Numbered from the stretch's first letter, positions 1 to 64,000 are shown. The stretch: DNA of 64,000 bases from Macrostomum lignano (GCA_002269645.1 NIVC01000671.1:420228-484227); one strand, 5' to 3'. Notes: generated by a model not told the origin, from the letters alone. Translations and numbers: made by a program.

Positions 1-270
1 CCCAGATTAGAACTCAGCCCAGATTAGAACTCAGCCCAGATTAGCACTCAGCCTAGATTAGCACTCAGCCCAGATTAGCACTCAGCCTAGATTAGCACTC
101 AGCCCAGATTAGCACTCAGCCTAGATTAGCACTCAGCCCAGATTAGCACTCAGCCCAGATTAGCACTCAGCCCAGATTAGCACTCAGCCCAGATTAGCAC
201 TCAGCCCAGATTAGCACTCAGCCTAGATTAGCACTCAGCCCAGATTAGCACTCAGCCCAGATTAGCACCG
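1..270. repeat. 17-bp tandem minisatellite (CCCAGATTAGCACTCAG)n, degenerating to ~470
   Basis: About 16 near-perfect units read directly; truncated by the window start. Confidence 0.95.
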
Positions 271-983
271 CTCCACAGATTACCGCCGCTTCCCAGATAG
301 TTTCACCTTCCCAGATTAGCACTACTTCTCCAGATTTGCACCACTCCGCAAAAATTCGCACCGCTACTTCCTCCAGATTAGCCCCAATCCCCCAGATTAG
401 CCCCCCCCTCCTTTATATTAGCCCCACTCCCTTAGATTAGCACCGCTCCCCAGATTAGCACCACTCCCAAACTGCTAAAAGGTGACTACTATTATCGCCT
501 CAGAAGTTTAAAGTTAAACCCTCCCCAGAAATTGGCAGTTATCCCCACAACAACCTGAAGTTATCCCTTCTAATTCCGCAAAACAGACTGCAGTCATACA
601 ACTCATTTGCACTCTACAACTTTTATTATTATTATTCATTTATCCCTCAGGGACCCAGAATTGTCCCTTCTGCAAGCTACAATTATTCACAGTTAGATAT
701 CCTCCTCAGAAGTCTGCCATTATTATCCTAGCAGTCTGCAGCTATCCACTCGGCAGTTTGCAGCTTATACGCTCATAAGTCTCAACTCGAGAAACTAACC
801 AACGTCAGCAGTTTGCAGTTTGTCCCCTTTGCAGTCTGCAATGATCCCTTCAACAATCTGCAGTTCCCCTCAGTAGTCTGCAGTCAATTCATTTGCAGTC
901 AGCAAGTGTTTCCTTAATAATTCTCATTTATCCCCTCAGTAGTCTGTAGTTCTCTCAGCTGGCCCCTCAGTATTCTCAGCAAA

Positions 984-1249
984 CTGCAATGATCTTTTCA
1001 ATTATTTAAAAATTTGTTCAGCATTTACGACAGCGCACTAATCAATTTTCGATACATATTGGCAGTCTTGCGCAACTCAGAATTTAGCAATACCTCAGCA
1101 GTTTAGCAGCATCGTCTACTGCAATGATCCTTTCAACAATGTAGAAATTAGCTCAGCATTTTATGGCTAACTAATCGATTTTCGATACATATCGGCAATC
1201 TCTTGCACCACTCAGCATTTAGCAATACCTCAGCAGTTTAGCAGCATCA
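984..1249. repeat. Two diverged ~130-bp direct repeats
   Basis: CTGCAATGATC...TTTTCGATACATAT...TTTAGCAATACCTCAGCAGTTTAGCAGCATC occurs at ~984-1111 and ~1119-1249. Confidence 0.8.
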
Positions 1250-2680
1250 TCTGCAGTTTAGTAATTTAATCCCCTGCAGTTTACTAATATCTACTTCTAT
1301 AGACCTAGATAATAACAATTAATAGGATCTTAGGATTTTACAAATCAAATCAAATTTGTTTAGTGGCTTGTGCAAGTAGCAAAAATAATTTATTGTAATT
1401 AATAAAAAAATTAATTACAATTAATCAAAAAATGTTCAAAATAGTCTTGGCAGAAGCTACTAATGAATGAATTTATTTAATTTTAATTAGCCGCTGGGGA
1501 GGCGGACTTGAACCTTGGACCTTACGCCTAGCCTAAACCTAGTCCTAGTGCCTACACTGCGGCTATTCCGCCTACTGATCGGAGGGCGCAAAAATCAGCC
1601 ATATATGCTTCGGCACTGCAGTCAAATACATAGCAGTGATAGGCTGCTCAGTGTGCACAGGCACAGGTTGTATGCAGGCAGAGCCAATGCACAGTTGAGT
1701 GAAATCTATTAATAGCAATTGTCTATGCAGTCCGCCAGTCAGCCAGGGTCAGAATGTACACACGCAGCCACTGAGCATTATTTTCCTCTCCCTTATTGCA
1801 GCCAGTATTGAGGCGTACACAGTGAACAGAGAAAAGTTGTGGCGCAATCTTAATTGGAATTGAAATTCAATCAGTGAGATTTTGACCTTTTCTAGCCTCC
1901 CATTGAAAGCATTAAAAAAAAACTCGTTTTTCGAATATTTAACCAACTTTTCATTCGAATTTTTCAATGCAATTACACCCACACAATCTCACAAGAATTT
2001 GCAATTGAATAAAGCAAGTTTGAAAAAAATCGGTTCAGGCATTCAGGCTGTGGACTGGAATACCGGTCAGACAGACAGACCTTAGAGATTTAGTATATTG
2101 TGATGTGATGGAAATGGAAAATAGATTAAAAGGCATTATAATGGTTTTGATTCTTTTTTGTCATTATACCTTAGAAGCTAGAATAGCCAATGGCAAAAGT
2201 AATTTAAAGAGGTTAAAGTTTTTTCTCTTTGCATAAGCTAATTTAGATTAGAGCAATGTTTATATTATGGCCACTTTAGTATATGGCCATTTTGTCTTTA
2301 AACATACATAATGCCCCACCTATTCTATATTATCAACTCATTAGACATTATGTAGCAACATTATGTAGTAGGCCTATATAGGCTTTATGTCTATTTTACA
2401 TATTATCATATATATGGTAATATAGCCTACTTAAAAAAGGAAATGCTTAGAGCCTAGGCTTATGCTTATCTTTATCATAGTCCCATGCCAAATAATTCTA
2501 ACTTTACTCATACATAGGCCTATCTATATAAAAAAATTTCAGCTTATCCTTTTGGCAGCTTATTAAAATAGCTAGTACCATTTAAGTCTATAGGCTATGT
2601 CAATAATAACATGGATAGGCCTATATGTTAATAACTTTAAGACTAGAATAAAGCACCTTTAAGGCTTTAAATATCTATGT

Positions 2681-3191
2681 CCTAGTAAAATGTGGAATCC
2701 GCAATAGAATCAGAATAGAATAGCTAAATAGAATAGCAGAATCCACTAACTTGAAGTAAAATGCAAAACATAAGAATCAAAAAATGAAATTTTAAATATA
2801 TTAGCTTTGCCTACAGCAATGTAAATATGTAACTATATAAAAAAGATATTTAAAGAAATTTTAGTATGATTCTATATTAATGCAAACTGAACTAGATTCT
2901 AGAAATAGCAGCATCTATTGGACTTTACTCAAAGTAATATTATAGGCCTAGGTTCTCTCATGAATAATATAGCTGATAAGTGGTTTGGTAAAATTTTGAA
3001 AGCTTTATTGTTATATAATATAAGAATTATATATAATAGATCATAATGCACTTAGGCTACTTTGCATTTGAATTTTAGTTGAAGTTATTGGATTCCGTTG
3101 CTCTTTCTGCATTATAACATTCTACTGCAGATTCTGCATTTTACCAAGCTATTCCATTCTAATTCCGCTGCGGATTCCGCATTTTACTGGG
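2681..3191. mobile_element. Decayed MITE-like element with long terminal inverted repeats
   Basis: Left arm CCTAGTAAAATGTGGAATCCGCAATAGAATCAGAATAGAATAGCT matches the reverse complement of the right arm, CCCAGTAAAATGCGGAATCCGCAGCGGAATTAGAATGGAATAGCT. No TSD recognised. Confidence 0.65.
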
Positions 3192-3409
3192 TGCCCAGTG
3201 CCCTTTAAATGAATTTGTTCAAGGACCCTAAAGGTCCTTCTTCATTTGGACTTTGGTATTTATATATATTTTATTAGCATGCATGTAGTTTCAAAAATCT
3301 TATTGTATTTTTTGTTTTGAGTGTTTATCATGGCTGAGGCTGAGCCTATAGTATAGTATAGGCCTAGTATAGAGTCCAGACTTGCAACTATTTTAATTTA
3401 AGAGGCCAT

Positions 3410-3715
3410 GGGGATAAGCTGATAATTATTGACACAGATCCATGTGGATAAATTAGAATTATTGACACGACCTACAGACTTGAATGGTGGCAGCTATTAC
3501 AATAGGCTGCCATAAGGATAAGCTGAAATTCTAAAAATTATTGACCCAAGGGGACCCAGATCAATGTGGATAAAAATAAAATAGGAATTAATGACACGGC
3601 CTACAAACTTAAATGGTGGCAGCTTTTTAAATAAGCTGCCGTGGGGATACGCTGAAAATAATCGACACGGATCCGTGTGAATAAACTTGGAATTATCAGC
3701 ACAGGACTGTAGGAT
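3410..3715. repeat. Degenerate ~115-bp tandem repeat (about 3 units)
   Basis: GGATAAGCTGA..ATTATTGACAC..GATCCATGTGGATAAA..GAATT recurs at ~3412, ~3517 and ~3645. Confidence 0.6.
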
Positions 3716-6700
3716 GGAGCATGGAGATAAGCACTTCCTTTAAAAAAGCTATTTTTCATGTATAAGTTCGGCCTCGTGCACTAGGACATACGACTGCAAA
3801 GTCAGTATAGGCGTCACAGATGAGTTTCTTAAGTTTGAGTTAGCACTGGTGGATGATGGAAGTGTTTAATCTTGAATGGATGTAGGATTCTAGAATCTTT
3901 AGTAATCCATGCGCGCAGTCAGTAGTCTGATGTTGAGATGTGTTCATTAAACAATTTAAATTCGCACCAAAGTAAACACATTAAACAATCGTTTCGACAC
4001 ACTTAACATTACTTTTAGTAGTTTTAGACACCAAGAAATGCAACACTGGGGTGTAAATAATCACGTTCCAGCTTCAATACCCAATTTCGCTTGGTTTAAG
4101 AAGTATACGGTTTTAGCCCTCTTTGGCACGAATTTGAAACGGAATTAGAGAAAACGATATTAGTAAGTAAGTAAGGATAAGCTGCTATTAAAACTACAAG
4201 AAAACGAAAAAATAAGAAAAAATCATGCATGGTTGATTTCAATTATTTTATCAAAAATACAATAATAGTGAATAGTGGTCTATATTTCATGACATCGACG
4301 ACAGTTAGGCCCTACAAAAAAAAGTAAGAATCAACGGCATAATCCTAGTTTCCCGCGTTAAAAAAAATTGAGTTAAAAATCGACTGAATAAGTTAAACCA
4401 AGTTAGTCCAAAGCAGTCAATCGTCTGCTGAGCTAACTAAATTGCATAATAATGAGCAACCTAGAACAAGAAGTTGCCGAAAGTCGAAAGACTTCTCTGA
4501 GTAAAGGTGGCGCCAGAGGTAAACCCTAGGCCTACGCCTACCCATCAGGTGCGAATCTAATAGGCAAATACATTTCATTAGACATAAAAAGGCTATATAC
4601 CATAGAACTTCCAAGGTACAAGGTAGGCTATGCTATAGGTAATAGACATATAGTTAATTGTGTATCTAGATTCTAGGCCTATCTATAAAATTGTTAATAA
4701 TGTAGTTTATATGTCTTAAATATTTTTTAATTAAATTTAAATCATAACTTAATATTTTTAAAGTTTAGAAGGGCTTAAATGTCTTTAATTTTTATATTTT
4801 AATTGTAATCTCAAGTTTTATATGTAAAATAGCATTTTTTCAACATAAAAAATAAAAAAATACTTTTTCTATTGGTCAAATTATTTAATAAGATTTTTTA
4901 TCATTAAATAATGTTTAAGCTTTATAAAGCTTTACTAGGCCTAGTTCAAGTGCTAATTAGGCCTATCATATGTAATAGATATGATTGCTCTCATTGAAAT
5001 TATCCTACCATTGCAACCAGCTGTTATAGGGCTAGGCCTACTTTTCTAATTCCTATTATTGAATATCCTAAAGCTGCTACCAAAGTTGTCAAAGGCGTGA
5101 TTACTCTCACTGAAATTATCCCACTGCTGCAACCAAGTTGTCAAAGGGCTGATTCTTTTGTCTTCAAAAAATTGTTTTTATGTTGGTAGCTGCCACCAAG
5201 ATTATTCTAATAATAAATTGAGTTTATTAATCTTAGGCTCTAGAATAAGTCTGAGAAATGTTTCTTGGAATTAGTCTGAGCATATATCTGAGTATTTGTC
5301 TGAGTATATATTTGAAAATTTGTCTAAGTATATTGTTCTTAGAATACTATTTAGCCCTTATAAGTATTGTTCTTCTGTTATTCCGGTAGCATATCCTATT
5401 ATTAGCCTATAATAATATCCTACTATCCTATTAATATAGCCTATTCCTATTATTCTGATAGTGTTTACTGTTATTCTGGCCTAAGTGGTATATTGGCTTA
5501 CTGGTAAATATATTGTATATACTTCCAATCCTAGGTATTACTGAGATCAGAGGGTCATAGCCTCTAGTTATTCTTTCATGTATCAATTTAGGATCTACTT
5601 CGTAGTCTCTTACTATTTCCACTTCTCAATAATATATAGGCTACTGTATGTGTTCTTTGCCACTTCACTTCTCTTCTGCAATTGAAAAACTTGGAAAACA
5701 ATCTTCAATAATGTTTACTTGGAACTCTTTCTATTTGATACTGGCTTTCTTTCTTAAAGAACTGCGATGTGCAAGCTTGGTCTCTCCTCTGCCAAAAATT
5801 ATCTATTTAATACTAAAATTTATTGTTAGTTTAAACAAAAATTAGTTCGCATAAAATATTATGAAAAATATGTATACTATAACAAATGTGTTTTCTAGGA
5901 TTCAGCACACATTCAAAATGAGTTATACCATTATCAATTTCATAATATAAGAATCAGGAGGGACCCTACACATATAAGTGCTATTGACATTAATACTATT
6001 TTCTCTAGTTCTTTAGTGAGCTCTGCAAAACCTACAAACCCAATGACATGCGCAAAGTGCATATCTTTAGGGTTATAGGGTAAGCAAAGTGAACATGTAA
6101 GGCACAAAGTGCATTAGGTGGTCTTGGTTATGACAAATATAATAATATAAGATATGTGCATCAAAAAATTAGCAAAAAATCTCACAAAAACTGCTATAAC
6201 TTTCAAAACTACAAGAGCAAATTTGACAAATAAGGTAGGGGCCTATCATTTTAAAGAGAAAAATCTAATCTATTTAACAAGTATAGTTTTGTATAGATTC
6301 ATTGCGGAAGAAAGGAACAAGCTCTAGTTGAAATGTTTGTCTTAAGATTATATCTTTACAAAAGTGCATTTCCTCGTGCATATTAAAACTGGTGCTAAAA
6401 ATGTTTGAGGGTTATAGGTACCCCTTACTAAGATGCATAACATTATTTGGTTGTTTTTTTTCAATTGTAACAAAAAGTTAGCACTATGGTAGCAAAAAAT
6501 GCAAAAATTAGGAATGTACTTTTATTGTTTTTTTGCATTTTTTCTATACTGCTAATAGTTAAGCATACATATTATGCACCAATCAATGCACAATTCAAAG
6601 ATATACAAATGTGGAAATTTTCAATTCTTAAACATTATAAATAAGAAAGTTATAGACAAAGAACTACAAATCATGATTTCAAACTGCTTTGAAGAAAAGT

Positions 6701-7196
6701 GCTCATTATAATTTTTGGAATATGGAAGAAATAATTTAACATCGTCATTTAATTCCAAACTAACTGTACTTTAAGATACTGCATGATTTTTTCTTGAAAG
6801 AGCAAAACCTATTTAAACATACATGTCCAACCTTGAAATTTTACTTGTCTAGTGCAACTTAGTTTGGTCCAAATTTGTAACATCACCTTACAGCAGTAGG
6901 CTAGCCTGGAAAAAAGATCAAAATATCTCTAGGCTAGTCTATTGCCATCATAGGTGGCAACATAGTTCCTCCCGATTGTGACTTAGTTCTTGATTGCAAC
7001 TTAATTCCCCCAATTGCAACTTAATTTTCACTTTGTATGACTTCTTTGCCTTTTTCTCTTTTCATCTCCTTCTCTTTCTCTTTTCTCTTTTTGCTCTCTC
7101 TTTTCTCCCTCCTTTCTTTTCCTTTTTTCTTCCTCTCCTTTATTTTTTTCTTCAATTTTTTTGTTTTTTTTTTTTATTTTTGATTGTGTAACTTAC

Positions 7197-7254
7197 CTTG
7201 GCCAGCGGCCTTTTCACCCATCCGGTTCAGACAGGTTGGATGGGTGTTGGGCAT
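7197..7254 (-). other. Candidate isolated exon (MPNTHPTCLNRMGEKAAGQ, phase-1 donor)
   Basis: 58-bp GC-rich island in an AT-rich region. On the minus strand it runs from an ATG to CAAG|GTAAGT. No partner exon found. Confidence 0.3.
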
Positions 7255-10200
7255 GTATGTATTACATATGTATTACATTTATATACAAGTAATACATGTA
7301 TATAAATATTTGAAAAAAGGAAAAAAGTATCCTTTTCATAGAAATACACTCTTTTGATTGCTTTATCTAATTTCCAACAACAAAATAGTTACTTTCCAGC
7401 TAGAGAAAATAATTATTAGGGTAATTTTCAAAATTGCATACTTTGCAAAAAGTAAATTGAAGTTTAATATTTATAAACATTAGAAATGGGACCAGGATGA
7501 CTAATGAATGGATATTTTACTTTGGTTACCTACTATAATGGACTAAACTGGCACTGGCAGAGATAGATTTGAAAGAAACTAATCACTCCATTGTATTTGG
7601 CTCCAATGTTACAATATATTAGGGTATAATCAGCTAAGTTATCAAAAGAAACTAGATACCAATCACAAGTTTCACCATCCCATACCTACTACAATTTTAG
7701 TCACATGCAACAGTAATACCCTTCCCTAAAAGTTTTCAATATGTAAAATTCTGTGTTAGATTATATAAAATTTCATATATAGTGAAATTTTAGCTGTTTA
7801 CATGTTGGTGGTTTGAAAGTAGCTATTTTTGTACAAAAATACACTGTCATTAATACTATACCTATTGTAACTTTAGTATATGACCTATGAAAGTTGAAGC
7901 ATAAATTGTACTTTTCTAATTTTATTTTGTCATTCCTTTGTATGCTTAGGTTGGCTTGCCTTCCTTGTGGGGTGAGGCCTTGGCCACTTTCTCCCTTCTA
8001 TTACAATCAAAGCACATTTAAAAGCTTGCCACAAGTGTACATTCAATATTATCAATTGATTATTTAAAACAAGCTTCTAGTGGTTAGTGTTTAAAAGTGA
8101 ATGGCCTTGAGTATACACGATTGTGAGAAGAAATATAAAGAAATATTGTTAGGAAACTTGTTAGGAAATATCACAAAATATTAGGAGCATCAGCATTAAT
8201 AATGCCTTGGAAGTCTTTAAATAATCAATTCAACACTAGGTATTATAAAATTCTAACCCCAAGCTCACTAGGGCAAAAAGACTTTGTTTTCATTAACTAT
8301 CTCAAAAGCTAAAGTTTCAGTTGCTAATGTCTCTTGCACTAATATCCTAAGCACAAATAGTCACAAAAGCTTAATTCTTAACTTTCCACTACTACTATCA
8401 TTAAAGAAAGTTGTTGCTTGAATATATATTATATATGTAGAACAAGCAAAAAAACAAGCAATAGCAGCCTGAAGGGTCAGTTCAAATGTATACAAGTTAG
8501 CAATAAGGCAGTCCATTAGAGTGGCAATGGGGGCCTAGCCGCAGCATAATTGCTTAGTTGGTTAGTGCAACATGGCCAAGGCTAGAGAGACAAGCATACT
8601 GTGACCTAGGGTTTATAGGCAGTGTTGGCAGTAGCCTAGTAGTATCTGGTAGCATTGGTATGGGATAGCACTTAAAGGCAAAGTTCCAGTGTGGGCTATC
8701 AGAGCATTGGTCAGTAGGCATTCTAGGTAATGCAGGTGTTGCACGTAGTATAGTAGCAATCAATAAAGTGCATCTAAGGCTCACTTTTGCATCTTGGTTA
8801 GCAACGTGGCTTCTATGCCATTGCTTAAGGATATTGTCTCTATTGCTAATGTAATGTCTATCATTATTATTAACAAAATACATTATTACCAGAATAACTT
8901 ATTTTTATTTCAAATGCAGATATTTGATATCAAAATATCAAAGAGAAAGCTTAGGCTAAGGCAGACAAACAAACCCTAGCCAATTAGAATTTAGTAGGCT
9001 ATATGCATTATTAAGATAAGAAAAGCCAATGTACATATTAATAATAATAATATATATTTTTTATATAAAGAAGTATTATTTTATAGTATTACTTTATAAA
9101 TTTTCTTGTCTAATTTATATAAGCCTAGTTTACAATATAAATGTAAGATAGTTACACTCTCTGTATAATATAGATGATTAGATAAATATAGCTTAAATAG
9201 CCTATTATGAAATAAAAAGGCTAGCAAATATAATGAAACTAAATAACTTAAAAGACTTCAATTACAAAAGGCAATTCTATTAAATATTTAATTTTTAGCC
9301 AAGTAACAAGTAAAGCTGATTTCATTATCATATGTTACAAACTTTCAAAAAACTTAAAGATACATATCAAACAAAGTGCATTAAACAGTATCTGCTGCAT
9401 TATATTGAGGAGCAAGCCAAATGTTTTGGCAACTCATATATACACTATCCTAGGATAGTATAAAAGTAAAAAGAGAAATATTACAAACAAACCACTTATT
9501 CTCTTTCCAAACAATATGGTAAATATGCCCTAGAAGTTCAAGTATTCTACAAAGCATTCTCTTTATAGTCTCTCTTTTAGTATTAACAGCCTATAATAAT
9601 AGAAAGAAGTAGTAAGCTACTTTATATTGTCTTGATACTTAAAAATTGTAAATAGTGGCTTTCTTACTATATACTAGATGGAATATATAAAATTCTCTCT
9701 TTTACCCAATATTTGGCTATAGCCAAGTGCTATATCTTACTATTTTGCTATTAAAAAATCAATATATGCCATCTATGCCAATATATAGCCATCAGCAATT
9801 TACATTGCTCACATTTAGTCAATTAGGTATTGTAGAATATTCAATTACAAAAAACATACTTATTGGTTTCTCAGATTGAACCTTGTCTTGCCCTTCTCTT
9901 CAATTATTACATTCTAAATTTTGAGGATTTGGTATCTTAAATGCCCCTTTACCTAATAGCCTTGAATACTTTAGCTACAATTTTAGTATATTGGATTAAA
10001 AACTTATATATGTGTATATTTATTTTAATTTTATTAATTTTCTTAGTCAAAAACTCTAGAATTCAAGGCAAGATCTTTGTAGACTAGTGGATCTCTATTA
10101 AAATGGTCCTAATCATATTGATATCCATATACCAAAAATTTATTGACTTCACTAACTTAATTGTACCTGATTGGACATGATCTGTATCCTGTATTAGGAA

Positions 10201-10384
10201 TTATGAATTCAAGCAGTAGTATTTTGGCTGTTAAAAGCCAAGTACAATAGGTGAGGACATCTAAAGGACATCTGGCAGTCATACTAGTCATAGGTTAAGT
10301 AGGTGTATGCATAAAATCCTAGATCAAGGGCCAGAAAACTCCAGCCTGTGGGCCACATGCAGCCCGTGAAGCCTTTCTATCTGG

Positions 10385-10630
10385 CCCAGTTACAGTTGGT
10401 TTCTCTTTTCAGTTCTCTTCTTTTCTCTCTCTCCCCTCCTTTCTCCCTCTTCTCGCTCATCTCCACTCTCTCCCCTCTCCTCTCTCCACTCTCCCCTCCT
10501 CTCTCCCCTTCTCCACTCTATCTCCCCTCTCCTCTCTCCTCTCGCTACCCTCTCCTCTGCTCTCTCCTCTCCCCTTTTTTCTTTCCTACCTTCTTCCTTA
10601 TCTCTACCCTCCTCTCCTCTTTTCTCTTAT
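10385..10630. repeat. CT-rich polypyrimidine low-complexity tract
   Basis: Almost entirely C/T, just upstream of the B56 gene. Confidence 0.9.
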
Positions 10631-10849
10631 CCAGAAACTTAAATAAGCAAAACAATGTCTGAATATTATTGTGCAAGTAATGCATCGAATATGTTGGCTT
10701 ATTTTTCACTTGGTTCTTTAAACTTTCGGAAATTTAGGCTAAAAACAGTTTCTTATGTCCTTTTCTATCGTATGATTTACCTTACAACTGAGATACATGA
10801 GAAGCAACAAAAAATTCCCAAAAATTTGCATGGACCCATCAGCCCGGCT

Positions 10850-13732
10850 ATGCCAGTAGCTGGCAGCGATCAAAAGCTGGCGCCAACTCCGCCACCATCC
10901 TCAGCCCAGTCCCAGTCTCCTCCATCGTCAACAACAGCAATAACAACAACATCGTCTTCCTCGGTTGCATCATCTGCGGCGGCCTCCATTGCCGCAGCCT
11001 CCGCGGCCGCTGCAGCCAAGCCGCTGGAACAAGCCAAGGCCAGTTCGCCAATCCCGGCAGCCACGCCGCCGCCTCTGTTGCCTAGCAACGCAACGCGGGA
11101 AGCCCGCAGCGGCAGTTGCAGCCATCAAGTTAGCAAGAATCGCGAGCTGTTAGCTTTGCCAGCGCTGAAGGATGCCGCTAACGAGCAGGAACGGGAGGCT
11201 CTGCTGTTGCAGAAACTGCGCCAGTGCTGCGTGGTCTTCGACTTCGCCCAGGACCCGCTTTCCGACCTCAAGTACAAGGAGGTGAAGCGCCTGGCCCTCC
11301 AAGAGCTTGTAGAATTCGTCACGGTTGCCCAGGGCGCCCTGACCGAGCCTGTGTACACCGACGCCGTCGCCATGTTTGCCGCCAACGTGTTCCGCACTCT
11401 GCCGCCGCCGTCCAATCCTCTCGGCGCGGAATTCGATCCGGAAGAGGACGAGCCCAATCTGGAGGCGGCCTGGCCGCATCTGCACCTGGTGTGCGAGTTC
11501 TTTCTGCGTTTCTTAGAATCGCCCGACTTTCAAGCGTCGCTGGCTAAGCGGTGCATCGATCACGCCTTCGTGCTGCAGCTGTTGGACATGTTCGACAGCG
11601 AGGATCCGAGGGAGCGCGATTTTCTTAAAACTATTCTGCACAGAATCTACGGCAAGTTTGTGGGCTTGCGCGGCCTGATTCGCAAGCATATTAATAATAT
11701 TTTCTACAGGTAAGTCATTCTTTGTAAATTAGGTCTGCTTATTTTCTTGTAAGGCTTTTTGAAATTCATTTTTAATGCTCACTTGTAGTTTACTGATATA
11801 ATATATTGTCAATGCAATTTATTTCTTTATTGCCTCCTACATCCCCTCCCTTCATTCTTCCCTCCCTTCATTCTTCCCTTCCTTCATTCCCTCCCTTCAT
11901 TCTTCCCTCCCTTCATTCTTCCCTTCATTCTTCCCTTCCTTCATTCCCTCCCTTCATTCTTCCCTCCCTTCATTCTTCCTTCTCTTCATTCTTCCCTCCC
12001 TTCATTCTTCCCTCCCCTCATTCTTCTCTTCATTCCTTCATTCTTACCTTCATTCCTTCATTCCCTCCCTTCATTCTTCCCTCCCTTCATTCTTCCCTCC
12101 CTTCATTCTTCTCTTCATTCCTTCATTCTTACCTTCATTCCTTCATTCCCTCCCTTCATTCTTCCCTTCCTTCCTTCATTCCCTCCTTTCATTCTTCCCT
12201 TCATTCCTTCATTCCCTCCCTTCATTCCCTCCATTCTTCCCTTCATTCCCTTTTTTCCATTCATTCATTCTCCCCTTATTTCTTCCCTTCAATCTCCTAC
12301 CCGAATCGCAGGTTCATCTACGAAACCGAGCGCCACAACGGCATCGCCGAGCTGCTGGAGATTCTGGGCAGCATCATCAACGGTTTCGCCTTGCCGCTCA
12401 AAGAGGAGCACAAAGTGTTCCTGCTGCGCGTCCTGCTGCCGCTGCACAAAGTGAAATCGCTGAGCGTCTATCACCCGCAGCTGGCCTACTGCGTGGTGCA
12501 GTTCCTAGAGAAGGACCACACCCTCACCCAGCCTGTGCTGCTTGGCCTGCTCAAATTCTGGCCAAAAGTTCACTCGCCCAAAGAGGTAATGTTTCTCAAC
12601 GAGCTCGAAGAGATCTTGGACGTTATCGAGCCGGCCGAGTTCCAGAAAGTCATCCAGCCGCTTTTCGGCCAGCTGTCCAAGTGCGTCAGCTCGCCTCACT
12701 TTCAGGTGAGTTAAATTGTCCTCACGACTGAACTATAATTCAGAATATCCTATTCGACATCCTTACTGTTCCGAACTAATAAATCCCATGTGCCATTGTC
12801 CCGTTCCAAAAATCCCTTTACTGAAACTCAAATATCCCATTAGTCACCGTCCTACTCCTGGCATCCAAAAGATGCCATTCAGCATTATCCCAACTGGAAT
12901 TATCAATATCCCATTCAGCATTATCCCAACTGAAATAATCATATCCCATTCCAGAATTATCCCAACGGAAATTATCAAGATCCCATTCCAGAATTATCCC
13001 TAGAGAACTTATCAAGATCCCATTTAGCATTATCCCAATGGGAGTTATCAAGATCCCATTCAGCATTATCCCAATGAGATTTATCAGGATGCCATTCAGC
13101 ATTATTCCAATGGGATTTATCAAGATGCCATTCAGCATTATCCCAATGGGATTTATCAAGATCCCATTCAGCATTATCCAATGGGATTTATCAAGATCCC
13201 ATTCAGCATTATCCCAATGGGAGTTATCAAGATCCCATTCAGCATTATCCAATGGGATTTATCAAGATGCCATTCAGCATTATCCCAATGGGAGTTATCA
13301 AGATCCCATTCAGCATTATCCCAATGGAATCTATCAAGATCCCATCCGGCATTATCCCAAACCCAGGTGGCCGAGCGCGCCCTGTACTTCTGGAACAACG
13401 AGTACGTGCTGTCGCTGATGTCGGAGAACGTGCGCGAAGTGCTGCCTATAGTGTTCCCGGCTCTGTACCAGACCAAGCAGCATTGGAACAAGACAATTCA
13501 TGGACTGATTTACAATGCGCTCAAGCTGCTGATGGAGATGAACCAGCGCCTGTTCGACGAGTGCACCAATCGGTACAAAGAGGAACGGCAGCGCGAGGCA
13601 CTGGAAGCGGCCAGGAGAGAGCAGGCCTGGGCAGCCATTAACAGCAAGGCGATGCAGAATCCTCTGTTTGATAATTTCTCCGGACCCGCTGACGGTCAAC
13701 TGGACGGCATGGGAGACAATGGGAGCGCCTGA
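10850..13732 (+). CDS. PPP2R5: Protein phosphatase 2A regulatory subunit B56 (B') family; exons ~10850-11709, 12312-12705, 13367-13732
   Basis: Hallmark B56 motifs: [67 protein letters not shown]|[15 protein letters not shown] junctions keep the frame (AG|gtaag...cag|G; CAG|gtgag...cag|GTG). Start codon uncertain; the ORF is open from 10655. Confidence 0.96.
11833..12290. repeat. Pyrimidine-rich (CCTTCATT/CCCT) repeat filling B56 intron 1
   Basis: Repeating CCTTCATTC/CCTCC motifs run up to the acceptor at 12311. Confidence 0.9.
12850..13362. repeat. 36-bp (35-bp variants) minisatellite in B56 intron 2
   Basis: Unit CATTCAGCATTATCCCAATGGGATTTATCAAGATCC, containing the TCCCA-A-TGGGA palindrome; the last unit runs into the acceptor. 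Confidence 0.92.
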
Positions 13733-14669
13733 GCTTGGGATTAATTTTCGGTGTGCCAAAAGGCATTAATGATTAATAATAATGCCGGAAGATTGCTTTT
13801 TCAAAAAGATTTGGATGGCAGATACATTGGTCAGTTAGCACTTTTTACAGTTTCCCTGCGTGTGACTACTCTCTGGTCAGTAGTATAATTTGCATATAAA
13901 ATTCAGCTGATAAGATAAGAAATAATTATATCTTCAATTTTTGTTATTTTTATACTACTCACAGCTGCTCCCCTAAGAGTAGTATGAGCGTAGTGATTCG
14001 GGCTAAATTCATCGTAAGCAAACCGGCTCTTCTTGATTTTGTTTCAAGACAAAGCTAAAAAATTTTCTGTCTCAAGTTTATCTCACATTTTTGTTTACCT
14101 CAAGTCTCAGTTCTGTGTGCAATTATTTTCTAAATAACAGTTTGTTTCATTTTTCCGCTTACCTACTAAGTTCCCAATGTGTCTGGCCCTTCAAATACAA
14201 ATACTTTTGCGCACTCCAGTAATATTTGCAAAATTGTTTCATTTGTAATCTATCTAATCCAAGAGTGCGCACATGCTGGTAGCTACTTTCGAGTAGCTAG
14301 TTGCGCGCGTCAATGGAGTTTCTTTCTGTAAAACAAACTGATCTCTCGCTTCTGTTTTTTGTGTCTTAATCTATAGAATTGAATTTATTTTAGAGCGATT
14401 AACAGTGTATTTTAGTTTGCTCAAAGCTGCCTATTATATAGTAATTAAAATATGCAGTATGTTTGCGTTCTATTGATTAATTTCATTTCTTTTCATTCTC
14501 AGTTCCAAGCTGCTCTCAACTGTTGTTTCAAAGTTCATTCATTGATGCCATGTGTTTGAACCTTTGAGCTTGGCTCTGTTCTCGAATAATTTTCTGTGAA
14601 TTTTATAAACCTTTTCAAAACTGTTTTGGCTACTGATTTGCATTGGCATGGAGTGTGCCATTCCTTCGC

Positions 14670-15062
14670 ACCTATTCCCCCTCTCCCCTCTTCCTTCCCC
14701 CTCTCCCCTCTTCCTTCCCCTCTCCCCTCTTCCTTTCCCCTCTATTCCTTTCCCCTCTCCCCTCTTCTTTCCATTGTCTTGAGGAAGATGGGAGAGGCCC
14801 CTCTTCCTTTCCCCTCCTCTCATTTCCCCTCTCCCCTCTCACTTTCCCCTCCTCTCATTTCCCCTCTCCCCTCTTCCTTTCCCCTCCTCTCATTTCCTCT
14901 CTCCCCTCTCACTTTCCCCTCCTCTCATTTCCCCTCTCCCCTCTTCCTTTCCCCTCCTCTCATTTCCTCTCTCCCCTCTCACTTTCCCCTCCTCTCATTT
15001 CCCCTCTCCCCTCTTCCTTTCCCCTCCTCTCATTTCCTCTCTCCCCTCTCACTTTCCCCTCT
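14670..15062. repeat. CT-rich low-complexity repeat
   Basis: Recurring TTTCCCCTCTCCCCTCT motifs. Confidence 0.9.
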
Positions 15063-15789
15063 CGTCAAGCAATCTCTCAAGACGGTGTAATTAGAAATTG
15101 TTAACTTGCTGCTGCTGCGACTATAACATTTATATTATTGAGTGTTACGTATTTGATAAGATTGCTTTCTTTTTGCAGTTACAGTCGGTGTCGTTAAGCA
15201 CATGCATTGTATAGTGAAAATTAGTATTAGTAATAAACATACTACTATTGGTGCGCGTAGCGATGAGCTGCATTATAAATTGAAATATATATATCGAAGC
15301 TATGCTAAACTCTTAGTTAAATAGTTGGATACGGTAGTCAAACACAATGCTTAATTTAGTAGCTACGCGAGTTCTCGCTAAGCAATTATATCCAATTATT
15401 TTATTTACACTGTCAAACAAAGCTCTCAGCCTGCCTGCAACCCGTGCGATTTCAATCAATAAAATTTTAATTGTATGTAAAAATTAGCGTTATCATATAT
15501 GCATTCGTTTACTTGTTAGCATCTAATATATGGGCATGTATGCGAATATATATTACAATTGATGTATTGATTTACTACTGAACAGTTAGTAATATATGCC
15601 AGGTGTTTGCCGTGATGCGCATGAGTTAATACTATTATTATTATGTCTCCAAAAATACATCCGATATGCTGCATAATCTTCTTTGTCGCTAAGATTGGCT
15701 TCTCAGTATGTTTATTCTGAATGATAAGTGCACCGGCTTTTCCCGACCTCAAATTTACGGGTTAAACATTTGTGGAAGCTAAAGATTAA

Positions 15790-17585
15790 AGAATCTAGAG
15801 AGTCACTCATTGGAGATTCTAGAGAGGCACTCATTGGAAAATCTAGAGAGGCACTCATTGGGGAATCTAGAAAAGCACTCATTGGGGAATCTAGAGAGTC
15901 ACTCATTCGGGAATCTAGAGAGTCACTCATTGGGGAATCTAGAGAGTCACTCATTGGGGAATCTAGAGAGTCACTCATTGGGGAATCTAGAGAGTCACTC
16001 ATTGGAGATTCTAGAGAGGCACTCATTGGAAAATCTAGAGAGTCACTCATTCGGGAATCTAGAGAGTCACTCATTGGGGAATCTAGAGAGTCACTCATTC
16101 GGGAATCTAGAGAGTCACTCATTCGGGAATCTAGAGAGTCACTCATTGGGGAATCTAGAGAGTCACTCATTGGGGAATCTAGAGAGGCACTCATTGGTGA
16201 ATCTAGAGAGGCACTCATTGGTGAATCTAGAGAGTCACTCATTGGTGAATCTAGAGAGGCACTCATTGGTGAATCTAGAGAGTCACTCATTGGTGAATCT
16301 AGAGAGGCACTCATTGGTGAATCTAGAGAGTCACTCATTGGTGAATCTAGAGAGGCACTCATTGGTGAATCTAGAGAGTCACTCATTGGTGAATCTAGAG
16401 AGGCACTCATTGGGGAATCCAGAGAGTCGCACATTGGAGAATCTAGAGAGTCACCCATTGGGGAATTTAGAGTCACTCATTGGGGAATCTAGAGAGTCAC
16501 TCATTGGGGAATCTAGAGAGTCACTCATTCGGGAATCTAGAGAGTCACTCATTGGGGAATCTAGAGAGTCACTCATTGGGGAATCTAGAGAGTCACTCAT
16601 TCGGGAATCTAGAGAGTCACTCATTGGAGATTCTAGAGAGGCACTCATTGGAGATTCTAGAGAGGCACTCATTGGTGAATCTAGAGAGGCACTCATTGGG
16701 GAATCTAGAAAGGCACTCATTGGGGAATCTAGAGAGTCACTCATTCGGGAATCTAGAGAGTCACTCATTGGGGAATCTAGAGAGTCACTCATTGGGGAAT
16801 CTAGAGAGGCACTCATTGGTGAATCTAGAGAGGCACTCATTGGTGAATCTAGAGAGTCACTCATTGGTGAATCTAGAGAGGCACTCATTGGTGAATCTAG
16901 AGAGTCACTCATTGGTGAATCTAGAGAGGCACTCATTGGTGAATCTAGAGAGTCACTCATTGGTGAATCTAGAGAGGCACTCATTGGGGAATCCAGAGAG
17001 TCGCACATTGGAGAATCTAGAGAGTCACCCATTGGGGAATTTAGAGTCACTCATTGGGGAATATAGAGAGGCACTCATTCGGAATCTAGAGAGGCACTCA
17101 TTGAGGAATCTAGAGAGGCACTCATTCGGGAATCTAGAGAGGCACTCATTGGGGAATCCAGAGAGTCGCACATTGGAGAGAATCTAGAGAGTCACTCATT
17201 GTGGAATTTAGAGTCACTCATTGGGGAATTTAGAGTCACTCATTGGGGAATCTAGAGAGTCACTCATTGTGGAATTTAGAGTCACTCATTGGGGAATTTA
17301 GAGTCACTCATTGGGGAATTTAGAGTCACTCATTGGGGAATCTAGAGAGTCACTCATTGGGGAATCTAGAGAGGCACTCATTGGAGAATATAGAGAGGCA
17401 CTCATTCGGAATGTAGAGAGGCACTCATTGGGGAATCTAGAGAGGCACTCATTGGGAAATCTAGAGACGCACTCATTCCAGAGGCACTCAGTCCGGAATC
17501 CAGAGGCACTCATTCGGGAATCTAGAGAGGCACTCATTCGGGAATCCAGAGTCACTCATTCGGGAATGCAGAGGCACTCACTAGA
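15790..17585. repeat. 24-bp minisatellite (GAATCTAGAGAGTCACTCATTGGG)n with a higher-order 574-bp duplication
   Basis: About 75 units. A signature variant (CCAGAGAGTCGCACATTGGAG) recurs at ~16419, ~16993 and ~17159. Confidence 0.95.
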
Positions 17586-18559
17586 GAGGCACCCGAAGCT
17601 CATAGCCAGTTATGTGTTGTAACCGGGCCAACAGGCAATGGCAGCAGAAAGCCAGAGAACACCAGTTAGCTGGTGCTATAACCAGCGCTTGTTTGTGTCA
17701 AAGTCTGACTTTCCCTGCGCCAATGCGTTTAGATGAGTGGCATTGCCTGTTAAAACGGTCACATCTGCAACTTGGCTGCACTGACAGAGAGCTGGACTCA
17801 CTGATGCAGGGACTTACCTAGCCTTGCAGAGGAGGATTATTACTGGATTCGAGTGGCGATTGCGTTGGCTGAGTCGGCTGGGATATCGCTTATTTATAAT
17901 CCCAATCGAGGCTTCCCCATAGTCATAGAGCCGGCGGGGGGCTGTGGGGGAAGATTTCACCTGCCCCAGCAATTCTCCCAGCCCAGGCCACCCCCCCCCC
18001 TGTTCGGTTGTCGCGGTTGAATTAAGGCTGATTCTTCAAGCTGCTTTGTTGTATCGGTTTGGGAGTGGAAGGGGGTTTTGCTGACTTCTTGGTAGAGTTT
18101 GCCTGTTGCTCAGTTCGAGTATGGAGGAGTATAGGGAGGGGGATGCTGCCAGTGCCGAGGCGGGACCACCTGCTGATAGGGGCTATAGCACTAGCCCGGT
18201 CTGACTGGGGGTGGGGGCTGCCTGACTGCATGCAGTTTGAGGATCCTGAGTCTGCAACAATAGCATTGCAAGGCTGGGGAGGCAGCTGGTTCGCTCGGCT
18301 CCCCTGCCTCAGTGTAGGGGAGGGGGTTGGCGGCTAGCATGGCTCTGCGAGTCTTGCCGGCTCCCCGCAATGGTCAACTCCTGACTCATTTGGCCCAACG
18401 GCCCGTGGCATAGCGCCGCCTCATGCCAAGGACGCCTGATAGTGTAGAGCTAGGGTCTGGAGTGCCTTGTACTTAAACTTGGGTTAAACTTGTAAGTTGT
18501 TCTCCCCGCATCTCAGAGGGGTTCTCATTTACTAAAAAACTGTTTCTGACAAATTCAGA

Positions 18560-18775
18560 GCTCTAAACTTCACCAGCTGGAGACTTCATAAAGCTCGAAG
18601 TTTCATAAAACTCGAAATTTCATAAAGCTCGAAATTTCATAAAGCTCTAAACTTCATAAAGCTCTAAACTTCATAAAGCTCGAAATTTAATGAAGCTCTA
18701 AACTTCATAAAGCTCTAAACTTCATAAAGCTCTAAACTTCATAAAGCTCTAAACTTCACAAGCTCGAGACTTCAC
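18560..18775. repeat. ~17-bp tandem repeat (AAAGCTCTAAACTTCAT)n
   Basis: Read directly. Confidence 0.9.
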
Positions 18776-19359
18776 ATCGAAATGTCACAACGTCGGAAAA
18801 TACCAAGGAACCTGTAGTGAAGGCTCGGTTTGCTTGTCAACAAGAACTCACGTATAAGGTTAATAAATCGGTCTTGATGAACAATGAGCTCTTCTCCAAA
18901 TTCTAGATCTTAGATCTCCTTGCAGCTCTTCCCACTTTGAGCTCAAGCAGCTATAGAATCCTATCTTATAGAATGAGCTCTACTCAAATTATGGTAGAAC
19001 AACAGCTTCACCAACAATTAATTGAGCAGTCGTGCGCCATTGAGTTTGGGTTGCGCTCATTATTCAATGACAGAATTGATATCGCAGATATAGGCTTATT
19101 GTCTTCATTTATTGAACTGTCTCACTAGATGTAGTTACCACAGTAAGAATATAGTTGAATAAAATTCAAAAGCTAAACCCGTACACTAACACTGTTATAT
19201 TGAGTTCAGCCCTACTCAGTAGTCACATAGGAGCGGAAATGTTCAGAAATTTTTATTAGCTGGCATTTTAATGGCAACAGTTCTTCAGTTTATTCGGGCA
19301 GAAGTAGTGACTTTTTAATCAAATTGGGCGCTGGCATCACTTGTGTATTCGATCATATT

Positions 19360-19975
19360 AAGGCGGGAGGGTGTGGCTTGGTGGGAGGAGGGTGAGGCTT
19401 GGTGAGAGAAGGGTGAGGCTTGGTGAGAGGAGGGTGAGGCTTGGTGAGAGGAGGGTGAGGCTTGGTGAGAGGAGGGTGAGGCTTGGTGGAAGGAAGGTGA
19501 GGCTTAATGGGAGGGTGATGCTTGGAGGGAGGGTGAGACTTGGATAGAGGGTGAGGCTTGGAAGGAGGGTGAGGCTTAATGGGAGGGTAAGGCATAGTGG
19601 AAGGAGGGTGAGGCTTGGTAGGGGAGAATGAGGCTTGGTGGGAAGAGGTTGAGACTTGGTGAAAGGAGGGTGAGGCTTGGTGAAAGGAGGGTGAGGCTTG
19701 GTGAAAGGAGGGTGGGTCTTGGTGAAAAGAGGCTGGGGCTTGGTGGGAGGGTGAGGCTTAATGTGAGGTTGGGGTTTAGTGGAAGGAAGGGTGAGGCTTA
19801 ATGGGAAGGTGAGGCTTGGAGGGAGGTTGAGGCTTGGAGGGAAGGTGAGGCTTGGAGGGAGGGTGAGGCTTAATGTGAGGTTGAGGTTTAGTGGAAGGAA
19901 GGGTGAGGCTTAATAGGAAGGTGAGGCTTGGAGGGAGGTTGAGGCTTGGAGGGAGGGTGAGGCTTGGAATGAGTG
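19360..19975. repeat. G-rich 18-21-bp minisatellite (GGGTGAGGCTTGGTGGGAGGA)n
   Basis: Reverse complement of the array at 20466-21640. Confidence 0.92.
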
Positions 19976-20154
19976 TAAGGCTTAGCAGAGCGGGTAGGAT
20001 AGCAACTTATTTGAACAACAGTTTAAAAAAAAGAATTTTTTTCTCCATAAATCAGAACACTTTATGAAGCAAAACTTCTGACGCAAGTAGCCACTATTCA
20101 CTTGGCTCGCACATTTTCAAAGCTGAAGCACAGGCGGCTGGACCGGCCGGTAAT

Positions 20155-22134
20155 TCAAAATGTGGCGATGAGCCTGCCGACAACTGCAGTGGCCGTCGCA
20201 CCTAGAAGTCCTGTCATGAGTCCGCGGTAATCACTCTTTGTCCCGCTGGCAGAGTTGCACAGGTCTTTGTCATTGCAACAGTAGAGCCCGTTGCCGTCCG
20301 AGTCTACGGATTTCGTGCAGGTGTCCAGGCAGGTCCGGCTGGCCGCGTTCACTGATTTGGTTTTCTGTGCGATTCAATTGGATTTTGATTGGCTCTTAAT
20401 TTATTTAATGTTGAGTTCCGCTATGATAATAATGAGTGCAAACTCTAATGAATTCCGCTTTTGCAGACTGCAGTCTCATCCTCCTCCCAACAAGCCTCAC
20501 CCTCTTCCCACCAAGTCTCACCCTCCTCCCACCAAGTCTCACCCTCCTCCCACCAAGCCTCACCCTCCTCCCACCAAGTCTCACCCTCCTCCCACCAAGT
20601 CTCACCCTCCTCCCACCAAGCCTCTTCTTCCTCCCACCAAGCCTCACCCTCCCACCAAGTCTCACCCTCCTCCCACCAAGCCTCACCTTCCTCCCACCAA
20701 GTCTCACCCTCCTCCCACCAAGTCTCACCCTCCTCCCACCAAGCCTCACCCTCCTCCCACCAAGTCTCACCCTCCTCCCACCAAGCCTCTTCTTCCTCCC
20801 ACCAAGCCTCACCCTCCCACCAAGTCTCACCCTCCTCCCACCAAGCCTCACCTTACTCCCACCAAGTCTCAGCCTCCTCCCACCAAGCCTCACCCTCCCA
20901 CCAAGCCTCACCCTCCCACCAAGCCTCACCCTCCCACCAAGTCTCACCCTCCTCCTATCAAGTCTCAGCCTCCTCCCACCAAGCCTCACCTTACTCCACA
21001 AAGTCTCAGCCTCCTCCCACCAAGCCTCACCCTCCCACCAAGCCTCACCCTCCCACCAAGCCTCACCCTCCCATCAAGCCTCACCCTCCCACCAAGCCTC
21101 ACCCTCCTCCCACCAAGCCTTCACCCTCCCACCAAGCCTCACCCTCCCACCAAGCCTCACCCTCCCACCAAGCCTCACCCTCCCACCAAGCCTCACCCTC
21201 CCATCAAGCCTCACCCTCCCACCAAGCCTCACCCTCCCACCAAGCCTCACCCTCCCACCAAGCCTCACCCTCCTCCCACCAAGCCTTCACCCTCCCACCA
21301 AGCCTCACCCTCCCACCAAGCCTCACCCTCCTCCCACCAAGCCTTCACCCTCCCACCAAGCCTCACCCTCCTCCCACCAAGCCTTCACCCTCCCACCAAG
21401 CCTTCACCCTCCCACCAAGCCTCACCCTCCCATCAAGCCTCACCCTCCCACCAAGCCTCACCCTCCCACCAAGCCTCACCCTCCCACCAAGCCTCACCCT
21501 CCTCCCACCAAGCCTCACCCTCCCACCAAGTCTCACCCTCCTCCTATCAAGTCTCAGCCTCCTCTCACCAAGTCTCACCCTCCTCCTATCAAGTCTCAGC
21601 CTCCTCCCACCAAGTCTCACCTTCCTCTTACTAAAGCCTCATGAATTTTCTCATTCATACGCTCGTAGATTTACTTTGTGCATGTACTACTAAGAATGTT
21701 TACAACATAAGTAGGTTGTGTGGATTTATAATTTTTTTTTAGGTAGGAAATTTTTTTATGCATTCTGTGCTGAGGCTGAATACGAGCTCGCACTAGTTAA
21801 TTATTTAACTAATTAATTATGACTGCTCAAACTCACGCCGCAATAAATACAGGAGGTTGACACGGAATTCTCGCTACGTGTGAAAGTGTCGCTACAGGCT
21901 GTACAGGTGTAGCACTGGACATTGGCATGCACGGCAGTCTGCAGAGCTGCCACTGGATGCATGCAATTCCGATTGGAAGAAAATATAGTTATTGTAGGAT
22001 GAATTTGAGTTAGTTAGAATGCAAATTTGAGCAATATTCGATGCTTTTTACCTTCGAGTATCAGTAGGATAGTTACCAATTTTGCATTCATTTTGGGTTA
22101 AGGTATTACTCGTATTACCAATTAAAGCAACCAT
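20155..22134 (-). CDS. GPI-anchored Ly6/uPAR (three-finger) protein; exons 22134-22119 (tentative), 21952-21837, 20364-20155
   Basis: Spliced product [44 protein letters not shown]|[41 protein letters not shown] followed by a hydrophobic tail. It has 10 Cys, N-terminal CYxC, C-terminal CCxxxxCN and a GPI-type tail. Intron phases (1, 0) are consistent. Exon 1 is less certain. Confidence 0.88.
20466..21640. repeat. C-rich 18-21-bp minisatellite (CCTCACCCTCCTCCCACCAAG)n in the Ly6 intron
   Basis: Read directly. Confidence 0.95.
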
Positions 22135-24735
22135 GTGCTGTGGAATATTAGAATTAAAAAGGCTTCGCTAACCTAACAGTTCTCAAACTCTCTCTTTTAT
22201 GCATAACAGTCGCCCATACCCAGCTGCACTTATAGACAGCAACAATTAGATGGTTAGAACTGCCATTGGGGCAGGGAGATGGTGGCTCACTGCATGCGCT
22301 TCTATTATAGATGGCCCACAATTCCATCGCTCCATTCTATTTATTCACTAACTCATTGACTGTCAGCTTAATATTATAATATTCACCTATAAGAGCACGG
22401 CGCCACTTTTAAGCCATGCAGGACTGAACTGGGGCCGCGGGGCTTCTCTCAGTGTCTGCCTTTCTTCAACGGCAGCTTAGCCAAGCTGCAGCGGGCGGGC
22501 GTTAACACAATACGAGCTAACAAGGAGAATGTAGAATGGGTATAGCTATAGCAACTCAACTCGATCTGCATTCTTCTTGAGATGCCATCTTTGAGGTGCC
22601 TACAGCTGTTTTTCTTTGACACCTTTTACTGTAATTTTGTATTGTACATGCAAATTTACTTAATTATAATACACCTTTTGTGGCCTGCATGTATATAATT
22701 ACATGTGCATGTACTACATGCATAACACTGACGATCGTTAGCACAACCCAACTAGGAGCTATATGCGTACTCTAGGAGCATCTTTTTGTTCCAAATGCTG
22801 TTCAATGCTAAAATTCACGAGATATATAAAAAACATATACTGTTGTATGATGTCCCTAATTCTTACCACGTGGTCTCCAGTAGTTAATGTATATTTTTTA
22901 AATTGAGTCCGATCTAGCGATGTCCTTTTTACTACGTCCTTACATTAATCCTTTACTACTGTTTGGCAATGATATAATACATTTAAATACAGTGCATATT
23001 AAATGTGGGAGGTGGCACATACAAGGAAAACCTACATTTGCATGTGCACGAGCATATGTACTGTAATACGAAAATACGAGTGTACATGTGTCTTACTACG
23101 AGTATAAGTCGTTCTTGGGTAATGTATAAATTATTTAGCAATTTTGAACTAAAAGCTCTCACATTTAACAGCATATTTTGTTTATGTGAGATCAAGCCAT
23201 TTTTATACTTCCAGAGCAAGAGGTCTACAATTACATGCATTGGTGATTATTCTACTGACGGCTAATCCGTTATTTAAAGCAACAATTTAAACAAAGCAGC
23301 AGCAACGAGTCTGTTTTAATCGAATACACTGTACTGAATAGTTTCGTCAATATTTTTAATTAGTAAAAACATTGGCTGCTTTTTATTTTATAAAAAATAA
23401 AGAGTGTTATTCTTGTTTTAGCGCATTTTTAGCTTAAAAATGTTTTGGTTAATTTTTTCTAAACGTGTAGAGATTAACGAGCGAGCGTAGAAGATTTGGC
23501 CTATTATTGATATTAGCATACTGTAATTGAACATTTTAGGGTTGTTATCCACTATTTTATTCTTGCATCCAACTTTACGGAACAATTTTATCCTATAATT
23601 TGGATAACATATTCAAAATGACAAAAAAAATATAACTAAGATTCGAAGTTCAAAACAGTGCTATTGTTTCGTGCGAGCCTTTTTATCACTAATTACGATA
23701 AATAATACCAAGCATAATATTCATAACTACTCTTTAAAATTAAGATGCAATGACCATGAATCATGTCTTCGCAGATGAATTAATAAATATTGTTATTTTG
23801 GTTGTTTCAATAAGTCAAGTCACAGAATTATCACACTTAAAATGTATATTATATTATGACAATCTAATACTGTGCATTGAAAATTGCATTCCACTCTGGC
23901 TTCTTAGTAAGTGGGCAGCTTCTGATTCAAGGAAGGCAAATTCAGCATAGATAATGGAAATAATTGGACTGAAATTTAAACTATAATTCAATTAATTAAA
24001 TTATTCTTAATTAATGCCTCTGCATGATTAAGCTACTTCTGCTATAGAATCAAGATTTTGTCTAGGATCAAGATTTTTGTCATGGCAAAATTCAGTTGTA
24101 TGATTTCCAACTATTACAAGTATATTTCTAGTGTGACATCTAAACAGCAAAGTATAATTTATTCCTTAATTTATTTACCTAATCTATCTAGGCCTAGTTG
24201 AACTCCTTAAAAAATTGCAGAAATATGTATTATATAACCTACAAAGATAAACTAGTAATCACACCCCATTTTTTAAATACTAAGCAAATTAATTGTTTTG
24301 CATTTCTTCGAGTACATTTTGTTTAAAAACTCTAATTACAGATGGTCATAAGAACAGGTTTATGTCATTAGTGAAGAGAATTTTTTCATCGACATTTGTT
24401 TATGAAAACAGATTTAGTTTTCTTAGATCAAGACTACAAACCTCAGTTCAAAACCCTGTCAAACAGTTACAGTTACACTGTTTATTGTTTAATAGTTGTT
24501 TGAATTTGAGTCTTACCCTGGGCAGCAAGATTACGTCTGTTCTATTTTTAGTATCACTACAATAAAAACCCGCTGCCAGCGCAAAAGCCAAACGGGCGCT
24601 CGCTGGCGTGGCGGGGTTGAAGGCGGCCCTGCCCGCCCCAGCTCAGCAAACGCAGATCGGCTACTTCGCGGAAAGCAAGTCGATCAGCGACGCGCCGCCA
24701 CGCAGCCGCAGCAGCGCCAGGAGGGCAGCAACGGC

Positions 24736-24809
24736 ATGGCCTGCGCTGTCGAAAAATGGCGGCCGCCGCCGTCACCGCCGCCGCAGCAGCAGCAGCAGCC
24801 ATGCGAACC

Positions 24810-24840
<31 letters not shown>

Positions 24841-27800
24841 TCCCGAGTCCTGCAGGATATGATGTTCTCCTACACAGCGGACGGAAGCGTGGAGAAGCTG
24901 AAGGCGCTGATGACCCGGCCGGGCGGTCAGCAGCCGGATTTGGATGCGCGCGACCCCGCCACTGGCGACACGCCGCTGCTCATGGCGGCCAGGCGAGGCC
25001 ACCTGGCTACGGTGCGGCTGCTTCTGCAGCACGGAGTCGACGCCACCGTGCTCAGCCGGGACGGCGAGTCAGTGTTGGACATTGGCAACAGTCACGTGCG
25101 CAAGGCCGTCTTGGATAGGCAGCTGACGCCCGATGCGCAGTTTGCGCAGGTAAGGATCTCTGGCGCCAGAACCCAGCTCTGGCTACCCGAATCTCACAGT
25201 CTCACCGCAATCTCACCCGAATCTCATCGTGTCCTACCCGAATCTCATCCAGTCCTACCCGAATCTCATCCTGTCCTACCCGAATCTCATCCTGTCCTAC
25301 CCGAATCTCATCCAGTCCTACCCAAATCTCATCCTGTTCTACGCGAATCTCATCCAGTCCTACCCGAATCTCATCCTGTCCTACCCGAATATCTTCGTGT
25401 CCTACCCGAATATCTTCGTGTCCTACCCGAATCTCATCCAGTCCTACCCGAATCTCATCCAGTCCTACCCGAATCTCATCCTGTCCTACCCGAATCTCAT
25501 CCTGTCCTACCCGAATCTCATCCTGTCCTACCCGAATCTCATCCAGTCCTACCCGAATCTCATATTCTCCTACCCGAATCTCATCCTGTCCTACATGAAT
25601 CTCATCCAGTCCTACCCGAATCTCATATTCTCCTACCCGAATCTCATCCTGTCCTACCCGAATCTCATCCTGTCCTACCCGAATCTCATCCTGTCCTACC
25701 CGAATCTCATCCAGTCCTACCCGAATCTCATCCTGTCCTACCCGAATCTCATATTCTCCTACCCGAATCTCATCCTGTCCTACCCGAATCTCATCCTGTC
25801 CTACCCGAATATCTTCGTGTCCTACCCGAATATCTTCGTGTCCTACCCGAATATCTTCGTGTCCTACCCGAATCTCATCCAGTCCTACCCGAATCTCATC
25901 CAGTCCTACCCGAATCTCATCCAGTCCTACCCGAATCTCATCCAGTCCTACCCGAATCTCATCCAGTCCTACATGAATCTCATCCTGTCCCAGGCCTGCT
26001 GGCAGGGCTGCCTGTTCGGCGTGCGCCACCACCTGCGCCACCTGACGGACGAGGACCTCCGTTCCGCCCGCAACCGCGACGGCTGCCCGGCCGGCATCCT
26101 GCTGGTCCGCGACCTCGAGCGGATCGGCCGACTGGCCGAGCAGTTCCGCATCGACTACCGGCCGGCCGAGGTTCTGCGGCTGCTGCTGGATCGCGGCCTG
26201 GACGTCAACGCCGCCGTAGACGTGCCGACAGGCCGGTCGCCGTTGCACTTCGTTGCCGCGGCTGCTGGCGGCAGCGGCGGAAGCGGCGGCAGCTGGTTGG
26301 GCGCCGCCCGGCACGCCAGGCCGCTCTTGACGGCGCTGGCGCAGGCCGGAGCGAACCTGGAGGCCGCCGACTCCCGGCAGTACACGCCGCTGCACTGCGC
26401 CTGCCTGGCCAAGGCAACCTCCGCGGTCAAGGAGCTGCTCCGCCTCGGCGCCAGCCACCGTGCCATCGGCCTGATGGGCTCCACGCCACTGCACCTCAGC
26501 GCCATGCAGGGCGACGCCGAATCCGCGGCGCTGCTACTTCACGCCGGCGCCGATCCTGGCGCCGCTGACGCCGGCGGCCAGACCCCGGTGGACCTGGCGA
26601 ACTCGGCTCGCATCCGCTGCCTGCTGGAGGGCAGGCCGGCGCCTCCGGATCGGCCACAGCCGGACCGCCCGCGGCGAGTCGGTCGGTCCCGCACGGAGGT
26701 GTCGCCAGCATCTGCCGCAGCTGCATCGGCGGAGTCTCAGCCGCTGCGGTTGCCGAGCATCTTCGGCGAGTCGGACGGCCAGCAGCAGCGCGCGGCAGAA
26801 GCAGCAGCGGCGGCTCGAGCTCGCGGTCGGAGCGCCAGCCCGCCGATGCTGGCCGCGGCGGCCGTTGTATTTCACCGGCACCCGTCCGCTCGCTCCTCGG
26901 ACAGCCCGGCGCCGTCAAATTTCCTGCATCACCGTCGGCTGCCCTGGCAGAGCGGCGGCCCGGCTGCCCCGGCGCGCCAGGACAGCGCGGCGTCCAGCAT
27001 GGACAGCGCCCGAGGGCGCAACAGCTCGCGGACGTGCCTGGAGGACATGGAGGACTCGGCCGCCGCAACGCCGCGCTCCCTGACCCTGTCATCGTCAGTT
27101 TCGGCTCCGTCGTTGATGTCCGCAGCGTTGTCAGCATCGGCAACGTCTCCGGCGGCAACGGCGGCATCGACTGCCGGGCCGCTGAATCCGATCGCCGAGA
27201 CGATCGACGAGGCTGCCGAGGCGACCTCGCCGCCGAGCTCGGCCCGGAGATCTGATGCCAGCCAGCTGCCTCGCCAGTCAGTCGTGCTGGGCCGCCGTGT
27301 TCCGATCGCCAAAGCGCCGCTGCGCATGTCGACCCCAGCCACGGCGGTCAAGCGATCCGGCGGCGGCGGCGGCGCTTCCTCAGTCGTCGCCATGACAACA
27401 AGAAGCAAGACGGAAGCGCAGATTGAATTGTCAAATAGCGTTGAGATACTTGAAGATCCGCAGTCGGTCGGATTGAATGACGCCGTCACCGCGACACCAA
27501 CGGCCACTTCTCCAGCCGCCTCCACAGCCTCTGCCCCAGCTGCCTCCCCAGCCGCTTCACCAGCCTCCGCCCCAGCTTCCGCACAAGACGCTGACGCGCA
27601 ACCGTCAGCTCCTGCCGTATCAGCCAGCAGCAAAGCCGCAGCCAAAGCAACCAAAGCCAAGCCGAGCCCATCGGCAAGCTCGGCAGCTGTCGGCGAAGGC
27701 CAGTCGGCCGTCGGCAAGTCGGCCAGTCAGCCCGGCAAGCAGCAGCAGCAGCGGCAGCCGATCTCAGCGCCGAAGCGTCTCACCGCGGCGCCAGTTCGAA

Positions 27801-30800
27801 AGCGCGGCGCCGGTGGTGCCGTCAACCAGCGAAAAAAGCAGCAACAACCGCAGCAGAAGCAGCAATCTTCTGGAGCCAAGAAGCCGTCGGCAGCCAAGTC
27901 GGTCGCCCTGCCGAAGAACCCGACGGTAATTCAGTCAGACGAGGCTGCCAGCGAGGAGGCGGTGGCGCCGTCACTCGTGGAGCTGTCCGGCGTGGAGCCG
28001 GGGCCCGGCTGGCTGGTGTCGGCCACCGCGGTCGATGGCGGCGGCGGCGTCCAGCTGCTGGCGGCCGCGGCGCCGGCTGGCGCAGCCGGGCTGAGCCGCT
28101 ACCCGGTGCTCAGCTCCATTGGCTCCAACTTATCCGCTGCTGACGACCGAACGCTGCTGTCCGAGATTCCCGAAATGCTGGACGCTGAACCGACGGACGC
28201 CGACGAATGCGATGAGCCGCTGCTGCAGCCACCAGACTCTGTGTTCGTCAGCCACGCCGGCGCTGAGAACGGAACCGCCGGCGCCGTCGGTGGCTCCGAC
28301 CCGCTGAACGACACCATCTCGAGTCTGTCCTCAACCGCCAGCGGACGCGACGGAGACGATGCCGCCTATAGCGACGGGATTTACTGGCGCCAGGGGCCGA
28401 AGATCGGGTCGGGAAGCTTTGGCGTGGTGCGCCAGGGACTCACGGAGGCTGGGCGCATCATCGCGGTCAAGCAGGTGAGCTGCATCATCCCTCATTCTGA
28501 TTAGAAGAAATTGGGGCATTAAATGAGAGTGCACTAAATGACATTAAGAAAGCCAGGGCCCTTGTACGCCACACGTTCTCTAACAATTTATTAGAAAGTG
28601 CAACTTAAAATCCTTACTTTTCTGGTAACTCACAGCAGTTTCAAAGCAAACAAACAAAAAATTATAAATTAAATATAGCCTTATACAATGGTTGATTAGA
28701 GCACATAGATTATTAAAAACATTAAATGATTTTTGCTCCTTTTGCTATTTCGGACAAAATAGTTCAGACAGTTCCGCCAATCAAAATGAAACTACTTCCG
28801 TTCAGTACATATTGTTAAACAGAACATTTATTGGCTCTTACCCCCCCCCCCAGCTTAAACCCTCCAACCGCGCCTTTCCTCACTATCCCCGCCCGGCCCC
28901 AATTTTTATTGCCTTTCTCGGAATTCCAGCCTAGGAGCCATGTACATTTCAGTGGACTGGCCAATGTACATTATTGCTGAACCAATTAGCAAGTTGTTTA
29001 CGCCTGCAAGCTTGGGCTTCTAAACTTATCAAAGTCATTTCGGCTGCCTTTATTCTTATAAAATAGCTTATGTGTTCTTATTTGCTACTGATCTGGAAGT
29101 AGAAAGCTGTTTTACTAAGTATATATGCCTGAGTGGCCCATCCAGTTGTTTTAGTAAAAGTGATACAAACTAACCGATCCCCACTCCGTCAGGTGAGCAT
29201 CGAGCGCGAGGACTCCTCCGTTGAGACGGAACTTCGCCGAATTCGTCAAGAGGTGGAGATTCTGCGCAATCTGCGGCATCGCAACATTGTCCAGCTGCTG
29301 GGCACGCGGTGCGATGGCGACATGTTCTACATCATCATGGAGTTCGTGCCGGGCGGCAGCATCCGGGGACTCCTGGACCGCTACGGCTCGCTGTCCGAGC
29401 GGGTCTGCCGGCGCTACCTGCGGCAGGTGGTCAGCGGGGTGGCCTTCCTGCACGCCAACGGAGTTGTGCACCGCGACATCAAGGTTGGTGGGGCTTCGCG
29501 TGTTTCGGCGGAGTTTAATTTTGTACTTGAAAATACAAAGTTGTGCCTTAGTAAAAATTATCCTATCACACCACCAAATCACCGCACTCAGGGCCACAAC
29601 ATCATGGTGACGGACGCCGGGGTCATCAAGTTGATCGACTTCGGCTGCGCCAAGCGACTGCACGCCACGCAGATGTCTCTGTCTGGCAAGCGCGCTCAGC
29701 AGCAGATGTCGCTAGAGGGCACGCCATACTGGATGGCGCCGGAGGTCGTCCTTGAAGCCGGCCACGGCGCCAAGTCCGACTGTTGGTCCGTCGGCTGCAC
29801 CCTGTTGGAAATGGCGACAACGCGGCCTCCATTCGCCGACATGCCGCCCATGGCAGCCATCTTCGCCATTGGCAACGGCGAGCCGAAGCCGCCGACTCTG
29901 CCGCAAGAATTCTCAGCCGACGCGCACTCCTTCTATGCCGGCTGCTTGGTGCGTGACCCGGCGCTCCGGCCTGCCGCCGAGGACCTGGCTAAGCACCGGT
30001 TCCTGAGGGCGCGCTCGCGGTGAGTTGTACTTGCATGGGCTGGATCCAATTTGGGCTGGAGCCAGTTTGGGGGTTGTGCTTGGGCTGGAGCCATTTTGGG
30101 GGTTGTGCTTGTGCTGGAGCCATTTTGGGGGTTGTGCTTGTGCTGGAGCCATTTTGGGGGTTGTGCTTGTGCTGGAGCCAGTTTACGGGTTGGGCTTGGG
30201 CTGGAGCCAGTTTGGGGGTTGTGCTTGTGCTCAAGCCAGTTTAGGGGTTGGGCTTGGGCTGGAGCCAGTTTGGGGGGGGGGGTAATTGTGCTTGGGCTGG
30301 AGCCAGTTTGGGGTTGTGCTTGGGCTGGAGCCATTTTGGGGGTTGTGCTTGGGCTGGAGCCAGTTTGGGGGTTGTGCTTGGGCTGGAGCCAGTTTGGGGG
30401 TTGTGCTTGGGCTGGAGCCAGTTTGGGGGTTGTGCTTGGGCTGGAGCCAGTTTGGGGGTTGTGCTTGTGCTGGAGCCAGTTTGGGGGTTGTGCTTGGGCT
30501 GGAGCCAGTTTGGGGGTTGTGCTTGGGCTGGAGCCAGTTTGGGGGTTGTGCTTGTGCTGGAGCCAGTTTGGGATTGTGCTTGGGCTGGAGCCAGTTTACG
30601 GGTTGGGCTTGAGCTGGAGCCAGTTTGGGGGGGGGTAATTGTGCTTGGGCTGGAGCCAGTTTGGGGTTGTGCTTGTGCTGGAGCCAGTTTGGGGGTTGTG
30701 CTTGTGCTGGAGCCAGTGTGGGGTTGTGCTTGGGCTGGAGCCAGTTTACGGGTTGGGCTTGGGCTGGAGCCAGTTTGGGGGGGGGGGTAATTGTGCTTGG

Positions 30801-32121
30801 GCTGGAGCCAGTTTGGGGTTGTGCTTGTGCTGGAGCCAGTTTGGGGTTGTGCTTGGGCTGGAGCCATTTTGGGGGTTGTGCTCGTGCTGGAGCCATTTTG
30901 GGGGTTGTGCTTGTGCTGGAGCCAGTTTACGGGTTGGGCTCGTGCTGGAGCCATTTTGGGGGTTGTGCTTGTGCTGGAGCCAGTTTACGGGTTGGGCTTG
31001 GGCTGGAGCCAGTTTGGGGGTTGTGCTTGGGCTGGAGCCAGTTTGGGGGTTGTGCTTGGGCTGGAGCCAGTTTGGGGGTTGTGCTTGGGCTGGAGCCAGT
31101 TTGGGGGTTGTGCTTGTGCTGGAGCCAGTTTGGGGGTTGTGCTTGGGCTGGAGCCAGTTTGGGGGTTGTGCTTGGGCTGGAGCCAGTTTGGGGGTTGTGC
31201 TTGTGCTGGAGCCAGTTTGGGATTGTGCTTGGGCTGGAGCCAGTTTACGGGTTGGGCTTGAGCTGGAGCCAGTTTGGGGGGGGGTAATTGTGCTTGGGCT
31301 GGAGCCAGTTTGGGGTTGTGCTTGTGCTGGAGCCAGTTTGGGGGTTGTGCTTGTGCTGGAGCCAGTGTGGGGTTGTGCTTGGGCTGGAGCCAGTTTACGG
31401 GTTGGGCTTGGGCTGGAGCCAGTTTGGGGGGGGTAATTGTGCTTGGGCTGGAGCCAGTTTGGGGTTGTGCTTGTGCTGGAGCCAGTTTGGGGTTGTGCTT
31501 GGGCTGGAGCCATTTTGGGGGTTGTGCTCGTGCTGGAGCCATTTTGGGGGTTGTGCTTGTGCTGGAGCCAGTTTACGGGTTGGGCTCGTGCTGGAGCCAT
31601 TTTGGGGGTTGTGCTTGTGCTGGAGCCAGTTTACGGGTTGGGCTTGGGCTGGAGCCAGTTTGGGGGTTGTGCTTGGGCTGGAGCCAGTTTAGGGGTTGGG
31701 CTTGGGCTAGCGGAGCCAGTTTGGGGGGGGGGGGTAATTGTGCTTGGGCTGGAGCCAGTTTGGGGTTGTGCTTGGGCTGGAGCCATTTTGGGGGTTGTGC
31801 TTGGGCTGGAGCCAGTTTGGGGGTTGTGCTTGGGCTGGAGCCAGTTTGGGGGTTGTGCTTGGGCTGGAGCCAGTTTAGGGGGTTGTGCTTGGCCTGAATC
31901 CAATTTGAGCTGGAGCCAGTTTGGGGAGGGTTGTGATTGGGCTGGAGCCAGTTTGGGGGGTTGTGCTAGGACTGGAGCCAGTTTGGGGGGTTGTGATTGG
32001 GCTGGAGCCAGTTTGGGGGTTGTGCTTGTGCTGGAGCCAATTAAAATTCGTAGCATTTCTTTGTTTCAGAGCCGAAAGCAGTGGCGGAACCGGCAGTGTG
32101 AGCAGCGCAGGTCATCAATGA
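24736..32121 (+). CDS. MAP3K19: Ankyrin-repeat plus MAP3K19/YSK4-like STE11-family kinase; exons 24736-25149, 25994-28474, 29193-29483, 29592-30019, 32070-32121
   Basis: Ankyrin motifs GDTPLLMAARRGH, TPLHCACLAKA and TPLHLSAMQGD. Kinase motifs GSGSFG, IAVKQ|V, MEFVPGGSI, HRDIK|GHN, IDFGCA, GTPYWMAPEV and KSDCWSVGCT closely match MAP3K19. All junctions are GT-AG and in frame. Start codon uncertain (acceptor-like site at 24551). Confidence 0.9.
25190..25990. repeat. 21-bp minisatellite (GAATCTCATCCTGTCCTACCC)n in kinase intron 1
   Basis: About 38 units ending in the acceptor TCATCCTGTCCCAG. Confidence 0.95.
28790..29162 (-). mobile_element. CACAG-TIR MITE family copy (reverse orientation, one end degraded) in kinase intron 2
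   Basis: Reverse complement matches the body and 5' TIR of the copies at 39174 and 57521. Confidence 0.8.
30035..32040. repeat. ~29-bp minisatellite (GGCTGGAGCCAGTTTGGGGGTTGTGCTTG)n in the last kinase intron, with a 649-bp higher-order duplication
   Basis: Rare variants recur 649 bp apart (GGGATTGTG at ~30570/31219; GTGTGGGG at ~30716/31365). Confidence 0.95.
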
Positions 32122-33804
32122 CTACAGTTTTCAAAACTTCAGCGCGAGCAAAAAGCAGTTTTCGAAAAGTGAAATATACAAGTTAAACTGACGCTACGCT
32201 CATATGTACGTGTACATAAACTACTGTAGTTCACTTGAATGTGCCTTGCTGGCTTTCCTCTGTGATTTACCTTATCATGAAAGCCACTGTTACGGCTTGT
32301 TGCTTTAAAAAGTGATAATTGCTTTAAAAAAACTGCTATAAACTCAAATCTGTATTTGTTGTTGATTGTCAGTCGGTAAAGCTTTTCTCCTTTAAAAAGA
32401 GCTGCTCATCATATTTCTCACATCAATATAGTTAATGATATAAGTGAGTGTTTAAGTAGGCTCCATCTTGTTAGAGCTGTTGCTATTAAGGCATAACTAA
32501 TCATCGAAAAAATTATTGTATTTAAATCGGTGCCATACTTTTTAAAAGTACAAATATCGAGTAGCTAGAGTGTTTTTATTTTTTATCACACTTTCCATTC
32601 TTAGTAAATTGATGGTACACTATAGACGAGTGCCTTCAGTGCACCCGATATGTTTTTGTACAAAATGTCACTGTGTCCTTTTGTTTTCTGTATGCCCTTT
32701 TGGCAACCATCGCAAGGTGTTTTCAAGCTGTCTGCCAGCACCCAGTTTTTGTTTTTTATTCGTATCATAAATCGAAATTATGCTCGTTCTGTTTCGAACT
32801 CAATAATTTTTACTATATTTTATTTTTTGCCCATTAGTTTAGTTTTTAATTTGTAGTTTTTGTGCCTTATTAGTAGTGTTTTTCTACTTTTGCTTTCCAC
32901 TCTGAGAGGATTGCTATTTGGTGTATATTTTTGCTTTCAAATTCTGTAAGACTGCAGTTGAGCAGCTTGGTGGTGTACAAGTGCCTTCTGCTTTTGCTTG
33001 TGTGACTTGACTCTATTTTTATCAGATCGAAGAAAAATAAAAAACGTTAGCTATAAAAAATAAATGATTGGCTTGGTATCGGAAAGTTCAATTGATGGGC
33101 TTGTTTCATATGTGTGCGAGCTAAGAAAACATGTTTTAAATAAATAGAAACTTTATCTGCATCGGTTGTTTATTATATTTTGTATAGAAAAGCGAAGCAT
33201 TATTAATTAACTAATTTATACAGTGGCAGTATTGTTATCATTTAAATGTTTATTAACATTGGAGAAGGCTTCATCCTATAAGATGAAGTTATCAACAATA
33301 ATGTAATAATATGAGTGTGACCACGTGAGCTTCATACTTCATACATATAATTAATGATATATACACTAAAGGATGCATTCACAATCACACGTTGCTATAA
33401 AACTAAAGATCATCACTGGCATATACATAATGGTATAGAAACAGTATGTATTCATAGAAGTGGTTTTTGTTTCTAAGAAATACTAGTTTTAAAATGTTAC
33501 GCGAAAATTCTATTTTTGTTTTACTTTGCAAAATATTCTCAAATATTCTATGTTTGTTTAAATATACACGAAAGAAATAGTATAAATAGGAGTGAAGTTT
33601 AGGGAAGTAGGATTCAACTTGCTCTCACGAATTAAATCGTTTACAGCTTGTTCAATACTTATTCTCAGATCATTGCTTATTTTAAGAGGTATTGAGAGTT
33701 GGGAATCAGGAATTCATGCAAAGAGAGTACTAAGAGTGATCGCTGTGACCCTCTAATCTCGGTAACGCCCAGACTGGAGAGAGAAAGTACATATACCAGT
33801 AAGA

Positions 33805-33930
33805 CCGCTCAGGCCATATACTAAGAACGCTACCAGACCATATACTAAGAACGCTATCAGGCCATATACTAAGAACGCTACCAGACCATATACTAAGAAC
33901 GCTACCAAACTAATACATAAAAACGCTACC
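33805..33930. repeat. 24-bp tandem repeat (CCATATACTAAGAACGCTACCAGA)n
   Basis: About 5 units. Confidence 0.85.
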
Positions 33931-34290
33931 CAGAAAATATATTAGAAATACTAAAGACAGAATTTAGTATCAGCAGTATAAATTCGATAGCAGGGAATTT
34001 GAAGGCCTGTTACAACTTTGGTGGCAGCTCGTTGGATATTTAATAAGCACTAGCATCAATAGTTAGGAGTTTAGAAAGACAGAGCCAGAAGGCCTGTCAT
34101 AGCTGGTGCCAGCAGTGGGATTGTTCATAAAGACAGAGGAATAACACCTGTCACAAGTATAAAAACTTATGAAAAATAATTTACAAAACAATGTTGCTAA
34201 ATTAAAATAGAATTAATCCAGTATACAAAGTTTGGTCATTAAAAGACAGAGTGAACCAATTGTCGTGTTGAATTGCAAATAGGCTTTTCC

Positions 34291-34900
34291 TTAGGCAGTA
34301 ATGTTGGCTGGAAGAGTGGCTGTAGAATTTGGGCAGAATTTTAAGCCATGAGCCAATTTGCTATTTAAGGCATGAGCAGTCTTGCAAACTGAAATGTTAA
34401 AAGTAAAAATTTAGGTTGATTGGAAATAAAAGGGCAAGTAATATTCTTAATAATAATCATGATATTCACTTACTCAATGGGATTTTCTCTTGGAATTTAT
34501 GCATTGCATTTTGAAGTGAAATTATGAAGGACAGAAAGTTGTAGATCACAAAGACAAACAGAATCACTGCTAAAATTAAAATGATGCACAGAGCCACTTG
34601 AACACGAGGACTGCTGCAAAACCAAAATGATTTGGTACATAATCGTGAATATTTAAGAATTATTTCTGTGTACTGTATTACATGAAACAAAACTTGAACT
34701 ATCAATCAAAACTGATCTCAAAATTATCATAAGACACAAAATACTTACAATTCTTTGAATCCACTCTGTCCTTTCTTTGATTTAGGTCCATTAAAAAATG
34801 TGTCTGATGAGTCGCTGTCGCACTCTTCCTCCTCATGTACAAGAATGTACTCATAATTTGCATCTAACTTTGTTCCATCCTTCTTCCTTTCGTAAGCCAT
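34291..34900 (-). CDS. Small (~129 aa) single-pass membrane protein of unknown family; exons 34900-34749, 34613-34474, 34388-34291
   Basis: ATG-initiated acidic exon (MAYERKKDGTKLDANYEYILVHEEEECDSDSSD...) ends at a phase-2 GTAAGT donor. TTTTGCAG acceptor is in matching phase and leads to a hydrophobic helix (VALCIILILAVILFVFVIYNFLSFII). Phase-1 GTAAGT donor joins a TAACATTTCAG acceptor. C-terminus has NST and NIT sequons. Exon 3 is less certain. Confidence 0.7.
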
Positions 34901-35439
34901 TAAAACTCAGAAACTGTATACAAATTTATAATAATCTACGAGCTTCGAGCTGTCACCTGTTATCTCTGCAGATATAGATTGTATTTAATATAAATAATTT
35001 TACAGCTTTCAACCAGAAAAGCTACATGTACATATTGCAGACAACTGAGACAAGCTTAAAGCCTGTAGACGCTTCACGTCCTACGTGAAAATTAACGAAT
35101 AGTATTGTAAACTGAATTTTATTTTGTTTTGGAACTAAGCATTTAAGCAAATTCTACTTTAGCTATATCTCAGTTATTGAAAAAATATTAAAGTCACTAA
35201 TGGTTTCTTTTGTTTTTTAAGTAGAAGAAAGTTTTTTCTGCTAAAACATACGCTGTTGTTTTCAAAATGCGAAAAAAATATTGTACAATTTGAATGCCAA
35301 TTTCTATTATCGAACGTCCACCGGACGGAAGTTTGCGAAGATCAGCAGCAGCTTCATCTGATCTTGTTGCTTTGGCTTTTGTTTATGCTCCTAGTTGTAT
35401 GCAACTTGGTTGATATATTTTATAAAGCATACGCACGCA
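34901..35439. promoter_or_regulatory. Probable bidirectional promoter between the TM gene and GIPC
   Basis: Divergent ATGs 540 bp apart, local CpG enrichment and an ETS-type CGGAAGT at 35326-35332. Confidence 0.5.
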
Positions 35440-38400
35440 ATGCCTCTCTTTGGAAAGAAAAAGAGGGAAATTACTCAAGAGAGTCCAAGCCATCAAACTT
35501 CTCCAACAAAATCTACATCCCAAAACAGCAATCATAATCATGGGGATCATGGTCATGGTCCTACTTCACCATCTAAAAGTAAAAATCAAGAATACTATGA
35601 TCCACCTCGCCCAAAGTACAATTTTCATTGCCAATTGGCTCATGGCAGCCCAACTGGAATAATTAGTGGATTCACTAACGTCAAGGAACTTTATGCTAAG
35701 ATTGCAGAGTGCTACAATATTGAGTCATCAGATGTAAGCCTTTATGTAATTATTTTAATTTTAGTGTTATTATGCTATATTCATACTAGTTCTAAGAACT
35801 ATCACTTGTTTTATCTTATTTTGACCTGTAGTAATAATATGGTTTTAGATATTTTATAAGCCTTTATTTCATTTATTTTCTTGTAACCAAAGAAGTCTAA
35901 ATAAAATATCGCATTTTTCAGTTAGACTTTAACGATTTTAGCTATTTTCGATTCTGTAATAACATATTGCTTGTTTTTGGTTTTATTACAAACTAACAGC
36001 TATTACCTCATATAATATATAGTATTATTATAAAATGAAAAGCAAATACAGAGATACATTTTATTTTTATCTTGAATAATTTGTTTATCTTATTGCTAGT
36101 GTTTATTTTTGTTATGCAAGTCTTATTTATATTAGTCTAAGTGACAAGATTCTATAAATTGGCCTTTATATTAATTGATCTATTTTTGTATAAAATCATA
36201 GTGACTATATTTATTGAAACAAATCAACAAGTAGTCATAATATTATACTCTCTCAAAATTGAAGTATGTAGAACCTAAAAAAAGTAATGTCCATGAGCTT
36301 TTTAAAGTTGTCCTATTTTTAGGCACTAAGTATTCAAGTTTATTATATTATAAATAATATGAGAACTAAGGGTTTATCAATAATACATTACCTTAGAACT
36401 ATCATCAATAGGACATTGCTTTGTATTCTTATTGTATTTTCTTTTCCATATAAAATTTTTCTATATTTGTAATTTGACTAAGTTATATACTGAAGAAATT
36501 ATTCATATTCTTTTTATAATGATATAATATATTATATGGTTTCTACTGTAAGTATATGATTAGTATACATTTAGTAGTTATACTAGTTTGGTCCTTCCTG
36601 GTGGCTATAAATATAGAACTAATAGAATGTTTATTGCTTTTTAGTTTTCCTCTTTTACTTTAAATTGATTTAGAATTTACTCAGCAGTGCCAGTATGTGA
36701 TACAATTAGAAAAATATTTCTAGCCTTTTGCCCTTTTATTCTCCTAGATCATCTTCTGCACGCTAAACACGCACAAGATCGAGATGGAGCACCTACTGGG
36801 TGGCCAAATTGGCTTAGACGATTTCCTATTTGCCCACATTAAAGGCCAGAAAAAGGAGATTGAAGTAGAAAAGTCGGAGGACGCCCTCGGCCTCACCATC
36901 ACCGACAATGGCGCTGGTTACGCTTTCATCAAGCGAATCAAGGCTGGCTCCATAATTGACAGGATTGACCACATCCAGCCCGGGGATCACATTGAGAAAA
37001 TTGACGGCGAAAATTTCGTTGGTAAGAGGTTTCTTTACTACACATCACAGATAAATAACTGCCTGTTCAAATGACTTGTATAAGTTTAGAAGCCAGATAC
37101 TAGAATAACTAGATATTTAGAAGCCAGCGAAGCTTGTAGATGTGCACAAATTTTTAATTGGCTCAGCCATAATATATATTAGCCATGCAGGCGCCACTGA
37201 AATGTAGATGTCAGCTTTAGGCTGTAACATTAAAGAAGGCAATAAAAATTGGGTGGCGGCGGGGGTAGAGGTTTTGTGTCGAAAGGCGCGGTTTGAGGGC
37301 TTAATCCTCAGATACTACGAGCATAGATACTATATAGTTATTGTAGTATCTGTGGTTTAAGCTAGGAGCAGGGTCATGAGAATTGCCCGCAGACAAACTG
37401 CCCATCGAGATTTGCCCGTCGAGATTTGCCCGCAGTGCAATTTGCCCGTGAGCGAATTGCCCGCCGAGTTTTTTCCCGCCGAGGTTTACCTTGGGGCATT
37501 GGGGCAATGCAGGCAGAAGAACGGCGGGAAAAATCTCGACGGGCAATTCGTTCACTGGCAAAGAGCTAATAAATGAGGCTTGTCTTAAAAATACATTAAA
37601 ATGCTTTCGTTTAGCTTTCTACTGAACAGAAAGTAGTTTATACGCAAATGGGCTGAGTGGCCCATCTATCTTATTCTAGTAGCTGTGGTTACGTGTGTAA
37701 ATTTATAAAATTCCTCTTATGCATTGGTCCACTGTTTCTTCCGCATTGCAGGTAAGCGTCACTTTGACGTTGCTAAGCGTCTAAAAGAAATTCCCAGAGG
37801 AACCACATTCGTGCTGCGCTTAGTTTCGCCGGAGAAGTCGCCATACGCTAATTTGAATCCGCGTTCCGGCTCCCGCGGTCACCCAGCGGGTGGCGGCGGC
37901 GGGGGCGGCGGACTCGGCAGCGGGAAGAAGACTATTCGCCTGAAGGCGCGGGGTGGCGGCGGCGGCGGCGGCGAGGAAGATGTTAGCGAGGTTAATTTTT
38001 TGTTATGGAAATCAGAGAAGTGACCGAAATTAGGCTGTGTGAATAGATAATCCTAAAAGCCTTCTTATATTGTATAGAGGTACATGTAGGCTGTTGGCAG
38101 TAAAAAACTAATTAGTTGATTCTATCTGAACTTACACAGCTTCTGCAATAAGCAACATTATTTGACAAATTACTGCGTGTAGGCGATAAAACACCTGGCC
38201 AATAAGTAGGCAACAAACTACCTGCCCAACTAATTAGACAACAAACTACCTGGCCAACTAATTAGACAACAAATTATCTGGCCAACTAATTAGACTACAA
38301 ACTACCTGGCCAACTAATTAGACCACAAACTACCTCGCAAAATAATTAGACAACAAATTATCTGGCCAACTAATTAGACTACAAACTACCTGGCCAACTA

Positions 38401-38994
38401 ATTAGACAACAAACTACCTGGCCAACTAATTAGACAAAAAACTACCTGGCCAACTAATTAGACAAAAAACTACCTGGCCAACTAATTAGACAAAAAACTA
38501 CCTGGCCAACTAATTAGCAACAAGCTACCCGACTGACAAATTGAGCAACAGACGGCATGATAGACCGTATTTACTGAAACTGTCCCAGCTAGATACTATA
38601 GTTATAGTAACCATAAAAGGCCAAATCAAAATCCGTCTCTAATCCGCACTGGCTCTGTATCCAGGCCCCGGATCAGGCGGCCGCCGCGGCCATCGAGGCC
38701 ATCAACCGGCTAATCGAAGGCTTGCTAGGCATCTCGGACGCCGAGCTCGCCCAGAGCATCTGGGAGATCGGCCAGGCGGCCGGGAATCCGCACGAATTCG
38801 CTCTGATGGTGGATCGCGATCTCGGCGAGTTCGCCTTCCCAGACGGCCTCGTCTTCGACTTCTGGGGCGCCGTCAGCGACGCCAAAGCAGGTCGAATCCG
38901 GCCCGGAAGTGGCGGCGGCGGCAGGGCGCCTGCGGATTCACCGAAAGCTGAGCCGGAAGAAGAGGGTGCAGTGGAGTTCACAGAGGAGTTCTGA
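35440..38994 (+). CDS. GIPC1: PDZ domain-containing protein GIPC; exons 35440-35733, 36748-37021, 37752-37990, 38665-38994
   Basis: GIPC motifs [71 protein letters not shown] and FA..VD..LG.F.FPD..VFD.WGA. Junction phases 0/1/0 are consistent. Paralog assignment not resolved. Confidence 0.96.
37094..37687 (+). mobile_element. Composite CACAG-TIR MITE copy with nested inserts, in GIPC intron 2
   Basis: MITE body is split at ~37305-37560 by a TIR-only mini-copy and a TTGCCCG-repeat element; it ends TAGTAGCTGTG at 37687. Confidence 0.75.
38215..38520. repeat. 28-bp minisatellite (CAAACTACCTGGCCAACTAATTAGACAA)n in GIPC intron 3
   Basis: About 11 units. Confidence 0.92.
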
Positions 38995-39173
38995 TGTTGG
39001 CTGAGTGTTGGCTGACTGCAGTTTTTCTGTTTGTACACAAAAGACGCGATTATTTGTTTTCTATCACAACTTTTAACGTAAAAAGCTGAACAACTGCAAC
39101 AATCAGCCTGCACTTGTCTGAAATGGAGGGTTTTTGGAAGAAGAGCTGGCTGCTCCATTTTCTCATTCTGGGT

Positions 39174-39613
39174 CACAGATACTAAACTAACTGGATGAGC
39201 CACTCTGGCATATATGCTTAGTAAAACAGCTTTCTACTTTCAGTTCAGTAGCAAAGAAGAATACATAAGCTATTTTATAAAAAAGAAAATGAATTCGATA
39301 AGTTTAGAAGCCCCAGCTTGCAGGCGTAAGCAACTTGCTAATTGGTTCAGCAATAATGTACATTAGCCAGTCCCCTGAAATGTACATGGCTCCTAGGCTG
39401 GAATTCCGAGAAAGGCAATAAAAATTGTGGCGGGGCGGGGGAGGGTAGTGTGGAAAGGCGCGTTCGGAGGGTTTAAGCTTGGGGGTAAGAGTACATAAAT
39501 GAGCCTTGTCTTTAAACACACATTAAAATGCTTCTGTTTAACTTACTACTGAACTGAAAGTAGCTTACACGCAAATGTGCTTATTGGCCCATGTAGTTAT
39601 TCTAGTATCTGTG
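39174..39613 (+). mobile_element. CACAG-TIR MITE, full length (440 bp)
   Basis: Ends CACAGATACTAAACTAACTGGATG...TAGTTATTCTAGTATCTGTG. Subterminal IR CTACTTTCAGTTCAGTAG/CTACTGAACTGAAAGTAG. Flanks TTCTGGGT/CTCTGTGT (6/8 match). Confidence 0.85.
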
Positions 39614-40128
39614 CTCTGTGTCTCCTGTACTTACTTTAACGAATTGAGTTGCCTTTTTGAACAATTTTTAATAGGAAAAATAAGAAGTCATAAGTCAATA
39701 TTATTCATTGTTGCGATATCAGACTTGTGTTCGCGAACCCATTGTTATCGATAAAAAGGTTGTGGAACTACTTATATACCAGGTACGTGTTTCTCTGTGG
39801 ACTACATAATTCACTCGTGACTGTGGTACATTTTTATGCTTCTTATGCTTTTCTTGCGCTCAATTTGCTTTACTAATTGAATCTCTGTTTGTTTTGCAGA
39901 GTTAAGCAAGTCGAGTTACACAAATCAGTCAGTGTTCCTGAGTTATTTTTTATTCACCGTATTAGTTTTGTCGTTTTTGTCTCTGTTGTTAAATAAGGTT
40001 TTTTTTACTTTTCTGGCTAGTGTTTCTTTTTTGCTCGTTTGCCATCGTTATAAAAATCTTTCGCACTTGTTCGAGAATGATAAGTCATTTTTGAAGGTTT
40101 TTATCGCTTTTGCTGATTACTCTCTTGG

Positions 40129-40422
40129 CCAATCAAAAGACATGCGGTTAAGGTGGAGTTGGTAACTGAGCACCCAATCAGAAACTAGTAAGGGCAGAGG
40201 TTGGTTATTGATCAGCCAATCAGAAGCCAGTCAGGGCAGAGGTTGGTTATTAATCAGCCAATTAGAAACCAGCCAGGGCAAAGGTTGGTGATTAATCAGC
40301 CAATGAAAAGCCAGTCGGTGCAAAGGTGGATTTAACAGCCAATAAGAAGCAGTCAGGCAAAGTTTGATTGAACAGCCAATCAGAAGCCAGTTTGACAGTT
40401 AGCTAGTCTTGTGTTTATAAAT
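40129..40422 (+). promoter_or_regulatory. Tandem array of 7 CCAAT boxes at ~42-bp period, followed by TATAAAT
   Basis: CCAAT at 40129, 40174, 40216, 40258, 40300, 40339 and 40376; TATAAAT at 40416-40422. Confidence 0.5.
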
Positions 40423-41312
40423 GGACCTTTGCCGTGCTAATTCGCTTGTCACTTCCTGCACTTTTCTTATTTTTTGAGGCGCTTTTGCCTAAAACGGTTT
40501 GTAATACATTCCATTTTGTGTAAGACAGCACTTTTTAGACGCTAATTTCACTTTTTCGAGTCTCCGTGTCATTTTTAAAAATATATTTTCAATCGCACCC
40601 AAAAAGTTTAGAATCTTGTTTTCATAAAACTGTTTCAAAATAGAAATCCGCGGTTTCAAGCCACATAATCGCGTGTGCTCAATGTAAACCATAAACTTCA
40701 TTCATCAACTGCTTAATTTGCACTTTTGCGTCAAACAGAAAAATAGCTTTACATATGGGTCACTTTTAACCATTTCCTAAATATTTTCACATTAAAAGAC
40801 CTTATGTGACCGGAGTTACAGTTTTTTTTCATTTTTCATTGTTTTCATACATAATGGATTCTGTTCTAAATATGCATGTGCATATAGCTTTACTTACTTA
40901 ACTTGTAGAGAGAGCAGTTATAGTCAAGCTTATACAGTTTACAATTTCGAGTAAAAATCGTATAAAAATCACTGGCTGTGTGCTGCCACCTACTGTTTAT
41001 TTGATTTTTCGGTTGTGTACTAACGTCTACGTGCATGTACATGCATTCACAAACAGCTTTCCGTCATCATTATGTTCACTATGCGCGTCTACTGGGTTGT
41101 TTCTAATTCACGTATTATTATTATTATTAAATAAACAAACAAACGATTCACTTATTGGTAATAGAAATTTATTCGAAATGAAAATTACAAAACTGCAGAA
41201 TCTATCTTTCTTGCTTTTTTAATATTACTTTACAAGGAATACTAAAGAAGAAGGACGCAACACTCGACGTCTATGGAAAAATTGTTTTGAAGGCCACTTT
41301 TCGCCAAAAAAT

Positions 41313-42070
41313 ACATTACGGAGATAGGGATAACGACGCCAGTTTGCTACCGCCCAAGTTTAGCGGCCAATCAAACGTGCACTTTTGGCTGAGCATCTTT
41401 GAAGACTTCGTCGAAAACAATAATTGGGACGATGCAAAGTGTTCCTCCAAAGTGAGGCTCCTGCTGAGAGGGGAGGCCCAGGTCTGTGTTTGGGACATGC
41501 CAGATGCTGAGAAAAAAAGTTATAAGAAAATCAAGGCACTTCTTCCCGAGCAGTACGGCGGTTCTGCGAATCAGCACCGCGCTATCGCCACGCAGGAGTT
41601 CCAAAGTCGACAACGCAAGAATGGCGAGTCAATCAGGAAGCTCTTGTTCGCTCTCAGGCTGCTGTACATGGGAGCCCGCCCGGATGACCCACCAACGCTC
41701 CGCGATCGGGACGTCAAGTTCAGAATTATCCATCTATTAAGCGCAGGGATACCCGAAGCCCTGCTCAAGGAGAGCGACTCGGATACATGAACACTGGGCA
41801 CGCTGATCGAGAGAGCCACCAGACTGGAGCTGGTGATGAGCAAGAACACGCCCGCAAGTTTGCCTATGGTCTTCACGGTTAACGGAGTTTCCTTGCCTGA
41901 CCAGTGCGCCATGTGGTCCGATCTCAATTCCGCCGTCCACCAAAAACTTCTCGAACTTCTGTCGACCGCTCTTGGACAAGGTGCTCGGAGAGCGCCTTGA
42001 AGACACTCTGCAGAATTAAGTGCACTCAGCATGTCCGGACGACATTCTCTCGACCAGGCCGACAGCAGAG
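41313..42070 (+). mobile_element. Ty3/Gypsy gag fragment (degenerate)
   Basis: PPKFSG...W...F.....W.......LLLRGEAQ...EFQSRQRKNGESI.....L..L is the retrotransposon gag capsid pattern; premature stop at 41790. Confidence 0.8.
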
Positions 42071-42074
42071 CGTA

Positions 42075-43320
42075 AAGTTGAACTGCTGAATCGTGTCAAG
42101 TCAGCGCGCCAGACGCCCTTCAGGTTCCTTAGTCTGCAGCAGGCCCTTTAGTGGCTGATGATCGGTGAACGCGGTGAAGTGCTTCACGTTACACACGTAC
42201 GACCTGAAATGTTTTAAGGCTCCATACTAAGGCGAGCAGTTCTCTGTTAGTAGCTGAATATAGTTCCTTTCTGCCTTATTTAGGGTCCTTGAGGCGAAAG
42301 CAACCGACAGTTCCGCATCTCCGTGCGCCTGATTGAGAACCGCACAGATTGCAAATGCGCTTGCATCGCAACTCAGGATGAAGGGCCGGCTAAAATCTGC
42401 TGGTAGCCTAAGCACGGGAGCCTGGCAGATCCTTTCCTTTAGTTCGGTGAAAGCATTCTCACACTCATCCGTCCAGGTGAAGCCGGTCTTTTGCGTAGCT
42501 GCATGCAGAGGCGCAGCTATCCTGCTAAGTCGTGGATGAATCACCGGTAAAATCCCAGCATGCCGATGAATCGCCTCACTTCCTCAGCTGAGCTCGGCGT
42601 CTGAATCTTCGATAAAGCTTCCACTTTACTGGGGACTGGCCTCCTTTGCTGCTGACAAGATGGCCCAGGTACTTGACACTACGGTATGCAAACACGGACT
42701 TCTCCTTGTTCAGCTTGTTCACCTTGTTTCAGCGCTTTGAAACCGTTCAAAAACCCGGCGTAGACTGACTAGATGCTGGTCAAAGCTCTTGCTGAACACT
42801 ATTAGATCATCCATGTAGACCAGGACCTCCTCCCACGTGAGGCCAGGCATGATCAGCTCCATTAGCCGTTGGAACGTAGCCGGCGAGTTGCACATTCCAA
42901 ATCCCATTTTCTTGAACTGAATGAATCCTCTGGTAGAGTAAAACGCCATCTTGTAGCGGTCTGCTTCCTTAACTTCCACTTTATTAAAACACTGCTTGCA
43001 ATCGATTGTCGTAAACCAAGAGCAGCCTAAGAGCGCGTCCATGGACTGTTGCAGGTGTGGGAGCTGATTTAGGCGTCCCTTGACCGTAGCGGCATTCAGC
43101 TGGTGCCAGTCAGTGCAGATGCGGATGTCTCCGTTCTTCTTCTTGACTATATTATGCACGATCAAATTTCTGGCCCATGGAGAGCTCGACGGCTCAATGA
43201 TGTCGTGCGAAAGCATCTGGCCAATATTGTCGTTGCCTCGGTCCCTCAGCAGCAGGGGAAGCGGTCGCTGGCGCTGCCTGAATGGCCGTGCCTCGAGCTT
43301 CGGCAGGAGTTCCTAAGAAA
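42075..43320 (-). mobile_element. Ty3/Gypsy pol fragment (RT plus RNase H), frameshifted
   Basis: IIEPSSSPWA, KKKNGDIRICTDW..LN, FTTID..., FGMCNSPATFQRLM, YMDD, CDAS, VAFASRTLNKAERNY, FTDHQPL. Confidence 0.93.
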
Positions 43321-45430
43321 AAGGAATTTTTCGGCGAAAAGTGGCCTTCAAAACTTTCTCATGAAACATGAGTGTCGCTTCCTGTATATGCGTTGCTTTA
43401 GTTGTCCTTGGTATCGACGCCAACGGCAGATTTACACTGTACGTATGACGAGTGTACTTTCATGACAACCGACGGTTCAGCCGCATATGACGTCGTTATC
43501 CATCGATGTAATGTAAAAGCACATATTTGTCATCGACGTCAATAATAGACGTTAACAACGTCGGCCAGACGTCGCCGACGTCAGATTGCTGTAAGAGGTA
43601 CAGTCTACTAAACAAACCTCGGTGTCAGATTGTTGATCATCGCCACATTTACATAAATGTACGTAATTTGGTAATTATTTTCATGACACGCCAATTAAAT
43701 ACAGATTTTGCGAAGACAACCATCACACGTTTCAATATGCATCATTGAGGATGCATACATGTGTACATAGCGTCTACAACGGCTCTTCTAGGCATTGAGA
43801 GTCGCGCCATCTGACGCTGCTTTTGTGAACTGGCAGCGTACTCTGTTGTTGTTGTTGTTGTTGTTGTAGGCATTTTAGCAATCACAGTGTTCATCTATTT
43901 TATGATCTCATACTACGTAGAAATTAGTTTACTTTTAGCAACAGATTTGCCCTTGCGAATTTCTGGCCCATATTACAGCACGCTCACGGCTGGTCAATAA
44001 CATAATTGACTCTAGCTTTCTTGCTACGTAAAAATATACGAAAAACTTCGTTTCTAAGAAAATCTTTCAAGACTGGCTTTACGCGAAAATTGTCTTCTTG
44101 GTATATAATTCTTGATATAATCATATCTCGAAAGTTATGCCAGGAAAACTTTTCCTTTTTAAACACAAAACTGTTTTTTATTAAATATGTGTTAAATGCT
44201 TATATCATACTAATAATACTACTTGCCTGTTTTAGGTCCCTATCACTTCAAAAATTTTGCTTAAACAACTGAACTCTGACGCCTTTATCTTACTTATAAT
44301 AAAGTTATAATATAACATTTTTAGTATATGGAAATTAGCTATTGTGACTACAGGACAACTAGGACTATGTCTAGGGCCTATAATGTAAGATAGAGTCCAT
44401 AATATATATATAAACCCATGCCTTGACTTGACTATAGTTGACTTACTATGATTTAATACCAAAGCCTATATATATATATATATATCAGATATAAACATAC
44501 TAAAAATATCATACTATATATTAATATATGAGTATATATAATAGCCCTTTGAGCCCATCCCTTTAATATACTACTAGATTTATTATAAGGATATCAATTC
44601 TCTAGAAAATTTGTATCCAACCCAAGGATTTTTTTGGCTTAACCCTTAGCTAGGGTCTCTAGTAACTAGTAAAGAATATATAGACATAAAAAATATATCC
44701 ATCCAAAGTTCCAAACCAAAAGAAACCTATAGTATAGATAAATTATATAGCAGTTTGATTATAGGCCTATATGGCTATACTATATATGATTAGACTATAT
44801 TTGACTATGACCTATGTAATTGCTAATGCTAAAATTGCTAATATATATAATAATAGATAGTTTCATATAGAATAAAAAACTTATAGGCAGAGAAAATATA
44901 TTAAATTAAAAATACTGCTAAATCCCACCTTAAAAATTATGATATAATCTAGACTAGTTATCTACTATCTTGCTTGCCTAGGTCTAGGCCTATTTAAATG
45001 CTTATTTGCTTATATGCTTGCTTGTCTTCCTAAATGCTTCAACACTTGTCTATCTGTCTGTTTATCTGCTTACCTTGGTCTCTGCCTATCTATCTATCTA
45101 TCTATTAAGGCAGAATTATTGCTATTTAATCATAGTTTGCAAGTAGCTTGAAGCTTACAATAAGATGCTATTGTCAACAATTGAAGTATGTATACAATGT
45201 AATCAGCTTTAATAGAGTGCCATCACTGAATTGTGAGCCCACTTTTGTTAGAAAGAGTCTTGCTAACAAAAATGCATATTCTGCTGCAACATAGTTGCAA
45301 GGATGGAAATCAGAATTCTATATAATAACTTTATATTTTTAACATGTTGATAAGATAAGTTAATAAGATGCTGATTTAAGCAGTTTTATTTATCAAAATA
45401 ATATGATATATTATGAAGTGTTTAGTGTTA

Positions 45431-46020
45431 GTGGTTAATGGTTAATGGTTAGAGCATTGGACTCGCAACTTGAAGTCCCTATTGCAGCCAAGGTCTGAAC
45501 CGCGCCGGACGCCCCCCTTTCCCGCGCCAGACATCTACCCGTACCGCGCCAGGGCCAGTCCCCAGGATCAGTGATTTGGTTCAATTAGTCAGTCAATGGC
45601 TCGCATCAATCGACGTTGACCCGGCCCTTTGTTGCCGCCAGTCGCCAAAGCACCTGCTTTGTTGCCGCCACACGCCACGCCACCGCGCGCCGCCACCATG
45701 CGCCGCGCTGCTGCCACGCGCCGCGCCACTGCCAGGCCAATCCGCACCGGACGCCGTCCACGAAAATGGCCATTGGCTGCAATAGGGCTTGAAGTCAGGG
45801 GTTCAATTCCCAATCCCACTAGAACAATTTGTGTCCTTAAGCAAGACACTTAATTCTGCATTGCTTCAGTTCACCTAGCTGTAAACAGGGTGACCTTTTA
45901 GTCCTTTGACTGAATAGCTATACATGTATGCAGCCTTCAGATGCACCACACAATAGCTATAGCTGAGTTGCCATTGCACATCTGGCCCAATTGCAGCAGA
46001 TGTAATCTATTATTATTATT
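45431..46020 (+). mobile_element. tRNA-derived SINE interrupted by a MITE
   Basis: A-box-like GTGGTTAATGGTTAGAGC, B-box-like GGTTCAATTCCC, SINE core-like GTGTCCTTAAGCAAGACACTT and a (TAT)n tail at ~46009-46020. Confidence 0.75.
45477..45787. mobile_element. 311-bp GC-rich MITE with 15-bp TIRs and a perfect 8-bp TSD
   Basis: TIR CCCTATTGCAGCCAA/TTGGCTGCAATAGGG; TSD CTTGAAGT at 45469-45476 and 45788-45795. Confidence 0.9.
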
Positions 46021-46025
46021 AGTAA

Positions 46026-46080
46026 CACAGCTGCTCTTTACTTCCAGTTCAGTAGCAAAGAAGAATACATTTTATAAAAA
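46026..46080 (+). mobile_element. 5' fragment of the CACAG-TIR MITE
   Basis: CACAG...ACTTCCAGTTCAGTAGCAAAGAAGAATACATTTTATAAAA matches the family. Confidence 0.65.
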
Positions 46081-46146
46081 TGGAGCCAGGTAAAATCACA
46101 ATGCCCCCCTTGCCCACTAATTTGGCATCTTCTTATAGTAGGCTTG

Positions 46147-46400
46147 GACCCCTTGGTGCTGGCGCCCCTTGGTGCTGGCGCCCCTTGGTGCTGGCGCCCC
46201 TTGGTGCTGGCGCCCCTTGGTGCTGGCGCCCATTGGTGCTGGCGCCCCTTGGTGCTGGCGCCCCTTGGTGCTGGCGCCCCTTGGTGCTGGCGCCCCTTGG
46301 TGCTGGCGCCCCTTGGTGCTGGCGCCCCTTGGTGCTGGCGCCCCTTGGTGCTGGCGCCCCTTGGTGCTGGCGCCCCTTTGTGCTGGCGCCCCTTGGTGTC
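46147..46400. repeat. 16-bp minisatellite (GGCGCCCCTTGGTGCT)n
   Basis: About 16 units, ending ~35 bp before the acceptor at 46435. Confidence 0.95.
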
Positions 46401-46439
46401 AATCAGCATTACATTTTCGAGAGTAAATTTTTCAGAGAA

Positions 46440-47174
46440 ATGCTGTCGCCCGGCTTGGACCAACCCGACCGCGCCCATGTCGACGCCGATGAACCTCCTG
46501 TCCGGGACGTCGGCTTGAACGAAGTCGACTTCGACATTGACATTGACGCGCCTCAGCCGCCGCCTCCGCCACCGGCGGCTCTGCTAGACGAGTCGGATTT
46601 GGACAAGTGCAGCCGGGCCGACCTCCTAGCGATGCTCCGCGACCTCCTGGCCGACCGCGTCCGCCTGCTGCGTCGGCATTCGAGCACAGTTGATCAGCTC
46701 AGCGCCCGCCTGAGCCGGCGCTCAGACGAGTTGCACTCGATTCGCCAGTCCGCCGAGTCGGTCGGCCGAGAGAACGCCGACCTGCGCCGCCTACTGGCCG
46801 GGGTCGAGTCCGAGCGGCTGCGCCTGCTGGACACCGGCCAGCAGTGGCGGGCCTTGGCCGGGCAGAGCGGCGCCGCCCTGGCCAACGAGCTGGCTGACCT
46901 GCGAGTCAAAGTGGCCGGTCTGGAGCGCCTGCTCGGACAGCTGGACGGCGGCGACTATCGGAGGCTGCCAGCTGACGGTCAGGAGGCCGCCGGCTCCATC
47001 AACTCTGCCGTTGCCAACTCGACGTCAGTCAGACTCGGCGCGGACGCTTCAATTGATGTCGAGCGTCGACTGGCTAGCGTGGAATCTTCGCTAACGTCGA
47101 TGCGGCCGTCGGAGGCGCTGATGCTGAGGCATCTGGTGACGCTGGCCCGGCAGAAGCAATCTGCCGCTCATTAG
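46440..47174 (+). CDS. CCDC85: Coiled-coil protein, CCDC85/DIPA (DUF2216)-like, single coding exon
   Basis: DLLAMLRDLLADRVRLLRRH...RL...E......ENADLRRL....ESER......QW.......LANELADLRVKVAGLE follows the CCDC85 N-terminal coiled-coil pattern. GC-rich coding bias; TTTTCAG acceptor 4 nt before the ATG. Family call is by eye. Confidence 0.65.
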   Translation: MLSPGLDQPDRAHVDADEPPVRDVGLNEVDFDIDIDAPQPPPPPPAALLDESDLDKCSRADLLAMLRDLLADRVRLLRRHSSTVDQLSARLSRRSDELHSIRQSAESVGRENADLRRLLAGVESERLRLLDTGQQWRALAGQSGAALANELADLRVKVAGLERLLGQLDGGDYRRLPADGQEAAGSINSAVANSTSVRLGADASIDVERRLASVESSLTSMRPSEALMLRHLVTLARQKQSAAH

Positions 47175-47904
47175 CACATTGAGATCCTTATTATATAATA
47201 TAGTTCAAACGGGGGCATCTGTCTCTGTTTTTGTTTCAAAAGTGCAATTCTACGTCTGTTGTCCAAGTGCGAGGAGAGGCGTGTCAGTTCTGCTCATTCC
47301 GCTGACTCCTGAGACAGATGGAGACAGATACGTACGTAGGGCCACACGCAGGGTGTACAGCTGTCCTGACTTTCTCATGATTATTGGTGCGCTTTGTTTT
47401 ACTGATTTAATTTTCTCTCCCGAGTTTTTTATTGTAAATAAATCTTTACCATGGACAGCTGCAGTAGGATAGATCATTTGCTACAAGTCGGGTCTTCTCA
47501 GAAATTTGCCATAGACATTCGCTAGGGTAAGAATCAGATTACCTCTAGATAGCATACTAAATGCACTAGCGACATCTCCAGCCCATTTCTGAGAAAATCG
47601 AGTGCAGTGTTAAACTAATTCATGCCCGTGAACTTTACACTGTATAATATTATAGTACTATTTCCGAATACAAAGTTGGGTTCAAAGTATCTGTCCTTTC
47701 CTGATGTCCTTTTTATCTATTTATTTTTTATCAATGCAACCAAGGCTCTCTGCCAGTGACTGAGGTTAATGTTTTTTTAACTTTCGTCTTAACTTAACTC
47801 TATAAGAATTATTGTTCATTAGAGATAAAAGTACTTTTTGTTCTAAATGCAAACCTTTAATCTCTTTCACTTGCTGTCTTTTGTCTTTATTTCATTTCAA
47901 TGAA

Positions 47905-48615
47905 AGTCTGCTAGGAATGAAGGCGCGGAGCTGCTGGGTGTCTGATGGGAATGAAGGCGCGGGGCTGCTGGGTGTCTGATGGGAATGAAGGCGCGGGGCT
48001 GCTGGGTGTCTGATGGGAATGAAGGCGCGGGGCTGCTGGGTGTCTGATGGGAATGAAGGCTCGGGGCTGCTGGGTGTCTGATGGGAATGAAGGCGCGGGG
48101 CTGCTGGGTGTCTGATGGGAATGAAGGCACGGGGCTGCTGGGTGTCTGATGGGAATGAAGGCGCGGGGCTGCTGGGTGTCTGATGGGAATGAAGGCACGG
48201 GGCTGCTGGGTGTCTGATGGGAATGAAGGCTCGGGGCTGCTGGGTGTCTGATGGGAATGAAGGCGCGGGGCTGCTGTGTCTGATGGGAATGAAGGCGCGG
48301 GGCTGCTGGGTGTCTGATGGGAATGAAGGCGCGGGGCTGCTGGGTGTCTGATGGGAATGAAGGCGCGGGGCTGCTGGGTGTCTGATGGGAATGAAGGCAC
48401 GGGGCTGCTGGGTGTCTGATGGGAATGAAGGCACGGGGCTGCTGGGTGTCTGATGGGAATGAAGGCGCGGGGCTGCTGTGTCTGGTGGGAATGAAGGCAC
48501 GGGGCTGCTGTGTCTGATGGGAATGAAGGCGCGGGGCTGCTGTGTCTGATGGGAATGAAGGCGCGGGGCTGCTGGGTGTCTGATGGGAATGAAGGCACGG
48601 GGCTGCTGGGTGTCT
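47905..48615. repeat. 34-bp minisatellite (TGTCTGATGGGAATGAAGGCGCGGGGCTGCTGGG)n
   Basis: About 21 units. Confidence 0.95.
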
Positions 48616-49166
48616 TGGCATCCCAAGAGCAGAGCCAAATTGAGTGGCTCTCCATGCCTGATACGCTAATCAGAAACTCAGCACATTGGAAAATTTCTGT
48701 CGCACAGCTCAGACAGCCACGGGCCCGCGCTGCCCTACCCACTGGTCTACTACAAGGATCCCTACTTCCGCGTTGTGTCCCTGTTGCTAGGCAACGCGGC
48801 TGCTTTCAGTTTATCCGTCTGTCTGTATGCCGGCTCTCGACGAATGCTGGCTAGAGATCGGCTGTTTAGCTGCCTCATCAGCCTGATGCCGTATCCGGTT
48901 GCCATGGTAACTGGGACTAAGTTGGCCAGATTTACCTACGCCGTGCACCGGACTCAATCGAGCAGCGACAGCGTGAGATACCCGGCTTGGTCCCGCATCA
49001 CCGGCTGGCTCGAGCCGGTTTTCGGACCGCCGGTTATTTCGTCGGCCGCTCGACACAAATTCAATTAGCACTTAATAAAGTATTGAGATTGGAATTATGC
49101 GTTGAACGTTTCTTTAGCGGGATGCTGGAATTCACGCCAGCTGGAACTCTAGCGATGGGGGGAAAG

Positions 49167-49632
49167 TACAGATACTAAAATAACTAGATTGGCCACTCAG
49201 ACACATTATACTCGTACTTAGCAAAACAGCTGTCTACTTTCAGTTCAGTAGCAAAGAAGAATACACACGCTATTTTATAAGAATAAGGCAGCTGAGATGA
49301 CTTTGATAAGTATAGAAGCCCAAGCTTGCAGACGTAAACAGCTTGCTAATTAGTGCAGCCAAAATGTACATTAGCCACTGAAATTTACGAGTACAAGGCA
49401 GATTTAGGCTGGAACAACCAAAGAAGGTAATAAAATTAGGTCGCGGGCCGGGGTAGAGGTTCTATGAGGAGTTTGAGGGTTTAATTAGCTTGGGGGGTAA
49501 GAGCCAATAATTAAGCTTTGTCTTTAAGAATTAATTAAACATTAAAATGCTTCAGTTTAACTTACTACTGAATTGAAAGTAGCTGGCACGCAAATGTGCC
49601 GAGTGGCCTATCTAGTTATTCTAGCATCTGTG
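49167..49632 (+). mobile_element. CACAG-TIR MITE copy (more diverged)
   Basis: TACAGATACTAAAATAACTAGAT...TAGTTATTCTAGCATCTGTG with the same internal body. Confidence 0.85.
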
Positions 49633-50589
49633 GTCGATAGTGGACTTTTTTGGACAAGCGATTCTACAAAAAATTCGGACATCTTAGACACCTTTGACAC
49701 CCATGTCTTAGTCTACTTTTAATTTACAGTGTGGTGAAGACTATAGGCGCGAAAATTGATGTTGCCATAATTTTGACCGTGATTTGCAGCTTGTCCCCAT
49801 TTTTACGCATTGACAATTGGCAAAATACCCACTCCTGTCGACTCGTATAGCCATATGTATAAATATATTGAATAGTTTTGCTTCACGGATGTAGCGACTG
49901 AGTGTATTTTTGCCAGTTAATTTTCTATCGCCGGCTATTGACTATGTTTTAATTTTCAAATTTAACTTTACGGATAGACTAGTAGGACTATAGGGATGTT
50001 TGTATCAGGAGTGCACAAATACTACTTAGGCCTTGTCGGTGTGTCACCAAGTTGAGAACTACAAGTTGAAAAATTTTAGGAGACAGGTTTATATACATAG
50101 GAATATACATTCCGAAGATAAACAGGTTCCCCCTTTAAATATAAATATTGTTATTGCTTTTGATAGAAGGGAGACCCAGTGTTCATATTTTGATATGCCT
50201 TGCCTTATAGGTACAACAATATGATTGTAATGATACAATCGTACTATTTTATCATTCTGTTACACGTTTTGTTACTCAGTCATTGAGCTAAGGATGATAC
50301 TCGTAAGACTCATAAAACCAATGAGCCGGGTCGTGCCATTTATAATGATTTTTAGGCACAGGACATGTACAATTACATGTAGGATATAAAATTAACAAAG
50401 AATCCTAATTTTCTAAACGAAAAGCTTTATGAATATCAATAGAGCTATCAGAAAGGCAAGGCTTTGTCTACAAAAGCAAGTAAATGCATTTCGCGCTGCG
50501 GCAAGCTGCAGTGAGCTGTACCAGTCACGCAGGTGGGCCGTGTATTTTTAATTTGCTTTCAATCAGACTGCATCGTTGAAGCTGGGCCT

Positions 50590-50877
50590 CTACAGCTTGA
50601 TGCAGCTGATGATCTGGCTGGCGCTGCTGCCGCACTTGCTGGCCAGGCAGGCAGCCAGTTCGTTGATGTTGTTGCCATTGGAGACGAAGCAGACCAGCAG
50701 GCTGGTCACGATGCAGGTCACGGATGTGATGCCGTTCTGCTGCAAGCAGATGGTGTCCAATCGGAGCACGGGAACGACCTCGTGAATGATGTCGTTCACG
50801 ACCTCGTTCTTCTGCTCCGGAGTGTAGGCGGCGGCGGCAAAGGCCACGAGAGCGAACAGGCAGAGGAGCTTGTACAT
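50590..50877 (-). CDS. Small secreted 6-Cys protein, copy 1 (95 aa, most diverged intact copy)
   Basis: MYKLLCLFALVAFAAAA signal peptide followed by YTPEQKNEVV... and C-x10-C-x7-C-x13-C-x4-C-x9-C; intronless; paralogous to copies 2-5. Confidence 0.9.
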   Translation of the reverse strand: MYKLLCLFALVAFAAAAYTPEQKNEVVNDIIHEVVPVLRLDTICLQQNGITSVTCIVTSLLVCFVSNGNNINELAACLASKCGSSASQIISCIKL

Positions 50878-51479
50878 GGCTGCTGAGCTGGGTGCTTTGG
50901 TGCTGATGGCACAGGCTTGGGTCCGTCGCTCAGTCAGCCTTTGCCCCCGAATGCATATTGAAATACTCCTAAATGTCTGAATAAGTCGCAGGTGACGCAG
51001 TTTTGATTGACCCCCCCACTCCACCGCAAATTGTTGGTCCGCCCACGGCCTGTCGGGTCAGACCGCTTGGCTGCTAAGTGACGGTGAGACACTGCCAGCT
51101 TTTCTACTGACGCCCTTTGTCATGTTTTTTTTTCAAGTCAGCTGTCAAGATAATGCAGCTCGACTGTCAGCGTTCGCTTGCCGACTGCTAGTCGAATTTA
51201 GTAGTCGCATATTTTCTAAGCAGATTTTTCGACACTTTAAGAGCTTCATTCCGCAATTTGATCACAAGGGGATCCACAAGCATGTAAGGGTGCATTTCTG
51301 TGACTACCAAAGTCTAATTATCTATTGTAGTGTGTTGTGAGCTTTTTTGTCTTGAGGATCGGGGTTATCTTTGTCTACTTTGTACACACAAGGTTTTATT
51401 GGTCAGGGAGACATAATCCCGTTATTCCAGCGTCTTTAAGGGGCTTCTAGTGTTTATAGAGTTTTTACATGCTATTTAC

Positions 51480-51960
51480 GCCAATATCTCTCGACTAACG
51501 CCAGTATCTCTAGACAAGCGCCAATGTCTCTAGATTAGCCCCAATGTTTTTAGACTAGCGCCAGTGTCTCTCGACTAACGCCAATATCTCTAGATACGTG
51601 CCAGTATGTCTAGACAAGTGCCAATGTCTCTAGAGTAGCCCCAATGTTTTTAGCCTAGCACCAGTGTCTCTAGCCTAGCACCAGTGTCTCTAGCCTAGCA
51701 CCAGTGTCTCTAGCCTAGCACCAGTGTCTCTAGCCTAGCACCAGTGTCTCTAGCCTAGCACCAGTGTCTCTAGCCTAGCACCAGTGTCTCTAGCCTAGCA
51801 CCAGTGTCTCTAGCCTAGCACCAGTGTCTCTAGCCTAGCACCAGTGTCTCTAGCCTAGCACCAGTGTCTCTAGCCTAGCACCAGTGTCTCTAGACTAGCG
51901 CCAGTTTCTCTAGACAGGCGCCAATGTCTCTAGCTTAGCGTAGGTATCTCTAGACAAGCG
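51480..51960. repeat. 20-bp minisatellite (CCAGTGTCTCTAGCCTAGCA)n with a perfect core at ~51650-51895
   Basis: Read directly; degenerate flanks. Confidence 0.93.
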
Positions 51961-52325
51961 CCGATGTCTGTAGATTAGCGCTCAGGGACGTCGTCACCAG
52001 GGGAGACAGGGGGATATGCCAATGCTTTTTATCCCAGGACCACTAGCAAAAGAGGCTAGTGTTCTGCTATAGCCTCAGAACACAGGCTAGCAGAAATCAA
52101 TAGTGAAATCAAGTGAAACCAAGAGTTTTCCTTCGGGCGACAAAATAAGTTTCGCCCCCCACGCCATAAAAATCCATGGAGGCACCCCTGCCAGCGCCAG
52201 TGTCCCTGAAAATAAGCGGCACTGTGTATATACTGGAATGCCACGGGGTGGGCACCTGGATTCGCTACCTGTCCGAGTATACGAGCTGTACAAATGCACA
52301 GTGCAAACCATTCACTGCTCTTCAG

Positions 52326-54595
52326 TCCTCAATCAGCGCCACAGCTGCTCATTGGCTGCTTCTGCCGCTGCCTGCGCGGCGGGAGCAGCAGCAGCCGAAT
52401 CACGATCCGAGTTCGAATCCCGGCGGCGCCGATATCGGCCGTCTTCTGCTAGCCGTGGAGCCGCGCCGCTGTGGCCTGCTGGCCTTCGCCGAGTCCGGCC
52501 GGTCAGTGCTGGCCGAGGCGGCCGCGCCACCAGAAAACCCCGACGAAATGCTGGCGACGGCGCGCGACCTGCTTCAACGCCCGATGACTCCGGGTGAAGA
52601 GGCTGCCGCGCCGGCCGAGGACGTGACGGTGTCTGTTTCGACCGATCGTCTGCGCCATCGGCGCTGGTTGGCCCGCGCCGGGCGCGAACTCCTGACCGTC
52701 GGGCTCGGCTGCATCGAGTCCGTGTCGCCCGACTTTGCCTCGGCCACTCTGATCAGCCCGGAGGGCGTCCGGCTTCGCGTTGCCGCCGATGTTGGCGACT
52801 GTCCCAATTTCTGCCTCGTCGACTCGGAGCTGCCAGTTCCGATCCCCGGCGGCGGTGGCGGTGACGGCAGCCTGCGGCGCCTGTTCGACCGGTTCGCCGG
52901 GGCGTCGCGGTCGCTGCTGCCGCACTGGGAGCTGCTGGAGCAGCTGGACAGCCGGCTGGTCGTGCTTGAGCCGCGGCCGGCCCAGCGTAGACGCTCGCTT
53001 CACCGACGGGTGCTGCTGGCCGAGTGAGTGGCTTTTGCTGAGCAACTGGCGACTCTAGCTGAGTTTTTTAATCAAATATTTGCATTTTTGCACTACACAG
53101 CTCCGCGGACTTCTTGAGCTTTAGGTAGGTATAAAATTGTTGCAGTTTTGATAGGATCATAATTTTGTTCCTTTAGAGGTTTTTGATGGTGCTGATTTCA
53201 AATTTGAGCTTCGTTTTTTCGTAGCTTCAAACCAACCACCGGGGCATAGGGAATGGGGGGTTTTAGGGTGGGGAGAATCTTCATGGGGATTGATTTTATG
53301 TACATAAACTTCAACAGAAGCATGGGAGTCTATTGTAGATTAGGTAGATAAATTCGGAGACTGAGGGATGGGCTTAAATAAAAAATTCGGCAAGCCATCA
53401 AACACCTCCATGAAGAAAAAATGACAATCCTATCAAAACTAATTGACATCAGCAGCTGTAGTTAACTTTTGAATGGAGACAAGGCAGATTAGTAAAAGTT
53501 AGTATAGGTAAACAAGTAAAGAATGTACGGCTAGTCGGCACAACAATGAGAGAACGACAGCAAATCAAAAAGCGGGAGGTAAGGGGCGGGTGGCGAACCC
53601 TGAGTCAGCATATTTAAATTAGAATAGACACTATTTTTATCGGAGTTAAAATTTGAACCCTCTAAATGTTTTTATTAGAATAATTTCATCAAATTTTGGA
53701 AATTTTTTACAGTTGAAAGATATGATTCCAAAAAAACTTCAAATTTCAAACACAAAATTCTCCGAACCTGCTTATATCAAATTATCACTAATTACATAGG
53801 AGATTAACAAATTAAGCTCCTGTTAACTCTGAAGGTAATTTTTGCAGTTTTTTGCTCTAAGACTCTGGCGAAAAAATCGGAAGTATTTTATGTACCTAAA
53901 GCTCAAGAAGTCCAGGTCCGCTTCCAATCTCCAACATGCAATCGGATTTAGCAGAGGCTGTTTTGTCTATGGCAAATCCTTTTGTTGAAGATTGCAACTG
54001 CCATCTTCATGAGGTCGGCCCCAGGTGTGCTCAGATACTGAATACCCTAAATAGCCGCCATCGCGCACTAAAACAAAAACTACATCATATTGATGCGGAG
54101 GCAGCTCCAACTCCCCGCAGCCGCGCCAGCAGCCTGCTGATCAGGCTGGACCCCGACGCCAGCCCGGCTGCCCTGCCATCCGTCAGTGCCGCAGGTCCGG
54201 CTGCCGAGGCCATCGAAGTGGCCGTGACCGCCAACTCCGCCGCCTGGAAAGCAGGCGCGGACGTCGCGGACTTTGTGTCCAACCTGAGAGCTCTGCTGGG
54301 CGGCTCCGCCTTGCTTGCCGAGCCTTCAGCCGTCGAGACCGAGCAGCCGGTGGCGGGCGATGCTGGCGTCGAGGCCGCTACCGAGGATGTCGACTGCGGC
54401 ATCTGCTACGCTGACTGCTCCGCCGATGGTCCCGACTGCGTCACTTGCGAGCGCTGCCGGCGTCGCTACCACCGCAGCTGCGCAGTGGAGTGGCTGCGCG
54501 GCCTGCCGGACACTCGGCAGGGCTTCAACCGACTGCACGGCTGCTGCCCCTACTGCAGGGCGAGGCTGTGCGTGCTGCAGGACTGTCAGGATTGA
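52326..54595 (+). CDS. FANCL: E3 ubiquitin ligase FANCL; exons 52326(?)-53023, 54121-54595
   Basis: URD-like LFDRFAGASRSLLPHWELLEQLDSRLVVLEP...RRVLL and the FANCL RING DCGICY...C..C...YH..C..EWLRGL...RQGFNRL.G.CPYC. Phase-2 junction GA|gtgagt...ccgcag|C. 5' end uncertain (acceptor at 52325 or ATG at 52176). Confidence 0.9.
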
Positions 54596-54893
54596 GCCGC
54601 CAGCTGTCATCAATAAGTCAGCCAAGTAGTCCCGCTTTGCCATTCACTGCAAATCTTGTAGTAAACAAAAAGTGTCGAAGACAAGCCATGAATTTTATGC
54701 ATTTGAACCCTGTGTCCGAGTTCGAGTTCCCACTTGCACTTTAAATTCTATCGCGTGCGACAAAATAAAAATATAAAGTCAATTAAACAGTGAGTTTTGA
54801 TAGTTTAATTAATATTTTAGCTGGCGCTTTCAACTGTTCCAGATTGCGCTCAGCAACCAAATTGTATTTCTATGCATTGATAGAAAAATGCAT

Positions 54894-55181
54894 TTACAGC
54901 TTGATGCAGCTGAGAATCTGGATGGCGCTGCCGCCGCACTTGTTGGCCAGGCAGCCGGCCAGCTGGCTGATGTTGGTGCCGTGGGCGAAGTAGCAGGAGG
55001 CCAGGTTGGAGATCAGGCAGTTCACGGAGCCGATGCCGTTCTGCAGCAGGCAGTTGGTGTCGATGCTGAGCACGGGAACGACCTCGTGAATGATGTCGTT
55101 CACGACCTCGTTCTTCTGCTCCGGAGTGTAGGCGGCGGCGGCGAAGGCCACGAGAGCGAACAGGCAGACGACGTTGTACAT
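54894..55181 (-). CDS. Small secreted 6-Cys protein, copy 2 (95 aa), convergent with FANCL
   Basis: MYNVVCLFALVAFAAAA-YTPEQ...SCIKL; same Cys spacing. Confidence 0.9.
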   Translation of the reverse strand: MYNVVCLFALVAFAAAAYTPEQKNEVVNDIIHEVVPVLSIDTNCLLQNGIGSVNCLISNLASCYFAHGTNISQLAGCLANKCGGSAIQILSCIKL

Positions 55182-55540
55182 GGCTGCTGAGCTGGGTGCT
55201 TTGGTTGCTGGCTTCTTGAGACTGGCTGCTGGGTTGAGTTGCTGATTGGGTCTCGGGCTCGGTCGCTGGGCTCTCATTTATGGTGCCGCTGGTGGCGCTA
55301 CAGGTGACGCGGTCTCGGACAGCCGCACCGCGCGCAGTCCGTTAAAGCTGTCAGAACTGTCACAAAGTTTTTAACCGGTTTATTTTGTCTGCTGTTTAGT
55401 GGTTTCCAATATCTCATCTCTTATCATGCGTTTTGGTATTTGACAGTCTTGTTGCCTGCGCTGCTGTCAGATTATCAGCGCATGCTGCTTAATTCACAAA
55501 TATTTTGCACTGTCGGCGGTTTTCCGAAACCAAGTTTTTA

Positions 55541-56640
55541 GGAGGGGTGTGCAATAAGTTTCTGGATGTGCGAAGTCTGAAATAGTTGGAGAGCAACTGA
55601 CAGTCATATTTTTTTAAGGTACTCTCCATAAGAATCTATGCACCATTGCATCCTCTCATACCACTTATTGAAGCAGCTGGACCACTGAACTTGGCACCCC
55701 CTTGACATGCTTGATGAAGGCCTCGACTGCAGCTTCCGGCGATGAATAGCGACTGCCTTGCATCTTCTGCTCGGTTTGCGGAAACACAAAGAACTCGCGC
55801 GGGGCCAGGTCTGTGCTGTAGGGTGGATAGCGGAGCTCTTGAATGTGTTCTCCAGCCAGAAATTCGACCACTTGCCTGGACTTGTGGGCGGGGCGTTGTG
55901 ATGAAGAAGCACACCCCGAGCTCGAGTCCTTAAACGGCAATTGGAGAGAGCACTCAGCACTTCTGACAGGCAGTAGTCGGTACGCCAGTTGCCAGTGACT
56001 GTGCGCTGCTTTCGTCACAAAAACGGCCAACATCTGCTTTGCCACGCTGCCCCACGTGGGGCACCTTTAACTGGTGTTCACTGTGTCGACTGCTGCGTGT
56101 GGTCTCTGGGTCAAAACTGTAGATCCAGGATTCTTCACCACTGACGATTTCCCAGATCCAGTTTGAGCGGCCACCATCGAATCTGTCGAGCATGGCATGG
56201 CACCAAGCCACCCGAGCCTCCTTTTGCTCCTCTGTCAGGTGATGAGGCACCCAGCGTGCAGAAATCTTGCTCAGGTTGAGCCTTGAGTGCAGAATCGTGC
56301 GGATGGCTGCCGATGAGATGCCCACTTCTGCCTCCATCTGGGCCACAGTTACCCTGGCATCATTCTTAGTCATGGCCTGAATAGCAGCACTCATATTCTC
56401 ATCCCTTGCTGCGGAGGTGGGCCAGCCGCTGCAGTCTTCATCATCCAGACTCCGTCGGCTATGTCGAACTTCGGCAAACCACTCAAAAACTGTGGTAGTG
56501 GAAGGTACTTTATTGCCAAAAACTGCCTAAAGTTCCTCAAAGCTCTTTTGCTGTCTTAAACCTCTTGTAGCCATAGTAAATAATTATTTCTCAGTGCATG
56601 TTGTCGGCGCTTGTGAATGCAGAATCTAAAAATAATTTCG
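55541..56640 (-). mobile_element. Degenerate mariner transposon
   Basis: HTH-region VFEWF..., SARWVPHHL, IVSGEESW, YSTDLAPREF and C-terminal KW..R...C....GEY, with stops and frameshifts. TA-GGAGGGGTGTGCAATAAGTT mariner-type end at 55539-55560; the other TIR was not found. Confidence 0.9.
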
Positions 56641-57520
56641 CAACTTTGTCAAGTAGTTTGGCTATACTTTGGAGACATACATATGGTAGCATAAAGGACT
56701 TAGTTTAAAATTTCTAGTGAATCGTTCCAAAGATGTTCCAAAGTTCGTCCACCCCATGTCTGGGAGGGCATCGCAAACCCGAAAAATTACAACTCTAAAA
56801 AGTGCTTTCCATATCATAAACCGGAAACATCATAACTCCGAATGCTAGCAACGCCTAACGCTATTTTGGTTTTCGGAGCTATGATATTTCGGGTTTGTGA
56901 TCTAGCTTTCTTCGGGAAGCATGGTATTTTATCAACGATGTGATGCACGCGGGCAGGTATACGAGCCGTGGACTTTAGAGCGCTTCAGACTAGCTGTGAT
57001 TGGACATGCACTGATTTCTTTGTTAGGTAGCCATTATGCCGTGAAATGCCTTGACGCGGTCTCTATCTCTGGTCTATGCCACAAGCCTTTAATTGTCAAG
57101 CTCGATAACAATCGTGTAATCAGGGAGGTGTAATCAGTTTTATTATTATTACTATTCTGGCTCGATAAATCAATCAGATTGAACATTTGGAATTTTCTGC
57201 AAAATAATTTTAAAACTAGATCTAGATACTTCTCGCCGCCATCAAGTTACGCGCTGTCAAATTGAACAAATCGGATAATGTGCAAAGCAACGAAAAAGTA
57301 CATAGCTACAAGGAATAACAACACACATAAATCGCCTAATTTGATAGCGCAGCGTGGATGAGCCTGTTATGTTCTTGCGGGAATTATTTCTGAAGCAACA
57401 AGCTATACAAGTACTTGTTTCCCTGATTTTTTAAGTTTTTTAGTTTCTCTCTATCGCGACGGTTATTGTCACCTTTCTCATGGTGGTTCGTCTTCTGCTT
57501 GTAGTTTTCTGCCCGCAGAC

Positions 57521-57967
57521 CACAGATGCTAAACTAACTGGATGGGCCACTCAGCCATAAATACTTAGTAAAACAGCTTTCTACTTTCAGTTCAGTAGCA
57601 AAGAAGAATATATAAGCTATTTATAAAAATAAAGGCAGCTGAAATGACTGATAAGTTTAGAATCCCAAGCCTGCAGGCGTAAGCAACTTGCTAATTGGTT
57701 CAGCAGTAATGTACATTAGCCAGTCCACTGAAGTGTACATGGCAGCTTTAGGCTGAAATTCCGAGAAAGGCAATAAAAATTGGGGCGGGGCGGGGGGGGG
57801 GGTTGGTGTCGTGTGGAAAGGCGCGGTTGGAGGGTTTAAGCTGGTGGGTAAGACCCAATAAACGAGCTTTGGAATTCAAATGCTTCTGTTTAACTTACTA
57901 CTGAACTGAAAGTAGCCTACACGCAAATGTGCTGAGTGGCCCATCCAGTCATTCTATAGTATCTGTG
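57521..57967 (+). mobile_element. CACAG-TIR MITE, full length (447 bp)
   Basis: ~35-bp TIRs; flanks CCGCAGAC/CCGCAAAC (7/8 match, an 8-bp TSD). Confidence 0.88.
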
Positions 57968-58595
57968 CCGCAAACTTACAGCTAGTTCTCCGCTACATGC
58001 TGCAAGTTGCCCTTCAGATTTATTCGCTTCAATCAGTCTCGATCGCACAATCGCTTGTATTCAAGGACGACTTAAGAACACAGGACATCTTGGGTGAATA
58101 TTGACAATTGGGTGAAGATGACCAAATGTTAGCGGTGACATGGAATTGCCCTAGGAGAGAATTTTATCAGCAGCATCAACTGCAAGCATTTTCGCCAGCA
58201 GTATCTGACAAAGCAATTGTCAAAGCCTTGTTTTCTGCAATCGTCAGTGATAAAGCGCGTAGGCTAGGACCACTGGAACAATTACGTTACTTTAGTAGTC
58301 CTTGAGCACTAGTTATCCAGGAGCAGTAATAGCAGATCGAGGGTGTTATTGCTGTAGCAGCTGGTTGATAAATCCGAGAACACCAATAAATTAATTTGTT
58401 TTAACTAAAGACACCCTTTGATCAGACAATTCTTTAACTTATCTGGGGATATAAAGTTTCCAGTTTTCTTAACTTTGTTATACCAACAAGTCTAAACAAA
58501 AAATGCACTCAGAAAAGAAATTCAGTTATTAGTAAAGTAAGATCGTTGTTAATATTGTACTTTAAGTTTATTTTATAGCCTCAATACCGAAACAT

Positions 58596-58883
58596 TTACA
58601 GCTTGATGCAGCTGAGAATCTGGATGGCGCTGCCGCCGCACTTGTTGGCCAGGCAGCCGGCCAGCTGGCTGATGTTGGTGCCGTGGGCGAAGTAGCAGGT
58701 CGCCAGGTTGGAGATCAGGCAGTTCACGGAGCTGATGCCGTTCTGCTTCAAGCAGTTGGTGTCGATGCTGATCACGGGAACGACCTCGTGAATGATGTCG
58801 TTCACGACCTCGTTCTTCTGCTCCGGAGTGTAGGCGGCGGCGGCGAAGGCCACGAGAGCGAACAGACAGACGAGCTTGTACAT
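58596..58883 (-). CDS. Small secreted 6-Cys protein, copy 3 (95 aa)
   Basis: MYKLVCLFALVAFAAAA-YTPEQ...SCIKL; AATAAA on the minus strand ~24 nt after the stop. Confidence 0.9.
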   Translation of the reverse strand: MYKLVCLFALVAFAAAAYTPEQKNEVVNDIIHEVVPVISIDTNCLKQNGISSVNCLISNLATCYFAHGTNISQLAGCLANKCGGSAIQILSCIKL

Positions 58884-59289
58884 GGCTGCTGAGCTGGGTG
58901 CTTTGGTTGCTGGCTTCTTGAGACTGGCTGCTGGGTTGAGTTGCTGATTGGGTCTCGGGCTCGGTCGCTGGGCTCTCATTTATGGTGCCGCTGGTGGCGC
59001 TGCAGGTGACGCGGTCTCGGACTGCAGCACCGCGCGCAATCCGTTAAAGCTGTCAGAACTGTCACAGAAGGCTCTGCAAGTAGCGTTTCCTTCCCTTATC
59101 TGTGCGTATGAGCGTAGTATAGAGCTAATTTACACGCTTCCTAATTAGCATACTCATGCAGCGGAACAACAGTCTGGGACACTGTCGTGACACGGCCGCG
59201 CCACAGCCTGTCAGACCTGTCACCAGCGATATGGGCCAGTTTGGCCAACTAAGGTTTTCCACTAATTTCACGGCCAGGGCGCGTAAGGT

Positions 59290-59900
59290 CAGCATCAGGC
59301 AGGAGAGTCAAACCTCGGGATGCTGCGAGACGTGGCACTGGGTGACCAAAAAGCCATCCTCTTCCTGCAGAGTCCTTCGGGGCACGTAGGTTGGAAACTC
59401 TGCAGTGGGTCCATCGGATGCTTGGAAGGCCATAGAACTGCTGTACACGTCCATGACTGCCCGCACAAGCAGAGGTGGCACTCCATGCTGAGCGAGCAGC
59501 CAGGCTATGGCCAGCCGGCTGACAGAATCAAAGGCTTTGCGGAAGTCGATGATGATTGCCGCCACCTGCTCAGTAGTTGATCTGCCAGAAAAAAACCACT
59601 CTGAAAAGCTGGCATGCGCGAGCTGAGCGCTGGGAGCAGGCGCGGTTTCTCAGCACGGCGTTCAGCGCTTTTGGGAGATTGCAATCCCGCGCCGGTTGTC
59701 TAGTCTGGTGGAGTTGCCTTTCTTGGGGATGGAGATGATCTTTGAAGTCTTCCACTGCTTGGTGGCAGAGGCGGACTCGTCCCCACCAAGGCGGTTGAGC
59801 AGGCGGTTGGTCACGGTGCCAAGCAGCTCAGGCAACTTCAGCACTCTCGGGGCGGATTCCGTCAACTCCAGACGGAGCGTCCGCTCGCATTGCCTCCAGG
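59290..59900 (-). mobile_element. Non-LTR (LINE, RTE/CR1-like) reverse transcriptase fragment
   Basis: WKTSKIISIPKKG...NRRGIA, IDFRKAFDSVSR, GVPPLLVRAV; broken frames. Confidence 0.88.
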
Positions 59901-60597
59901 ACCTTAGCGACCTCGTCCATGATGATTGGAGTGAAGTAGAAGGACTCGGCTGGGGCGGACGTCAGGCCGGAGGCTGGTGGGAGAAGCAGCAATTTGGATG
60001 GCCATGCAAAGGCCTCGGTGAAAAATTTGGGCGATGGCTATCCCAGCTGAGGGACGCTTGATGGGGGCTGAGTTTACTCAATTTCCTGTCATTATAGCGA
60101 TTTACAGGGTGACATTTGCGCTGTAACAGTTTAGCCAAAATGGGAGAAAAATAATTCCGATTTCTATGGACAAGAATGCAGTATCTACATTAATGCAATC
60201 ACTTCAATAAAATAGTAAGTGAGAAAACTTCGAACACGCTCGTAAAAATGAGAAAGCAATGCTGTTTCCTTTTGTAGAAGTTATATATCTTCTGAAATAA
60301 CTTTTGGAATCCTGATTTTAAAATTGGGAATGCTTAATTACAGTCGAGTCTTTTTATGCTCAAAATAACCCAAACAAAACAACCCGAACGTTTCTGTTTG
60401 ATCCTTAAGAAAATGCCATTAAGACAACCATTTGTATAGTTATACTGATTTCCAAAGACATTATTTCCCTTTTCCAGGATTCTATTTGGTTAGATTCAAC
60501 ATTGCCCCGAAAATTGTCCATAAAACATGTCCATGTTTTATGTAGAAGATTAAACATGCCTTTCGAGGGAGCTATTCGTATAAATCACAAAAGCCGA

Positions 60598-61265
60598 AGG
60601 CTGTCTCAATAATACAAGCGCACATTATGAAGTGTGTCTCAATAACACAAGCGCACATTATGAAATGTGTCTCAGTGATACAAGCGCACATTATGAAGTG
60701 TGTCTCAATAACACAAGCGCACATTATGAAATGTGTCTCAGTGATACAAGCGCACATTATGAAGTGTGTCTCAATAACACAAGCGCACATTATGAAGTGT
60801 GTCTCAGTGATACAAGCGCACATTATGAAGTGTGTCTCAATAACACAAGCGCACATTATGAAGTGTGTCTCAGTGATACAAGCGCACATTATGAAGTGTG
60901 TCTCAATAACACAAGCGCACATTATGAAGTGTGTCTCAATAACACTAGTGCACATTATGAAGTGTGTCTCAGTGATACAAGCGCACATTATGAAGTGTGT
61001 CTCAATAACACAAGCGCACATTATGAAGTGTGTCTCAATAACACAAGCGCACATTATGAAGTGTGTCTCAATAATACAAGCGCACATTATGAAGTGTGTC
61101 TCAGTGACACAAGCGCACATTATGAAGTGTGTCTCAGTGACACAAGCGCACATTATGAAGTGTGTCTCAGTGACACAAGCGCACATTATGAAGTGTGTCT
61201 CAGTGACACAAGCGCACATTATGAAGTGTGTCTCAGTGACACAAGCGCACATTATGAAGTGTGTC
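60598..61265. repeat. 33-bp minisatellite (ACAAGCGCACATTATGAAGTGTGTCTCAGTGAT)n
   Basis: About 20 units with alternating variants. Confidence 0.95.
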
Positions 61266-61603
61266 TCTTGGCTTGGCGCATATAAAACTTGGCGCACAAG
61301 ATGGAAAATTTACGACAAGAAGATAAAATGATCAATAAATATACTTCGCCAAAGTCCTGCTTTTTCAAAGGAATGCATCTCATTGTTGCACCTTTTTTAC
61401 CCGAGCTGTCGGAGGGCTTTATTAATGGTGTTGAATTTGTCGGTCAATAGAACCCTAATAGTTCAAGCGGTCGCAAAAACAGCTGAATCATCTTGCAAGA
61501 ACATTCGAGAAGACATTAAGCTGAACCGCGACTGCAGGACAGTCAGTCAATTTGAAGCGATAAGAACTAGCTGCCTCTGGCAGGGCGTGGGCGGCGTGAC
61601 AGG

Positions 61604-61740
61604 CCGGGACCGCGTCACCTGCAGCGGCACCAGCGGCACCATAAATGAGAGCCCAGCGACCGAGCCCGAGACCCAATCAGCAACTCAACCCAGCAGCCAG
61701 TCTCAAGAAGCCAGCAACCAAAGCACCCAGCTCAGCAGCC
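61604..61740 (+). promoter_or_regulatory. Shared promoter/5'UTR of the 6-Cys family, with TATA-like CATAAAT at 61640-61646
   Basis: Near-identical upstream of copies 2, 3 and 4; the TATA-like box lies ~95 nt before the signal-peptide ATG. Confidence 0.55.
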
Positions 61741-62028
61741 ATGTACAACGTCGTCTGCCTGTTCGCTCTCGTGGCCTTCGCCGCCGCCGCCTACACTCCG
61801 GAGCAGAAGAACGAGGTCGTGAACGACATCATTCACGAAGTCGTTCCCGTGATCAGCATCGACACCAACTGCCTGCTGCAGAACGGCATCGACTCCGTGA
61901 ACTGCCTGATCTCCAACCTGGCCTCCTGCTACTTCGCCCACGGCACCAACATCAGCCAGCTGGCCGGCTGCCTGGCCAACAAGTGCGGCGGCAGCGCCAT
62001 CCAGATCCTCAGCTGCATCAAGCTGTAA
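61741..62028 (+). CDS. Small secreted 6-Cys protein, copy 4 (95 aa, inverted relative to copies 1-3)
   Basis: MYNVVCLFALVAFAAAA-YTPEQ...SCIKL. Confidence 0.9.
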   Translation: MYNVVCLFALVAFAAAAYTPEQKNEVVNDIIHEVVPVISIDTNCLLQNGIDSVNCLISNLASCYFAHGTNISQLAGCLANKCGGSAIQILSCIKL

Positions 62029-62350
62029 ATGCAGTTTTCTATCAATGCATAGAAATACAATTCGGTTGCTGAGCGCAATCTGGAACAGTGGAAAGCGCCA
62101 GCTTAAATATTAATTAAACTATCAAAACTCACTGTTTAATTGACTTTATATTTTTATTTAGTCGCACGCGATAGAATTTAAAGTGCAAGTGGGAACTCGA
62201 ACTCGGACACAGGGTTCAAATGCATAAAATTCATGGCTTGTCTTCGACACTTTTTGTTTACTACAAGATTTGCAGTGAATGGCAAAGCGGACTACTTGGC
62301 TGACTTATTGATGACAGCTGGCGGCTCAATCCTGACAGTCCTGCAGCACG
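62029..62350. repeat. Inverted duplicate of 54571-54893 (copy-2 3' flank plus FANCL 3' end)
   Basis: Near-identical reverse complement, e.g. GGCGGCTCAATCCTGACAGTCCTGCAGCACG. Confidence 0.93.
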
Positions 62351-62493
62351 GCATCGACTCCGTGACGTGCCTGGTGAGCAACCTGATCACCTGCTTCTTC
62401 TCCAGCGGCACCAACATCAGCAAGCTGGCCACCTGCCTGGCCAGCAAGTGCGGCGGCAACGCCATCCAGATCATCAGCTGCATCAAGCTGTAA
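62351..62493 (+). pseudogene. 5'-truncated/chimeric 6-Cys family copy 5
   Basis: GIDSVTCLVSNLITCFFSSGTNISKLATCLASKCGGNAIQIISCIKL*; lacks the signal peptide and the first Cys; fused to the duplicated segment. Confidence 0.85.
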
Positions 62494-63086
62494 ATGCTCT
62501 GCTGGCTGTGCTCTCATAGATAGCTAGATTTCAAATACACTTGACTACGTTGAAATCAGATTTAATACCTATTAATTCACTTGGTCTGTTGGTGGTTTTC
62601 AGTTTCGAACGACAAATTAGAGAAATTAAGTTCGAATTCCACATCAGCTCATTGGAGTTTCTTTGTTTATTGAAGTAATGCAGAGTAGGATCGACTGCTC
62701 ATTAAACGGAACGGTTCCGTATTGGGTGCGGCAGTGGGTTGAGAGGCAGAATGGAGTCCTTGCAGCCAATCGGCAACGAATATTGACAGCTCATATTTGT
62801 AAATTATCGCGTAAACAAGTGGGAAAGTTCCAATGCATTTGCTAGTCAGGATGGGTCGTTCGTCCTTGAACTAGCGCTAAAATGACTGTGTATTTCTCAG
62901 CCTTCTACAGTCACTATATTGCTAGTTTCTTAAGGACAAAGTTAAAAGCATTCCACAGTGATTGCTGGCATCTCAGCAGCTCCTCTTAAGCTATAAGCTT
63001 TAACCCTAACGCTAACTAAAACGCATGGCTTGTACGCTCGTCCATTGGAAGCGGGAGAGAACAAAAAAGCAGCTCGTAGCGTCCTT

Positions 63087-63197
63087 TTAATTAGACGCAT
63101 TGATCTTCTCGATGGCCTCTATCTTGAGTAGCATCCTATGACAGTTTTTCATGGCTTCATGGAGCCGCTTGTCCAGGCAGATGCCGTCAAAGATACC
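63087..63197 (-). CDS. Candidate terminal coding exon of an unidentified gene (GIFDGICLDKRLHEAMKNCHRMLLKIEAIEKINASN*)
   Basis: TCCTTTCAG acceptor, phase-0 36-codon run to TAA, coding-like composition and AATAAA (minus) at ~62665. Upstream exons unresolved. Confidence 0.4.
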   Translation of the reverse strand, partial: GIFDGICLDKRLHEAMKNCHRMLLKIEAIEKINASN

Positions 63198-63562
63198 CTG
63201 AAAGGACTCAGGTCAGCCGTTTTAGTTGCTTTTGAAAGTAGAGATTTACTTTGTGGAGTGCGGCACACTGGGAAGCACGGGTGACGTGATTGGCTGCTGT
63301 TATAAGGTGCAATTTTTTCAGCCTTTTGTCTTTTGTCTTTCAGCCTGCTTGGCTATATTAGGCCGGGTAGTAGACTACTTGAATAAGTAGTTCCTGCATG
63401 CGCAAAACTTAGACTACGCTGTCTATTTCAACACAGAGTCTATAAAGTGTGCGCTTGTGCCAATGCTGAGCACAATTTTTACCGCTCCGAAACATCGCCA
63501 CACTTTGACATTGTTGTGTATTGCAAAGGCATGCAATGCGTAGGGGTAGTTCGGGGACAGGG

Positions 63563-63663
63563 TTTCTAGAAACTTCCACAGCAGGACTTGTTTACGCATA
63601 GTTCCAGAAGTTTCCTCTCCCGGTCTTTCTAGAACTTTCCTTCTAGAGCCGCCCTCCTATTGG
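63563..63663. promoter_or_regulatory. Cluster of three perfect heat-shock elements plus a GC box and an inverted CCAAT
   Basis: TTCtaGAAacTTC (63564), TTCcaGAAgtTTC (63602) and TTCtaGAActTTC (63627); GCCGCCC at 63648; ATTGG at 63659. Confidence 0.75.
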
Positions 63664-63864
63664 CCAAGCCCTCTTTTGGTGCCGCTGGGCGCCCAGATAA
63701 TTATCTATCTTGTTCTGCTTTCGTTAATTCAACAACAGAACAGACATAAAGGTACACAGGCCGGGCTTGTGCCATTGCACACCTTTGATGGCGACTCGCT
63801 TGTTAGAATATACCTACTATCCCTTAAAATCATTTAATAACATGTCATAAAATTATTCACTGTA

Positions 63865-64000
63865 AATTAAAAGTGGCTGAAAAAGTGGTCGAGAGGTGGC
63901 CGGTTGTAAGTGGCTGGTGAGGGACTGAAAGTGTCCTTCCTTCAGCCACTAAAAGTGACCCTCTTTTATGGCCACTTTTTAGCATTTTTTCAGCCCTTTT
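63865..64000. repeat. AAAGTGGC/GCCACTTTT motif array in both orientations (foldback-like, truncated by window end)
   Basis: AAAAGTGGCTGAAAAAGTGG... followed by ...GGCCACTTTTTAGC...TTTCAGCC. Confidence 0.55.

Follow-up and report, generated by a model that had tools for sequence, protein, structure and literature searches.

A cluster of genes for small, putatively secreted six-cysteine proteins in the flatworm Macrostomum lignano

The window analysed here, 64,000 nt of Macrostomum lignano DNA (GCA_002269645.1 NIVC01000671.1:420228-484227), displayed between positions 50590 and 62493 a cluster of short and similar open reading frames, which raised the question of whether these are genes and, if so, what their products might do. 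An earlier note had read them as a local expansion of small secreted six-cysteine proteins, with four intact copies and a truncated one; all five were recovered and the local expansion was supported.

Copies 1 (50590-50877, minus strand), 2 (54894-55181, minus strand), 3 (58596-58883, minus strand) and 4 (61741-62028, plus strand) were intact, each being a small self-contained gene whose coding sequence, for a precursor of 95 aa, is uninterrupted. Copy 1 was of a divergent lineage (72 % identical to copy 2), copies 2-4 were of type A1, and copy 5 (62350-62493, plus strand) was of type A2. The latter was a remnant of the last 47 codons (GIDSV...SCIKL) inside an ORF at 62233-62493 (plus strand), the first 39 codons of which were an inverted piece of the 3' end of the adjoining FANCL gene; homology to the family began only at 62350. 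Since the signal peptide, the N-terminal helix and the first cysteine (C1) were absent, copy 5 was considered a pseudogene. This remnant was also found on contigs C3085 and C4760, the former carrying in addition a coding sequence identical to copy 2.

Copy 4 was a recent inverted duplicate of copy 2. A unit of 760 nt (61591-62350, plus strand) was an inverted copy of 54571-55331; besides copy 4 it took in the promoter, the 3' flanking sequence and 25 nt from the end of the FANCL coding sequence. The two arms of this inverted repeat (I1) were 98 % complementary, and dS between copies 2 and 4 was 0.03. The unit also brought in the FANCL piece found in the copy-5 ORF, and its right-hand end truncated copy 5. 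The FANCL-like E3 ligase gene (52176-54595, plus strand) had several exons, the last with RING/FANCL_C (FANCL_C E 3e-15), and was convergent with copy 2. It stands outside the family and marks a conserved gene order, being also present on contigs C3085 and C2785. The window ended with its contig, and a sixth copy was located about 3 kb beyond, on a 99.9 % identical contig. The placement of the genes "among transposons" in the earlier note was reduced to one degenerate remnant of a mariner/Tc1-like transposase at 55665-56394 (minus strand), located between copies 2 and 3, with a broken frame and HTH_Tnp_Tc3_2 at E 5e-5 (under Pfam's cut-off), plus minisatellites. A cluster mixing three lineages with one broken copy fits the birth-and-death evolution which had also been proposed.

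A short conserved promoter, made of the motif GCGTCACCTG followed by a TATA box, drives the genes. The motif was unchanged in copies 1-4 and in one paralogue, and read GCGTCAGCTG on a contig from another species (L041); motif and TATA box were kept across subtypes and in this second species. The core promoter of copy 2 (55276-55310, minus strand) displayed the motif at 55310-55301 and a TATA-like CATAAAT at 55282-55276, roughly 100 nt ahead of the ATG, while copy 1 kept the motif and displayed no clear TATA box. Partial gene models began some 30 nt past the TATA, and the NCBI model P0032, on the same contig, began 60 nt upstream of the copy-1 ATG. A candidate polyadenylation signal (ATTAAA, 54804-54809, minus strand) would be located about 85 nt past the copy-2 stop. 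An in-frame upstream extension (MRAQRPSP...) was rejected as coding because the TATA box and the 5' UTR lie within it. GC3 was 0.90-0.94 against a regional GC of 45-55 %. The expression, selection and cysteine invariance reported below excluded both chance frames and transposon parts as explanations of the ORFs; the window copies are part of a real and active multigene family.

The N-terminus, MY..(C)LFALVAFAAAA/YT, combined a short n-region with a hydrophobic core, had Ala at both -3 and -1, and reads by the von Heijne rule as the signal peptide claimed earlier. In copy 2 this predicted peptide covered residues 1-17 and left a predicted mature protein of 78 aa and 8.2 kDa. Alignment bore out three further claims: the acidic N-terminal segment YTPEQKNEVVNDIIHEVVPV did not differ among the four intact copies, the cysteines followed the framework C-x10-C-x7-C-x13-C-x4-C-x9-C (mature residues 27, 38, 46, 60, 65 and 75), and the residue following NGI was T, G, S, D and D across copies. 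A supposed concentration of variation around C1-C3 had to be qualified, copies 2-4 differing at few sites and copy 1 across the whole cysteine domain. The mature protein was acidic to neutral (pI 5-6), hydrophobic and not cationic. Charged residues made up 10-13 % overall (3/58 in the cysteine domain), GRAVY ranged from +0.33 to +0.50 and the hydrophobic fraction was 0.49, against 0.47 in true saposin domains of the M. lignano genome; repetitive or low-complexity sequence was not found in the protein. So hydrophobic a composition would fit self-assembly inside secretory granules as well.

The genome of M. lignano contained 66 matches, only one of which displayed an internal stop. At least six subfamilies were recognized, and the six cysteines were invariant among them, down to 35 % identity, with the x13 spacing being 11-13 in subfamilies other than that of the window. 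Apart from M. lignano proteins, word-indexed and exhaustive profile searches yielded only a protein of 67 % identity, present in two Logan read sets and probably belonging to another Macrostomum, and two borderline relatives with eight cysteines (P0012 and P0014). Among 1.84 billion representative proteins, a profile search gave no credible relative beyond the M. lignano proteins and two unnamed sequences, and scans with P0014 gave no match in bacterial and archaeal genomes and JGI metagenomes. As judged from these searches, the family appears new and lineage-restricted, nearly all members known to date being from Macrostomum. The P0014 contig was GC-rich, and a DAO-type oxidoreductase gene adjoined.

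Selection acted unequally along the protein. In codons of the N-terminal helix pN was 0.03-0.09 versus a pS of 0.37-0.41 (Fisher p 0.001-0.009), and this helix is under strong purifying selection. In the cysteine domain pN was equal to or above pS (0.135-0.157 versus 0.026-0.078), a difference that was not significant (p 0.08-0.4); the replacement excess could alternatively be caused by relaxed constraint.

The AlphaFold2 model of copy 2 (pLDDT 87.2, pTM 0.71) was all-helical save for one two-residue bridge, with helices at 3-17, 25-30, 36-50, 54-65 and 69-73, in line with the helical inter-cysteine segments suggested earlier. It formed a five-helix bundle in which an acidic amphipathic N-terminal helix packed on a four-helix core with the six cysteines, and the model of a distant eight-cysteine relative displayed the same core. 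The six cysteines would form three pairs stapling the bundle. Defensins, knottins, Kunitz and three-finger proteins were discarded, the model being all-helical and Pfam and PDB matches to them being absent. For all subfamilies Pfam gave sub-threshold noise only and nothing at the curated cut-off, and a sequence-profile search of the PDB gave nothing meaningful (top match SecB, E 0.38). Two models compared by Foldseek with the PDB, plus the viral BFVD, found no match at E<1 (best E against the PDB 2.6, TM ≤0.37), small helical proteins being hard cases for such a comparison. These results, like those of the 1.84-billion-protein search, agree with the earlier view that no characterised family is involved: no homologue of the family was detected in characterised families or in solved folds.

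Expression was read from a close paralogue, Mlig000320.g4 (P0015), which is 81 % identical to copy 2. In Tables S8-S10 of PMC7336406, the 288-nt transcripts Mlig000320.g3 and.g4 were credited with 3,575-7,938 reads per body fragment, counts which belong to a paralogue of the window copies and in which reads from several near-identical copies may be combined; the majority of the transcripts in neighbouring rows had roughly 50-300 reads. Both were assigned in these tables to positional class 0,0,0 (Non-Specific), with reads already high in fragment A, anterior to the testes; in the same tables they displayed no testis-, ovary- or tail-specificity and no germline annotation, and were not differentially expressed by social group size (isolated, paired, octets). 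Judged by these paralogue reads, the family is very highly transcribed body-wide and not specifically in gonads or prostate. Lack of transcription, which the earlier note had named as fatal to its proposal, was thus not what was found. The gene identifiers occurred neither in the main texts of the literature searched nor in the searched supplementary files of an ageing paper and an aneuploidy paper; of the papers searched, only Brand et al. 2020 contained them, and the literature search did not recover a single-cell atlas or in situ pattern for the family.

What such proteins might do is answered here tentatively. With a probability of about 0.4, we favor an abundant somatic secreted protein with lipids or membranes as its target and a function in defence or lipid handling. 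Its lipid or membrane side is hinted at by low charge, positive GRAVY and a saposin-like hydrophobic fraction, and its effector-like evolution by a pN at or above pS in the cysteine domain and by three lineages with one broken copy. The precursor would enter the secretory pathway of a somatic tissue (epidermal/rhabdite glands or gut), the signal peptide would be cut after Ala17, and the six cysteines would form three disulfides stapling the helix bundle. Outside the cell the protein may bind lipids or membranes, as do saposin-like proteins, amoebapores and plant lipid-transfer proteins, its likeliest role being abundant mucosal defence or carriage of hydrophobic ligands. The conserved N-terminal helix might function in a step shared by all members (folding, sorting, oligomerisation or membrane docking, for example), the inter-cysteine surfaces, which change fast, might tune target specificity, and the many gene copies might supply both dosage and variety. 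Most antimicrobial peptides are cationic, whereas these proteins are not; if membrane-active at all, they would be amoebapore- or saposin-like rather than classical cationic peptides, because they are hydrophobic, with a pI of 5-6.

Two groups of lipid-binding proteins offer partial parallels to the family. Plant nsLTPs (7-9 kDa) are small, secreted helical bundles with several disulfides and a hydrophobic interior; they form large multigene families, are very abundant and have defence or lipid roles. They nevertheless display eight cysteines with CC and CxC motifs and a basic pI, in contrast to six cysteines and neither motif here, and they come from a different kingdom with no sequence or fold match to the family. 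The 8-kDa hydrophobic-ligand-binding proteins of cestodes (Echinococcus antigen B / Taeniidae antigen) are flatworm-specific, helical and about 8 kDa, with a signal peptide, and they are likewise multigene, extremely abundant and lipid-binding. They differ in being oligomeric lipoproteins that are not disulfide-rich, and Pfam and profile searches gave no match linking them to the family.

The abundance, body-wide distribution (fragment anterior to the testes included), gene copy number, low charge and high hydrophobicity could also be expected of a protein that gives structure to, or packs, a somatic secretion (rhabdite or mucus matrix). Such a protein would be produced in quantity by epidermal gland cells, would assemble by itself through a hydrophobic surface of little charge, and would have no specific target. 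A cysteine domain evolving near the neutral rate would also be expected if bulk properties alone matter. This is nonetheless an unlikely explanation: the compact predicted fold of 78 aa, the six invariant cysteines and the strict N-terminal helix exceed the usual constraint on a matrix protein, and the sequence is neither repetitive nor of low complexity.

A highly diverged saposin-like protein (SAPLIP), inserting into membranes like amoebapores or NK-lysin, is still harder to sustain. UniRef/UniProt automatically named some members (P0005, P0007 and P0015) "Saposin B-type domain-containing protein", and the likeness to saposins, amoebapores, NK-lysin and caenopores includes size (about 78 aa), six cysteines, about five helices, a signal peptide, an acidic to neutral pI and hydrophobic residues near half, a fraction equal to that of true saposins. 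SAPLIPs are also often multicopy, with high expression in gut or defence cells, and four out of six cysteines can be aligned by eye with the C3-C6 spacings of saposins. The saposin framework is however C-x2/3-C-x~27-C-x~10-C-x~24-C-x5-C (x2, x27, x10, x24, x5 in saposins of this genome), with disulfides C1-C6, C2-C5 and C3-C4 in a five-helix folded leaf; the family model also has five helices, but the first is devoid of cysteine. SapB_1 (PF05184) and SapB_2 (PF03489) were absent from nine members even at E≤1, and PF05184 detected 32 true saposin domains in the genome, none at family loci. Alignment of the family profile with the genome's saposins by hhalign gave a probability of 0.08 %, E 0.63 and one aligned column, and no SAPLIP structure appeared among the Foldseek matches in the PDB. 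The saposin label of UniProt thus fails the Pfam, cysteine-framework and profile tests, within the sensitivity of these tools.

A secreted signal or water-borne pheromone, the variable surfaces of which would encode identity, is improbable. Aplysia attractin and the Euplotes Er pheromones are also small helical proteins with six cysteines, three disulfides and variable surfaces, and the family displays a comparable (predicted) disulfide-stapled helical form, variable inter-cysteine surfaces and several paralogous types; those pheromones differ, however, in cysteine spacing, in length (38-58 aa) and in being hydrophilic, known water-borne pheromones being much less hydrophobic than the family proteins. 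The paralogue data, moreover, indicate constitutive and massive expression, far above the level expected of a signal, with no response to social group size. A seminal-fluid or reproductive protein under sexual conflict, one of the options in the earlier note, is largely refuted despite the small, secreted, fast-evolving and lineage-restricted character which many seminal-fluid proteins share, since body-wide, socially unresponsive expression argues against it, the paralogue lacks the tail- or prostate-limited expression of Macrostomum prostate proteins, and the family was not found in the searched supplementary files of a prostate in situ / seminal-fluid screen.

The lipid- or membrane-directed reading can be extended, as a speculative proposal, to a new disulfide-stapled helical fold serving a membrane-active immune effector or lipid carrier, with the eight-cysteine relatives hinting at a wider superfamily. 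If this doubtful extension were true, the family would be flatworm-specific and rank with the most abundant products that Macrostomum secretes, and P0012 and P0014 would be ancient relatives in other eukaryotes, belonging to an overlooked superfamily.

M. lignano serves in the laboratory as a model of regeneration, ageing, bioadhesion and sexual selection, yet a secreted product that ranks among its most strongly transcribed ones lacked a name, a family and a matching fold. In databases, the "saposin" label given automatically to some members lacks support and calls for correction. The short, strong and conserved promoter could aid transgenesis, and the transparent, RNAi-amenable and transgenic worm would give an accessible route into flatworm mucosal defence or lipid handling. 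The family also offers an example of how a lineage-restricted secreted protein may evolve, with a frozen N-terminal helix, a fast cysteine-stapled core and sub-kilobase duplication units.

The cluster that an earlier note had described as five genes for a secreted six-cysteine protein was real, and its description was accurate. Scanning for ORFs with the standard genetic code recovered all five members: four intact 95-aa ORFs, of which copies 1 (50590-50877), 2 (54894-55181) and 3 (58596-58883) lay on the minus strand and copy 4 (61741-62028) on the plus strand, and a truncated copy 5 inside ORF 62233-62493 (plus strand). In the alignment, the four intact copies shared an identical segment, YTPEQKNEVVNDIIHEVVPV, at the mature N-terminus; the six cysteines followed the claimed spacing (x10, x7, x13, x4, x9), and the residue following NGI was T, G, S, D and D. 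The precursor started with MY..CLFALVAFAAAA/YT (slash, cleavage point). We read this start as a predicted signal peptide cleaved after residue 17, since its short n-region, hydrophobic core and Ala at -3 and -1 fit the von Heijne rule. Frames of 127 aa (MRAQRPSP..., three copies) were rejected as coding; the stretch in question holds a TATA-like CATAAAT and the 5' UTR.

Copies 2, 3 and 4 were recent duplicates (dS 0.03-0.08), while copy 1 occupied a long separate branch of the tree and the copy 5 remnant was of subtype A2. Three lineages and a broken copy within one cluster fit the birth-and-death evolution proposed beforehand. Duplicated units were very short (0.44-0.76 kb), each spanning promoter, coding sequence and a small piece of 3' flank. 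Copy 4 sat in an inverted 760-nt copy of 54571-55331, a unit which takes in the final 25 nt of the FANCL coding sequence and its 3' flank. This FANCL-derived stretch (62290-62352) formed the false 5' part of the copy 5 ORF, and copy 5 lacked signal peptide, N-terminal helix and C1 because the end of the unit cut it at 62350. The FANCL-like RING E3 ligase gene itself (52176-54595, plus strand; FANCL_C, E 3e-15) was located between the first two copies, only about 300 nt from copy 2, with which it is convergent; it also adjoined the cluster on C3085 and C2785, two other M. lignano contigs. Spacers were filled by a degenerate, frame-broken mariner/Tc1-like transposase remnant between copies 2 and 3 (55665-56394, minus strand) and by several minisatellites. 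Minisatellite arrays of the window lay at 60464-61390, 51441-52040 and 48006-48583, with units of 33, 20 and 34 nt, respectively. Long repetitive ORFs on both strands of the 33-nt array (e.g. MCACVTETHFI...) were pseudo-ORFs and not genes. The upstream part of the window displayed very long proline- or serine-rich tandem repeats between genes and one stretch of 70% GC. As judged from translated sequences only, it carried a putative PP2A B56-like regulatory subunit gene (10643-13732), a putative ankyrin-repeat and protein-kinase gene (24496-30023) and a candidate reverse-transcriptase fragment (42719-43312).

Upstream of copy 2, a TATA-like CATAAAT was found at 55282-55276. The motif GCGTCACCTG, a combination of CRE-like half-site and E-box, lay about 20 nt 5' of the TATA box (CATAAAT or TATAAAT) and did not vary among copies 1-4 and a paralogue. 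The promoter region corresponded to 55276-55310 and, for copies 1, 3 and 4, to the matching upstream positions; copy 1 kept the motif and appeared to have lost the TATA box. The different subtypes retained the motif, as did a second species, where its counterpart was GCGTCAGCTG (positions 420-452 of contig L041, which carries a 67% identical gene). NCBI gene models exist for these copies on the window's own contig, several of them starting 57-66 nt 5' of the ATG and about 30 nt past the TATA box; such starts look as would be expected of transcript-derived models.

The nearest database proteins were hypothetical proteins of Macrostomum lignano. A six-frame search of the 764-Mb, 5269-contig assembly, in which the window is the final 64 kb of its contig, returned 66 family matches, one of them with an internal stop. 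This raw number exceeds that of independent loci, since contigs C3085 and C4760 were 99.9% identical to, and collinear with, window positions 50.8-64 kb, and C2785 was a 93-97% identical counterpart of the region in which the set of copies differed. Both C3085 and C4760 appear to be either redundant assemblies of this region or very recent duplicates of it. Position 64000 is the end of the window's contig; C3085 runs on, and displayed a sixth copy about 3 kb further (G000:C3085:103538-103822). Reading of the genomic loci distinguished at least six subfamilies: the window's genes represent the 95-aa A type, itself composed of three clades, types B to E displayed 35-48% identity, and one subfamily was a 5-Cys fragment type. 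Kept throughout were the six cysteines, (S/Y)(I/V)D before C1, Gly after C1 and CG(G) after C5. All M. lignano A-type genes grouped together in the tree, to the exclusion of the 67% identical gene, whose sample probably represents a second Macrostomum species. Two public M. lignano gene models look like annotation artefacts: P0009 (979 aa), in which a D-subfamily member is fused to apparent ligand-gated ion-channel and C-type-lectin-like sequence, and P0003 (119 aa), which is devoid of eight residues (NDIIHEVV) present in the genome.

As had been claimed, the family matched none known. Neither Pfam, for any subfamily, nor a PDB sequence-profile search gave a hit, and Foldseek found no match in PDB (best E 2.6, TM at most 0.37) or BFVD. 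When 1.84 billion representative proteins were searched exhaustively by profile, ten matches were obtained at E<=0.001. Half of them were M. lignano proteins or gene models; three were rejected as unrelated repeat or very long proteins matching over short stretches only, and two were unnamed short 8-Cys proteins (E 3e-4 and 8e-4). For one of the latter, the source contig (L043, Logan ERR14788473) was AT-rich and eukaryote-like and displayed both a TATA box and an AATAAA signal; the other came from GC-rich ENA metagenome scaffolds (L044/L045), where it adjoins a DAO-type oxidoreductase. The family is thus unrecognised in the sense of being without a curated family, a characterised homologue or a fold match; its genes were already deposited as hypothetical proteins.

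Predicted mature proteins were 78 aa long (8.2-8.35 kDa, pI 5.0-6.0, GRAVY +0.33 to +0.50). Charged residues made up 10-13% of them, with only 3/58 in the Cys domain. AlphaFold2, run on a 14-sequence family alignment, gave a pLDDT of 87.2 and a pTM of 0.71, with predicted helices at 3-17, 25-30, 36-50, 54-65 and 69-73 and a predicted short bridge between residues 22-23 and 76-77. The most distant relative, the 8-Cys P0012, was modelled less confidently (pLDDT 71.5); its model shared the four-helix Cys core and differed at the N-terminus. Extra cysteines of the 8-Cys relatives, one four residues after C1 and one four before C6, suggest that the first core helix lies next to the last. A-type members except copy 1 carried an N-x-S sequon in the loop joining helices 3 and 4.

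Selection was examined in comparisons of copy 2 to a paralogue and to the gene of the other species. The N-terminal helix (codons 18-40) was under strong constraint, pN (0.03-0.09) being well below pS (0.37-0.41; Fisher p 0.001-0.009). Within the Cys domain the cysteines never changed, and between them replacement sites changed at least as fast as silent ones; the excess between subtypes (pN 0.135-0.157, pS 0.026-0.078) was not significant (Fisher p 0.08-0.4) and is suggestive only. Third-position GC was 0.90-0.94, against a regional GC of 45-55%. Transcription could be followed through P0015, a paralogue 81% identical to copy 2 (BOX15_Mlig000320g4). Brand et al. 2020 (PMC7336406) re-analysed the positional RNA-seq of Arbore 2015, and their Table S8 lists Mlig000320.g3 and.g4 as 288-nt transcripts. 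Their reads in fragments A to D, from worms cut at successive levels isolating testis, ovary and tail regions, were 3790/7938/5935/3873 and 3806/7806/5528/3575, figures which are those of the paralogue and may pool near-identical copies. Among the 61 transcripts listed first in that table, only one (2.7 kb) exceeded them and most had 0-300. Both transcripts were classed 0,0,0 ("Non-Specific"), and the high fragment A counts indicate expression in front of the testes. In social-group data from the same source they were not differentially expressed (baseMean 919-1807, padj 0.33-0.85), and the table of that paper gave them no germline, neoblast or in situ annotation. By selection and paralogue transcription, genes of the family are real and active.

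From the predicted secretory-type precursor, massive somatic transcription, modelled compact disulfide-rich helical bundle, frozen state of the N-terminal helix, rapid change of the core surfaces and large number of copies, we infer export of a lipid- or membrane-acting protein. A somatic secretory tissue would export it, and it would act either in defence, as an abundant effector at the surface of epidermis or gut, or as a hydrophobic-ligand carrier; the conserved helix would be needed for a step that is shared, and specificity would be determined by the variable surfaces. We give this whole proposal a probability of about 0.4. Its main rival, a bulk structural component of rhabdites or mucus, appears unlikely. 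The reading as a very diverged saposin ranks lower and is doubtful. UniProt automatically names P0005, P0007 and P0015 "Saposin B-type domain-containing protein", and the hydrophobic fraction (0.49) was near that of the genome's true saposin domains (0.47). However, all 32 such domains (PF05184) were found at other loci, their Cys framework is unlike that of the family, and hhalign gave a probability of 0.08% between the two profiles; we therefore do not place the family among the SAPLIPs, while a very remote derivation from them retains a low probability. A secreted signal is a still fainter prospect than either. The seminal-fluid role raised in the earlier note is the least probable, being essentially excluded by the positional and social expression data published for the paralogue.

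Animal genomes commonly contain secreted Cys-rich families restricted to one lineage, and the present one is therefore not categorically new. It is of moderate interest because it is very highly expressed in a tractable model, has an apparently unmatched fold and carries an unsupported database label, and its conserved short promoter could serve as a compact strong promoter for transgenesis. Should both borderline 8-Cys relatives be truly homologous, the family predates Macrostomum.
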